Below, piece after piece: positions 1 to 64,000 of a stretch of 64,000 bases of DNA. The notes below the pieces were generated by a model. That model saw only the letters and a program-made list of their open reading frames with translations. It was not told the origin of the DNA and searched no databases. The stretch is from Heterodontus francisci (lineage: Eukaryota), in NCBI RefSeq assembly GCF_036365525.1, contig NC_090406.1, positions 4,434,103 through 4,498,102 on the forward strand, read 5' to 3'. Within the stretch, counting starts at the first letter, position 1, and every line of letters starts with the position of its first letter. The translations under genes and the position numbers were made by a program.

Positions 1-1872
1 CCTGCAGACAAGCAAGAAAAAGGAACCACTGTGTTTCTAAGCAGGAGGACGGTGAAAAGCTGCAGTCATCGTACATTCACATGCTCATTTCGGGACATAT
101 AATGCCTATCACAACCTCAGATGGCCCAAAGAGTTTTACAGCCAACAATGTACTTTTGAAGTGTAGTCACTGTTGTAATGTAGGAAACTTGGCAGCCAAT
201 TTACACACAGAAAGCTCCCACAAACAGCAATATGATAATGACCAGATAATTCGTTTTAGTGATATTGGTAGAGGTATACTTGGGAGAACTCCCCTGTCCG
301 TCTTCTAAATATTAACCATGGGATCTTTAATGCCCACATGAGGGCAGGGACCGGGCCTTGGTTTACCATTTCATCTTAAAGATGGCATCTCCAACAGCGC
401 AGCACTCCCTCAAACAGCTTAAAAACAGATTATTTGGTCATTTGCCAATGTTGTTTTTGGGGCCTTGTGTCAATATCGGATGTGGCACTTCCTACATTAC
501 AACAGTGACTACAATCAAAGAATACTTTGCTGGTTGTAAAGCATTTTAGGACATCCTGAGGATGTGAATGTAAGCCTTTTATTTATTTATTTTAACAGAG
601 CTGCCTTTCCTGATCTGTTCTGGGGAGTCAAATTAAAATCGGTCACTCTAACCCTAATCCAAAAAAAATCTTGCATTTCTAAATCATTTTTCACAACCTC
701 AGGATGTACCGAAGGGATTCAAGGAATTCCAGATAAAAACAGAAAACAAACCAGTTATGGGGAATTAATTGGCCCATCACGCCAACTGCTGGATAGTAAC
801 AACATACAAAATACACTCCAACCCCACCCACAGCTCTGTGCTTAGCTAATGTATTTCTACCTGTGCCAGCAAAAACCTGAAGCCGAGCTGGCAATTGAGT
901 GTCCCAATCACCAGCTATGACATTATGGATGAGGGGTTAACATTACAGTCATGCTCTCAAAGCTACAGATCAGTGGGGTGGTCAGTGGACCAGTCCCTCT
1001 CCTGTTATAGATTGAAAATCAGCTGACTGATGTTTATTTCAAGGCATATTAACAAGTGGATGCAAAGGGTGATACAGTTTCCCATACAGAGAAGTTGGTG
1101 ATTTGGGATAGACTCACCAATCGCTGAAAGAAAACAAGACAGGGAGAAGAAAGATGCACAAAAAAGAAAAGAGCTAGAACCATAAAAACATTCCATTAGC
1201 TCACTCTGCACTACCATGATCAAACCTAGTCAGTATATCTCACACATGTTATTTGCTGGAAGGGAACTATGACCCTGTGTTCCAGCACTCCAAACTTTTC
1301 CCCTCGTGACATTTTCTGGGTTACGTTTCCATAGGCACCAGAAACCCTCCTGGTAGCTTGTCCAATTGGCACATGTGAGCTCAGGCATAGAGTATCAGCA
1401 GCTCTTCAACAGTGGGCAGTATCACAGTGGAGCCTGATCCTGTTTCTCATCAGATGTTCACGTCCATATCAGGGGATATTTTGACTGAGCTTTGGGAGAG
1501 GGGGTGTACAATGTAATGTAGGCAGCTCGCTAACTTCCTGCTAATTATAATGATTCCTGCATGCAACCAGCACTAACTGTGCTGTTCATTGATTGAACAT
1601 ATGAGCAAGGGTCCCAAAATCGGAACTTACTAGCACCAGTTAATGCTAGCGGCATTGCTTCAAGCCAGCCTGCACCTCTTAAAGGACAGCGGGTGCTGGC
1701 AGTCATGCAGGAAGTGAATCTGATCTGGGAAACTGAACATTTTCTTTGTGATCAACTGACCTAATGCTCTTGGATTGGACATCGTAAGGGTACCCCTTAC
1801 TGGTAGGAAAGAACCCTGTCCAACACTCATATTGCTGACATGCCCGCTAGCAGCTAGTCTCTGTATTCTTAC

Positions 1873-1996
1873 CAGAAGGTTGGATTATCCCGGTTGTTTT
1901 CAATGGCAATCTCTTCCAGCTCTGGACCACATTCAGCCACAAACTTAGCCAGTTTCTCTGCAGTGGTTCTAGTCTTGGTGTCACTGAGAGAATCAC
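1873..1996 (-). CDS. SUGP2: SUGP2 exon 5 (SURP: [37 protein letters not shown])
   Basis: cttttcttgcag| acceptor, TG|gtaaga donor, 124 nt like the SUGP1 SURP exons; the next acceptor (ttcttgcttgtctgcag|G) is at bases 2-3, so the gene runs off the left edge. Confidence 0.9.
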
Positions 1997-3478
1997 CTGC
2001 AAGAAAAGCAAGTTAAGTTCCAGAATGCACAAATTGCTCGGAGACTGTAGCAAATGACTTGCTGTTGATTTTCACATCTCCACACCTAAAGCATCATGGT
2101 CCCCCTCGCACCATGGACTCACACTAAGGAGGGCCAACTGGCTCCCAGGCCTTGGCTGACTTTACCCGAATCACAAATGGGCGGGTACACATAAGCAGTT
2201 CTGGAGCCTTACTGTAAATTGTGCACATGGACAGAAGGCAGAAAGATCATCTGTTCTGGTTGTGAAATGCTGTTCAGTTGAGCACCCTGACGGCACTCAT
2301 TATCTAAGCTAGCATGTGACGTCTGGCCACATGGCGAGGTACTCTGGTTTTTGAGGAAACATATCGCACCTACCAGAGAGGGCAGACATCTGGGAAAACA
2401 AAATCTTACAGCCTGGAGTTCTGTCATGACAGTATTAGAGGGTGGGTTCTTATTTATAATTTATTCCTCAAAACAATATGATTCTTAAAAATGGATATTA
2501 CTGATTTATTAAGCAAACAGCACATGTAGCAGTGCTTAAGCCTACACTTAATAGACAGTACTGGCAACATTACCTTGCTAATTAAGTTGAGGGACTTAAA
2601 ACATATCAATTCTGAACTCAGTATCTTAGACAATTACAAATCCAAATACTCATTACAAACAGTCAATTCTCTTACTCCCTCTATCTGACAATCCATGCAA
2701 TTCTGCATTACATCATTATATAATTGTTAAAAAACAACTTCATACAAGAACTGAATGGACTTATTCCTAATCAATAACTTTGGTTTTCCTTACTTAATGA
2801 GCTCCTTTTTCCTCAGACCCGTACAACTCCCCTACTTTGTTATCTTATGGATAGTTTCACTCTCGTTACATTCCACCTAGTGAAAATTATTAATTATAAG
2901 TCTCTTTGGTTCCATACTGGTCAATATCCTGCTTCTACAGAAACCTTAATTAAGGATGATGTATAGCCAGATGTTCTCCCTTGGAGAACTAATTGTTTTT
3001 CCTGCACTTGCAATCAACTGATTAAATATATGAATCAGTATGCAATGACATGCCTTTTAATTAGGTTTAATGAAGTGACTAAGCTGACCAGTGCTGCAGG
3101 GTCAGTGTTGGCTCGATAGCCTATTGGTATTTTAAATTGACTTAAACTTCTCTGCTTAGCAGGCAAAAGCTAAAAGTCAACAAAAATAACCTGCATTTAT
3201 ATAATGCCTTTAATGTAGTAAAACATCCCTGAACTCATTCAAAAGGAGTCTGGATATGCACTTCAAGTGCCATAATCTGCACGGCTGCGGACCAAATGCT
3301 GGAAGGTGGGATTAGAATAGGTGGATCATTTTTCAGCTGGAACAGACACGAAGGGCCAAGTGGCCTCTTTCTTATGCCTTAAGCTTTCTCTGATTCCATG
3401 ATCCCAAGGAACTTCACAGGATCTATCAAACATTACTACAATATAAAAATAAATCAACAAGGATATAACATAACATTG

Positions 3479-3852
3479 TTTCAGCTGTGGCTCTGTGGGT
3501 AGCACTCTCGCCTTTGGGTCAGAAGGTCATGAGTTCAAATCTCATTCCAGAGACTTGAGCATCAAATTCTAGGCTGACACTCCAAAGCAGTACTAAGAGA
3601 GATGAGATGTTAAACCAATGTCCTGCCTGTTCTCAGGTGGATGTAAAAGATCCCATGGACTATTTCAAAGAGCAGACAGTTATCCATGGTGTCCTAACCA
3701 ATACTTATCCCTGATCAGCACGACAAAGAAAACAGAGATTATCTGGTCATCATCACATGGCTGTTTGTGGGAGCTTGCTATGTGCAAATTGGCTGCCATG
3801 TTTCCTACATTACAACAGTGACTGCACTTCAAAAGTATTTCATTGGCTGTAA
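3479..3852 (+). mobile_element. tRNA-derived SINE split by the CR1 insertion (tail continues at 5109-5165)
   Basis: Body shared with copies at ~130-350, 9890-10190, 27250-27470 and 57310-57612; tail ttggctgtaaag..ctttgggatg is interrupted. Confidence 0.7.
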
Positions 3853-5108
3853 AGTATTAGAATTAGAACATTAGAACATTACAGCGCAGTACAGGCCCTT
3901 CGACCCTCGATGTTGCGCCGACCTGTGAAACCATCTGACCTACACTATTCCATTTTCATCCATATGTCTATCCAATGACCACTTAAATGCCCTTAAAATT
4001 GGCGAGTCTACTACTGTTGCAGGCAGGGCATTCCACACCCCTACTACTCTCTGAGTAAAGAAACTACCTCTGACATCTGTCCTATATCTATCACCCCTCA
4101 ACTTAAAGCTATGTCCCCTCGTGTTTGCCATCACCATCCGAGGAAAAAGACTCTCACTATCCACCCTATCTAACCCTCTGATTATCTTATATGTCTCTAT
4201 TAAGTCACCTCTCCTCCTCCTTCTCTCCAACGAAAACAACCTCAAGTCCCTCAGCCTTTCCTCGTAAGACCTTTCCTCCATACCAGGCAACATCCTAGTA
4301 AATCTCCTCTGCACCCTTTCCATAGCTTCCACATCCTTCCTATAATGCGGTGACCAGAACTGCACGCAATGCTCCAGGTGCGGTCTCACCAGAGTTTTGT
4401 ACAGCTGCAGCATGACCTCGTGGCTCCGAAACTCGATCCCCCTACTAATAAAAGCTAACACACCATATGCCTTCTTAACAGCCCTATTAACCTGGGTAGC
4501 AACCTTCAGGGATTTATGCACCTGGACACCAAGATCTCTCTGTTCATCTGCACTACCAAGAATCTTCCCATTAGCCCAGTACTCTGCATTCCTGTTACTC
4601 CTTCCAAAGTGAATCACCTCGCACTTTTCCGCATTAAACTCCATTTGCCATCTCTCAGCCCAGCTCTGCAGCCTATCTATGTCCCTCTGTACCCTACAAC
4701 ATCCTTCGGCACTATCCACAACTCCACCTACCTTAGTGTCATCTGCAAATTTACTAACCCACCCTTCTACACCCTCTTCCAGGTCATTTATAAAAATGAC
4801 AAACAGCAGTGGCCCCAAAACAGATCCTTGCGGTACACCACTAGTAACTAAACTCCAAGATGAACATTTGCCATCAACCACCACCCTTTGTCTTCTTTCA
4901 GCTAGCCAATTTCTGATCCACAGCTCTAAATCACCTTCAACCCCATACTTCCATATTTTCTGCAACAGCCTACCATGGGGAACCTTATCAAACGCCTTAC
5001 TGAAATCCATATACACCACATCCACTGCTTTACCCTCATCCACCTGTTTGGTCACCTTCTCGAAAAACTCAATAAGGTTTGTGAGGCACGACCTACCCGT
5101 CACAAAAC
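3853..5108 (-). mobile_element. 5'-truncated young CR1 LINE with uninterrupted RT C-terminal ORF (387 aa)
   Basis: YMDFSKAFDKV, GVPQGSVLGP and KFADD motifs; 3' UTR ending in TTCTAAT-type repeats. Confidence 0.95.
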
Positions 5109-5227
5109 CGTACTTTGGGATGTTCTGAAACTGTGAAAGGTGCTAAATAAATGCAAGTCTGTTTCCTTTCATGGACTTCAGGGCAGTCTAATTAACCCTT
5201 TCCTTACAACAGTTATGTTATCCCTAC

Positions 5228-5442
5228 CTTTTTCTGTAGTTGGACAAGTTTTCGAACTCTCAACGTTCATCTGGAACTCTGTTTGGAAACCAGCTGGTGT
5301 GTTCTCCATGGATGTTTTGCACCCTGACCCTTTGTTCTCAGCAGCACCAGGTTTGCTTGACTGGCAGGTGTTTTCTCTAGAGAACTGTGCCACTTTCTGC
5401 TTGTAGTACTTGTACTCGTTGCTTTTTGTGTCAAGCAAAAAC
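5228..5442 (-). CDS. SUGP2: SUGP2 exon 4 (C-half of SURP: FLLDTKSNEYKYYKQKV)
   Basis: ttttaaag| acceptor, G|gtaggg donor, 215 nt phase 2 to 1; overlaps track ORF 5178-5438. Confidence 0.85.
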
Positions 5443-6233
5443 CTTTAAAATGAACATTTTTTTAAAAGTTAGAAGTTAAGTTTCCCCTATCTATTTTCTT
5501 CACTATTCCCTGGGTCAGGCATTAATTACAGCCAAGCGGCAGATAGTTATCAGCCAATGCCACTACCCACGACATAGCTGGCATCATTAACTCAATCCTT
5601 CCCTCCTGAAGTTGCTAATTCTTGCTGTGGTATATCTCCTGAGTACCCACAGGCCTCCAGCACTTTGTCCAAGTGGCTGTTAAAGTATTCATATGCAAGG
5701 CCGAGACAGTGAGTGTCATTAGGTTATTCAACCATGAAAATGAGCTATCAGGCTGGGCTCAAATTGCGATCCCTGTTATTTTCAATACATGAGCTCTATT
5801 TGACGGCATAACAGAGCAAGCAGCCGGGCTCCGAGAGAAACCTGAACTGGCAGACAAGAGAATTTATCATCTTAAGAGGATTATGAAAAGTAGGTATTTT
5901 TTCATTTTAAAAATGGGGGCAACCCTTTGGACCCCATCATCAGTCCCTTTAAGTGATTCTCATGTCATAACTGTGTTGATAAACATGCTCAGAGGGTTGT
6001 GAATCTTTGGAATTCTCTACAGAAAGGTCTGTGGATGTTCATTTAAGCATATTCAAGATTAAGACTGATAGATTTTTGGGTACTAAGGGAATTGATAGAT
6101 ACAGGGATAGAGCAGGAAAGTGGAGTTGATGTTGATTTTCAGCCATGATCCTATTGAATGGCTGAAGCAGGATCAAGGGGCCACATGGGCTTCTCCTGCG
6201 ACTGTTTATGTGATGTCCTATAATTGTGCTTAC

Positions 6234-6519
6234 CTATAATTGGAGTCCTCTTTCTTGTACTGGACGACTGCTTTTTCTGCTGTCTCACCCTTCTCTGCTA
6301 CGAACATAGCCAGTTTATCAATAATGGTCTTGACCTGTGTGTCTTCTGGGGGGCGGATGCTCTCACCGGCTGCTGACGGTGCATCTTTCTCTGTCATGCT
6401 CTTGCCACTGCCATCAGTGGGTGCTGAGACCTTCTCTGTCTTCCATCTACTGCTGCTGTCTGGTGCTGAAGAACCTTTCTCAGTCGGTTTGCTGGCTTTG
6501 GCATCTACCGAAGAAGAAA
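6234..6519 (-). CDS. SUGP2: SUGP2 exon 3 (N-half of first SURP: RPPEDTQVKTIIDKLAMFVAEKG)
   Basis: ttttttaag| acceptor, AG|gtaag donor, 286 nt phase 1 to 2, open frame, SURP motif. Confidence 0.85.
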
Positions 6520-7037
6520 CTTAAAAAAAAACAACAGTTCAATCCATCTCTGCAGAACCAAGGTGAGCTAACAGGAGGCCACACTAGAATCTCAAAACAG
6601 CAAAATCAAGACACTAGAAATTGGAAGGGAAATGTTCAGCTTGCCTCGTGAGTGGATTTAAATTGAAACAGCAACCTCACTCCTCAGGCATTCGGGCTTC
6701 GGCTACCAAGACAGCGGGTGCGAAACCCACTTCCAGACCACTGAAAATGTGTCCATGTAGCTAACTGCTGGGGCACTAGGTACCAGCCAGGCCAGCAATT
6801 GGGCAGAGAAGGGGTAAAACCTCAGTTCATTGCACATCATGGCTTCAATGTGTTGTCTGAACAAAGAGGTTTTAATAAAAGCATATATAATCTTCAACTC
6901 GCTGTCAGATCATGGCACATTCAAAACACCAAGAAACTTTCAATAATAGCTACAACATATTGTAATGACAAATGTAATTCAAGCTGTGCATTTGTTGTAA
7001 AATATTACAAACTATCAGAGATAAATGGAGTACTTAC

Positions 7038-8972
7038 TTTTCGAGGGCTTGATTGCTGTGTCATTCTTTGATTGCTCCTCCTCTTTAGTTATGAACTTAC
7101 TGGAACAAGAAACCTGGCTATGTAATGGGGGAAGGTAGATTTGCTCCACTCGGTTCTTCAGCTCATTTATGTATTTGTTCCCAAACAGCTGATTGCTTTC
7201 CAGATTCATGAAATAATCATACTTTGGAGCCACTGAGATCAGCCCGGTCTTGCGCAACAGGTTCTTCCTTCTTTCTTCGCTAACAAAAGCAAAGATTTGC
7301 CCAATGAACACCATTGATTGGCGGCAAGCTGTGATGGCCTGCTCTAGCTCACTGGCAAGTTCATTAGAGGTCTGTGAGCTTTGCAACTTGGAGCTCAGCT
7401 CATGGTTACTGCTTACTACAAGAAGTGGACCTATGCATTCCAGCAGCTTGCTCTGTACCTCTTGCAAAAGAGTTTCTTCTTGATGCACAATATCATCCAA
7501 CTCCAACCTACTTGTAATGACATTCTTCCTTATCAATAGAGATACAAAAGAGTTGTCTATCACAGGGTACGTGAGGCCTAAATGTGCCACTAATGTTGAC
7601 TCACAGATATCCTGATGCTGCTTTGCCATCAAGCACTGGAAGGCCGTGGCTACCTTGGAATAGGTATCTGTGTTAGGATCAAACTTCTTTTTCATGGAAT
7701 GCTCAACAGCAACACTATGAAAACCAGCCCATTTTATTATTTGCTGTCCCAGTTCCATTTGACTACCTAGAGCAGATATATTCCCCAATGAATATAAACG
7801 AGGAGAATCCGGGGAAACATTTTTGTAGGTGGCCATTGGCTTGCTGGACACAGAAGACCCCACTAAACCAACAGGGGCTGTCCCGAGAAGGCCAGGGGCT
7901 GTCCCGAGAAGGCCAGGGGCTGCTCCGAGAAGGCCAGGGGCTGCTCCGAGAAGGCCAGGGGCTGCTCCGAGAAGGCCAGGGGCTCTCCCTAGAAGGCCAG
8001 GGGCTCTCCCTAGAAGGCCATGTCGCCCCTGAACCTTTGGACGCTTAAGCAAAGGCCCTCTTGCATTTTTAGGAGGCACTTGAGAAGAATGACCTCTTCG
8101 GGAAGCTTCTGTGTTTTTATGAATATAACTGTGCTGGTTCAAGTGAGGGTTATAATCCTCAGCTGCATGGAACCCATCTGTAGGTGTAGCAGTCTGGTAA
8201 ATGGAAGAATCCACCTGAGAGGAGTCCCTGGATGGGTCTCTCCAGGATGTGTGTGAGGGGTCATTCTTACTAGCCGCCAAACGCCGAGCATTATCAATAA
8301 CATTACTTAACAACTTGTATAATGCTGCATCATGTGCCTTAACAGGACTCCTGGGTCTAGGGTTTGATCCTTGATCCCTGGTTTCAGCACCAGGGCTCCA
8401 GGATCGCCTGTGTGATTCTGAGTGTCCTGATTCATCAACAGGGTTTTGGGATCTATTGTATAAACTTTGACCATCTCTGCCATTGGGACTTTGGGATCGC
8501 CTATAGAATTGGTAATCTCTTGAGTCATTAACTGCACTCTGAGACTGCCAATTATTTGGGCTTGTTGGTCTTCTGTACGTTCCTGACCGATCTCTAGACT
8601 CAGCAGGGCTCATTGATCTTCTGTAGATTCCAGATCCTCTCCTGGCATCACTGTCATTGGAATTTGCTTGTCTTCCAAATAACCCTGGATCCCCACCGAG
8701 TTCAACAGGGCCCCTTAATTCTTTATACTGTGAACGGTGATCATCTCTCTCAACGTGATCCAAGAAATTCTCTCTTGCTGAAGCAGAATAGGAAGCATCA
8801 TCATAATACCTTCTATTATCTTCGGAAGGCATTTCTGCTTGACTGGACATATTCCTCCATCTCTCCGATCTGTGAGATGGAGATTCATAGTCATCATAGG
8901 GCAGGTCATCGTATTGTGTATTTTCTTCATATGATTCCCTGGGATATCGCCTGGGTGCATAGTTGAGCATTT
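7038..8972 (-). CDS. SUGP2: SUGP2 large exon 2 (R/S/D-rich N-terminus, GLLGxAP repeats, SUGP2-specific domain)
   Basis: 651-aa ORF 7015-8970; motifs IIKWAGFH, PVIDNSFVSLL, CRQSMVFIGQ and LFGNKYINELK match recalled human SUGP2 (IIKWAGFH, PRVDNEFLNML, CRKSLALLGQ, LFGREYIDHLK); acceptor cctcttccattgaag|, donor A|gtaagt. Confidence 0.9.
7873..8019 (-). repeat. Coding 21-bp tandem repeat x7 encoding GLLG(R/A/T)AP
   Basis: Read directly from the sequence and the ORF translation. Confidence 0.95.
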
Positions 8973-11900
8973 CTTCAATGGAAGAGGGGGGGAAAGAAAG
9001 GAAGAAAAAAAATGTTTAGCTTTTCTTTTATTAAAATTGAAACAATTCTTAAAAAAGTTGCAATCTATATTTCATGTAAAAGCTAATGTATTAGATCACT
9101 TGGGCATGCTGATAACGCCACAAAGATCAGAAAGACATGATGGGTTTTTAACCACAAAATGCACCTGACTAACTTGCTTTTGGGAAATCTGATATAATCC
9201 AAGAGATGCAAGTGAGAAAAACAGGAAGAATTTGTCCTATCAATGGGGACATGTGTCGTCCTCAAGACATTAAACAATGAGTGAGCCTCACATCTTTTGT
9301 CCATTGGGCTTGAGGATGTATGGTGAATGGAGGTGTGAAGCGCCTTGATATGAACCCATTTGCTCAAATAGAGGAAAACAGCTTGGAAAAAGCCAATTTT
9401 AAACAAAGGTATTCTGGATCATACTGAGCGAAGGTACTCTGGGCATTTGTAATCCACTCACCTAGGACCAAATTCAGCAAACCAGAATCTATAGTTAATT
9501 ACTCTCTCCTTTGTGACTCAGACAAGGCAGCATCATATAGGTCCAGATGCGGACGTCCAAGTTCATGTGGCTTCATCTCCAACACGTTAATGTGGCTCAA
9601 GTTATCCTTTGGCTAAAAGCTGGAATGTGTAGCTGACTAAACAGCTACCACCCAAACCAGCCTTTACAAGTAAGCCAAGGACAAGAATTTTTGAATGGTT
9701 CATAAATTTGTGAAATACTCCAAACTTTGTCGTCTTCAAGAATGATTCCATTCTCCTTGGAGTCTCTGCTGACTCCACAAGAAAGGTCAGAAAATGCTTT
9801 CAACAGTAACGTGGAAGTACAAGAAAACTTGCATTATGCAAGACCAGCTCATGTAGCACCTTTCAACACCTCAGCATCTCCCAAAATGCTTTACAGCCAA
9901 ACAAGTACTTTTTGAAGTGTAGTCACAGTTGTAATGTAGGAAACGCAGCACCCAATTTGCGCATAGCAAGCTCCCACGAACAGCAATGTGATAATGATTG
10001 AATAAACTGTTTTCGTGATGTTGGTTGAGTGATACATATTGGCCCAGGACACAGGGTAGAACTCCCCTGCTCTTCTATGAATAGTGTAATGAGATCTTAT
10101 ACATCCACCTGAGAGAACAAACAGGGCCTCGGTTTAACATCACATAAGAAAGATGGCATCTCAGACAGTGCAGCACTCCCTTATACTGTACAATGAAGTC
10201 CTATTGTACAAGCTCATTACAAATGTCAGTATTTGAATCAAGAATGAGGGTTGACATTTACTTGGTAGATTAAAGTCTGTGTGCTAGCAAGCAGTGTACA
10301 ACTTGGAACAAACATGATGAGTTGATCAGGTACAGTATTAAGAGTGCGAGAACTTGTTAAAAACAATCAATAAACTGGAAATTGGAATATTCTGGGATTG
10401 TTCTGCTTCAAAGCAAACCATATACACAACAAACTTTCAAAAGTATTCTTAAAAATAGTTAAAAGCATCTTATACGCACACATAAGAGTGGGTTTCAGCT
10501 CAATGAGTACAACAAAAATAAAATTCCAATCTAAATTTGTTCACGACATAAAAGGGTTCAACAATGATAATGCAATTCAATCCCAAATGCCAGTAACACA
10601 TCTACACAGGTAGTGAAACCATTCTACAAAAATCCAATTTAATAGTGTATTGGTCTATCCAACAAAATGGCGCAGGTTCACTTTGACAATCCGTGATTTC
10701 TGCCAGAAAGACAAGGGAAACTGTAAATGATTAAGAAGTTCTTCAGTGGCAGGGCAACCTGGAGAGCAAACCAGCTACTTTGCTTCATTTTCCCTGCATC
10801 TCGCACATGAGCCAGGTACAAAGAAACCAAATGTAAAATAATCCCACCAGGTTTGCAAGATATCTGGTTGGCGCGGAAGCAAAATCATGAATCTAATTTT
10901 GCACCAACTGTATCACATTTTCAAAATGGCAGCTCAAATGAATGCTGGTGAGTCTGTGTTGATAATCTTCAATGTAGTCCTTCGAAAAAAATATACTGGT
11001 GGTGTGCAGGTAGAATGTTCAGTGAGAGTATGTGGAGAAGTGAATTTATTCTGCTCAGCGATGATTGAGAGATGAGTTGTGTTTTGCATATACTATTTGA
11101 TAAAGACTCCCATTTCTATAGCACCTTTTACAGCCTCAGAATGTCCCAAAGTGTTTTGGAGCCAATGAAGCACTTCTGAAGTGCAGTCATTGTTGTAATG
11201 TGGCAGCCATTTTGCGCACAGCACCAACATGGTACGCATAGACACCCTTCAGAGTTGAAGAAAAGGAGGGTGCTCTGGCTAAAACTACTTCCACTCAGAT
11301 GAAGCGAAATGGACCAATACCAGTATCTGGACTGAAAGTGAAGAGGAATCTTTGTAAATTCAAAATAAGCATCTTAATATTTAAAGGTATCAGTGTCACC
11401 TTGGGTGTGGGGGCATCTCAGTTCTCTGTGGTCCATTGACAGTGGGCTCTATTCCAACCTCCCTCTTCACAAAAAGCTTGTAAGGCTATCAGAGCAGGTT
11501 GTCCCAAGAATGGGTTTGGCCCCCTGATGTCAAGCAGAGAGTCAATGAGGTTCCCCCACCTGCCCCAAACACTTCTTGCTGCTCCACTTTATACATACTC
11601 ACCCAAGGTCAAACAGCACACCAGAAAAAGTGAGCAGCAGTGAGCATTTGTACTTCTCTGTCAAGAAAATACTATTGCATTTCTACTCAAGATTTAGTCA
11701 GAATAAATCATACTATAGATACAGTTCAACATCATGGGGGATTTTTAAACTAAGAATAGGAAGAGAAAGGAAGAATAGCACTCGAGATACAACACTTCAG
11801 ATTTTCCCTAGTTAATAGAGTATGCATTTTAGCAAGAACATTTAGTCCATCTCTTCTTTAGTGATGGGGAATTGCAGGCAGTGGTTAGCCATCAGTATAG

Positions 11901-14900
11901 ATTACAGCACAGGAGGCCATTCAGCCCATCGAATCTGGGTTGCCTCCTTTGAAGAGTAATCCAGTTACTATTGAATCTGTTTCCGCCACATCAGGCGGTG
12001 CATTTCAAATTTTGAACACTCGTTGCGTAAAAAAGTTTTTCCTCATATTGCCTCTGGTTCTTTCACCAATTGCCTTAAAATCTGCGCCCTCTGGTTATCA
12101 TACCTTCAGCAATTGGAAAAATACCCCTTATTTACTCAACTAAATTCTTCATGATGCTAAACATCTCTTAGCCTTCTCTGATATAAGGATCTTGTCCCCA
12201 AACCTCAAATCTCTTCCTGCCTTAGATGTAAAAAAGCAAAAGGAAAGTCTTAGGATAGCTTTCCATTTAAAGTACTCCTGTATTTTGTAGTCAAAAAAAT
12301 GTATAAGAAAAACTAATCTTGCTTTTTAAACAAAAAATGCAATCTTTCCCCTACAGGCAGCCCACCAGATAAGGTAATCTCCTCGCTGGTAGGCTGTTCC
12401 CTGATATCAACATGAAAGTGCCTTGTGTAGTGGGAGGGATGATCAAGTTGGACTAGTTTGAAAGTTGATCTGGAGTTGCTTGACCCTGAAATGGCAACTA
12501 CTCATTAGTCAGTTAGCAGGGCAAGCCAAAGTGAGGGTAAAACCAAGGGAGGCAGTCATCTGTTCAGGTGAAAGTTCGATATTTTTTAAAAAGACAAAAA
12601 AAAATCTTATTGAACTTTTTTTAAAATGTGGAATCAGCAAGTAGACTATTTTTCCCTTTCAGTTACAGCACTGTGCACAGTCACGCAACAGGAAAATTCT
12701 ATGTACCCAGTTGAAAATGAATCATAGGCAAACAATTTCATTAATCTGAGATTTCAGATAAATGACTCTACATCTGAATGCAGAAATTTAGTGGCAAATT
12801 ATTCAGTGATAGCGCGATCTGTTCAGAAGCAAAAATAAGCCTGACAAAACATCTACTACACTTCCCCTTATTACTACATCCACAACAAAAATATCCGTGG
12901 ACCTTAGATGGATTGCATTTTTTGGAATTAAAGTGCCAATTATGGAGCTTCCATTTCTAAATCCAATCAATGTGATAAATACAATTCCACTTCCCTACTT
13001 TTTAATTAATGTTAATTAAAAGCACCGGAGATTACTTCCTACTCTGCTACTGTTCCATCTACAATCTGAAAAAAACAGCCACAGTCGCTGACCCAGTAAG
13101 ACATTCCACGGGGACAAACAAGGTTAGCTGTTGTTTAGTGACACAGTTTTCTTTTTACATTGAGTTACATAGCAAGTACAGCATAGAAAGCTTCCCTTTA
13201 AATTCCCCTTATCCATCTTAACTGCTCCATGTGGTAGTGAATGTAAGTCAGCCTATGATTTCAGTAAAGCATAAAGGTGGGTGTTTGAAATTGTTGTGCT
13301 GTGTCCACTTGAACTGTAAAAGTTGTTCAGCAGCATCATTATTGGTTCTGTCTTTCCACATTTCTGTTGTGCCTGGAGAAGCAATTTACAGCTGTATAAC
13401 ACAGAGGTGAAGAACAGATCAGCAACACCTGCAAGTCTGCCATTTCTATTCGTGTTTAAAAGCCTTACAATTCTTACAGTACATTTAAACATGGGAAATT
13501 TCTGCACATCAGAGGCTGTGCATGGAAGATAGTCACTGGCGATGGGTGTAATTTGAATTAGATTAGAACAAGTAATGCACACTATATAATGGTTCCAAAA
13601 GAAATAAACCTATTGATAATACAGTTTACCAATTTGGAAAACAACTATATGAAACTGGGTACTGTTAACAAAAGTGGATTTGAATATGATAGAAACCATT
13701 TTAGCAAAAGTAACCTTTCACTGCAGTAGTGAACACGCAGTAGCAGAGACCACAGTAGATTTTTCACTTCATTTAATATAATTCAAACCTACCACTTAAC
13801 AAAAATAAGACAGTTGGTGAACAGAGCCAAAGAGAGGAAGGCTCAGACTTGAAGAGGACAAACAGTAACTATCGCGTACATGCGCACAATAGAAGTTCAT
13901 CAAGAAATAATGACAGAAAATGCTCTATATACACAACAGATCTCTCAACATGAAAAAACAAGTGAGCACCCTCAATTTCTGCTTCAGCCAAAAGGTTAAT
14001 TCATCAGATGTTGATAGTTTAGTGTTCCCAGGGTTTCTGCACTTATATTAGATCTCCACCATTTGCTGGAATTCTTTTAATCTGATTAAGAGCTAGGACT
14101 GCCTTCAATCTCAGAAAGCATTTTAGTGAAATGTCTGCCAACCCAGAGATATTCATAGTATTCCAATTGGGGCAGGCAGGAGGGAAGGGGAATTACTCTG
14201 GTTACTTTGGGAAAGTGGGTGGGGGTGTTAAGATGTCACATCCTTTACCTATGTCCCGTGCAGGGCCCAGTTACCCCGCATTACTCCAGGTGGGAGTGTG
14301 AACCCTCTTCTCATACAGGGCCTGGTTTCCTTTGTGGTTGGAGAGAGTATCAGACCTGTGCCCAAAACAGAGCCTTGTTACCTTGGGATGGAGTTATCAA
14401 ATCCTCTCCTTTCAGGGCCTTAGTGCTCCCAGTTACACCAGTTTTTTTGGGGGGCGGGGAAGAGAGCATCACCGCCTTTTCCACAACAGGGACCTGCTGC
14501 CTTGGGATTAGGTTTACCAATCCGCCAGTATTACCCTGGAGTCTCCAGAAATTGAAGATCAAATTCCTGGAGACTGCTGTGAGTAACGCAGGGCAAAAAT
14601 CAGAGTTTTAAAAAATTTTCTTTTTGTTCATTTTCTTTGAATACTTTTGTTCAATGGGGGAGACTGACTGAACAAGGCACGAAAACATGTAATGAAACCT
14701 CCAGGATTACATCCAATCAGCGATAGCAACTCTCCCCAGGATGAAGGGGTGTCAGATCTTCACCCCAAAAAAAGGCCTTGTTGCCCCTAGTCACCCCAGG
14801 GTGGGGATCAGACTTTGTCTCTCCCCCCACCCCAGGTACGGTTGCCCCTGGTTACCGCGTACAGGCCCAGCCTCGGCAACGAACCTATTTCACACAGAGC

Positions 14901-15024
14901 TCCAGGACAGCGGGGTTTTCCCCACCCCCTCCCTGCTTAAACCTCTAGCTATGCCCCCAGGCCCAATTGTAAGCCCCGGTCCCGGTCTCTCCCCCTTCTC
15001 CTTCCCCACCTCAGCCCCACAAAC

Positions 15025-15046
15025 CTGGACAAAACCTCTCCTCCAT
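15025..15046 (-). CDS. SUGP2: SUGP2 coding exon 1 (MEERFCP-, 22 nt, phase 1)
   Basis: gcagcaATGGAGGAGAGGTTTTGTCCAG|gtttgt on the minus strand, just downstream of an ETS-CRE motif; joins in frame (G|AA ATG) to the exon starting at 8972. Confidence 0.7.
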
Positions 15047-15362
15047 TGCTGCCGTCACGTCACTTCCGTCCCCCCACCGGAAGTATCGCGCACCTTCTGA
15101 AAGAACAAAACCGTCCCTCAAGTTCTATATTTAAAAATCGCGACCGCATATCTTTAAATAAATAAATTTAGAACAATAGAATGGTTTCTTGTATTTTCTA
15201 GATTAAACACAATTTTGTAGTTTTTCTCCCTGATCTTGCCTTTGATGTCAATTGTACCAGAAACTACAACTCCCAGAGCGCCTTGCGTGGCCAGAGGCAG
15301 CATCCGGTTGTGTGACGGTTTTATCCGACCAGCCGGAAGTGACGGCATAAGGATATGCAGCC
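15047..15362. promoter_or_regulatory. Bidirectional promoter shared by SUGP2 and SUGP1
   Basis: Divergent ATGs at 15046(-) and 15363(+); ETS-CRE composite CGGAAGTGACG on minus (~15058-15068) and on plus (15334-15344); extra CCGGAAGT at 15077; ZNF143/SBS-type ACTACAACTCCCAG at 15263-15276; locally CpG-enriched. Confidence 0.8.
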
Positions 15363-15384
15363 ATGGCGATGGAGGGAGAAGCAG
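15363..15384 (+). CDS. SUGP1: SUGP1 coding exon 1 (MAMEGEA-, 22 nt, phase 1)
   Basis: Kozak gccATGG; CAG|gttggt donor; in frame with exon 2. Confidence 0.75.
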
Positions 15385-15402
15385 GTTGGTGTTCGGGTCA
15401 AT

Positions 15403-15556
15403 AGAAAGTGCTGGAAATACTCCGCAGTTCTGGCAGTATCTGTGGAGAGAGAAACAGAGTTAATAGAGTGATCGGAGGGTCATAGACCTGAAGCGTTAAC
15501 TTTGTTCCTTTCCCCACAGATGCTGTCAGACCTGCTGAGTATTTCTAACACTTTCT
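15403..15556. repeat. Inverted repeat with ~60-bp arms (dispersed, probably Penelope-type terminal repeat)
   Basis: 15403-15463 is the approximate reverse complement of 15496-15556; one arm recurs at ~56150-56225. Confidence 0.75.
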
Positions 15557-16703
15557 GGTTTTATTTCAGATTTCCAGCATCAGCGATATTTTGCTTTTAT
15601 TTTGGTGTTGGGGTCCATTGGGGGAGAGGAAGGGGTTAACGGGGCTCCAAAGGGGCAGTAGTCTCCAGAATTAGGGGAAAAGCTTTCATTAACCAAATGC
15701 ATTTTCTATCTCATCCCTGAAGAATAGGGAAGAGGGATTTGCCCCAATTGGGGGAGGGGCGTTACTGCCCCACCAAGATAGCTGGGAGTTCAGATTAACC
15801 CCAGTTAAAGTACAGGAGCTTCTTTCATCTTACAACCTGAAGTGCTTACACACCCTCTCTTTACTATGTCCCAAATTACTGATGGGGAGCTAGTTCTTGT
15901 GGGAGCACTTATAACCTGTTTTAATTGTTTAGATCCTGTCATTGGTTAACACAGGTTTTAATTCTTGGTTGCCATGACATCCATTTTGCTCTTGCAGGTT
16001 TGTTCAGACTTCAGGAGTTGTCATTTATCTGACTTTAAAAAAAAAAGTCACCTACTCTGATGTGTAAACACTCTGTGTGCTTTTGTGTTTCTAAATGCAG
16101 CCGCAGTCTATCTGACCTGTGCTCTTTGAAGATTTCACCGTTTCCCTCCTCACCCCATTGTTCACAGATCATCTAGCTGTCAGAAGTGCACGTTTTGTAC
16201 TTTTTAAAAAACAATAATTTTATTATTGTTTACGTGTTGGCCAGGGTTGTACATTCTGCTTATACGGCATTTGCTGCAGTACAGAATGATACATTGATTC
16301 TGTTGATGTAGCATTTTGATGAAAAGTTACATGTCTGAATTGTCAGTGGCCTGTCTTTGCGCTTTACAGCTACTGACTGGTCTGTTGTGTAGCTTCAATC
16401 CTTTCTGATTTTATTTTGGTGTTTACTAGTGCTGTGGCAAGGATAAGGGTGTTTTCTAAGTAGTGACCATGTGGGAGAAGGACAGTATTGATATGGACAG
16501 TTAACTCCTTGTTCCTGAAACTCTGACCTCACTTGGTAAAGCCTCTGAACTTTCATAAAATATTTGTACAGGTGTTTTTATGCTTGAGGGACGGTGAGAG
16601 AGTGACTTTCAAGGGCTTGGTTTTCCCTTTCTTTTAGCAATGTCCTGAGGGCCCCTGTAGTGCAAAATATGTCCCTCCAAGCAACCTATCACTTGTTTGT
16701 AGC

Positions 16704-16943
16704 TTTAGATTAGAGATACAGCACTGAAACAGGCCCTTCGGCCCACCGAGTCTGTGCCGAACATCAACCACCCATTTATACTAATCCTACACTAATCCCA
16801 TACTCCTACCAAACATCCCCACCTGTCCCTATATTTCCCTACCACCTACCTATACTAGTGACAATTTATAATGGCCAATTTACCTATCAACCTGCAAGTC
16901 TTTTGGCTTGTGGGAGGAAACCGGAGCACCCGGAGAAAACCCA
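16704..16943 (-). mobile_element. SINE 3' part (same family as 41228-41570)
   Basis: Near reverse complement of 41340-41540. Confidence 0.8.
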
Positions 16944-17930
16944 CTCTCAGAAACCTTTGAGAAGTTGAGTATGAATTTTGTTCTGTGTGGACTCTCTACC
17001 CTTTATGAGAGAACTGTGTTGCACCCATGATGGTTGACTATGGTGTCTCATTGTCCACGTAAAAGTGTTCCAACATTCAGTCTGGACTGCAAATCTGTTG
17101 GATTGAGTTTAGCCCTTTGAGTGCTGAGCCCACATTCTCCTGAGTGAGAAACTTCACCTCATTCTATTCCTGCTACAGCCTCAGCCAAGCCCCATATCCA
17201 TCCAGAGCCATTCCTCCTCCCAAGTGGAATAACTCCCATTTACTGCAGAGGCGAGCAATACTTCAGCAAGCATCCTCCTCAAGCTTCAACCTATAACCAA
17301 TCTCTTCCTTTCACAGGCCCTGGTTGATCTGATACATAGATACACTCTTGCAGTGACCCTTAATGCTGCTTAAAATATCATTGACTGTTAGTAATAAAAA
17401 CAGAAGTAGGCCATATGACCCATTGAGCCTGCTGCACCATTCAATAAGATTACGGCTGATGATCTACATCAACTCCACTTCTCTGCCCGATCCCCAAATA
17501 TAACAGTCGGGAAATATTTACAAGGAGGGATACCAATAGCGCCCAAAAATCTATCATTCTCTTTCTTAAATATGCTCATAAACTGAAGATCCACTGGCCT
17601 TGGACTTATCATGGTGTGGGAGGGTGCAACGAAGGTTTACTGGATTGATTCCTGGGATGAGAGGGTTATCCCAAGAGGAGAGATTAAGTTGAATGAGCCT
17701 ATATTCTCCAGAGTTGAGAAGAATGAGCAATAATCTAATTAAAACTTTTAAAATGCTTGGAAGCAATGTACCTTTAAACTTCCTTACTGTGGGAATCCAG
17801 TTGTTTCAATGTGTGGTACTTTTACTTTTTTTTTTGCACAGAACAGATTGTCAATCAGGATTAGCTTTCCTTTCTTGTAAATATTTCCTGGATTGTTACA
17901 TTTGTGTGTTTTGATTTTTCTTTCTTGCAG

Positions 17931-18132
17931 GTAAGGCTGGTGGGGCCACCAAGTCCAGCAGTGAGCGATCCTTTAGTCTGGAGCGTCTGGGCTCCTCCAA
18001 TAGACCCAATAAATTGTATGTGAATCTAATGAAACAAGAGGAGCTGATAGCGCAGAAGAAAAAGGAAATCGAGGCCAAAATGGAGAGGGCAAAAAAGGAC
18101 AGTTTCACAAAGCTGCAAGTGACGCCCGCTCA
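17931..18132 (+). CDS. SUGP1: SUGP1 exon 2 (NLMKQEELIAQKKKEIEAKME)
   Basis: tttcttgcag| acceptor, CA|gtacgt donor; matches human QEELIAQKKREIEAKME. Confidence 0.9.
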
Positions 18133-18289
18133 GTACGTATTGATTAATGCTTCTTATTGACAATTATGCATTTCACTTCACTTTTAACTTGTGCTCGTTG
18201 AAATGAGGGATGTTAGTACTACGAATAGAACTCATTTTATTTCAGGCCAAGCTTCTAATTTCTTTGTTAATTAATACCACATCAGCAAC

Positions 18290-18745
18290 AGTGTGGGTTA
18301 GATGCAGACTAAAGCTCCATCTACACTGTCTCATCAAACACTCCCAGGACAGATACAGCATGGGGCTAGATACAGAGTAAAGCTCCCTCTATACTGTCCC
18401 ATCATACACTCCCTGTATAGCTTCAGCACAGGTTAGATACAAAATAATGCTCCCTCTACACTGTCCCATCAAACACTCCCAGGGCAGGTACAGCACAGGT
18501 TAGATCCAGAGTAAAGCTCCCTCTACACTGTCCCCATCAAACACTCCCAGGGCAGGTACAGCACAGGTTAGATACAGAGTAAAGCTCCCTCTACACTGTC
18601 CCCATCAAACACTCCCAGGGCAGGTACAGCACAGGTTAGATCCAGAGTAAAGCTCCCTCTACACTGTCCCCATCAAACACTCCCAGGGCAGGTACAGCAC
18701 AGGTTAGATCCAGAGTAAAGCTCCCTCTACACTGACCCATTAATA
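18290..18745. repeat. 68-bp minisatellite (GGTTAGATACAGAGTAAAGCTCCCTCTACACTGTCCCCATCAAACACTCCCAGGGCAGGTACAGCACA)
   Basis: About 6-7 tandem units. Confidence 0.9.
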
Positions 18746-19204
18746 CTCCTCTCCCAAACTTTGCAATTGACTTGCACTGTACCAAGCTAACTATTTCTGT
18801 TGTTCCACACCAGACATCCTGAAGTCTCTGAGTGTTGAATTAGGTGTGTTATTTGTTATTGTTGTCCTATCTCCACTGGGAACAAGCCTGAGACTGACCA
18901 AACTCATTTCGCAAAGGACCTTTGTCGTCAACACAGGAAGGAAATTTCCAACTCGTTGACTGGGTTGGGTTTGAACTCAAAGGCTGTGTTTAACCCACTG
19001 CACAAGCCAGATACCTTAATGTAATCTCCAGCTGGCCATATGGATGTCATTCTTAACGATTTTCTGATTTTGGATGGACGTTTTATTTGTTGTGTGTGAG
19101 GTATGTTTTTAGAGATGTTTAGTTGAATTCTGAGACTGGTGTTCAGCCTGGCTCTGCTTTTGCTGGTTTGTCTAGAATTCGCTGTCATTCTAATTATTTT
19201 GCAG

Positions 19205-19299
19205 GGATAATGACCAAACCAACACATCTAACAAGTTTGCCAATGATGGGAGTTTCCTGCAGCAGTTCCTGAAGATGCAAAAAGAGAAAGCGACTACAG
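19205..19299 (+). CDS. SUGP1: SUGP1 exon 3 (SNKFANDGSFLQQFLKMQK)
   Basis: ttttgcag| acceptor, G|gtgagg donor; conserved motif. Confidence 0.92.
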
Positions 19300-20707
19300 G
19301 TGAGGAGAGTGTGCGAGGCAAGGCATGATTTGTTACTGTGGAGATGTGAGACATACAGAGCAGACCTCCAAAGGACCAGCAGTTGGGTCACTCCCATCCA
19401 CCTCTGCCCTTGGTCAGGATCACACGGGCTTCCTGTTCCTGACTGCTGTTCGGTGACTCCTGCTGAATGTATGTGCAAGATTGGTCTTCACTGCAGTTTC
19501 TCCCTCACCCCACTTCCATGCACTGACCTAGTCTTTCACACGATGAACGCTAAGTTGAGAAAGGTACTGGGTGGCAGCTGACATCTCGGAAACTGTGCTG
19601 CAGTCTAATTCATTGCCTTCAGGTGAGGAGGGCAGAAAACTGGATGATGTAACAACATAGTAACTGGAGTAGGCCATTCATTCCATCTATACATTCAAAG
19701 TCTTTAATTTCAATTGTGTCAACTTCTTCAATTTAAAATTCCCGTATCCGCAGTTATCGTGAAATCTGCTTATAACATCTTGTCACACTGTAATTACACT
19801 CTCCTGCCAATAACCGTGTATTCCCTTGACTATAGTAGATTAGGGGATGGTCTAATTGAGGTGGTTAAGAATAAAGGCGTTGATGGTTAGATAGAAACTA
19901 TTTCCTTTGGTGGGGGAATCCAGAACAAGGGGGCATAACCTTAAAATTAGAGCCAGGCTGTTCAGGGGTGATGTCAGGAAACACTTCTTCACACAAAGGG
20001 TAGTGGAAATCTGGAACACTGCCACCCTAAAGGCTGTTGAGGCTGGAGGTCAATTGAACATTTTAAAAACTGAGATAGATTTTTATTAGGTAAGGGTACT
20101 AAGGGTAATGGCACAAGGTGGGTAGACGGAGTTGAGATGCAGATAAGCTAGACCTAATTGAATGGTGGAAGAGGCTGAAGGGGCTGAATGGCCTCCTCCT
20201 GTTCCTACATAGCATTGCAGCGCCTCCACTGGCAGAAGGGTGTAATTACAATGTGACGAGTTTACATAACAAAAATAAGGACAGTTTACATTATGATGGG
20301 AATATAAAAGTAAGGACAGAATATATAAAATGGAGACTGAGATACACCTGCAAGCCTGGTCCAAAAATCCCCACCCTTTCACCCTGCTTCATCTGAAGGC
20401 TGTACTTGCTCTTCACTGCCAGTGTAGAACACCACGAAGGATTCATTAAGCATACGTTAATTGTTGTAATATCCTGTACTATTAGGGCACCTTCAGTTAA
20501 CATATTCAACTATTTCAGCGGATGGGTGGGAGTCAGAAATGTTATTCTTGGAATTCAGATACAGTATTAATGCTGATGTTTAACTCGAATGGAGGTGGGA
20601 GTGCAGGGTGATACTTCAGTGTAACTTCCTGACATTTGCTTTTGACTTAAGTAAGTTCATCTTTGATTGTAATGTTTGACCCACTGATCGTGTTTTTTTT
20701 CCTGAAG

Positions 20708-20950
20708 GGGTGCCAACAAGTAACAGCAGTAACTCCACCAGTCCCTCGGGGACCCAGGCACAGAAGAGGCAGATTCTGATCGGGAAGCGACCTGGCTTGG
20801 GAGTGAGCTCTTTAGGCAGCACATTAGGCCAGATGAAGAACTACACCCACGCCAAGCAGATGCCAATCGCAGCCCGCCCCAGCGTCTTCCAGTCGCCAGA
20901 TGACGAAGAGGAGGAGGATGAGGACCTTGAGCAGTGGGCAGAAGTGAAAG
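20708..20950 (+). CDS. SUGP1: SUGP1 exon 4 ([32 protein letters not shown])
   Basis: ttttcctgaag| acceptor, G|gtaact donor; track ORF 20710. Confidence 0.92.
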
Positions 20951-21758
20951 GTAACTTCGATTGCTTGAACTGTGATAATGTGCGTTCGTCTTTAGCAACT
21001 GCTGCTGTACTGAGAGATTTGCTGAGAGGGTATTTGTTTTACCCCATTTCTCTTGAAGGGGCTGTATCACACTGGAATCCAGTCCCTTGGCTCCCTGTGG
21101 CAGAAGAAAAAAGTATCAGCCAGGGGTTTCCACTTGATTGCTGTCCAGCCTCAGTTTCCATAGCTTATGCTTTTTTTCCACACTAGTACCTTGCCATATG
21201 TTGCGTTTTCTATATTACAACAGTAACTAAACTTCAGAAATATTTCATTGGCTGTATAACAGCCACTTGGGAAAGACAGTGGGAGACTGTCGGGCTGCTA
21301 TGGAACCGTAACTCAAGAAAAATGTACTGGGGAGGAAGGGCAGACTTTTGTAGCTGATCAGTAATCGCATAATTTCTCATTAGGTACTAGTGCGGAAACA
21401 GCACCATACGCTGTAGAAAATTGGCCCAAATCCTTTGAGTGAATGCAAAAACTGCAGTCAGTAAATAAAGGAATGGAAAAGACTTGCATTTATGTAGTGT
21501 ATTTCACAACATCCCAAAGTGCTTTACAGCTAATGACTTTTGTTTCACTGCTATAATGTAGGAAACACGGCAGCTAATTTGTGCACAGTGAGCTCCCACA
21601 AACATATATGTGATAACCAGATTATCTATTTTTAGGTGCACAGCCAGAGGTCGTAGTCCACATTGGTACCAACAATATAGGTAGAAAAATGGATGAGGTC
21701 CTGCAGGCTTAGTTTAGGGACTAGGAAAGAGATTTGCAAGCAGGACCTCAAAGGTAGT

Positions 21759-22441
21759 CTTTGGCCTCCTTGTCTCGAGAGACAATGGGTAAGCGCCTGG
21801 AGGTGGTCAGTGGTGTCAGTCGCTGTGAGACAACTATGGAGTGACCTCTCCATGGCGCATGCCTGGGCAAATTTGTGGAGGTTGAGAGTTGCCCAAGCGT
21901 CAAAACCCCCCTCTCGGCCTTTCTGGTGGGGTCCAAAGGAGTGGAGCACGACGTTTGGCACCGGTATGGCTGCAGGAACTGCCGGAAACATGCCAAAGGT
22001 GACACATGACCGCCTACGGGGTTCTGCTCCGGATTTTCTGTTAGGGTTTACTCCCTTAGCCTTGGTCTCTCCCGAGACGCCCACAAGGCAGTGGGGTTGT
22101 TAGGGCCTCTACACAGGTGTAGGGTGAAGCCGGTGGGAGGAGGGGGTGCGAGGGGGTGGGGTGGAGGGGAGGGGGTGCGAGGGGGACTTTATATTCCATC
22201 TGCTATGTTCTTATCCACTCACCAAGCCTGTCCAGATCCCTTTGAAACTCTTTGCATCCTCCTCACAACTTACATTCCTTCCTAGTTTTGAATCATCAGC
22301 AATTTTGGAAATATTACAATTGGTCCCCATTTCCAAATAATGTATATAGATTGTAAATAGCTGTTGCCCCCAGCCCTGATCCTTGTGGTACCCCCCCTAG
22401 TAACAGCCTGCCATCCTGAGAATGACACGTTTATTCCTACA
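21759..22441 (-). mobile_element. Composite insertion (RTE-like 5' piece + inverted CR1 RT fragment) flanked by a 12-bp TSD CTCAAAGGTAGT
   Basis: Direct repeat at 21747-21758 and 22442-22453; the CR1 ORF1 sequence resumes after it. Confidence 0.7.
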
Positions 22442-25205
22442 CTCAAAGGTAGTAATCTCCGGATTACTCCCAAGGCCACATGCTAGTGAATATAGAAATA
22501 GGAGAATACACCAGATGAATGTGTGGCTGGAGGGATAGTGCAGGAGGGAGAGCTTCATATTTCTGGGGCATTGAGACTGGTTCTGGGGAAGGTGGGAGCC
22601 GTACAAGCCGGGCGGTCTGCACCTGAACAGGACTGGGACAAATATCCTTACACGAAGATTTGCTAGTGCTGTTGGGGATGGTTTAAACTAGATTGGCAGG
22701 GGATGGGAACCTGAGCACAGTTTCAGATAGGACAAATTCAGAGTAGGGAACGGAAGACAGAAAATTAGCGAGTGACTCTGAAAGACAGAAGAAGCAAAGG
22801 TTAAAAAGTGTGCAGCACAGGAATTTGGCTGTGTTAAAAGGTATTTATTTAAATGCAAGGAGTATAGCAAATAAAGCCAATGAGCTGAGGGCACAGACAC
22901 ATGGCAGCATGATATCATTGCTATAATGGAAACTTGGCTTCAAGAGGGGCAAAAATGGCAGCTCAACATCCTTGGATATAGAGTTTTTAGGCAGGATAGT
23001 GAGGGGGATGAAAAAGGAGGGGGTGTAGCATTATTGGTTAAAGAATCAATTACAGCTGTGAGGAGGGATGCTATGCGAAATGAATCATCAAATGAGGCCA
23101 TATGGGTTGAGCTCAGAAATATAAAAGGGGCAGCCACACTACTAGGAGTGTACTGTAGACCCCCAAATAGTGAAAGGGAGATAGAAGAACAAATAAGTAG
23201 GTACATTTCTGAGTGCAAAAACAATAGGGCAATAATAGTTTGGGATTTCAACTACCCTAATATCACCTGGGATACAAACAGTGTGGAGGGCACAAAATTC
23301 TTGAACTGCATTCAAGAGAACTTTTTTAGCAGCACGTAACAAGCCCAACGAGAGAGGGCGCAATTCTAAATTTAGTCTTAGGAAATGAAGCTGGGCAAGT
23401 GGATGAAGTAGCAGTGGGTGACCATTTTGGAGATAGTGACCATAGTACAGTTAGATTTAGCATTATTATGGAAAAGGACAAATAGAACAGGAGTGAAAGT
23501 TTTAAATTGGGGGAAGCAAATTTTACGAAGCTGAGAGGTGATCTGGCGAAAGTGGACTGGATACAGCTATTTGAAGGAAAATCTGTGGCAAACCAGTGGG
23601 AGGCATTCAAAAGCGAGATTCTACGGGCACAGCGTAGACGTGTCCCCACAAAGAAAAAGGGTGCTACTGCCAAAACTAGAGCCCTCTGGTTACCAAGAGG
23701 CATACAGGGTAAGATAAAGCAGAAAAAGAAAGCATATGACAGTCACAAAAAACTTAATACTTTAAAAAACCTCGAGGACTATAGAAAGTGCAGGGGCAAA
23801 GTAAAAAAAGGAAATTAGGAAAGCAAAGAGAGGGCATGAAAAAATATTGACAGGTAAAATCAAGGAAAACCCAAAGATGTTTTATCAGTACATTAAGAAC
23901 AAGAGGCTAACTAAGGAAAGGGTAGGGTCTATCAGAGATGTACAAGGTAACTTAGGCGTGTATGCAGAAGATGTGGCCAGGGTTCTTAATGAGTACTTTG
24001 TCTCTGTCTTCACAAAGGAGAGGGATGATTCAGACATTGTAGTTAAAGAGGAGCAGTGTGAAATATTAGATACGATTAGCATAATGAAAGAGGAAGTACT
24101 AGGGGGTCTGACATCTTTGAAAGTGGATAAATCACCAGGGCCGAATGGATTTTATCCCAGGCGTTAAAGGAAACCAGGGAGGAAATAGCAGATGCTCTGA
24201 TGATCTTCAAATCCTCACCAGTACAGGCGAGGTACCAGAGTATTGGAGATCTGCGAAAGGGTGCGAGGGATAGGCCAAATAATTATAAGCCAGTCAGTCT
24301 GACCTCGGTGGTGGGCAAACTATTCGACTCAATTCTGAGAGATAGGATAAACTGTCACTTAGAAAGGCAAGGATTAATCTGGGATAGTCAGCAAGAATTT
24401 CTTGAGGGAAGGTCTTGACTTACGAATTTAGTTGAAATTTTTGAGCAAGTAACAAGGAGGATTGATGAGGGTAGTGCAGTGGATGTTGTCTACATGGATT
24501 TTAGTAAGGAATTTGACAAGGTCCCCCAAGGTCAGAAAAGTAAAAGGCCATGGGATACAGGGGAATGTGGAGAGTTGGGTCCAAAATTGGTTCAGTGACT
24601 GGAAAGAAAGGGTAGCGGTCGGCTGATGCTTCTGCAAATGGAAGGCAGTTTCCAGTGGCGTTCCACAGGGCTCAGTGTTGGGTCCCTTGCTGTTTATGGT
24701 ATAAATTAATGATTTGGACTTAAATATGGGAGGCATGATTGGGAAATTTGCAGAGGACGCAAAAATTGGTCCTGTAGTTGATAATGAAGAGGATAGCTGT
24801 AGACTCCAGAATGATATCAGTGGTTTGGTTGAGTGGGTGGAAAAGTGGCAAATGGAATTCAATCCGGAGAAATGTGAGGTAATGTATTCGGGGAGGGCAA
24901 ATAAAGCGAGGGAATACACAATAGAAAGGAGGATATTGAGAGGGTTAGAGGAAGCGAGAAACCTTGGAGTGCATGTCCACAGGTCCCTGAAGATGGCAGG
25001 ACAGGTAGATAAAGTGGTGAAGAAGGCATATGGAATGCTTTGCTTTATTAGCCGAGGTATTTTGTATAGAATACAACAGCAGGGACGTAATGCTGGAACT
25101 GTATAAAACGCTGGTTAGGCCACAGCTGGAGTATTGCGTTCAGTTCTGGTCACTACATTACAGGAAGGGCATTATTATTGCTCTGGAGAGAGTACAAAGG
25201 AGACT

Positions 25206-26397
25206 TTTTTAAATTATTCGTTCATGGGATATGGGTGTCGCTGACATGGCCAGCATTTATTGCGCATCCCTAATTGCCCTTGAGAAGGTGGTGGTGAGCT
25301 GCCGCCTTGAACTGCTGCAGTCGATGTGGTGCAGGTACACCCACAGTGCTGTTCGGCAGGGAGTTTCAGGATTTTGACCCAGCGACAGTGAAGGTACAGT
25401 GATATAGTTCCAAGTCAGGATGATGTGTGGCTTGGAGGGGAACTTGCATGTGGTGGTGTTTCCATACAGCTGCTGCCCTTGTTCTTCTAGTTGGTAGAGG
25501 TCGCAAGTTTGGAAGGTGCTGTCAAAGGAGCCTTGATGCATTGCTGCAATGCATCTTGTAGGTAGTACACACTGCTGCCACTGTGCATCGGTGGTGAAGG
25601 GAGTGAATGTTTGTGGATGGGGTGCCAATCAAGTGGGATACTTTGTCCTGGATGTTGTCGAGCTTCTTGAATGTTGTTGGAGCTGCACCCATCCAGGCAA
25701 GTGGAGAGTATTCCATCACACTCCTGACTTGTGCCTTGTAGATGGTGGACAGGCTTTGGGGAGTCAGGAGGTGAGTTATTTGCCACAGGATTCCTAGCCT
25801 CTGACCTGTTCTTGTAGCCACGATATTTATATGGCTACTCCAGTTCAGTTTCTGGTCAAAGGTAACCCCCAGGATGTTGATAGTGATCAGTAATGATTCA
25901 GTGATCGTAATGCCATTGAATGTCAAGGGGAGATGGTTAGATTCTCTCCTGTTGGAGATGGTCATTGCCTGGCACTTGTGTGGCGCGAATGTTACTTGCC
26001 ACTTATTAGCCCAAGCCTGGATATTGTCCAGGTCTTGCTGCATTTCTACACGGACTGCTTCAGTATCTGAGGAGTCGCGAATGGTGCTGAACATTGTGCA
26101 ATTATCAGTGAACATCCCCACTTCTGACCTTATGATTGAAGGAAGGTCATTGATGAAGCAGCTGAAGATGGTTGGTCCTAGGACACTAGACTGAAGAACT
26201 CCTGCAGTGATGTCCTGGAGCTGAGATGATTCACCTCCAACAACCACAACCATCTTCCTTTGCACTAGGTATGACTCCAACCAGCCGAGAGTTTTCCCCC
26301 TGATTCCCATTGACTCCAGTTTTGCTAGGTCTCCTTGATGCCATACTTGGTTAAATTCTGACTTGATGTCAAGGGCAGTCACTCTCACCTCACCTCA
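25206..26397 (-). mobile_element. Truncated LINE (CR1/L2 superfamily, second family) nested in the CR1
   Basis: 288-aa RT ORF 25522-26388; the same 3' end recurs at 30112-30450, 39690-39770 and 47900-47970. Confidence 0.88.
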
Positions 26398-28302
26398 CCA
26401 GAATGTTGTCAGGGTTTGAAAATTGCAGCTATGAGGAACGATTGTATAGGTTTTCCTTAGACCAGAGGAGGTTGAGGGGTGACTTAACTGAGGTGTAAAA
26501 AATTATGAGGGGCCTAGATAGAGTAGACAGGAATAATCTGTTTCTCCTCGCGGAGAGGTCAATTACCGCGGGCACCGATTTGAGGTGATTAGTAGAAGGA
26601 TTAGAGGAGACGTGAGGAAAACTTTTTCACCCAGAGGGTGGTGGGTGTCTGGAATTCTTTGCCCAGATTGGTGGTGGAGGCAGAAACCCTCAACTCATTT
26701 AAAAGGTACCTGGACCTGCTCCTGAAGTGCTGTAACCTGCAAGGCTACGGACTAGGTGCTGGAAGGTGGGGTTAGATTGGGTGGATACTTTTTTCAGCCG
26801 GCGCAGACACAATGGACTGAATGGCCTCTTTCTGTGCCATAACTTTTCTATGGTGTTGGTTGAGTGAATAATGGCCTGGATATGAGGGAGAACTCCTCAC
26901 CTCTGAGTGCCACAGGATCGTTTGCAGCACCTGACAGGACGGACAGAGCCTCAGTTTAATGTCTCATCAAGAAGGTGGCACTTCAACCAGTACGGCACTC
27001 CCTCTGTACTGCACTGGGAGCGTCAGCTGGAGTATGTGCTCGAGTCTCTGGAGTGGGGCTCAAACCCATAATCTTCTGACTCAGAGGTGAGAGTGCTATC
27101 CTCTGAGCTATGGCTGACACATGGCTAAGCCCAAAATGAATAAGGCTGCCATACTCATTATGGAAAATAGGATTAGAAAATTTCCACAGTTTCAAAAAGA
27201 AAGGACTAAATCTAAGAATTGCTCCTACAGGTTAGAGTTTAATAATTCAAAGAAGAGCAGGGGAATCGTGTCCTGGGCCAACATATTTCCCTCAACCAAC
27301 ATCACTGAAACAGATAATCTCATTACTACATTGCTGTTTGTGGGAGCTTACTATGCAAATTAGCTGCTGTGTTTCCTACATTACAACAGGGACCACACTT
27401 CAGAAGTTTTCAATTGGCTGTAAGTACTTTGGGACATCCTGAGGTCGTGAAAGGCGCTATATAGATGCAGTGCCAAAGGGGACTTGGGAAAGTTTTAGTA
27501 GGTGTCATACACCAATGGAAATCCAATGCGAATTTATTTTGGATTGGATGCCTCCTGATGAACGACTAGATCAGGGAAGTACATTGATCCAGTCAATTGC
27601 CAGTGGAGCTAATAACAGGAAAGCAGCTTTGTAGTGCAAGGACAGACAGCTGCCTCCATGTGCTGGCGAAGCATCCCCCAAAAGTAAGGAGCAAGTAGGT
27701 TTCATTAGTTTTCTCCAGTTTTGTCTCCAACCCACGTGTGCTTCACCCCTCCCTCCTCCCCTTTCCTAACATCCTGACTCTTTGCTAGGGGTTCAGTCCC
27801 ACAGATGCCCGCTGACATCTCAGTCAGGTGACATGTATGAGCTGGACAGTGAGTACCAGCAGACTGTTGGGCCATTAAGAGCATCACAGCCATGCGTGGT
27901 CCTTGCTCTGTGCACACATGCATTTCCCAATGTTGGTCGCTGTTGCTGATTGAAAGAGGAAGCTGTAGCTGATTTCTCTTTCCTATCCTAGATGTTCTGA
28001 GGCTATTTCTAACACCTCAACAACTACCTTGGCTAAGATCAGCTAACTGCATGGCCTGGGAATCAAACCTGAGACCTGTGGTTTGCATGAGTCTGTAACA
28101 CAAGCTAAGTCATTGGAGAGCATTTCTTTGTGTATTGTGGGAGGGGAGGGGAGAAGAGAATACTTTGTATTCTCCATAAATTAACAAACCCAGTGGCAGC
28201 GTGGTGTGTTTTACATTATACATGTTCTCAATATTGGCTTCGTCAATCGTTTAACCCACCCTCTTCCTATATTCCTACTCTTACCCCCAACCATACTTGT
28301 AG

Positions 28303-28367
28303 ACCTTGTTTGGCTGTTGACTATTGGGTGTGTAAGTTGAACTCAAGTACTGATAGCCTGCTTAAAG
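28303..28367 (+). promoter_or_regulatory. Conserved splice-regulatory element copy 1 (alternative acceptor, 29-nt microexon, 36-nt spacer)
   Basis: 63/65 identical to 35733-35797; cttgtag| acceptor, |gtaagt donor at 28332, TACTGAT branch-like motif before aaag|. Confidence 0.75.
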
Positions 28368-28491
28368 TTTCACCCCCAGAGGAGCCGGAAGTCCGGAGTG
28401 TTGCTGAGAAGCTGGCAAAATACGTAGCGGATGGGGGTCATGAGGTCGAAAAGCTCGCCATTCAGAACAACCGGGATAACCCTGCCTTCTC
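28368..28491 (+). CDS. SUGP1: SUGP1 exon 5 (SURP1 N-half: [24 protein letters not shown])
   Basis: The frame-preserving acceptor is the weak cttaaag|; TC|gtgagt donor; junction gives EVK|VSPPE as in human. Confidence 0.9.
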
Positions 28492-28798
28492 GTGAGTATC
28501 ATCTGTCCTCTCCATCAGCCAATAATATAGCTCAAATAAAATGGATCCAGGATCTGCATTGGTGCCGGTGTTTACAGATCCTGTCCCCTGACTGCTCTCC
28601 AGACCTACCTAATGGTAGTACTGTCTGGGAAATGCAAACTGAGGGGTTTGATTTGTCTGGTCTGATGAACATGGGACAAATGGGTTGCGGGTGGATAAAT
28701 CTCCTATAAGAAGCTTGTAGTCTATATTCTGTGTGACACTGTGGGGATCACATGCTGTAGAAAGGTGCTGAGCATCATTTCCATCTTTTGTTTTGCAG

Positions 28799-28938
28799 GT
28801 TTTTGTATGATCGCAACAGCCGAGCTTTTCTTTATTACAAGAAAAAGATGGCTGAAATCAAACGAGAGAAACTGTCTGGGCTGTCAGTGCCCAGACCACC
28901 TGTGCCAACCTCCACCTCCGCTTCTTCAGTGCCAAAAG
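28799..28938 (+). CDS. SUGP1: SUGP1 exon 6 (FLYDRNSRAFLYYKKKMAEI)
   Basis: ttttgcag| acceptor, G|gtaggg donor, 140 nt. Confidence 0.92.
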
Positions 28939-30111
28939 GTAGGGGAATCGGAAGGGGGCAACCTCTGCATTTAAGAATTAACTTGAGCATAACAGTTTGA
29001 AACTGCACAAAGTACGGAGGGCAGGGTTGATGCCAGCATTGAGATTTCAAAGGGTTGTACCATTGACCTTTCAGCTCTAACGACATGGATTGAAATCCAG
29101 CCCAGGCAACTAATAATTCTTTCCCTCAATTGCAGAACATTGGTGTGCAAAATCAGCACAGTCTCAGGTGTGTGACAGCGCTGTGTGCACACTGACCGAT
29201 GCATATCTTCAGAGATTGAACCCACCTTGGAAAACCACTCTCGGTAGAATCATAGTATAGATACAACACAGAAAGAGGCATTTAGCCCGTCATGTCCATG
29301 CCTGCTATCTGCAAGAGCAACTCAGCTAGTCCCACTCCCCTACCTTTTCCCTGTAGCCCTGCAAATTTTTCCTCTTCAGATAATTATCCTAGTCCCTTTT
29401 GAAAGCCATGATTGAATCTGCCTCCACCACACTCTCGGGAATTGCATTCCAGATCCTAAACACTCGCTACGTTTAAAAAAAAAGTTATTCCTCATGTCAC
29501 CTTTGGTTCTTTTGTCATTCACCTTAAATCAGTGTCCTCTGGTTCTCAACGCTTCTGCCAATGGGGCCAGTTGCTCCCTATCTACTCTGCCTAGACCTCT
29601 CATGATCTTGAACGCCTCTTTCAAATCTCCTCTCAGCTGCTCTGCTCTTAAGGAGAACAGCCTCAGCTTCCCCAGTCTATTCTCGTAACTGAAGCCCCTC
29701 ATCCTTGGAATCATTCTCACAAAACTTTTCTGCACCCTCTCTAATGTCTTCACATCCTTCCTAAGACTTGGTAGCTAGAATTCGACACAATACTCCAGTT
29801 GAGGCCAAACCAGTGTTTCGTGAAGGTTCCCCATAACTTAATTGTTTTTATACTCAGTGCCTCTATTTATAAAGCATAGGATCCCGTATGCCTTATTAAC
29901 CACTTTCTCAACCTGTCCAGCCATCTTCAGCGACTTTTGCACATATACCCTCCAGGTCCCTCTGCTCCTGCACCCCCTTTAGAATTGTACCCTTTATTTT
30001 ATATTGCCTCTCCTCATTCTTCCTACCAAAATGTATCCCTTCACATTTCTCTGCATTAAATTCCATCTGCCACGTGTCCGCCCATTCCACCAGCCTATTT
30101 ATGTCCTCTTG

Positions 30112-30450
30112 AAGCAACGCGCCAAGGTTCCTTAGACAGCACCTTCCAAACCCGCGACCTCTACCACCTCGAAGGACAAGAGCAACAGATGCATGGGAAC
30201 ACCACCACCTGCAAGTTTCCGTCCAAGTCACACACCATCTTGACTTGGAACTATATCGCTGTTCCTTCACTGTCGCTGGGTCAAAATCCTGGAACTCCCT
30301 TCCTAACAGCACTCTGGGTGTACCTACCTCACATGGACTGCAGCGGTTCAAGAAGACAGCTCACCACCACCTTCTCAAGGGCAATTAGGGATGGGCAATA
30401 AATGCTGGCATAGCCAGTGACGCCCACATCCCATGAATGAATTTTTAAAA
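30112..30450 (+). mobile_element. LINE 3' fragment nested in the minus-strand CR1
   Basis: Reverse complement of ~25210-25540. Confidence 0.8.
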
Positions 30451-31208
30451 AGTCTATCACTATTCTCTCAGTTCACAACACTTCCAAGTTTTGTGTCATC
30501 TGGAAATTTTGAAATTGTGCTCTGTACACCCAAGACTATATCATTAATATAGATCAAGAAAAGCAGTGGTTCTTGTACCAACCCCTGGGAAACCCCACTG
30601 TATACCATTCTCTGGTCCGAAATACAACCTTTCACCACTACTCTGTTTGCTGTCACTCAGCCAACCTTGTAGCCATGCTGCCGCTGTCCCTTTTACTCCA
30701 TGGGCTTTAACTTTGCTGACAAGCCTGTTATGTGGCACTTATCAAATGCCTTTTGGAAGTCCATGCACACCGCATCAATCACATTATCCTCATCAACCCT
30801 CTCTGTTACTTCATCAAAAATCTCAAGCAGGTTAGTTAAACACAATTTGCCCTTAACAAATCCATGCTGCTTTCCTTAATTAATCTACATTTTTCCAAGT
30901 AACAGTTAATTTTGTCACAGATTATCGTTTCTAAAAGCTTTCCCACCACCAAAGTTTGACTGGCCTGTAGTTCCTGGGCTTATCCTTACACTCTCTTTTT
31001 TTGATCAAGGGTGTAACATTTGCAATTTTCCAGTCCTCTGGCACCACCTCTGTATCTAAGGTGGATTGGAAGATTATGGCCAATGTCTCTACAATTTCTA
31101 CCCTTACTTTCCTAAGCATCCTTGAATGCATCTGATCTGGTCCTGGTGACTGATCAACTTTTAAGTACAGCCAGCCTTTCTAATACCTCCTCTTTATCAG
31201 TTTTTAGC

Positions 31209-32470
31209 TCGTCATTTCTTAAGGGAAAATCATGTTTAACTAACTTGCTGGAGTTTTTTGAAGAGGTAACAGAGAGGGTTGATGGAGGCAATGCTGTTGA
31301 TGTGGTGTACATGGACTTCCAAAAGGTGTTTGATACAGTGCCACACAATAGACTTGTGAGTAAAGTTATAGTTCATGGAATAAAAGGGACAGTAGCAACA
31401 TGGGTACGGAATTGGCTGAGTGACAGAAAACAAAGAGTAGTGGTTAATGGATGTTTTCGGGCTGGAGGAAGGTTTGTAGTGGAGTTCCCTAGGGGTCCGT
31501 GTTGGCACCCTTGCTTTTCCTGATATATATTAATGACCCAGATCTTGGCGTAAAGGGCACTATTTCAAAGTTTGCAGATGATATGAAGCTTGGAAGCATT
31601 GTGAACTGTGAGGAGGATAGTGTAGAACTTCAAAAGGACATAGACAAGTTGGTGGAATGGGCGAACAAATGGCAGATGAAGTTCAATGCGGAGAAATGTG
31701 AAGTGATACATTTAGGTAGGAAGAGCATGGAGAGACAATATAAAATAAAAGGTACAATTCTAAAGGGGGTGCAGGAGCAGAGGGACCTGGGTGTATATGT
31801 GCATAAGTTATTGAAGGTGACGGGACAGGTTGAGAGAGTGGTTAATAAACATAAAGTGTCCTGTGCTTTATTAATAGAGGCATAGAGTACAAGAGCAAGG
31901 AAGTTATGTTGAACTTGTATAAGACACTAGTTCAGCCTCAACTGGAGTATTGTGTCCAGTTCTGGGCGCCGCACTTCAGGAAAGATGTGAAGGCATTAGG
32001 GTGCAGAAAAAATTCACGAAAATGGTTCCAGGGATTAGGAACTTCAGTTATGAAGATATATTGTAGAAATTGGGACTGTTTCCTTGGAGAAGAGAAGGCT
32101 GAGAGGTGATTTGATAGAGGTATTCAAAATCATGAGGGGTCTGGACAGAGTAGATAGAGAGAAACTGTTTTGACTTGTGAAAGGATCGAGAATGAGAGTG
32201 CTCAGATTTAAAATAATTGGTAAAAGAAGCAAAAGTGACAAGGGAAAAAGCCTTTTCACACAGTGAGTGTTTAAGGTCTGAGAATGTGGTAGAGGCAGGT
32301 TCAACTGAAGCATTCAAAAGGGAATTAGACTGTTATATGAAAAGGAAGAACGTGCAGGGTTACAGCGAGAAGGCAGGGAATGGCACTAGGAGAATTGCTC
32401 ATTCGGAGAGCTGGTGAAGACATGATTGGCTGAATGGGAGCCTTCTGTGCCATAACAAAGCTGTGATCCA
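31209..32470 (+). mobile_element. 5'-truncated CR1 nested antisense in the minus-strand CR1
   Basis: KSCLTNLLEFFE, YMDFQKVFD and KFADD motifs, 3' UTR. Confidence 0.9.
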
Positions 32471-33751
32471 GTGTCTCAAGTACTTCCTCTTTCACTACCA
32501 GTTTGGCAGCATCTTCTTCCTTAGTAAAGACAGATGCAAAGTATTAATTTAGTACCTCTGCTGTGCCATCTGTCTCCATAAATCTTCTTTTGGTCTCTAA
32601 TCAGTTCAACTCCTCCTTTTACCATCCTCTTGCTATTTATAAGCTATGGAAGACTTTTGAATTCCCTTTTATGTTAGCTACCAGTCTCTTCTCATGCTGT
32701 CTCTTTGCTTCTCTTATTTATTATTTTACTTCCCCTCTGAACTTTCTATATTCACCGTGGTTCTCACTTGTGTTAGCAATCTGACATCTATTATATGCAC
32801 CCTTTTTCAGCTTTATCTTGCTACCTACCTCTTTGGTCATCCAGGGAGCTCTGGCTTTGTTTGTCCTATCTTTCCTCCTCATGGGAATGTAATTCAGCTG
32901 TACCCAAACTATCTCCTCTAAAGGTTGCCCATTGTTTTGTTACAGTTTTGCCTGTCAATCTTTGATTCTAATTTACCTGGGCCAGATTCATTCTCACCCT
33001 ATTTAAATTGGCCCTCCCCCAATTAATTATTTTTATGCTGGGTTGCTCCTTCTCCTTTTCCACAGCTAACCTAAACCTTATGATACTATGATCACTGGTC
33101 CCTAAATGTTCCCCTACTGACACCTGATCCATCTCATTCTCCAGAACCATATCCAGCAATGCCTCCTTCCCCATTGGATCAGAAGCATACTGCTCTAGAA
33201 AATTCTCCTGAACACACTTCAGAAACTCTTCCCTCTCTCTGGCCTTTACACTGTTGCTATTCCAGTTTATATCAGGATAATTAAAGTCCCTCATTATAAC
33301 AAATCTATCATTTTTGCACCTCTCTATAATTTCCTTGCAAATTTCTTCCTCTCTACCTTTCCCACTAGTTGGTGGCCTATTTCATCATGGATATATAGGC
33401 ATGGGTTTTGCTGGGGAAGCTCTGCACTGCCTCCATGCACTATACTGTCTGGAGGACCAGACTGATGCTGGCTCTAGGATTTCAGAATGGTGTAATGTTG
33501 TGTAAATTTTTGTGATGTCCATTGAACTGTGAAAATGTATAGATTCCCCCCCCACCCCCAACATGCACGCATCCACGTATGCACACACACCCTCCAAACG
33601 CCACTCGCATGCGTGCATGTGCACACACACAACGTGTCTCTATTTGTGCATTTGTTACTTTGATAGTTGCAGAAACTTCCTTTCTGGAACAGGGAACACC
33701 ATGCAGGCTAAATCAGATCAATGCATCTTTTTTTTCCTTTTATTCTGTACT

Positions 33752-34915
33752 TGAATCATTGAATTGTACAGAAGGAGGCCATTCAGTCCAGCATGTCTGT
33801 GTCGGCTCTTTGGTAGAGCCAATTAATCCCACTCTCCCTACACTTTCCCCAAAGCCCTGTAAATTTTTCCCCTTCAAGTATTTATCCAATTCTATTTTGA
33901 ATGTTCTTATTGAATCTGCTTCCACTGCCCTTTCAGGCACCACATTCCAGATCATAACTCGCTGCAGTAAAAAAAAGTTTCCTCTGGTTCTTCTGCCAAT
34001 CACCTTAAATCTGTGTCCGCTGGCTTCTGCCACTGGAAACAGTTTCTCCTCATAATTTTGAGCACCTCTAGTAAATATTTTCTTAACCTTCCCTGCTCTA
34101 AGTAGAACAATTCCAGCTTCTCCAGTCTCTACATAACTAAAGTTCATCATCTCTGGAAACATTGTAGTAAATCTCCTCTGCACCCTTGCCAAGGTCTTGA
34201 CATCCTTCCTAAAGTGTGGTGCTCAGCATTGGGCACAATACTCCCACTGAAGCATAATCAGTTATTTATAAAAATTTAGCATAACTTCCTTGCTTTTGTA
34301 TTCTATAGAATCATAGATTAGCACAGCACAGAAGGGTACCATTTGGCCCATCAATTGTCTATGCATCTATTTATACAGGCAATGATCCTGTATGCTTTTT
34401 TAACAGCTTTCTTAACGTGTCCTGCCGCCTTCAAAGATTCTGTTCTTTCTTGGTGTTTTCACTAACGTTTCTAATCTGTTGGTACCAAGGTACTTCCAGA
34501 GAAGTCCCACTTAACAAAGGAGTAGGAGGAGGCCATTCAACCCTGCAGTCCTGTTCCATCATTCAATTAGATCATTGCTGATCTGCATCTTAATGCCATT
34601 TACCCACCTTTGCTCCATATCCCTTAATAACCTTTACCCAACAAAAATCTACTGATCTCAGTCTCAAATTTAGGTTGACCCATAGCCTTATAGGGGAGAC
34701 AGTTCCAGATTCCCCCTACTCTTTGTGTGACCACGTGCTTCCTGATTTTGCTCCTGAATGGCCGAGCTCTAATTTTAAGATCATGCCTTGTTCTGGATTC
34801 CCCCAGCAGAGGAAATAGTTTATCTGCATCTATCATCTTGAATCCCTTTATCATTTTAAAGACCTCGATTAGATCACCCTCTCAACTATCTAAATTAAGG
34901 GAATACAAATCAAAT
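33752..34915 (-). mobile_element. CR1 3' fragments (two or more)
   Basis: ORFs 33740-34192 and 34624-34854 are CR1 ORF2 C-termini. Confidence 0.75.
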
Positions 34916-35732
34916 TTATCCACAAAATCAGAAAACCAGTTGACTTACTGGTAACTAGTGCCACTATATGTTTTGACCTGATTACATTTGTAATTAGAAC
35001 TTTAAAAAAAGCTTTGTCATTTAGTTAATTAGATCACTTATGAGCATTCAGATACAGGCTAATGAGGTTTGAGGATGTGACACTAACAGTGACACTAACA
35101 GTGACTCATAGTTTAGAGTTAGTGGTGGGGAGGTAAATGGAAGGGACACAGGACAGATGGTGCATCACTGGGAGAAGGTTTTGAAGTATTCTTATTGCTC
35201 TCCTTTTGTTATTTTCTCCTGTTAATATAAAATCTACGAAGAAAAATCAGCCAATTGGTCCAAGAGGTCTGTGCCGGTGCTTCTGCTCTTCACCCGCCTC
35301 CTCCCACTCCTTTTCATCTCACCCAACCAGCATTTCCTATTCCTTTCTCCCTCGTGCTTATTTATCTTCTTGTTAAATGCACCTAACCTATTTGCCTCAG
35401 CCACTCCCTGTGGTAGCAAATTCCACTGTTTGGGTAGAGATCTTTCTCCTGGATTCTCTATTGGATTTATCAGTGAATATTGCCTGTCACATTGTTTGTT
35501 GGAGAGGAGGAATTGAGTATGTAGCCATACATAGAGTGCTCTCAGTGAATTAATTTTTTGGAACACTGTCTACAGAGTCCTGGGCTGAAAGTCTGATGAA
35601 CAACACGTTAAATTGCAGAAGATTGAGAGCTAGGTTTAGTTATGTGGGGCACTTGTCTCCATTAAACCACTTGTGAGTGTGATTTAACCGATGCTCTCCC
35701 TGTATCCTGCTCTTACCCATCCAATCTTGTAG

Positions 35733-35797
35733 ACCTTGTTTGGCTGTTGACTGTTGGGTGTGTGAGTTGAACTCAAGTACTGATAGCCTGCTTAAAG
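35733..35797 (+). promoter_or_regulatory. Conserved splice-regulatory element copy 2
   Basis: Same architecture; |gtgagt donor at 35762. Confidence 0.75.
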
Positions 35798-35921
35798 TTT
35801 CACCCCCAGAGGACCCGGAGGTTCGGAGTGTGATTGAGAAGCTGGCAAAGTTTGTGGCTGACGGGGGTCCAGATGTGGAAGAGATGGCCGTTCGGGACAA
35901 TCGAGATAATCCGGCCTTCTG
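35798..35921 (+). CDS. SUGP1: SUGP1 exon 7 (SURP2 N-half: [24 protein letters not shown])
   Basis: cttaaag| acceptor, TG|gtaagc donor, 124 nt. Confidence 0.9.
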
Positions 35922-38889
35922 GTAAGCACTGTTTTATCATGCTGCCCTGTTTGTAAGCTTTGTAGCCATTTAAGGAAGAAAAAAATGGAAACTTGCATTT
36001 CTGTATCACCTTTCATGACTTTGGGACATTCTGAAGTGCTTTACAGCCAATGAAGTACTTTTGAAGTGTAGTCACTGTTGGAATTAGGATATGAGCATAA
36101 GAAATAAGAGCAGGAACAGGCTATTCAGCCCCTCCAGTCTGCTCCATCATTCAATATTGTGGCTGATCTTCCACCTTAATTCCACTTTCCTGCCCTATCC
36201 CATATTCCTCGATTCCCCTAGCATCCAAAAAGTTATCAATCTCAGTCTTGAATATACTCAACGACTGACAGAGCATTCACAGAGCATCTTCTCGGGTGTT
36301 GAGAATTGCAATGATACACAACCCTCTGAGTGAAGAAATTTTTCCTCCTCTTAGTCCGAAATGACTGACCCCTTAATCCTGAGACTATGACCCCACAGTT
36401 CTAGACTCCCTAACCAGAGGAAACAGCCTCTCAGGATCTACCCTATCAAACTTCTAAGAATTTTATATGTTTCAATGAGATCATTTCTAATTCTTCTAAG
36501 AAAATATAGGCTTATTCTACTCAATGTAGGAAAACGTCAGCCAATTTGTGCGCAGCAAGGTCCCACAAATATGATTGGGATAAATGATCTGTTTTAGTGA
36601 TGTTGGTATGAGGGATAAATATTATCCAGGACGTCAAAGAGGACACCCTGCTCTTTGAAATAGCGCAAGTGATTTTTTTTTTATGCCCACCTGAGAGGGC
36701 AGCCGAGGCCTTGGTTTAATATCTCATCTGAAAGACGGCACATCTGATAATGGTGGGCTCCCTGAGTACTGCATTGGGAGTGTCAGCCGGATTTTGGCTG
36801 AAGTCTCTGGGGTGGGATTTGACCCCACAGTCTTCTGACTCTAAGGTAAGAGTGCTACCCACTGAGCCATATTTGATGCTTACCTCATTGCACCCTCCTC
36901 ACTCACAGTTCTGACTTGCCTTTTGAATTAAGCTGTGTCCTTTATTTATTCGGATAGTCCCAGGTTCCATTACTGGTGTGAATTGAGTTAGCTGAAGCAA
37001 GCTGGGTCTGTGCCTGGCAGTATGGTTGGATCAGTGCCGCCATGGAATAGGCAAGGAAGAACCCATCCAAGTACATGTGCTGGTGTTGAGGTGTGCAGTA
37101 TCGTGATTGTGATTCCCTCTGCAGTTCAACAGGCTGCTGACCTTTTCTGTCTAAACTCAGGCATGACCACTGATATGCTGTAGCAGATGATGACAGTGGC
37201 CATGAAACCACACCTCATCAGAAGCCATCACTTTCAGGAGAGGAGGGGAGATCATGATGGGGGAAGGTTGTGGGGATGGGATTTGTAATGATATAATCTA
37301 TCACTTTTTTTTGTGGATGAGTTTAAGACACTAGGCATCTAAACTAAACTGTGATGTGGAGTTCATTACTTGGAAGAAAGTGGAGATGCTTGGTACTGAA
37401 ACAGATGAACAGGGGGTTTGATGTTGTTAATTGAAGCTGCACTTATTGGAACTGGTAATGGGAGCTTTTGATTTCAGCACAGGAGGAAAGATCCTCACAG
37501 AATGGGATCCAGAAATGCACTGTGCTGAAGTACCACACACAGGTTAGGTTTACCAGTAACCATGGTGTAGAGAAAGGGGGAGGACAGGGGTTGCTGCTGT
37601 ACCTGTCCTGTGGAACATCTTCTCATTGGTTACCTCTCGCTTATTCCCATTTACCACTCACTCTTGCGACAGTCATGTGTAAGGAGCCTCAACATGTTTT
37701 CCTCATCCGGTGTACTGATGATAGGAACATGGAAATTGCTGGACATAAAAACACCCAGGTCCATTTAATTCATATTCTACCATCCTGGTAGTCGCATGAT
37801 ACAAAAATAATGGAGTTGTTGCCTAATTCTAGTCATCAGTCTCTATCAATAGTCTAAAACAGAATGCAGACATGAAGCGAGGAAATCCCCGTTGGCAGTA
37901 AGCTTGGGGAACCACCTGTTCCCATAAACCACTAATCCCCTTGCACAGCTTGGATATCTGTGACCAATCCATTTCAAATGTTTGCAACTTTTAAACTTTT
38001 CTGTGGTGTTGGCCTTGTACGTCCCTATTTCTGTAACCTCTAGACCTACAGATCTGGAACTCTGCGTTCCTCCAATTCTGACCTCTTGAGCATTTTCAAT
38101 TTTATTTGCTCTACCATTGGTGTCTCTGTCCTCCTTTTAACACTCTCCTTAAAACCTACCTCTTTGACCAAGCTTTTGATCATCTGTCCTAGTATCTCCT
38201 CTTGTGGCTTTGTGCCAGATATTGCTTGTTAACCATTCCCGTAAAGCATCTTGGAATGTTTTAGTATGTTAAAGGTGCTATATAAATGCAAGTTGTTATT
38301 GTACTGGCTGGTTTGCGAGCCTTACATTAGGAAGGATGTCAAGATGAGGGTGTAGAAGAGCTTCTCCAGACTGGTGCTGGGCGAGATGTTTCGTTATGAG
38401 GAGAAACTAGCGAACAAAGAAGGTAAGGAGATCTGGTGGAGGTGCTCAAAATTGAGTGGTTTTGATAAGGTAACACTGACAAGCTATTTCCACAGGTTGA
38501 TTAATCAGTAAACCAGAGGGCATATAGTTAAGATAGTTGCCAAAACGATATCAGGGACTTGAGGAGAATTATTTTTCTTTTTCTAGCTGGTATATGAGAG
38601 GCCCTACCAGCAGCAGTGATGGAAGCAGAATCCGTAATAGCTTTTAGCACAGGCATGATGGGCCAAAGGGCCTCCTGCTGTGCTATATCATTCTATGAAA
38701 ATATTTGGAAAAGAAAATTTTAAAGGCTGTGGGGAAAGGGCAGAGGACTGTGTGGATAGCTCTTTCAGAGAATGGGCATTAACACATTGAGCTAAATGAC
38801 CTCCTTCCATCTATGTTGTTAAACTCTGTGAATCTCAGCATGCTGTTCTCCAGTACAGAAGCACCTGACACTTCTCTTCCTCTTCGTAG

Positions 38890-39206
38890 GTTTCTCTATG
38901 ACCAGAATAGCGATGGGTATCGATACTACAGGGACACAGTTGAAGTCTTCTGTAAAGTCAAGAACATCGCACAGAAGGCCGTCCAAGCCAGCTTGTCAGC
39001 GATGTCCTCTCCCGCCACGCAGAAACGGAAGAGTTCTCCTGAGCCCGTTTCTAGCGACTCGCCCTCAGAGCCTGCGTTAACACCAGCATCTTCATCTTCC
39101 TCTTCCCTTAAAAAGAAAAAGAAGAGCCGGTGGGGCCCAGAGGATGACAAGATTGAACTTCCTCCTCCTGAATTGGCTTATTCAATGCAAATGCCCTGCT
39201 TAACAA
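38890..39206 (+). CDS. SUGP1: SUGP1 exon 8 (SURP2 C-half and ULM KKKKKSRWG)
   Basis: cctcttcgtag| acceptor, A|gtaagt donor; matches human KRKRKSRWGPEEDKVELPP. Confidence 0.92.
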
Positions 39207-40741
39207 GTAAGTTCTGTGAATATGGAAATTATCTCGCCGCTCCCATGGCACAGGAAGTCGGGGTAACAACAGGAGTTAGGTGGAACTTGGAGTCATAGAG
39301 TAAGTTGTCAACGAGGGCAGACATTATAAATGGGTACAGGGAGGAAGTGGATGTGTTCCTGGTGGGAGAAGTTGGGTTTGAAGAATTTGGGGAGAAGATG
39401 GGTAGGTGGAGTCGATATGTGAGGAAAGGGATGGGTTTGTTGGGCCAAATGGCCTTTTCCTATTGTTAAAAATTCTTACTGGTGGTTGTGGTATTTTGAG
39501 GTTCAACCCCTATCCACACTGATGCTATGGTACAAAAGGAACATGGCCTCCTGTGCAGAATGGTAGATATCCTCTGAATGCAGGAATTTCATCCTTTTTT
39601 CAAGCTATGGTTGTTGGAGCCTGAACAGGTTCATCCCACATCCTGCTACCGCACCCCCCCCCCCCCCCCCCAACTACCCCGTCCCAATTGTTTTTTTTTT
39701 ATTCATTTGTGGGATGTGGGCATCACTGGCTAGGCCAGCATTTATTGCCCATCCCTAATTGCCCTTGAACTGAGTGGTTTGCTAGGCCATTTCTGAGGGC
39801 ATTTTTAAGAGTCTGGTTGCTGTGGGTCTGGAGTCGCATGTAGGTCAGACTAGGTAAGGACGGCAGATTTCCTACCCTAGTAGTGAACTGATGGGTTTTT
39901 ACAACAATCAACAATGGTTTCATGGTCACCACTAGACTTAACTTTTTTAATTCCAGATTTATTAATTGAATTCAAGTTTCACCATCCGCCCTGGTGGGAT
40001 TTGAATCCATGTCCCCCAAGCATTAGCTTGGGCTCTGGATTACTAGTCTAGCGACATTACCACTACGCCACCACCTCCCCTCGATTTATACCAGGTACGC
40101 TTTCTTGCATTCTGTGTTAGTGGCATATCACTGTATGATTGATGGTTAGCCTGTCACTTTAGGCAGAGGCCATGGTTTCACACAGGGATCATAGTCAGCA
40201 ATACTGCGAGACTGAGCACCACTGGGAGTTGGACCTGGCCCCAATAATTTATATATCATCTTTAATGTAATAAAACATCCCAAGTTGCTTGCAATGCCCC
40301 ACACAGTGACTGTCGATTGCAAATTCCCAGGTTCATGCTCGTCATTTCCCACGCAGCAAAGAAATATGGGACCAAAGATACCAGAAACCTCTGGATTAGT
40401 ACTCGAAAGGGAGATATTTGCAGAGCTGTGGGCAAAGAGCAGGGACAATGAGACTAATCCTTCAAAGAGCCGGCACAGACACAAAGGGCTGAATGGCTTC
40501 CTTCTGTGCTGTCTGATTCTGTGACCCTTTCACTCGCTGTGTGGAAACCGGATCGCCCTGCTCCTGAGCTACATTTCCCTAGCCTTCCTTTTCTGGTGGG
40601 AGAGGGCAGCAGTGGTGAATCCCAGCCTGGGCAATATGCTGTATGAATGCAGGCCCAGAGTCATGTGGAGCCAATGAAGGGGTGCACAGGCTCCCGGGAT
40701 CTTAATACAAATGCCACTGTATTAATCATGCTAAAGTTATG

Positions 40742-40743
<2 letters not shown>

Positions 40744-40775
<32 letters not shown>
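40744..40775 (+). repeat. (TG)16 microsatellite at the exon 9 acceptor
   Basis: Read directly; ends 7 nt before the exon. Confidence 0.95.
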
Positions 40776-40776
<1 letters not shown>

Positions 40777-40782
40777 TTGCAG

Positions 40783-40889
40783 CTCAGGAGTTAAAGGGGC
40801 TCGGCTATCAGAAAGGCAAGCCGGTCGGATTGGTGGGAGTCACCGAGCTCAGTGACGCACAGAAGAAACAGTTGAAGGAACAGCAAGAG
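40783..40889 (+). CDS. SUGP1: SUGP1 exon 9 ([33 protein letters not shown])
   Basis: attgcag| acceptor, GAG|gtaaac donor. Confidence 0.92.
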
Positions 40890-41227
40890 GTAAACCCCAG
40901 CAAGATGATCATTAATGGCAGGGTGTGGCCGGGGGAGTGCAACCCTGCAGTGTTGCAGGACACTGGCATTTCTGCAGCAGCAGGGGTGGGAGGCTGCATA
41001 TTTCTGGGCACTATTACTCTGTCCTGCAGCATTGTCAGCAGAAGGCAGTCACCTTTGGTTAAATACTCCTGTGTACCAGGATGCTGAATCTCATCACTTT
41101 ACTCACTCCTGCCTCATTAATGCTTTAAAGAACTGTAGTCTCCTTTTAAAATGTGCCTGTTTCATAGCAAACTTTCCAAAGCTGACCCAAAAGTGAAGCT
41201 TTTATTAATTCATTCACAGGATGAATA

Positions 41228-41570
41228 GGGCGGCACAGTGGCCCAGTGGTTAGCACCGCAGCCTCACAGCTCCAGGGACCCAGGTTCAGTTCTGGGTACT
41301 GCCTGTGTGGAGTTTGCAAGTTCTCCCTGTGTCTGCGTGGGTTTCCTCCGGGTGCTCCGGTTTCCTCCCACCGCCAAAAGACTTGCAGGTGATAGGTAAA
41401 TTGGCTGTTATAAATTGCCCCTAGTGTAGGTAGTTGGTAGGGCTTATGGGGTTACTGTAGGGTTAGTATAAAAATGGGTGGTTGTTGGTCGGCACAGACT
41501 CGGTGGGCCGAAGGGCCTGTTTCAGTGCTGTATCTCTAAATAAATAAAAAAATTTAAAAAAAAAATAAAA
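41228..41570 (+). mobile_element. Full-length tRNA-derived SINE with A-rich tail
   Basis: A-box-like TGGCCCAGTGG, B-box-like GGTTCAGTTC, poly-A end; inserted into a LINE tail. Confidence 0.85.
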
Positions 41571-42523
41571 ATGAGGGCGTCACTGGCGGGCCAGCATTTA
41601 TTGTCCATCCCTAATTGTCCTTGAAATGCTACCAATTTAAGAGTAGAGAAACTGCACTGGAGGTTGTGGGGTGCATTGCTTAGAGAGGGCGAAGGGTGTG
41701 CAGTTGTATTTCCACAGAGAGAAAGACAATCACCGGGCTAGCACACTTGGGAGAAATACAAGATACAGATATTGGGTAGTGATAATTAGCTAGAGAGAGG
41801 AAACAGATATTGAGAGATACTGGGGAAGAGCAGACAGGGAGAGAGAGAAAAACACAGATACCAGGCAATAATAGTTAGAGAGAGAGAGCGAGAGAGAGGA
41901 ACCAGGCATAGATGCAGAGGGGAACAACAGATACTGGGTCTGGCACATACACAGAGAGAGAGAGAGTGACATTAGGCAGTGATAGCTACAGGGAGGAGAA
42001 CCAAGCAGCACTATTTGCAGAGGGGCAGAAACCAGGCAGGATCACTTACAAAGAGAGACTGAGGGACTGTGTAGCAGTATCACCAGAATAAGGAAGCTGC
42101 CCAGTAGAGTTTAGAGAGAGCTGGAGAGGGATTAGGTAGGGCTATTTACAGAGAGAGCAAGTGGGAGCTGTACAGGGGCATTAACAGAGAGGAACCAAAC
42201 AGGAACACATAGAGGTTACCATTTAAGTAGAGGAATATTGGGCAGGTTGTACAAGAGCATTTATGGATGTCGATGAGGCAGTGCATATACAGAGGGAGGG
42301 GCTGGTGATGGTGTTGTAGAGGAAGCAAGCGGCTGGATAGAAATGTTTCTAGAGTGCTGGGGTATGTATTGGAGGATATAAGACTGAGTTGAAGCATCCC
42401 AGAGAGGCAGTGAGATGGGGGAAGGGAAGGGGGTTGTGGGGGCTGTAGGGAAGGGGCAAGGGAGCTGAAGCAATCTCTGGGCATTTGGCAGGATGACTGA
42501 AGTGACTTCTGGGTGGTTTGCAG

Positions 42524-42701
42524 ATGCAGCAAATGTACAATATGATCATGAAGCACAAGCAAGCCATGCAGGAGATGCAGATGATGTGGGAGAAAGCCAT
42601 TCAGGATCACAGGCATGAGTACGACAGCGACGAGGAGATCGACGGTGATGCTGGCACCTGGGAACATCGCCTGCGGCACATGGAGATGGAGAAGACCAGA
42701 G
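42524..42701 (+). CDS. SUGP1: SUGP1 exon 10 ([12 protein letters not shown]...YDSDEE...[16 protein letters not shown])
   Basis: tttgcag| acceptor, G|gtaaac donor. Confidence 0.93.
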
Positions 42702-43543
42702 GTAAACACTGAGTCGTGGCAATCTGCAGCGTTCAAAGGTAAACGTGGAGTCTCAGCAGTCTGTAGAGGTCAGAGGTAAATGCAGGGTCGTGGCAGTCTG
42801 CAGTAGTTCAGGTGTAAGTGGATCATAAAGGGTTTAATCAGCAGGGCTGGACCATCGCGGGTGATGTCAAGATTTGCTGGTGATCTGAGCTTATGCGAAA
42901 GATGGCACTTCAAACTTCATTGGCTGTGAAGTGCTTTGGGAGGTCATCAGATTGTGAATGCAAGTTTTTTTTTCTTCCTTTCAACTAAGCTGTAATTGCC
43001 TTCAAGGACCCTGACAGTATCATTGGGGGAAACGGTTAAACACTGTATTGGGGCTGAATTCTTTCTTGTTTGAGAATCCCTGCGCATGTTCTGTTTTGTC
43101 TTAAGGGGCTTGACAAGGTAGATTCTGAGAGGCTGTTTCCCCTGGCTGGTGTCTAGTACTAGGGGTCACTTTCTCATAATGGGGGTTGACCACTTAGGAC
43201 TGAAATGAGAAATTCCTTCACTACAAGGTTGTGAATCTTTGGAATTCTCTACCCCAGACAGCTGTGGATGCTCAGTGGTTGAATATATTCAAGAAAGAGA
43301 TCGATAGATTTTTGGATACTATCAAGGGATATGGGGATAGTACGGGAAAGTAGAGTTGAGGTAGAAGGTCAGCCATGATTTTATTGAATAGCGGAGCAAG
43401 CTCGAGGGGCCGAAAAGCCAACTCCTGTTTCTGTTTCTTAATGACTTATGTTATGTCCCGGTCACTGGGAAGAGCACAGCATTAATAGTAGTTCACACAG
43501 CTAGTTGCCTATATTCCATCATATTTGTGCTGTTCTTTGGTAG

Positions 43544-43650
43544 AGTGGGCAGAACAACTGACCGAAATGGGTCGAGGGAAACACTTCATCGGAGATTTCC
43601 TACCCCCTGATGAACTGGACAAATTCATGGAGACATTCAAAGCTCTAAAG
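43544..43650 (+). CDS. SUGP1: SUGP1 exon 11 ([36 protein letters not shown]), GC donor
   Basis: ctttggtag| acceptor; AAG|gcaagt donor required for the ALK|EGREPDY junction. Confidence 0.92.
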
Positions 43651-43729
43651 GCAAGTTAGCTTATTGAGAAATAATTCTTAAAGTGGATTTTGGCTATTGC
43701 TACTGTTAGTAACTCTTCTGTATCTTTAT

Positions 43730-44226
43730 CAGGGCAAGTACTGCACAGGATAGATACAGAATAAACCTCCCACCTCCCTTTACACTGCCCCATCAAACAG
43801 TCCCAGGACAGGTACAGTATGGGTTAGGTACAGAGCAAAGCTCCCTCTACACTGTCTCCATCAAACACTCCCAGGGCAGATACAGTTTGTTAGGTACAGA
43901 GCAAAGCTCCCTTTACACTGTCCCCATCAAACAGTCCCAGGACAGGTACAGCACGGGATAGATACAAAGCAAAGCTCCCTCTACACTGTCCCCATCAAAC
44001 ACTACCAGGACAGGTACAGCACGGGGGTTAGATACAGAGTAAAGCTCCCTCTACACTGTCCCCATCAAACACTCCCAGGACAGGTACAGCACGGGGGTTA
44101 GATACAGAGAAAAAAAAAACGGGATAGATACAGAGCAAAGCTCCCTTTACACTGTCCCATCAAACACTCCCAGGACAGGTACAGTATGGGCTAGGTACAG
44201 AGCAAAGCTCCCTCTACACTGTCCCA
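43730..44226. repeat. Second array of the same 68-bp minisatellite family
   Basis: About 7 units, same orientation. Confidence 0.9.
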
Positions 44227-45387
44227 ACAAGTCTGCTTCAGGTCGAATCCCAAAGAGTTCCTCCACTGCATTGGATGTGACATTTTCTTGACCACATCAG
44301 CCCTCTTGGTGTTCTGACAGTGAGATTTAGGTCCAAATTAGGAGCTTTGTGTGCTGTAGACTTATATCCACCAGGAACTGGGTTGCGACTTGCCCAACTC
44401 ATTTCATGCTGCACTGTTACAAACAGTAGACAGAGGAGACGATCATTGCTATATTTTCCCAATTCCATCTTGATTCATTCAAGCTACCCTTAATCGGGGA
44501 GCCAGGCTTTTATCTCGATCAAATATGTTGGTATGGACTGGATTCTTGCGTGTAGTTATAAGAGCGAGTTTTGTGAGGTCCCGCACAGCCAGCAGTGCCT
44601 TTATTGTTGCTCGTGCATGCCAGAAAATCATGGGCTTCACACCTATGATAATTTGTGTAAGATACCACTGGCATATGTGTCATCACAAAATTTACAACAG
44701 GAGCAATTTGCATTTATATAGCGTCTTTAATGTAGTAAAAACATCCCCAGGTATTTCACAGGAGTGTAATCAGACAACAATTGACACTGAGGCACATAAG
44801 GAGATATTAGAACAGGTGACCAAAAGCTTGGTCCAAAGGTTTTGGTGTTGACGAGCATCTTGGGGGAGAAGAGAGAGTTGGGAGGTTTACAGAGGGAATT
44901 CCAGTGTTTTGTGACTAGATAGGTAATGATTGGCTGCCAATCAATGTTCCTTCTAAGCTGCGCAGCTGTGTTACAACCCAAAAGTTCCCGCACAGGCTGC
45001 ACACAAGTTGGCCCCTTTTAAGTTACTGCATGTGTGCAGCTATATACAAAAAAAATGTAAATGGCCCAGGCACGTAAACGAATCAGCTGGCCACTACAAA
45101 ATAAAATTAAAGGGTGCGAATGTTGCTGCAAATTGTGGATTAATGAAAATAATTTGATGCACAAGAGGCCAGAATTGGCGAAGTGCAGAGATCGCGGAGG
45201 GTTGTAAGGCTGGAGGAGTCTAGGCCATTTTGAACCCCAAGGATAAGAATTTTAAAAGTGAGGTGTTGCTGGACCGGGAACTGATGTAGTTTAGCGGGTG
45301 CAGAGGTGAGGTGCATGTACGCACACTTACCCTCTTATCATTTTGTGTGTGTGACTGCTTCAATGCTGTCTTGTCTGTCCCCCACAG

Positions 45388-45533
45388 GAAGGCAGAGAGC
45401 CCGATTACTCTGACTACAAGGATTTCAAAATTACTGTGGAGAACATTGGTTACCAGATGCTGATGAAAATGGGCTGGAAAGAGGGCGATGGATTGGGCTC
45501 GGAGGGACAAGGCATCAAAGCTCCTGTCCCGAG
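45388..45533 (+). CDS. SUGP1: SUGP1 exon 12 (G-patch: [30 protein letters not shown])
   Basis: ccccacag| acceptor, AG|gtatgg donor; canonical G-patch. Confidence 0.95.
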
Positions 45534-47184
45534 GTATGGAACGAGTGGTGGGCCACCGAGGCTCTGATCTATAAATTAAACCCATATTGTGTTGCCTAAG
45601 CTGGGAGAAAGGGAAGCTTTACAATGCATTCACACCCATTCTCTGAAGAGCATTCCTTGTAAGTGTGTTAGAAGTGCCAGTGGTCTAAGTTTTTAAAGAG
45701 AGGAAAGCAGGTAGTTATTTTGCCTGCCTGCAAAGTGGCTAATTTGTACTGGGGTACTGGTTCTGCAGTTGCTGGAAGCCCCTCCTGTATCTTGTTCAAG
45801 ATGCCAATCTTGGTATGTGACAACTTGGATAAGTATCAGTTGGCAGTTTGAAAGTGAGAGCATCACAGCCGACCCCAATCCTGCCCCCACAACTGTCCCA
45901 ACGCCCAGAATGCCCACATGTTGATAATTTTTCAGCAGGGGAGTTAAATGAGTGATTAGCAATCAAACTAATCAAGGTTGGTTTCTATTCCTTGGGTAGC
46001 AGCTGCTGCTGCTTGTGTTTTAATAATTTTGAAATTTATCCCCGAGTCCAAGAATATTTGTCTCAGTTTTATTCCAGGGCTTAAGAGCATATAAAAAAAA
46101 TGCAGGTTCAGCACGTGTAGGACCACAAGGCAGGATTCCTCCAGCTGCACCTTTTGAACGATAGCTCATGCTCAGATAACCCTTGAACATGTGGGTTGTG
46201 ATTTTCCATTTTTGCATTCACCTGCTCCACTATTTTCTATTTTTAAATTGAATGGATGTAAAATCCCAGGCTGATGAATGCTTCAGTGGGAAACCCCAGC
46301 TGTGGTGTCTAAAGGCTGGTCGAATGCCTTCCACAAGTGGTAGAAACCATGTTGAATTTCTGTATGGTTTTCCCTTACCCTACCATTTTAACTTATTTTT
46401 GTTATTTTAGTTTTGTAAATATAATTTTTTGTGTCAGCCATTCTTTTCTCATTGGGTCTTGAACCTTTCTAAGTGCAGGCCCTTAATGTTCCCCCATAGA
46501 GTTAGGCTTTGCTCCAATTTTTAATTGGGGCGCAGGTGTGGTGTTGGGCAGAGCTGGCCTGAGGAAGCTGCTCAGTTGGCCGTGCCAGCATAGCAGACCG
46601 TTCAATTCTCCATTCTCGTTTTACTTTTCCAAATTGGACACCCATCTGAAGCTAGTGGGAATGATGCAGTGGCCCACAGATTGGAGCGAGAAATTGCATA
46701 GCAACAGGCCACTGCTTGAGTTATGTTACATTTTCAACACCATAAAGGTTATTCCTTGCGGTGTCTGGCAGGGGGAATCTCCTACACTTGCCAGTCCTCT
46801 GGGTCCCTGTGCTTATTGAATCACAATCTAATTCCAGATTGGAACATTTGTGTAAAGAGGAAAAATTCTCCTTATCGCTCCTCTTATTCTTTTGCCAATT
46901 ATCTTGAATCTGTGCCCTCTGGTTACCAACGCCACTGCCCCCCCCCCCCCCCCCCCCCCACCCCCCCAATCACTGGAAACAGTTTCTCCATATTTACTCT
47001 TGTCAAAACCCCAACAATTTTAATATTAAAGCTCCCTTTCACTGTGTCTGCTCTAAGGCAATCAATTCCAGCTTCTCTAGCCTCTCCACATAACTGAAGT
47101 ACCTCATCACTTATACCAGGGAGAAAGATATTGAAGCACTATCTAGATACAAGTCTTTTGGTGATTGTTTTTTCACCTGCGCAG

Positions 47185-47314
47185 AGGCACCACGGCAGTG
47201 GATGGAGCTGGATTTGGTGTCGATCGCCCAGCAGAGCTGAGTAAGGATGATGATGAATATGAGGCATTCCGCAAGCGGATGATGCTGGCTTACAGATTCA
47301 GGCCCAACCCGCTG
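47185..47314 (+). CDS. SUGP1: SUGP1 exon 13 ([37 protein letters not shown])
   Basis: cctgcgcag| acceptor, CTG|gtaggt donor. Confidence 0.95.
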
Positions 47315-48488
47315 GTAGGTGATCACACACATGAGGAGCAGGGAAAGAGCGAAGGGCTGTGGCCACGCTCATTGTTGGGCACTCTGTATGCGACACTCCA
47401 ACTTTATGGAACTTATTCAGATTATCTGAGAACCTCCTCCATAAAGACCTTGAACTCTGGATTTCGTATCTTAAATTTGAAACTAAAAAGTGCTGCATTT
47501 CTGTTGGAGGACAGAACTGGCTCGAGAGGCTGAATGGCCTGCACCTGTTCCCGTGTCCTAATCGGATGGGACATATGGCGTGCTGTATTTGAGGAGAGAC
47601 AGTGACGTAGTGATAACGTCACTGAAATAGTAATCCAGAGGCCCAGGCTAATGCCCTGGGGTCACGGGTTCAAATCCCACCACGGCAGCTGGTGGGATTT
47701 AAAATCAGTTAATAAAATCTGGAATTGAAAGCTAGTGTCAGTAATGATGCTGTGAACTATCATCAATTGTTGTAAAAACGCATCTGATTCACTCATGTCC
47801 TTTAGGGAAGGAAATCTGCCCTACATTTGAATCCAGACCCACAGCATTGTCGTTGACTCTTAACTGACTGAAATGGCTTAGCAAGCCATTCAGTTGTGAA
47901 GAGCAATTAGGGATGTGCAACAAATCCTGGCCTTGTTAGCGACGCCCACATCCCATGAAAAGAATAGAAAAAAAAATTATTCTGTGATTCTTTGTGTGAC
48001 TAGGAGATGATGGTGTTCGCACTGCATTGTTGCCCTTTTCCATCTCGGTGGGAGAGTGACAGGGGAAGCAGTGCTGTTGAACTGTGGTGAGTTGCTGCAG
48101 TGAGTCACATAGTTCACAGTGTAGCCATGGTGCATGGGTGATGGAGGAGGTAGATATTGAGTCCAGAGGCAGTGGTGCCAATCGAGTGGAATGCTCTGTC
48201 TTGTCCTGCCCTGTTAACAGCGACTGCACTTGTCCAGGTGAGTGAGTATCCCATCCCATGCTGCCTTGAGCATTTTCCAGATTATTTTTTCCCCTTTATT
48301 GTCCCTGGGTTTCCCCTCCTTTTTTGCCTCTTCCAAGAGATTATTTGACTGAGGTGGCGGAGTTGGGTTAGGCCGTGTCCAGTCATGCTGCAGGCATCCT
48401 AGTGTGTGGACCAGGCTTGCTGGACCATATGGTCTTTTCCTGCCTGTCATCTCTGAATGGAGTAACATTGGACTTTGCTTTGTTTCAG

Positions 48489-48515
48489 AATAACCCGAGG
48501 AGGCCTTATTACTGA
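48489..48515 (+). CDS. SUGP1: SUGP1 last coding exon (NNPRRPYY*)
   Basis: tgtttcag|AATAACCCGAGGAGGCCTTATTACTGA; same C-terminus as human; summed CDS is 1962 nt = 653 aa + stop. Confidence 0.95.
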   Translation, partial: NNPRRPYY

Positions 48516-49213
48516 ATCCCACACTTGCACACAGAGCTGCAAAGAGACTTTACCATTCAATCTTTGGCTGTGATGTTTAGTTTGGTTCTTCGATGGTGCA
48601 GCGATCAGATGACTGTGCTTGAAAGGGATGAACTCAAGGATTGGATTTCCCTGATAAACAGTGCTGGAATTTTCTGTACTGCTGCTATTGGGCCACATTC
48701 CTTCCAATTCCCTTTCTGGACTCTAAAAGCACCCCTTTCCCTTGCCACACAGGAATGAGGACAGTGCAAAGAAAAGGAAGTCCCAAAATGATGAGTTTTT
48801 TGAATGCTTTGTTCTGTTCCTAATTGATGGAAATCGTGCTGAATCTCACAGTAAGAGCTGGAAGTGTTAGAACGATGAGAGTCCTGGTACAGTGAGGATG
48901 CAGTCCAGTCCCCTCTTCCCCACCTACCCACTCTGTGGAGATTCGGGTGCAAGAGGAGACTGCAGTGCGTTTCACTCTGCTCTCATGTATCTTAGCCCAG
49001 TGGATGAGGAAGGAATTCTTCGCCGTCCCTGTGTAGCTGCTTTAAACAGTCAGAGAGAACCTTGAAGTGTTACTGAGGCCCCAACATCTGGCAGGTGAAA
49101 TCTCAACCATTTTGGACATCTCTGATAGTTGCTCAGTAACTTTTTAATCTCTCATTGAAGGTCATTCAAACATTTTCTTGCAAAATGTAGGAACTGCTGC
49201 ATGTTTGTGCTTA

Positions 49214-49219
49214 AATAAA
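49214..49219 (+). terminator. Probable SUGP1 polyadenylation signal AATAAA
   Basis: ~700 nt after the stop codon, followed by a GT/T-rich downstream element. Confidence 0.6.
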
Positions 49220-50114
49220 TTTTATCATTATAAACATCACATGTGTCTTGCATTTTTAAGGGTGGCTTTTTTTTTGCATTTTCTCCAGTGGGCACGTTGC
49301 AACTGAGTCTCAGAGGCGAGAAAGTCTCAGGTTTGATTCCTGGACCATGTTGGGTGAGCTGATTTCTGATGCGCAGTGGTAGAGAGACTGGACAATTAGA
49401 CACCCAATTCTAAATATGGCCCAACCTATTCCTGAAACTTGCTTATCCCTGCAGAACAGTAAAACATTCACTGGTTATTGAACCTTAGGGACAACACAGA
49501 TGAGATGAATCCCGCCGAGAGGGGTGGGGGTGGAGGGCAGTGATGGTGGCGTAGAGGTAATGTCACTATTCTAATCATCCAGAGGTCCAGGCTAATGTCC
49601 GGGGGACGCAGGTTCAAATCACCCCACAACAGCTGCTTTTTTTAAGGCGGAGGTAGATAGATTCTTGTTAGGGAAGGGAATCAAAGGTTATCGGGGTAGA
49701 TGGGAGTGAGGAATTCGAGACACACATAGATCAGCCATGATCTTATTGAATGGCAGAGCAGGCTAGAGGGCCGAATGGCCTACTTCCGCTCCTAATTCGT
49801 ATGGTCGTAATATAAGAAACAGGCAGGAGTAGACCATTCGGCCCCTCAGGCCTGATTCGCCGTTCAATGTGATCATTGGTGGCTTTCTACATCAATTCTA
49901 CTTTCCCCATATCCCTTGACTCCCTGAGACCGAATATCTGTCTATCTCAGTTTTGAATTTATTCAGCGAAGGAGCAACCCTAACCCTCTGGGGTAGAGAA
50001 TGCCGAGGATTCACAACCCTCTGAATGAAGGAATTCGAGCATAGCCACCCGACCCGAACCCTACGACGTGTCGGGTCGGGGCGCTCTTCCGGGTTCAGGA
50101 GAGCGGGGCGGGGC

Positions 50115-53100
50115 TGGGGTGTTCCCGGGTGTTGTGTTCCCGGGGGAGGGGGTTGTGTTTCTGGGTGCTGTGTTACCGGGGCATAGGGTGTGTTCCCGGG
50201 GGCGGCGGTGTATTCCCAGGTGTTGTGTTTCTGGGGGGAGGGGGGGTGTTCCCGGGTGTTGTGTTCCCGGGGCATGGGGTGTGTTCCCGGGGGAGGGGGT
50301 GTGTTACCGGGTGTTGTGTTTCTGGGGGAAGGGGTGTGTTCCCGGGGGAGGCGGGGGGGGGGGGGGGGTGGGATGTTCCCGGGTGTTGTGTTCCCGGGGC
50401 ATGGGGTGTGTTCCCGGGGGAGGGGGTGTGTTCCCGGGTGTTGTGTTTCTGGGGGCATGGGGTGTGTTCCCGGGGCATGGGGTGTGTTCCCGGGGGAGGG
50501 GGTGTGTTCCCGGGTGTTGTGTTTCTGGGGGAAGGGGTGTGTTCCCGGGTGTTGTGTTCGCGGGGGGGGGATGTTCCCGGGTGTTGTGTTTCTGGGGGAA
50601 GGGGTGTGTTCCCGGGGGAGGGGGTGTGTTCCCGGGTGTTGTGTTCCCGGGGCATGGGGTGTGTTCCCGGGGGAGGGGGTGTGTTCCCGGGTGTTGTGTT
50701 TCTGGGGGAAGGGGTGTGTTCCCGGGGGAGGGGGTGTGTTCCCGGGGCATGGGGTGTGTTCCCGGGGGAGGGGGTGTGTTCCCGGGTGTTGTGTTTCTGG
50801 GGGAAGGGGTGTGTTCCCGGGTGTTGTGTTCGCGGGGGGGGGATGTTCCCGGGTGTTGTGTTTATGGGGGAAGGGGTGTGTTCCCGGGGGAGGGGGTGTG
50901 TTCCCGGGTGTTGTGTTCCCGGGGAATGGGGTGTGTTCCCGGGGGAGGGGGTGTGTTCCCGGGTGTTGTGTTTCTGGGGGAAGGGGTGTGTTCCCAGGGG
51001 GAGGGGTGTGTTCGCGGGGGGGGGGGATGTTCCCGGGTGTTGTGTTTCTGGGGGAAGGGGTGTGTTCCCGGGGGAGGGGGTGTGTTCCCGGGTGTTGTGT
51101 TCCCGGGGGAGGGGGTGTGTTCCCGGGGCATGGGGTGTGTTCCCGGGGGAGGGGGTGTGTTCCCGGGTGTTGTGTTTCTGGGGGAAGGGGTGTGTTCCCG
51201 GGTGTTGTGTTCGCGGGGGGGGGGATGTTCCTGGGTGTTGTGTTTATGGGGGAAGGGGTGTGTTCCCGGGGGAGGGGGTGTGTTCCCGGGTGTTGTGTTT
51301 CTGGGGGAAGGGGTGTGTTCCCAGGGGGAGGGGTGTGTTCGCGGGGGGGGGGATGTTCCCGGGTGTTGTGTTTCTGGGGGAAGGGGTGTGTTCCCGGGGG
51401 AGGGGGTGTGTTCCCGGGTGTTGTGTTTCTGGGGGAAGGGGTGTGTTCCCAGGGGGAGGGGTGTGTTCGCAGGGGGGGGGGATGTTCCCGGGTGTTGTGT
51501 TTCTGGGGGAAGGGGTGTGTTCCCGGGGGAGGGGGTGTGTTCCCGGGTGTTGTGTTCCCGGGGGAGGGTGTTCCCGGATGTTGTGTTCCCGGGGCATAGG
51601 GTGTGTTCCCAGGCGAGGGGGGTGTGTTCCCGGGTGTTGGGGTGTGTTCCCGGGTGTTGTGTTTCTGGGGGAAGGGGTGTGTTCCCGGGTGTTGTGTTCG
51701 CGGGGGGGGGGGGATGTTCCCGGGTGTTGTGTTTCTGGGGGAAGGGGTGTGTTCCCGGGGGAGGGGGTGTGTTCCCGGGTGTTGTGTTCCCGGGGCATGG
51801 GGTGTGTTCCCGGGGGAGGGGGTGTGTTCCCGGGTGTTGTGTTCCCGGGGCATGGGGTGTGTTCCCGGGGGAGGGGGTGTGTTCCCGGGTGTTGTGTTTC
51901 TGGGGGAAGGGGTGTGTTCCCAGGGGGAGGGGTGTGTTCCCGGGGGAGGGGGTGTGTTCCCGGGTGTTGTGTTCCCGGGGGAGGGGGTGTGTTCCCGGGT
52001 GTTGTGTTTCTGGGGGAAGGGGTGTGTTCCCGGGAGAGGGGGTGTGTTCCCGGGTGTTGTGTTCCCGGGGGAGGGGGTGTGTTCCCGGGTGTTGTGTTTC
52101 TGGGGGAAGGGGTGTGTTCCCGGGAGAGGGGGTGTGTTCCCGGGTGTTGTGTTTCCGGGGCATAGGGTGTGTTCCCGGGGGAGGGGGTGTGTTCCCGGGT
52201 GTTGTGTTTCTGGGGGAAGGGGTGTGTTCCCGGGGGAGGGGGTGTGTTCCCGGGTGTTGTGTTCCCGGGGGAGGGTGTTCCCGGATGTTGTGTTCCCGGG
52301 GCATAGGGTGTGTTCCCAGGCGAGGGGGGTGTGTTCCCGGGTGTTGGGGTGTGTTCCCGGGTGTTGTGTTTCTGGGGGAAGGGGTGTGTTCCCGGGTGTT
52401 GTGTTCGCGGGGGGGGGGGATGTTCCCGGGTGTTGTGTTTCTGGGGGAAGGGGTGTGTTCCCGGGGGAGGGGGTGTGTTCCCGGGTGTTGTGTTCCCGGG
52501 GCATGGGGTGTGTTCCCGGGGGAGGGGGTGTGTTCCCGGGTGTTGTGTTCCCGGGGCATGGGGTGTGTTCCCGGGGGAGGGGGTGTGTTCCCGGGTGTTG
52601 TGTTTCTGGGGGAAGGGGTGTGTTCCCAGGGGGAGGGGTGTGTTCCCGGGGGAGGGGGTGTGTTCCCGGGTGTTGTGTTCCCGGGGGAGGGGGTGTGTTC
52701 CCGGGTGTTGTGTTTCTGGGGGAAGGGGTGTGTTCCCGGGAGAGGGGGTGTGTTCCCGGGTGTTGTGTTCCCGGGGGAGGGGGTGTGTTCCCGGGTGTTG
52801 TGTTTCTGGGGGAAGGGGTGTGTTCCCGGGAGAGGGGGTGTGTTCCCGGGTGTTGTGTTTCCGGGGCATAGGGTGTGTTCCCGGGGGAGGGGGTGTGTTC
52901 CCGGGTGTTGTGTTTCTGGGGGAAGGGGTGTGTTCCCAGGGGGAGGGGTGTGTTCGCGGGGGGGGGGGATGTTCCCGGGTGTTGTGTTTCTGGGGGAAGG
53001 GGTGTGTTCCCGGGGGAGGGGGTGTGTTCCCGGGTGTTGTGTTCCCGGGGGAGGGGGTGTGTTCCCAGGCGAGGGGGTGTGTTCCCGGGTGTTGTGTTCC

Positions 53101-53272
53101 CGGGGGAGGGGGTGTGTTCCCGGGTGTTGTGTTCCCGGGGGAGGGGGGGGAGGGGTGTTCCCGGATGTTGTGTTCCCGGGGCATAGGGTGTGTTCCCAGG
53201 CGAGGGGGGTGTGTTCCCGGGTGTTGTGTTCCCGGGGGAAGGGGGGTGTGTTCCTGGGTGTTGTGTTGTTCT
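50115..53272. repeat. 3.15-kb complex G-rich minisatellite (GTGTTCCCGGG plus variable G-rich linkers; 16-20 bp subunits)
   Basis: Read directly; higher-order duplication of ~707 bp (51603 vs 52310). Confidence 0.95.
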
Positions 53273-53418
53273 GGGTTGCTGTTTCTCTCTAGCTGTAAAT
53301 CCTTGACCTTTGTTTCCTCTCATTCGGAGCCTTTGTCAAACCAACAGCGACTGGAATCCGAGCCGAGCCGAGCCCGCAACAGCCCCGGGACCGGAGCCAC
53401 CTCTCAGAAGCGGCCAGG

Positions 53419-53510
53419 ATGCGGGCGGCCGCCGGAGCCGCGGGATTCCTCCTGTCTCTGACCGCCATCCCCATCTCATACCTGCTGAACAGGTTGTCGG
53501 CTATGGACAG
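53419..53510 (+). CDS. TM6SF2: TM6SF2 exon 1 (MRAAAGAAGFLLSLTAIPISYLLNRLSAMD)
   Basis: LSLxA(I/L)PxxY N-terminal motif of TM6SF1/2; AG|gtgaga donor; CpG-rich 5' region; assigned to TM6SF2 by synteny downstream of SUGP1 on the same strand. Confidence 0.8.
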
Positions 53511-53646
53511 GTGAGAGAAAGGGGAGCCTGAGTGTGTGGGATCTGAGTCAGTCTGTGTGTGCAAAGCTTTGATTCAGGTTGGTTACTGTGTCACACTGGG
53601 GTACAGAAATGGTGAGTACAGGTCTCACTCTGCATAGCACAAAGAT

Positions 53647-54638
53647 GGGGACCCCCTACCCCAGTGAGAGTCAGTACCTTCAGCAGAGGAGGGGACCTGT
53701 ACCCCAGTGAGAGTCAGCTTCTTCAGCAGAGGAGGGGACCCGTACCCCAGTGAGTGTCAGCACCTTCAGCAGAGGAGGGGACCCGTACCCCAGTGAGTGT
53801 CAGTACCTTCAGCAGAGGAGGGGACCCGTACCCCAGTGAGTGTCAGCACCTTCAGCAGAGGAGGGGACCCGTACCCCAGTGAGAGTCAGTACCTTCAGGA
53901 GAGGAGGGGACACGTTCCCCAGTGAGTGTCAGTACCTTCAGGAGAGGAGGGGACCCGTACCCCAGTGAGAGTCAGCACCTTCAGCAGAGGAGGGGACCCG
54001 TACCCCAGTGAGAGTCAGTACCTTCAGGAGAGGAGGGGACACGTTCCCCAGTGAGAGTCAGCACCTTCAGCAGAGGAGGGGACCCGTACCCCAGTGAGAG
54101 TCAGTACCTTCAGGAGAGGAGGGGACACGTTCCCCAGTGAGTGTCAGTACCTTCAGGAGAGGAGGGGACCCGTACCCCAGTGAGAGTCAGTACCTTCAGG
54201 AGAGGAGGGGACACGTTCCCCAGTGAGTGTCAGTACCTTCAGGAGAGGAGGGGACCCGTACCCCAGTGAGTCAGTACCTTCAGGAGAGGAGGGCCCCGTA
54301 CCCCAGTGAGAGTCAGCACCTTCAGGAGAGGAGGGGACCCGTACCCCAGTGAGAGTCAGTACCTTCAGGAGAGGAGGGGACCCGTACCCCAGTGAGAGTC
54401 AGCACCTTCAGGAGAGGAGGGGACCAGTACCCCAGTGAGAGTCAGCACCTTCAGGAGAGGAGGGGACCCGTACCCCAGTGAGAGTCAATACCTTCAGGAG
54501 AGGAGGGGACCCGTACCCCAGTGAGAGTCAGCACCTTCAGGAGAGGAGGGGACCCGTACCCCAGTGATCGTCAGCACCTTCAGGAGAGGAGGGGACCCGT
54601 ACCCCAGTGAGAGTCAGCACCTTCAGGAGAGGAGGGGA
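53647..54638. repeat. 43-bp minisatellite (GGGGACCCGTACCCCAGTGAGAGTCAGCACCTTCAGGAGAGGA), ~23 units, TM6SF2 intron 1
   Basis: Read directly. Confidence 0.95.
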
Positions 54639-55879
54639 GAAGAAAACAATAGGCAAATATGTAAAAGCCCTTTTGTGCCAAGCAGTCTAGCAAGTTTCGG
54701 AGGTCAGAGATGGTTGCATGCATGTCAGAGTGTGTTGGTGTAGGTGAGGCAGCTGCAGGTTCAACAGGGCAGCCAGTGTTTCATATTCGTAGTGCATCTT
54801 AACAGATTTCAGAGTTGCAACATTACAAGAAAATGTTCTTCAAATTCAGACAAAAGACCGAGCAGATTCCACAGAGCAGTTGGTCAGAGAAAGGCAAGAG
54901 GTTTATATTGTAGAACCATAGAAACGTTATGGCACAGAAAGAGACCATTCAGCCCTTCATGTGTGCACCGGATTGTGTGGGAAGTTAAGAGTTGGGGGGT
55001 GGGGAGTCCTTTCTCCAACATTCTCTCACATGGCCAGATCCATTTATCAGCAGGTTCTGCAATGTCACACTCGATCCTTGCACTCTGATATCAGTCTTGA
55101 CTTTAAACCTTGAGCTCAGCGTTGGAGTTTCTCTGTTGAGCACAGTTAGATGTTTATGTCTGTGGATTAACCCCAGGCTGTAGTAAAACTGCTTGCTAGG
55201 GGATTATTACAGCCTGGAGCTAATGTCTGAGATTTTTAATCTATTTTTGTTGGTCATCTGACGCCACAGTTAGAAATGTGTCCACAAACTCTTGAAAGGT
55301 GCAAATGTGAATCTAAATCACTGATCCTGGGCTCCCTGCATTTTTGTCTTTTGCCAATTACTGCGGCCATCTCGATTCTTATTACCATAGATTTAAATTT
55401 TAATTTACAACTGTAAAGGCCATTTGTCCCCACTAGCCCATGCTGGTGTTTATGCTCCACACGAGCCTCTTCCGACCCCTCCTCATCTCACCCCTTCAGC
55501 ATAACCTTCTATTCCTTTCTCCCTCGTGTCTTTATCTAGCTTCCCCTTAAATGCATCTATACTATTCACCTCAACCACTCCCTGTGATAGCGAGTTCCAC
55601 ATTCTGGGTAAAGAAATTGCTCCTGAATTCCTTATTGGATTTATTCTTGACTATCTTGTATTTATGATCTCTCATTCTGGTCCTGCCCACAATTGGAAAT
55701 ATCTTCTCTAGGTCTACCCTCTCAAACCCTTTTATAATTTTAAAGACCTCTATCAGGTCAACCCTCAGCCTTCTCTTTTCTGGAGAAAAGAGCCTCAGCC
55801 TGTCTAGCCTTTCTTGATAGTTAATGTCTCCTTCATCGGAGCTCCTGTGACTAATTCTTTTCTCTTTTTCCTTTCAAAG

Positions 55880-55983
55880 TCCTGAGCTGGTGTTTGTTGT
55901 TGGTGCTGGTGTTTTGCTTGGCCTATTGCTGGTGCTGTACCTGCTCTTCATAGGAAAACCCCCCAAGGACCCCCTGTTTTATG
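55880..55983 (+). CDS. TM6SF2: TM6SF2 exon 2 (TM helix + KPPKDPLFY)
   Basis: ctttcaaag| acceptor, G|gtaagt donor, 104 nt; DPLFY family motif. Confidence 0.85.
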
Positions 55984-56991
55984 GTAAGTGATAGGTACTG
56001 TCAACTCGATTGCCCAGCCATAGGGCTGAGGGTCATCAGGATTGAGAATCCATCCAATTGCACAGGGTGGTGGGGGTCTCTCAGTCATGCTGATGTCTGA
56101 AGGAGTATCACCAGCTGCACTTCTGCTCAAACTTGAACTGGACATAAAAACAAAAAGTGCTGGAAATACTCAGCAGGTCTGGCAGCATCTGTGGAGAGAG
56201 AAGCAGAGTTAACCTTTCAGGTCAAATACATAACGTTTCAAATACATGAATAGGATGGGAATAGAAGGATACAGTCCCCGGAAGTGCAGAAGGTTTTAGT
56301 TTAGACAGGCATCAAGATCGGTGCAGGCTTGGAGGGCCGAATGGCCTGTTCCTGTGCTGTTCTGTTCTTTGTTCTTGTCAGTGACCTTTCACCAGAACTG
56401 GCAAAGGTTAGAAAAGAATTAGGTTTTAAGCAAGTGAAGCGGGTGGGGTGGGGAAGAGAACAAAAGGGAAGGTGTGTGATAGGGCAGAGGGCAAGAGAGA
56501 TTAAATAACAAAGCTGTCCTGGGACAAAGGCAAAGAGTGTGTTAATGCGTGTGGTGAAAGACAACGCATTAGTCCAGAGAGAGTGTTAATACTGGAAGAA
56601 CTGAATCTGAGTCAACTGCTTATCTGCAAAATTAAATTAATGAGCTCTAGTGAGTGGCCATAAACAATGAATGGTGTTGATGTAAACTGTGATCACTGAA
56701 CCAGGGGACAGGGAAAAATAAGTGACTAACCACCAATAAGAATTGTCTTACTTGCATCAACTAATAGAGGGATCAGCCAATGCCGTGCCCACCAATGTCA
56801 TGTTGATGGGGGTGAGGAGGGTGGGGGGGGGGGGTGGGTGGGGGTGAACGGGGTTGGTGGGGAGGTGGGTGGTAGTGTGACAGAAGAGAGATGTGTCAGT
56901 AGGGGGGGGGATAACATGTGAGTGGCGTGACAGGGAAGCAGAGTGGAGGGGGTGCAGCGGGACTGAGCAACATGAGGGGGAAACGGTGTGA

Positions 56992-57135
<144 letters not shown>

Positions 57136-57613
57136 TAAATGCTCTGTTACTGACGGTTGGGCAGAATTTCCGTCGTGTTTTCCTGCTGGTATGCAGTCAT
57201 TTCTCTGGCTGTCCTGCTAATCTCTGATGAACCACTTGTATAATTCAAACCTTTCCTCTACTCTCGAGGTATGACCCCATAATCCAGTTTAACGCTCCAT
57301 TGCAGGAGTGTTGTCGGCACTATCTTTCAGGTGAGATGTTAGGCCGAGGTCCCTTCTGCTGTCTCGTGGACATGAAAGATTCCATGGCCACTATTTCAAA
57401 TGAGCAGGGGAGTTCTCAGCAAATAGTTATTCCTCAACCAACATCATTGAAACAGATAATCTAGTCATTGCTGTTTATGGGATCTTGCTGTGTACAAATT
57501 GCCTGCTGTGTTTCCTACCTGACAACAGTGACTACACTTGAAAAAAGCACTTCATGAGGTGTAAACTTCTACGAGACATCCCGAGGATGTGAGAGACGCT
57601 ATAGAAATGCAAA

Positions 57614-60600
57614 TTCACGGTGGGGTTGGATGGATGGTGTTCAGGGTGTGGACGGACGATGGTGTTCAGGGTGGGGACGGACGGACGGTGTTCAGGGTGG
57701 GGACGGACGATGGTGTTCAGGGTGGGGACGGACGGACGGTGTTCAGGGTGTGGACGGACGGACGGTGTTCAGGGTGGGGACGGACAGACGGTGTTCAGGG
57801 TGTGGACGGACGGACGGTGTTCAGGGTGGGGACGGACGGACGGTGTTCAGGGTGTGGACGGACGGACGGTGTTCAGGGTGGGGACGGACGGACGGTGTTC
57901 AGGGTGGGGACGGACGGACGGTGTTCAGGGTGTGGACGGACGGAACGTGTTCAGGGTGGGGACGGACGGATGGTGTTCAGGGTGGGGACGGACGACGGTG
58001 TTCAGGGTGGGGACGGACGGACGGTGTTCAGGGTGTGGACGGACGGAATGTGTTCAGGGTGGGGACGGACGGAACGTGTTCAGGGTGGGGACGGACGGAA
58101 CGTGTTCAGGGTGGGGACGGACGGACGGTGTTCAGGGTGGGGACGGACGATGGTGTTCAGGGTGGGGACGGACGGAATGTGTTCAGGGTGGGGACGGACG
58201 GAACGTGTTCAGGGTGGGGACGGACGACGGTGTTCAGGGTGTGGACGGACGGATAGTGTTCAGGGTGGGGACGGACGGACAGTGTTCAGGGTGGGGACGG
58301 ACGGATAGTGTTCAGGGTGGGGACGGACGGACAGTGTTCAGGGTGGGGACGGACGGATGGTGTTCAGGGTGGGGACGGACGGACAGTGTTCAGGGTGGGG
58401 ACGGACGGACGGTGTTCAGGGTGTGGACGGACGGAACGTGTTCAGGGTGGGGACGGACAGTGTTCAGGGTGGGGACGGACGGACGGTGTTCAGGGTGTGG
58501 ACGGACGGAATGTGTTCAGGGTGGGGACGGACGGACAGTGTTCAGGGTGGGGACGGACGACGGTGTTCAGGGTGTGGACGGACGGAATGTGTTCAGGGTG
58601 GGGACGGACGGACAGTGTTCAGGGTGGGGACGGACGGACGGTGTTCAGGGTGTGGACGGACGGAACGTGTTCAGGGTGGGGACGGACGGACGGTGTTCAG
58701 GGTGGGGACGGACGATGGTGTTCAGGGTGTGGACGGACGGAACGTGTTCAGGGTGGGGACGGACGGACGGTGTTCAGGGTGGGGACGGACGATGGTGTTC
58801 AGGGTGTGGACGGATGGAACGTGTTCAGGGTGTGGACGGACGGACGGTGTTCAGGGTGGGGACGGACGATGGTGTTCAGGGTGTGGACGGACGGAACGTG
58901 TTCAGGGTGGGGACGGACGATGGTGTTCAGGGTGTGGACGGACGGAACGTGTTCAGGGTGGGGACGGACGGAACGTGTTCAGGGTGGGGACGGACGGAAC
59001 GTGTTCAGGGTGGGGACGGACGATGGTGTTCAGGGTGTGGACGGACGGAACGTGTTCAGGGTGGGGACGGACGGAACGTGTTCAGGGTGGGGACGGACGA
59101 CGGTGTTCAGGGTGGAGACGGACGGAACGTGTTCAGGGTGGGGACGGACGGAACGTGTTCAGGGTGGGGACGGACGGAACGTGTTCAGGGTGGGGACGGA
59201 CGACGGTGTTCAGGGTGTGGACGGACGGAACGTGTTCAGGGTGGGGACGGACGGACGGTGTTCACGGTGGGGACGGACGGACGGTGTTCACGGTGGGGAC
59301 GGACGGATGGTGTTCAGGGTGGGGACGGACGGAATGTGTTCAGGGTGGGGACGGACGGATAGTGTTCAGGGTGTGGACGGACGGACGGTGTTCAGGGTGG
59401 GGACGGACGGATGGTGTTCAGGGTGGGGACAGACGGAATGTGTTCAGGGTGTGGACGGACGGACGGTGTTCAGGGTGGGGACGGACGGATAGTGTTCAGG
59501 GTGTGGACGGACGGATAGTGTTCAGGGTGGGGACGGACGGATGGTGTTCAGGGTGGGGACGGACGGATGGTGTTCAGGGTGGGGACAGACGGAATGTGTT
59601 CAGGGTGTGGACGGACGGACGGTGTTCAGGGTGGGGACGGACGGATGGTGTTCACGGTGGGGACGGACGGATGGTGTTCAGGGTGGGGACGGACGGATGG
59701 TGTTCAGGGTGGGGACGGACGGATAGTGTTCAGGGTGGGGACGGACGGATAGTGTTCAGGGTGGGGACGGACGGATAGTGTTCAGGGTGGGGACGGACGG
59801 AACGTGTTCAGGGTGGGGACGGACGGTGTTCAGGGTGGGGACGGACGGACGGTGTTCAGGGTGGGGACGGACGGATAGTGTTCAGGGTGGGGACGGACGG
59901 ATAGTGTTCAGGGTGGGGACGGACGGAACGTGTTCAGGGTGGGGACGGACGGTGTTCAGGGTGGGGACGGACGGACGGTGTTCAGGGTGGGGACGGACGG
60001 TGTTCAGGGTGGGGACGGACGGTGTTCAGGGTGGGGACGGACGGTGTTCAGGGTGGGGACGGACGGACGGTGTTCAGGGTGTGGACGGACGGACGGTGTT
60101 CAGGGTGGGGACGGACGGTGTTCAGGGTGGGGACGGACGGTGTTCAGGGTGGGGACGGACGGTGTTCAGGGTGGGGACGGACGGACGGTGTTCAGGGTGG
60201 GGACGGACGGAATGTGTTCAGGGTGGGGACGGACGGTGTTCAGGGTGGGGACGGACGGATAGTGTTCAGGGTGGGGACGGACGGACGGTGTTCAGGGTGG
60301 GGACGGACGGAATGTGTTCAGGGTGGGGACGGACGGACGGTGTTCAGGGTGGGGACGGACGGACGGTGTTCAGGGTGGGGACGGACGGACGGTGTTCACG
60401 GTGGGGACGGACGGACGGTGTTCAGGGTGGGGACGGACGGAATGTGTTCAGGGTGGGGACGGACGGATAGTGTTCAGGGTGTGGACGGACGGACGGTGTT
60501 CAGGGTGGGGACAGACGGAATGTGTTCAGGGTGTGGACGGACGGACGGTGTTCAGGGTGGGGACGGACGGATGGTGTTCAGGGTGGGGACGGACGGATAG

Positions 60601-63600
60601 TGTTCAGGGTGTGGACGGACGGATAGTGTTCAGGGTGGGGACGGACGGATGGTGTTCAGGGTGGGGACGGACGGATAGTGTTCAGGGTGTGGACGGACGG
60701 ACGGTGTTCACGGTGGGGACGGACGGACGGTGTTCAGGGTGGGGACGGACGGATAGTGTTCAGGGTGTGGACGGACGGACGGTGTTCAGGGTGGGGACGG
60801 ACGGATAGTGTTCAGGGTGTGGACGAACGGACCGTGTTCAGGGTGTGGACGGACGGACGGTGTTCAGGGTGGGGACGGACGGGTGGTGTTCAGGGTGTGG
60901 ACGGACGGAACGTGTTCAGGGTGGAGACGGACGGATGGTGTTCAGGGTGTGGACGGACGGAACGTGTTCAGGGTGGGGACGGACGGGTGGTGTTCAGGGT
61001 GTGGACGGACGGAACGTGTTCAGGGTGGAGACGGACGGATGGTGTTCAGGGTGGGGACGGACGGATGGTGTTCAGGGTGGGGACGGACGGGTGGTGTTCA
61101 GGGTGGGGACGGACGGGTGGTGTTCAGGGTGTGGACGGACGGACCGTGTTCAGGGTGTGGACGGACGGACAGTGTTCAGGGTGTGGACGGACGGACAGTG
61201 TTCAGGGTGGGGACGGACGGAACGTGTTCAGGGTGGAGACGGACGGATGGTGTTCAGGGTGTGGACGGACGGAACGTGTTCAGGGTGGGGACGGACGGGT
61301 GGTGTTCAGGGTGTGGACGGACGGAACGTGTTCAGGGTGGAGACGGACGGAACGTGTTCAGGGTGGAGACGGACGGATGGTGTTCAGGGTGGGGACGGAC
61401 GGGTGGTGTTCAGGGTGGGGACGGACGGGTGGTGTTCAGGGTGTGGACGGACGGAACGTGTTCAGGGTGTGGACGGACGGACAGTGTTCAGGGTGTGGAC
61501 GGACGGACCGTGTTCAGGGTGTGGACGGACGGACAGTGTTCAGGGTGTGGACGGACGGACCGTGTTCAGGGTGTGGACGGACGGACCGTGTTGAGGGTGG
61601 GGACAGACGGATAGTGTTCAGGGTGTGGACGGACGGAACGTGTTCAGGGTGGGGACGGACGGGTGGTGTTCAGGGTGTGGACGGACGGAACGTGTTCAGG
61701 GTGGAGACGGACGGAACGTGTTCAGGGTGGAGACGGACGGATGGTGTTCAGGGTGGGGACGGACGGGTGGTGTTCAGGGTGGGGACGGACGGGTGGTGTT
61801 CAGGGTGTGGACGGACGGAACGTGTTCAGGGTGTGGACGGACGGACAGTGTTCAGGGTGTGGACGGACGGACCGTGTTCAGGGTGTGGACGGACGGACAG
61901 TGTTCAGGGTGTGGACGGACGGACCGTGTTCAGGGTGTGGACGGACGGACCGTGTTGAGGGTGGGGACAGACGGATAGTGTTCAGGGTGGGGACGGACGG
62001 ATGGTGTTCAGGGTGTGGACGGACGGATGGTGTTCAGGGTGTGGACGGACGGATGGTGTTCAGGGTGTGGACGGACGGATAGTGTTCAGGGTGTGGACGG
62101 ACGGAACGTGTTCAGGGTGGAGACGGACGGATGGTGTTCAGGGTGTGGACGGACGGATAGTGTTCAGGGTGGGGACGGACGGATGGTGTTCAGGGTGGAG
62201 ACGGACGGATGGTGTTCAGGGTGGGGACGGACGGATAGTGTTCAGGGTGTGGACGGACGGAACGTGTTCAGGGTGGGGACGGACGGATGGTGTTCAGGGT
62301 GTGGACGGACGGATAGTGTTCAGGGTGTGGACGGACGGAACGTGTTCAGGGTGGAGACGGACGGATGGTGTTCAGGGGTGTGGACGGACGGAACGTGTTC
62401 AGGGTGGGGACGGACGGATAGTGTTCAGGGTGTGGACGGACGGAACGTGTTCAGGGTGGAGACGGACGGATGGTGTTCAGGGTGTGGACGGACGGAACGT
62501 GTTCAGGGTGGAGACGGACGGATGGTGTTCAGGGTGTGGACGGACGGATAGTGTTCAGGGTGTGGACGGACGGAACGTGTTCAGGGTGGGGACGGACGGA
62601 TAGTGTTCAGGGTGTGGACGGACGGAACGTGTTCAGGGGGGAGACGGACGGATGGTGTTCAGGGTGTGGACGGACGGAACGTGTTCAGGGTGGAGACGGA
62701 CGGATGGTGTTCAGGGTGTGGACGGACGGATAGTGTTCAGGGTGGAGACGGACGGATGGTGTTCAGGGTGTGGACGGACGGATAGTGTTCAGGGTGTGGA
62801 CGGACGGAACGTGTTCAGGGTGGGGACGGACGGATAGTGTTCAGGGTGTGGACGGACGGAACGTGTTCAGGGTGGAGACGGACGGATGGTGTTCAGGGTG
62901 TGGACGGACGGAACGTGTTCAGGGTGGAGACGGACGGATGGTGTTCAGGGTGTGGACGGACGGATAGTGTTCAGGGTGGAGACGGACGGATGGTGTTCAG
63001 GGTGTGGACGGACGGAACGTGTTCAGGGTGGAGACGGACGGATGGTGTTCAGGGTGTGGACGGACGGAACGTGTTCAGGGTGGGGACGGACGGATGGTGT
63101 TCAGGGTGGGGACGGACGGAATGTGTTCAGGGTGGGGACGGACGGATAGTGTTCAGGGTGTGGACGGACGGACGGTGTTCAGGGTGGGGACGGACGGATG
63201 GTGTTCAGGGTGGGGACAGACGGAATGTGTTCAGGGTGTGGACGGACGGACGGTGTTCAGGGTGGGGACGGACGGACGGTGTTCAGGGTGTGGACGGACG
63301 GATAGTGTTCAGGGTGGGGACGGACGGATGGTGTTCAGGGTGGGGACGGACGGATGGTGTTCAGGGTGGGGACAGACGGAATGTGTTCAGGGTGTGGACG
63401 GACGGACGGTGTTCAGGGTGGGGACGGACGGACGGTGTTCACGGTGGGGACGGACGGATGGTGTTCAGGGTGGGGACGGACGGATAGTGTTCAGGGTGGG
63501 GACGGACGGATAGTGTTCAGGGTGGGGACGGACGGATAGTGTTCAGGGTGGGGACGGACGGACGGTGTTCAGGGTGGGGACGGACGGACGGTGTTCAGGG

Positions 63601-64000
63601 TGGGGACGGACGGATAGTGTTCAGGGTGGGGACGGACGGAACGTGTTCAGGGTGGGGACGGACGGTGTTCAGGGTGGGGACGGACGGACGGTGTTCAGGG
63701 TGGGGACGGACGGTGTTCAGGGTGGGGACGGACGGTGTTCAGGGTGGGGACGGACGGTGTTCAGGGTGGGGACGGACGGACGGTGTTCAGGGTGTGGACG
63801 GACGGACGGTGTTCAGGGTGGGGACGGACGGTGTTCAGGGTGGGGACGGACGGTGTTCAGGGTGGGGACGGACGGTGTTCAGGGTGGGGACGGACGGTGT
63901 TCAGGGTGGGGACGGACGGACGGTGTTCAGGGTGGGGACGGACGGAATGTGTTCAGGGTGGGGACGGACGGTGTTCAGGGTGGGGACGGACGGATAGTGT
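57614..64000. repeat. >6.3-kb 26-bp minisatellite (GTGTTCAGGGTGGGGACGGACGGACG), TM6SF2 intron 3
   Basis: Read directly; 22/25/26-bp variants; 364-bp (14-mer) higher-order duplication near 61250-61980. Confidence 0.97.

Follow-up and report, generated by a model that had tools for sequence, protein, structure and literature searches.

Two paralogous genes, SUGP1 and SUGP2, point in opposite directions from an interval of a few hundred nucleotides in the shark Heterodontus francisci. Is this the layout in which SUGP2 was born, and how did SUGP2 come to differ from its paralog? These questions were addressed on a window of 64,000 nt (contig NC_090406.1, positions 4,434,103 to 4,498,102), and all coordinates below are those of this window.

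Gene models at the locus

The first-pass annotation had proposed that SUGP1 and SUGP2 lie here with divergent ATGs 316 nt apart. Joined-exon homology to shark proteins confirmed both gene identities, and the ATGs were placed head-to-head at 15046 on the minus strand (SUGP2) and at 15363 on the plus strand (SUGP1), with exactly that gap. The first five coding exons of SUGP2 were found (1873..15046, minus strand; exons 15046-15025, 8972-7038, 6519-6234, 5442-5228 and 1996-1873), the gene continuing past the left end of the window. Once joined, they are identical to the N-terminus of the H. francisci SUGP2-like record (P0140) at 860 of 860 positions; the large minus-strand exon by itself is identical to the SUGP2-like record of this species at 644 of 644. 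For SUGP1, 13 coding exons, which include two SURP modules and a G-patch (15363..47314, plus strand; a last short exon was left unplaced), gave an open frame of 645 aa, identical to Heptranchias SUGP1 at 602 of the 645.

Both first exons have 22 coding nt, end in phase 1 and read CAG before a GTTKGT donor, as had been noticed beforehand. Exon 1 of SUGP2 (15025..15046, minus strand) encodes MEERFCP plus 1 nt and has the donor GTTTGT, and that of SUGP1 (15363..15384, plus strand) encodes MAMEGEA plus 1 nt and has the donor GTTGGT. A second in-frame SUGP1 ATG at 15369 would give 16 nt of coding sequence. Of 13 SUGP2 proteins of chondrichthyan type, 9 have the start ME[ED]RFC.E, H. francisci included; two of the other four open on residues that correspond to the end of intron 1. 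Seven codons precede the junction Gly in eight of ten SUGP1 records; one of the others starts at the second ATG, and one is a low-quality model. Judging from these counts, both 22-nt first exons are real and are conserved across sharks and rays.

Exon 2 of SUGP2 (7038..8972, minus strand) is 1,935 nt long, runs from phase 1 to phase 1 and occupies the place of SUGP1 exons 2-4. Beyond it, SUGP2 exons 3-5 and SUGP1 exons 5-7 have common phases (1/2/1/2), with a split inside each SURP module, and the two genes have in common a 124-nt exon and a GTAGGG donor at the equivalent intron. Splice signals therefore persist between SUGP1 and SUGP2. The genes that flank the interval are paralogs of common exon structure, as expected of the relic of an inverted duplication.

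One candidate SUGP2 exon (about 12483-12366), faintly like the bony-vertebrate first exon described below, was rejected: the record of this species splices exon 1 directly to 8972, and the candidate was also left unscored by a profile of bony-vertebrate N-termini. Some other features of the two genes were recorded. SUGP1 intron 11 is a GC-AG intron (donor GCAAGT, 43650-43656, plus strand). The acceptor regions ahead of both SURP-opening exons of SUGP1 are identical at 62 of 65 nt, intron part included (28323-28387 and 35753-35817, plus strand), and the matching SUGP2 acceptors do not carry this 65-nt module. SUGP2 intron 4 contains a reverse transcriptase fragment, presumably of LINE type, with a 400-codon open frame (3943-5142, minus strand; 4346-5125). 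One protein, P0019, is a SUGP2 model fused C-terminally to an Arf-family domain, perhaps a neighbour merged by gene prediction.

A predicted bidirectional promoter of housekeeping type

The region between the ATGs (15047..15362, 316 nt) comprises both 5' UTRs and the shared promoter. It is continuous, CpG-rich and repeat-free; its CpG observed/expected ratio is 1.1, compared to 0.29 over positions 1-50000, at a GC content of only 44.6%. [quoted passage not shown] The earlier claim that the same motif precedes each ATG is thus correct. A second ETS core, CCGGAAGT, lies in the opposite orientation at 15077..15084 (plus strand) and is without a counterpart on the SUGP1 side. The ZNF143-type motif said to lie between the ATGs was also recovered, as one predicted site, single and off-centre, in which RRACTACAN is joined to an 18-bp Staf/ZNF143 binding site (SBS; 15261..15287, plus strand). 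With CCCR at SBS positions 3-6 and C at position 12, it matches the consensus as given in PMC3082894.

According to PMC3464117, the ETS-CRE motif has 226 copies in the human genome and is enriched at mRNA-processing genes; 157 of the copies are in promoters, out of a set of 17,143-26,431, or about 1%. Because only 157 human promoters carry the 11-mer, a second copy would not be expected from background alone. GABP is reported at over 80% of divergent promoters (PMC2077898), and divergent pairs driven by ZNF143 and GABP are described in PMC3082894 and PMC2077898. The interval combines divergent ATGs less than 1 kb apart, CpG enrichment and ZNF143/GABP motifs, and the TSSs would lie in between. 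Judging from its motifs, we take it to be an ordinary housekeeping-type bidirectional promoter, presumably active both ways, joining paralogous 5' ends. Gene names of the SUGP1/SUGP2 locus were absent from the searchable supplements of PMC3082894, PMC3464117, PMC2077898 and PMC7817982.

The SUGP1-side 11-mer is kept in P0151: the over-extended N-terminus of this protein has PEVTA, and the window frame shows it at an equal spacing. For the SUGP2 side, the catshark protein opens with MTAA and the window frame has VTAA in that place, a hint that the last base of that 11-mer is not fixed. Seven nt ahead of the SUGP1 start there is an ATG in another frame (15356-15358, plus strand); it is likely not conserved, since the equivalent P0151 codon differs.

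How alike are the two gene ends?

The promoter had been called mirror-symmetric, which overstates the case: its halves align no better than shuffled sequence. In local alignments under three scoring schemes, 58, 220 and 127 of 1000 dinucleotide shuffles matched or beat the score of the two halves, and 151, 505 and 571 of 1000 did so with the 11-mer masked. For the stretch from the 11-mer to the donor, the figure was 1160 of 2000. Arms that pair the two gene ends reach 11-15 nt at most, and palindrome tests on the promoter were negative, the arms being not alike beyond chance. Three coinciding features remain, beyond which the shuffle tests gave no significant likeness of promoter halves and first exons: an 11-mer near each ATG, a coding part of 22 nt that ends in phase 1, and a T at donor position +3, which is found at 2 of 18 mapped donors, those of the first introns of SUGP1 and SUGP2. 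These matching features were picked after the fact. Since SUGP1 and SUGP2 still have other splice signals in common, common descent of the two first exons is plausible, and we incline towards it. Any head-to-head layout gives paralogous 5' ends a mirrored look, and the mirroring therefore does not date the arrangement.

Alternatively, the layout could be real and old and the look-alike first exons convergent, products of generic motifs, Kozak context, the CAG|GT consensus and a chance match in length. The shuffle tests of halves and first exons are consistent with this, as are the dissimilar peptides MEERFCP and MAMEGEA, and the start at the second SUGP1 ATG (16 nt) in 1 of 10 records. The frequency of GABP at divergent promoters (PMC2077898) and the enrichment of the 11-mer in mRNA-processing genes (PMC3464117) would also favour such motifs here anyway. 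What convergence has to explain, however, is the coincidence of three uncommon features, namely an 11-mer carried by about 1% of human promoters, a +3 T at 2 of 18 donors, and equality of both length and phase; we consider it rather unlikely.

Gene order in other vertebrates

In human, the first-pass annotation had placed SUGP2 head-to-head with ARMC6 and SUGP1 head-to-head with MAU2, a few hundred kb apart. Both pairs are found in rows of the supplement of Li et al. 2006 (PMC1487180), where SFRS14 (SUGP2) and ARMC6 are 103 bp apart and head-to-head, in chicken as well, and SF4 (SUGP1) and KIAA0892 (MAU2) are 234 bp apart, 79 bp in mouse. In the same supplement, the human SUGP genes are both on the minus strand, and their separation of about 287 kb agrees with that distance; gene 53345 follows SUGP1 on the same strand. 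A mouse gene list (PMC10733574) gives the order between the two SUGP genes, and PMC12270618 is consistent with the distance between them.

The shark window contains a TM6SF-family gene downstream of SUGP1 and on the same strand, as had been predicted (53419..57126, plus strand; exons at about 53419-53510, 55877-55983 and 57029-57126). Its third exon matched a solved TM6SF1 chain (E 1.8e-8), the second only at E 0.27, and no Pfam or Atlas match was obtained for these short exons. The stretch at 53419-53510 we take to be the first exon of this gene, and human gene 53345 is presumably TM6SF2. By position, the shark gene is a candidate TM6SF2. Large GC-skewed minisatellites lie around and inside it (50100-53270, 53647-54638 and 57614-64000), with units of 20-75, 43 and 26 nt; the 26-mer array exceeds 6.4 kb and reaches the end of the window.

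Evidence from other vertebrates was scattered. In the PMC1487180 supplement, the rows for chicken and for Fugu do not score SUGP1 and MAU2 as consecutive. The identifiers of the chicken genes place SUGP2, ARMC6, SUGP1 and MAU2 in close steps with another gene of the interval far off, which weakly hints at further rearrangement. Medaka mau2 is divergent to LOC101167609. SUGP1 and SUGP2 are on the same chromosome in all six other species listed, which by itself does not establish adjacency. A literature search yielded no published outgroup gene order for the two genes, the accessible parts of 10.1101/502674 and PMC6625096 being uninformative; a synteny figure in the lamprey lectican preprint 10.1101/2020.09.24.311837 may bear on it.

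Could the junction be an assembly artefact, or a recent rearrangement of this species? Both gene ends, both conserved flanks, the uninterrupted CpG-rich and repeat-free 316 nt and the complete ZNF143 site speak against it, as does the location on one chromosome in those six species, and we regard this explanation as highly improbable.

A different first exon in bony vertebrates

It had been proposed that a single inversion, with both breakpoints in bidirectional promoters, interconverts the shark and human arrangements. Such a clean inversion is incomplete as an explanation: the first coding exon of SUGP2 differs between cartilaginous and bony vertebrates, and the junction must therefore have swapped an exon too, not only broken a promoter. 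The SUGP2 proteins that we read as bony-vertebrate (our own assignment; P0011 matches named mammalian SUGP2) open with a 40-codon segment that is absent from the shark window. This segment is a phase-1 exon: among 25 short matches, 22 run on as Gln-Gly and 3 splice to Asp. A profile built on 18 bony-type SUGP2 N-termini found nothing in the window (best E 2.6) and nothing in shark SUGP2 or SUGP1 at E ≤ 1. In the supplement of PMC1487180, the human SUGP2 coding start lies 2.5 kb from the TSS. This distance and the absence of the 40-codon exon from the shark argue that an exon replacement took place at the SUGP2 junction. Matches to the bony first-exon segment carry the precomputed family PF27652, which is unnamed in the Pfam copy used. 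The segment presumably resembles the ARMC6 N-terminus; searches with it retrieved no ARMC6, and 25 of 29 candidates were pieces of SUGP2.

The age of the layout can now be considered. An ancestral inverted duplication, as first suggested, stands as the most parsimonious reading, the genes being paralogs with a common exon structure. The shark layout takes one inverted duplication, and the human layout, with both genes on the same strand 287 kb apart, takes more steps. On this parsimony, and because the bony start would be derived if the ARMC6 likeness is right, we favour the shark layout as probably the older one, with modest confidence.

The opposite polarity was weighed as well. SUGP2 would then have arisen beside ARMC6, with an ARMC6-like start, and an inversion in the cartilaginous stem would have moved it to the side of SUGP1, there to acquire a fold-back copy of SUGP1 exon 1 and the ETS-CRE element. 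Such an origin accounts equally well for the matching 22-nt exons and the +3-T donors, and it agrees with the head-to-head SUGP2-ARMC6 pair of both human and chicken (PMC1487180) and with the bony-type first exon on many deep branches of the SUGP2 tree. However, it requires a dispersed duplication and two separate exon replacements. Moreover, the MEDRFCP start is already present in P0002, the deepest chondrichthyan-type branch, and the event would therefore have to be very old too. A derived shark layout seems to us unlikely.

The large exon of SUGP2 and mobile elements

SUGP2 exon 2 contains a helical domain of about 200 residues (7129..7767, approximate limits, minus strand) with homology to ORF1-like proteins of a presumed tyrosine-recombinase (DIRS-type) retroelement. 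SUGP2 has the domain in sharks and in bony vertebrates alike, SUGP1 lacks it, and it sits in one large exon that the parent gene does not have (1,935 nt; all ten SUGP1 scored below zero). When the large exon was searched against 1.84 billion representatives, the matches were SUGP2s, low-complexity hits to the GLLG repeat, a number of proteins with RRMs, and six unnamed ORFs that align with the query at residues about 400-615. Alignment of a profile of SUGP2 cores with a profile of five of these ORFs by HHalign gave 98.4% (E 4.6e-15, 174 columns). The ORF profile scored 25 of 26 SUGP2 at 21-63 bits, the single miss being a 252-residue fragment, with reversed SUGP2 at no more than 1.3 bits and ten of ten SUGP1 at no more than -1.0. 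Reciprocally, a profile of 25 bony-type cores scored all six ORFs at 46-65 bits and reversed sequences at no more than 0.4. The six short ORFs are divergent, with 46-82% identity to one another.

These unnamed proteins are putative products of mobile elements. Their layout and tails presumably resemble those of DIRS elements, and the tail of P0060 presumably resembles the start of a reverse transcriptase. In P0057, the exon-2-type domain (235-394) is followed by a phage-integrase match at 800-909 (E 0.004; 17.3 bits, below the Pfam cut-off of 27.1, and seen in this one protein), where R, HxxR, W and Y occur in order as in a tyrosine-recombinase-like region; PHROGs, NCBIfam and PDB gave no tyrosine-recombinase support for this protein. 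No Pfam family, that of LAP2alpha included, matched the core or five of the six ORFs at E ≤ 5, and the sixth had only the integrase match. The model of the exon-2 domain (pLDDT 66) had no fold match at E ≤ 0.001 or Z ≥ 8, and fold searches against PDB and viral libraries gave nothing above background. The element profile had 0 matches among PDB sequences, and of the pattern matches in metagenome and viral sequence (595, 197 and 102), 0 were confirmed as SUGP1 or as the element ORF.

In a tree of the cores (42 of 48 rows, six RRM-type proteins without the anchor motif having been dropped), shark and bony SUGP2 were sisters (support 99/98), which points to one capture before their split; the tree is midpoint-rooted and does not fix the direction of transfer between host and element. 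From these comparisons, we consider with fair confidence that the domain is of element origin, probably a domesticated DIRS-type retrotransposon ORF1. Its capture is probably older than those of LAP2alpha and ZNF451. An exon-2-type domain also ends the proteins P0040, P0041, P0043, P0045, P0048, P0050 and P0051 (82-110 bits), four of which have RRM matches. The RRM-bearing ones are, we presume, ZNF638/matrin-like, and the seven proteins probably represent further independent captures. Just ahead of the element-like domain, a 21-nt coding tandem repeat of GLLGAAP type is present in 7 copies (7872-8020, minus strand); it is found in sharks and absent from P0002. Chicken SUGP2 is listed in PMC7499964 among genes flagged by retroviral-type HMMs, the domain being unspecified in the accessible part of that source; the flag may concern the G-patch or be a partial anticipation of the element origin.

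The reverse direction, in which mobile elements picked up an old host domain, or in which the element-like proteins are degenerate host genes, is favoured by the RRM-bearing host proteins that outscore the element-like ORFs (82-110 compared to 46-65 bits) and by an integrase match below cut-off in P0057. Against it, the single large exon that the parent gene does not have, the divergence of the six short ORFs (46-82% identity) and independent capture by unrelated genes together repeat the pattern of LAP2alpha/ZNF451 (PMC4495291). We hold it to be improbable.

A possible function and history of the locus

An account that joins function and history can be put forward, to which we give an even chance. 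The 316 nt would form a single bidirectional promoter of housekeeping type, and both 5' UTRs would be very short. Transcription would be started both ways by ZNF143, bound to its one SBS, and by GABP/CREB-type factors on the pair of ETS-CRE sites, and the two genes would be co-regulated. Before the split of cartilaginous and bony vertebrates, an inverted duplicate of SUGP1 would have arisen, with exon 1 and the ETS-CRE element retained. In this copy, one large phase-1 exon with the ORF1 of a tyrosine-recombinase retrotransposon would have replaced exons 2-4, giving SUGP2. Sharks would retain the resulting head-to-head layout, which is probably the one in which SUGP2 was born. In the bony-vertebrate stem, a rearrangement would have put SUGP1 beside MAU2 and ARMC6 beside SUGP2, and SUGP2 would have exchanged its old first exon for that of 40 codons, which was probably copied in inverted orientation from the ARMC6 start.

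More tentatively, SUGP2 might be a three-part chimera in all jawed vertebrates, made of a SUGP1 duplicate, a DIRS-type ORF1 and a partner-derived first exon. Its ORF1 might then have been fixed more than 400 million years ago, in a third human DIRS-derived gene far older than LAP2alpha and ZNF451, and its first exon might be an inverted copy of the start of its partner, SUGP1 in sharks and ARMC6 in bony vertebrates. If this is true, bidirectional promoters would be places at which a gene can regain its 5' end from a neighbour.

A literature search, outside which most subscription journals fall, turned up no paper that describes SUGP1 and SUGP2 as a head-to-head pair or proposes that SUGP2 derives from a DIRS element. 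In its accessible part, the 2018 Repbase review (PMC5753468) lists two human genes with DIRS-derived domains, LAP2alpha and ZNF451, and no others; SUGP2 would make a third, conserved from sharks to humans. The promoter itself is of ordinary ZNF143/GABP type, and the interest lies in the history that it exposes. A testable birth route is offered for a vertebrate splicing-factor paralog, and an origin is proposed for the long uncharacterised stretch by which SUGP2 differs from the well-studied SUGP1. If confirmed, first-exon exchange with a divergent partner would be a concrete way in which proteins are remodelled when bidirectional promoters change partners.

Comparison with known systems

The shark interval resembles ZNF143/GABP-type bidirectional promoters as described in PMC3082894, PMC2077898 and PMC3464117, being shorter than 1 kb and CpG-enriched, with RRACTACAN plus SBS, ETS and ETS-CRE motifs, and serving housekeeping RNA-processing genes. 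It differs from them in that its genes are paralogs with matching first-exon geometry, its GC content is low (44.6%) and its sites are predicted. As in human 19p13.11 (supplement of PMC1487180), each SUGP gene lies on a short divergent promoter and a TM6SF gene comes after SUGP1; the human SUGP1 ATG, only 13 nt from the TSS, would be a further likeness to shark SUGP1, whose 5' UTR is predicted to be very short. In contrast to the shark, the partners are exchanged in human, and the human SUGP2 coding start is in another exon, of 40 codons.

For the exon-2 domain, the closest parallel is provided by the LAP2alpha (TMPO) and ZNF451 isoforms derived from a DIRS1-like ORF1 (PMC4495291), which likewise show one large exon with an ORF1-like domain, fusion to host domains and, as is probable for the SUGP2 domain, repeated capture. 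Unlike LAP2alpha, the SUGP2 domain has no LAP2alpha Pfam or PDB match, and would therefore belong to another ORF1 family; the identity of the element is also less well established than for LAP2alpha/ZNF451. In SUGP2, the domain is encoded by an internal exon rather than an alternative 3' exon, and it is found in sharks and bony vertebrates, not only in mammals.
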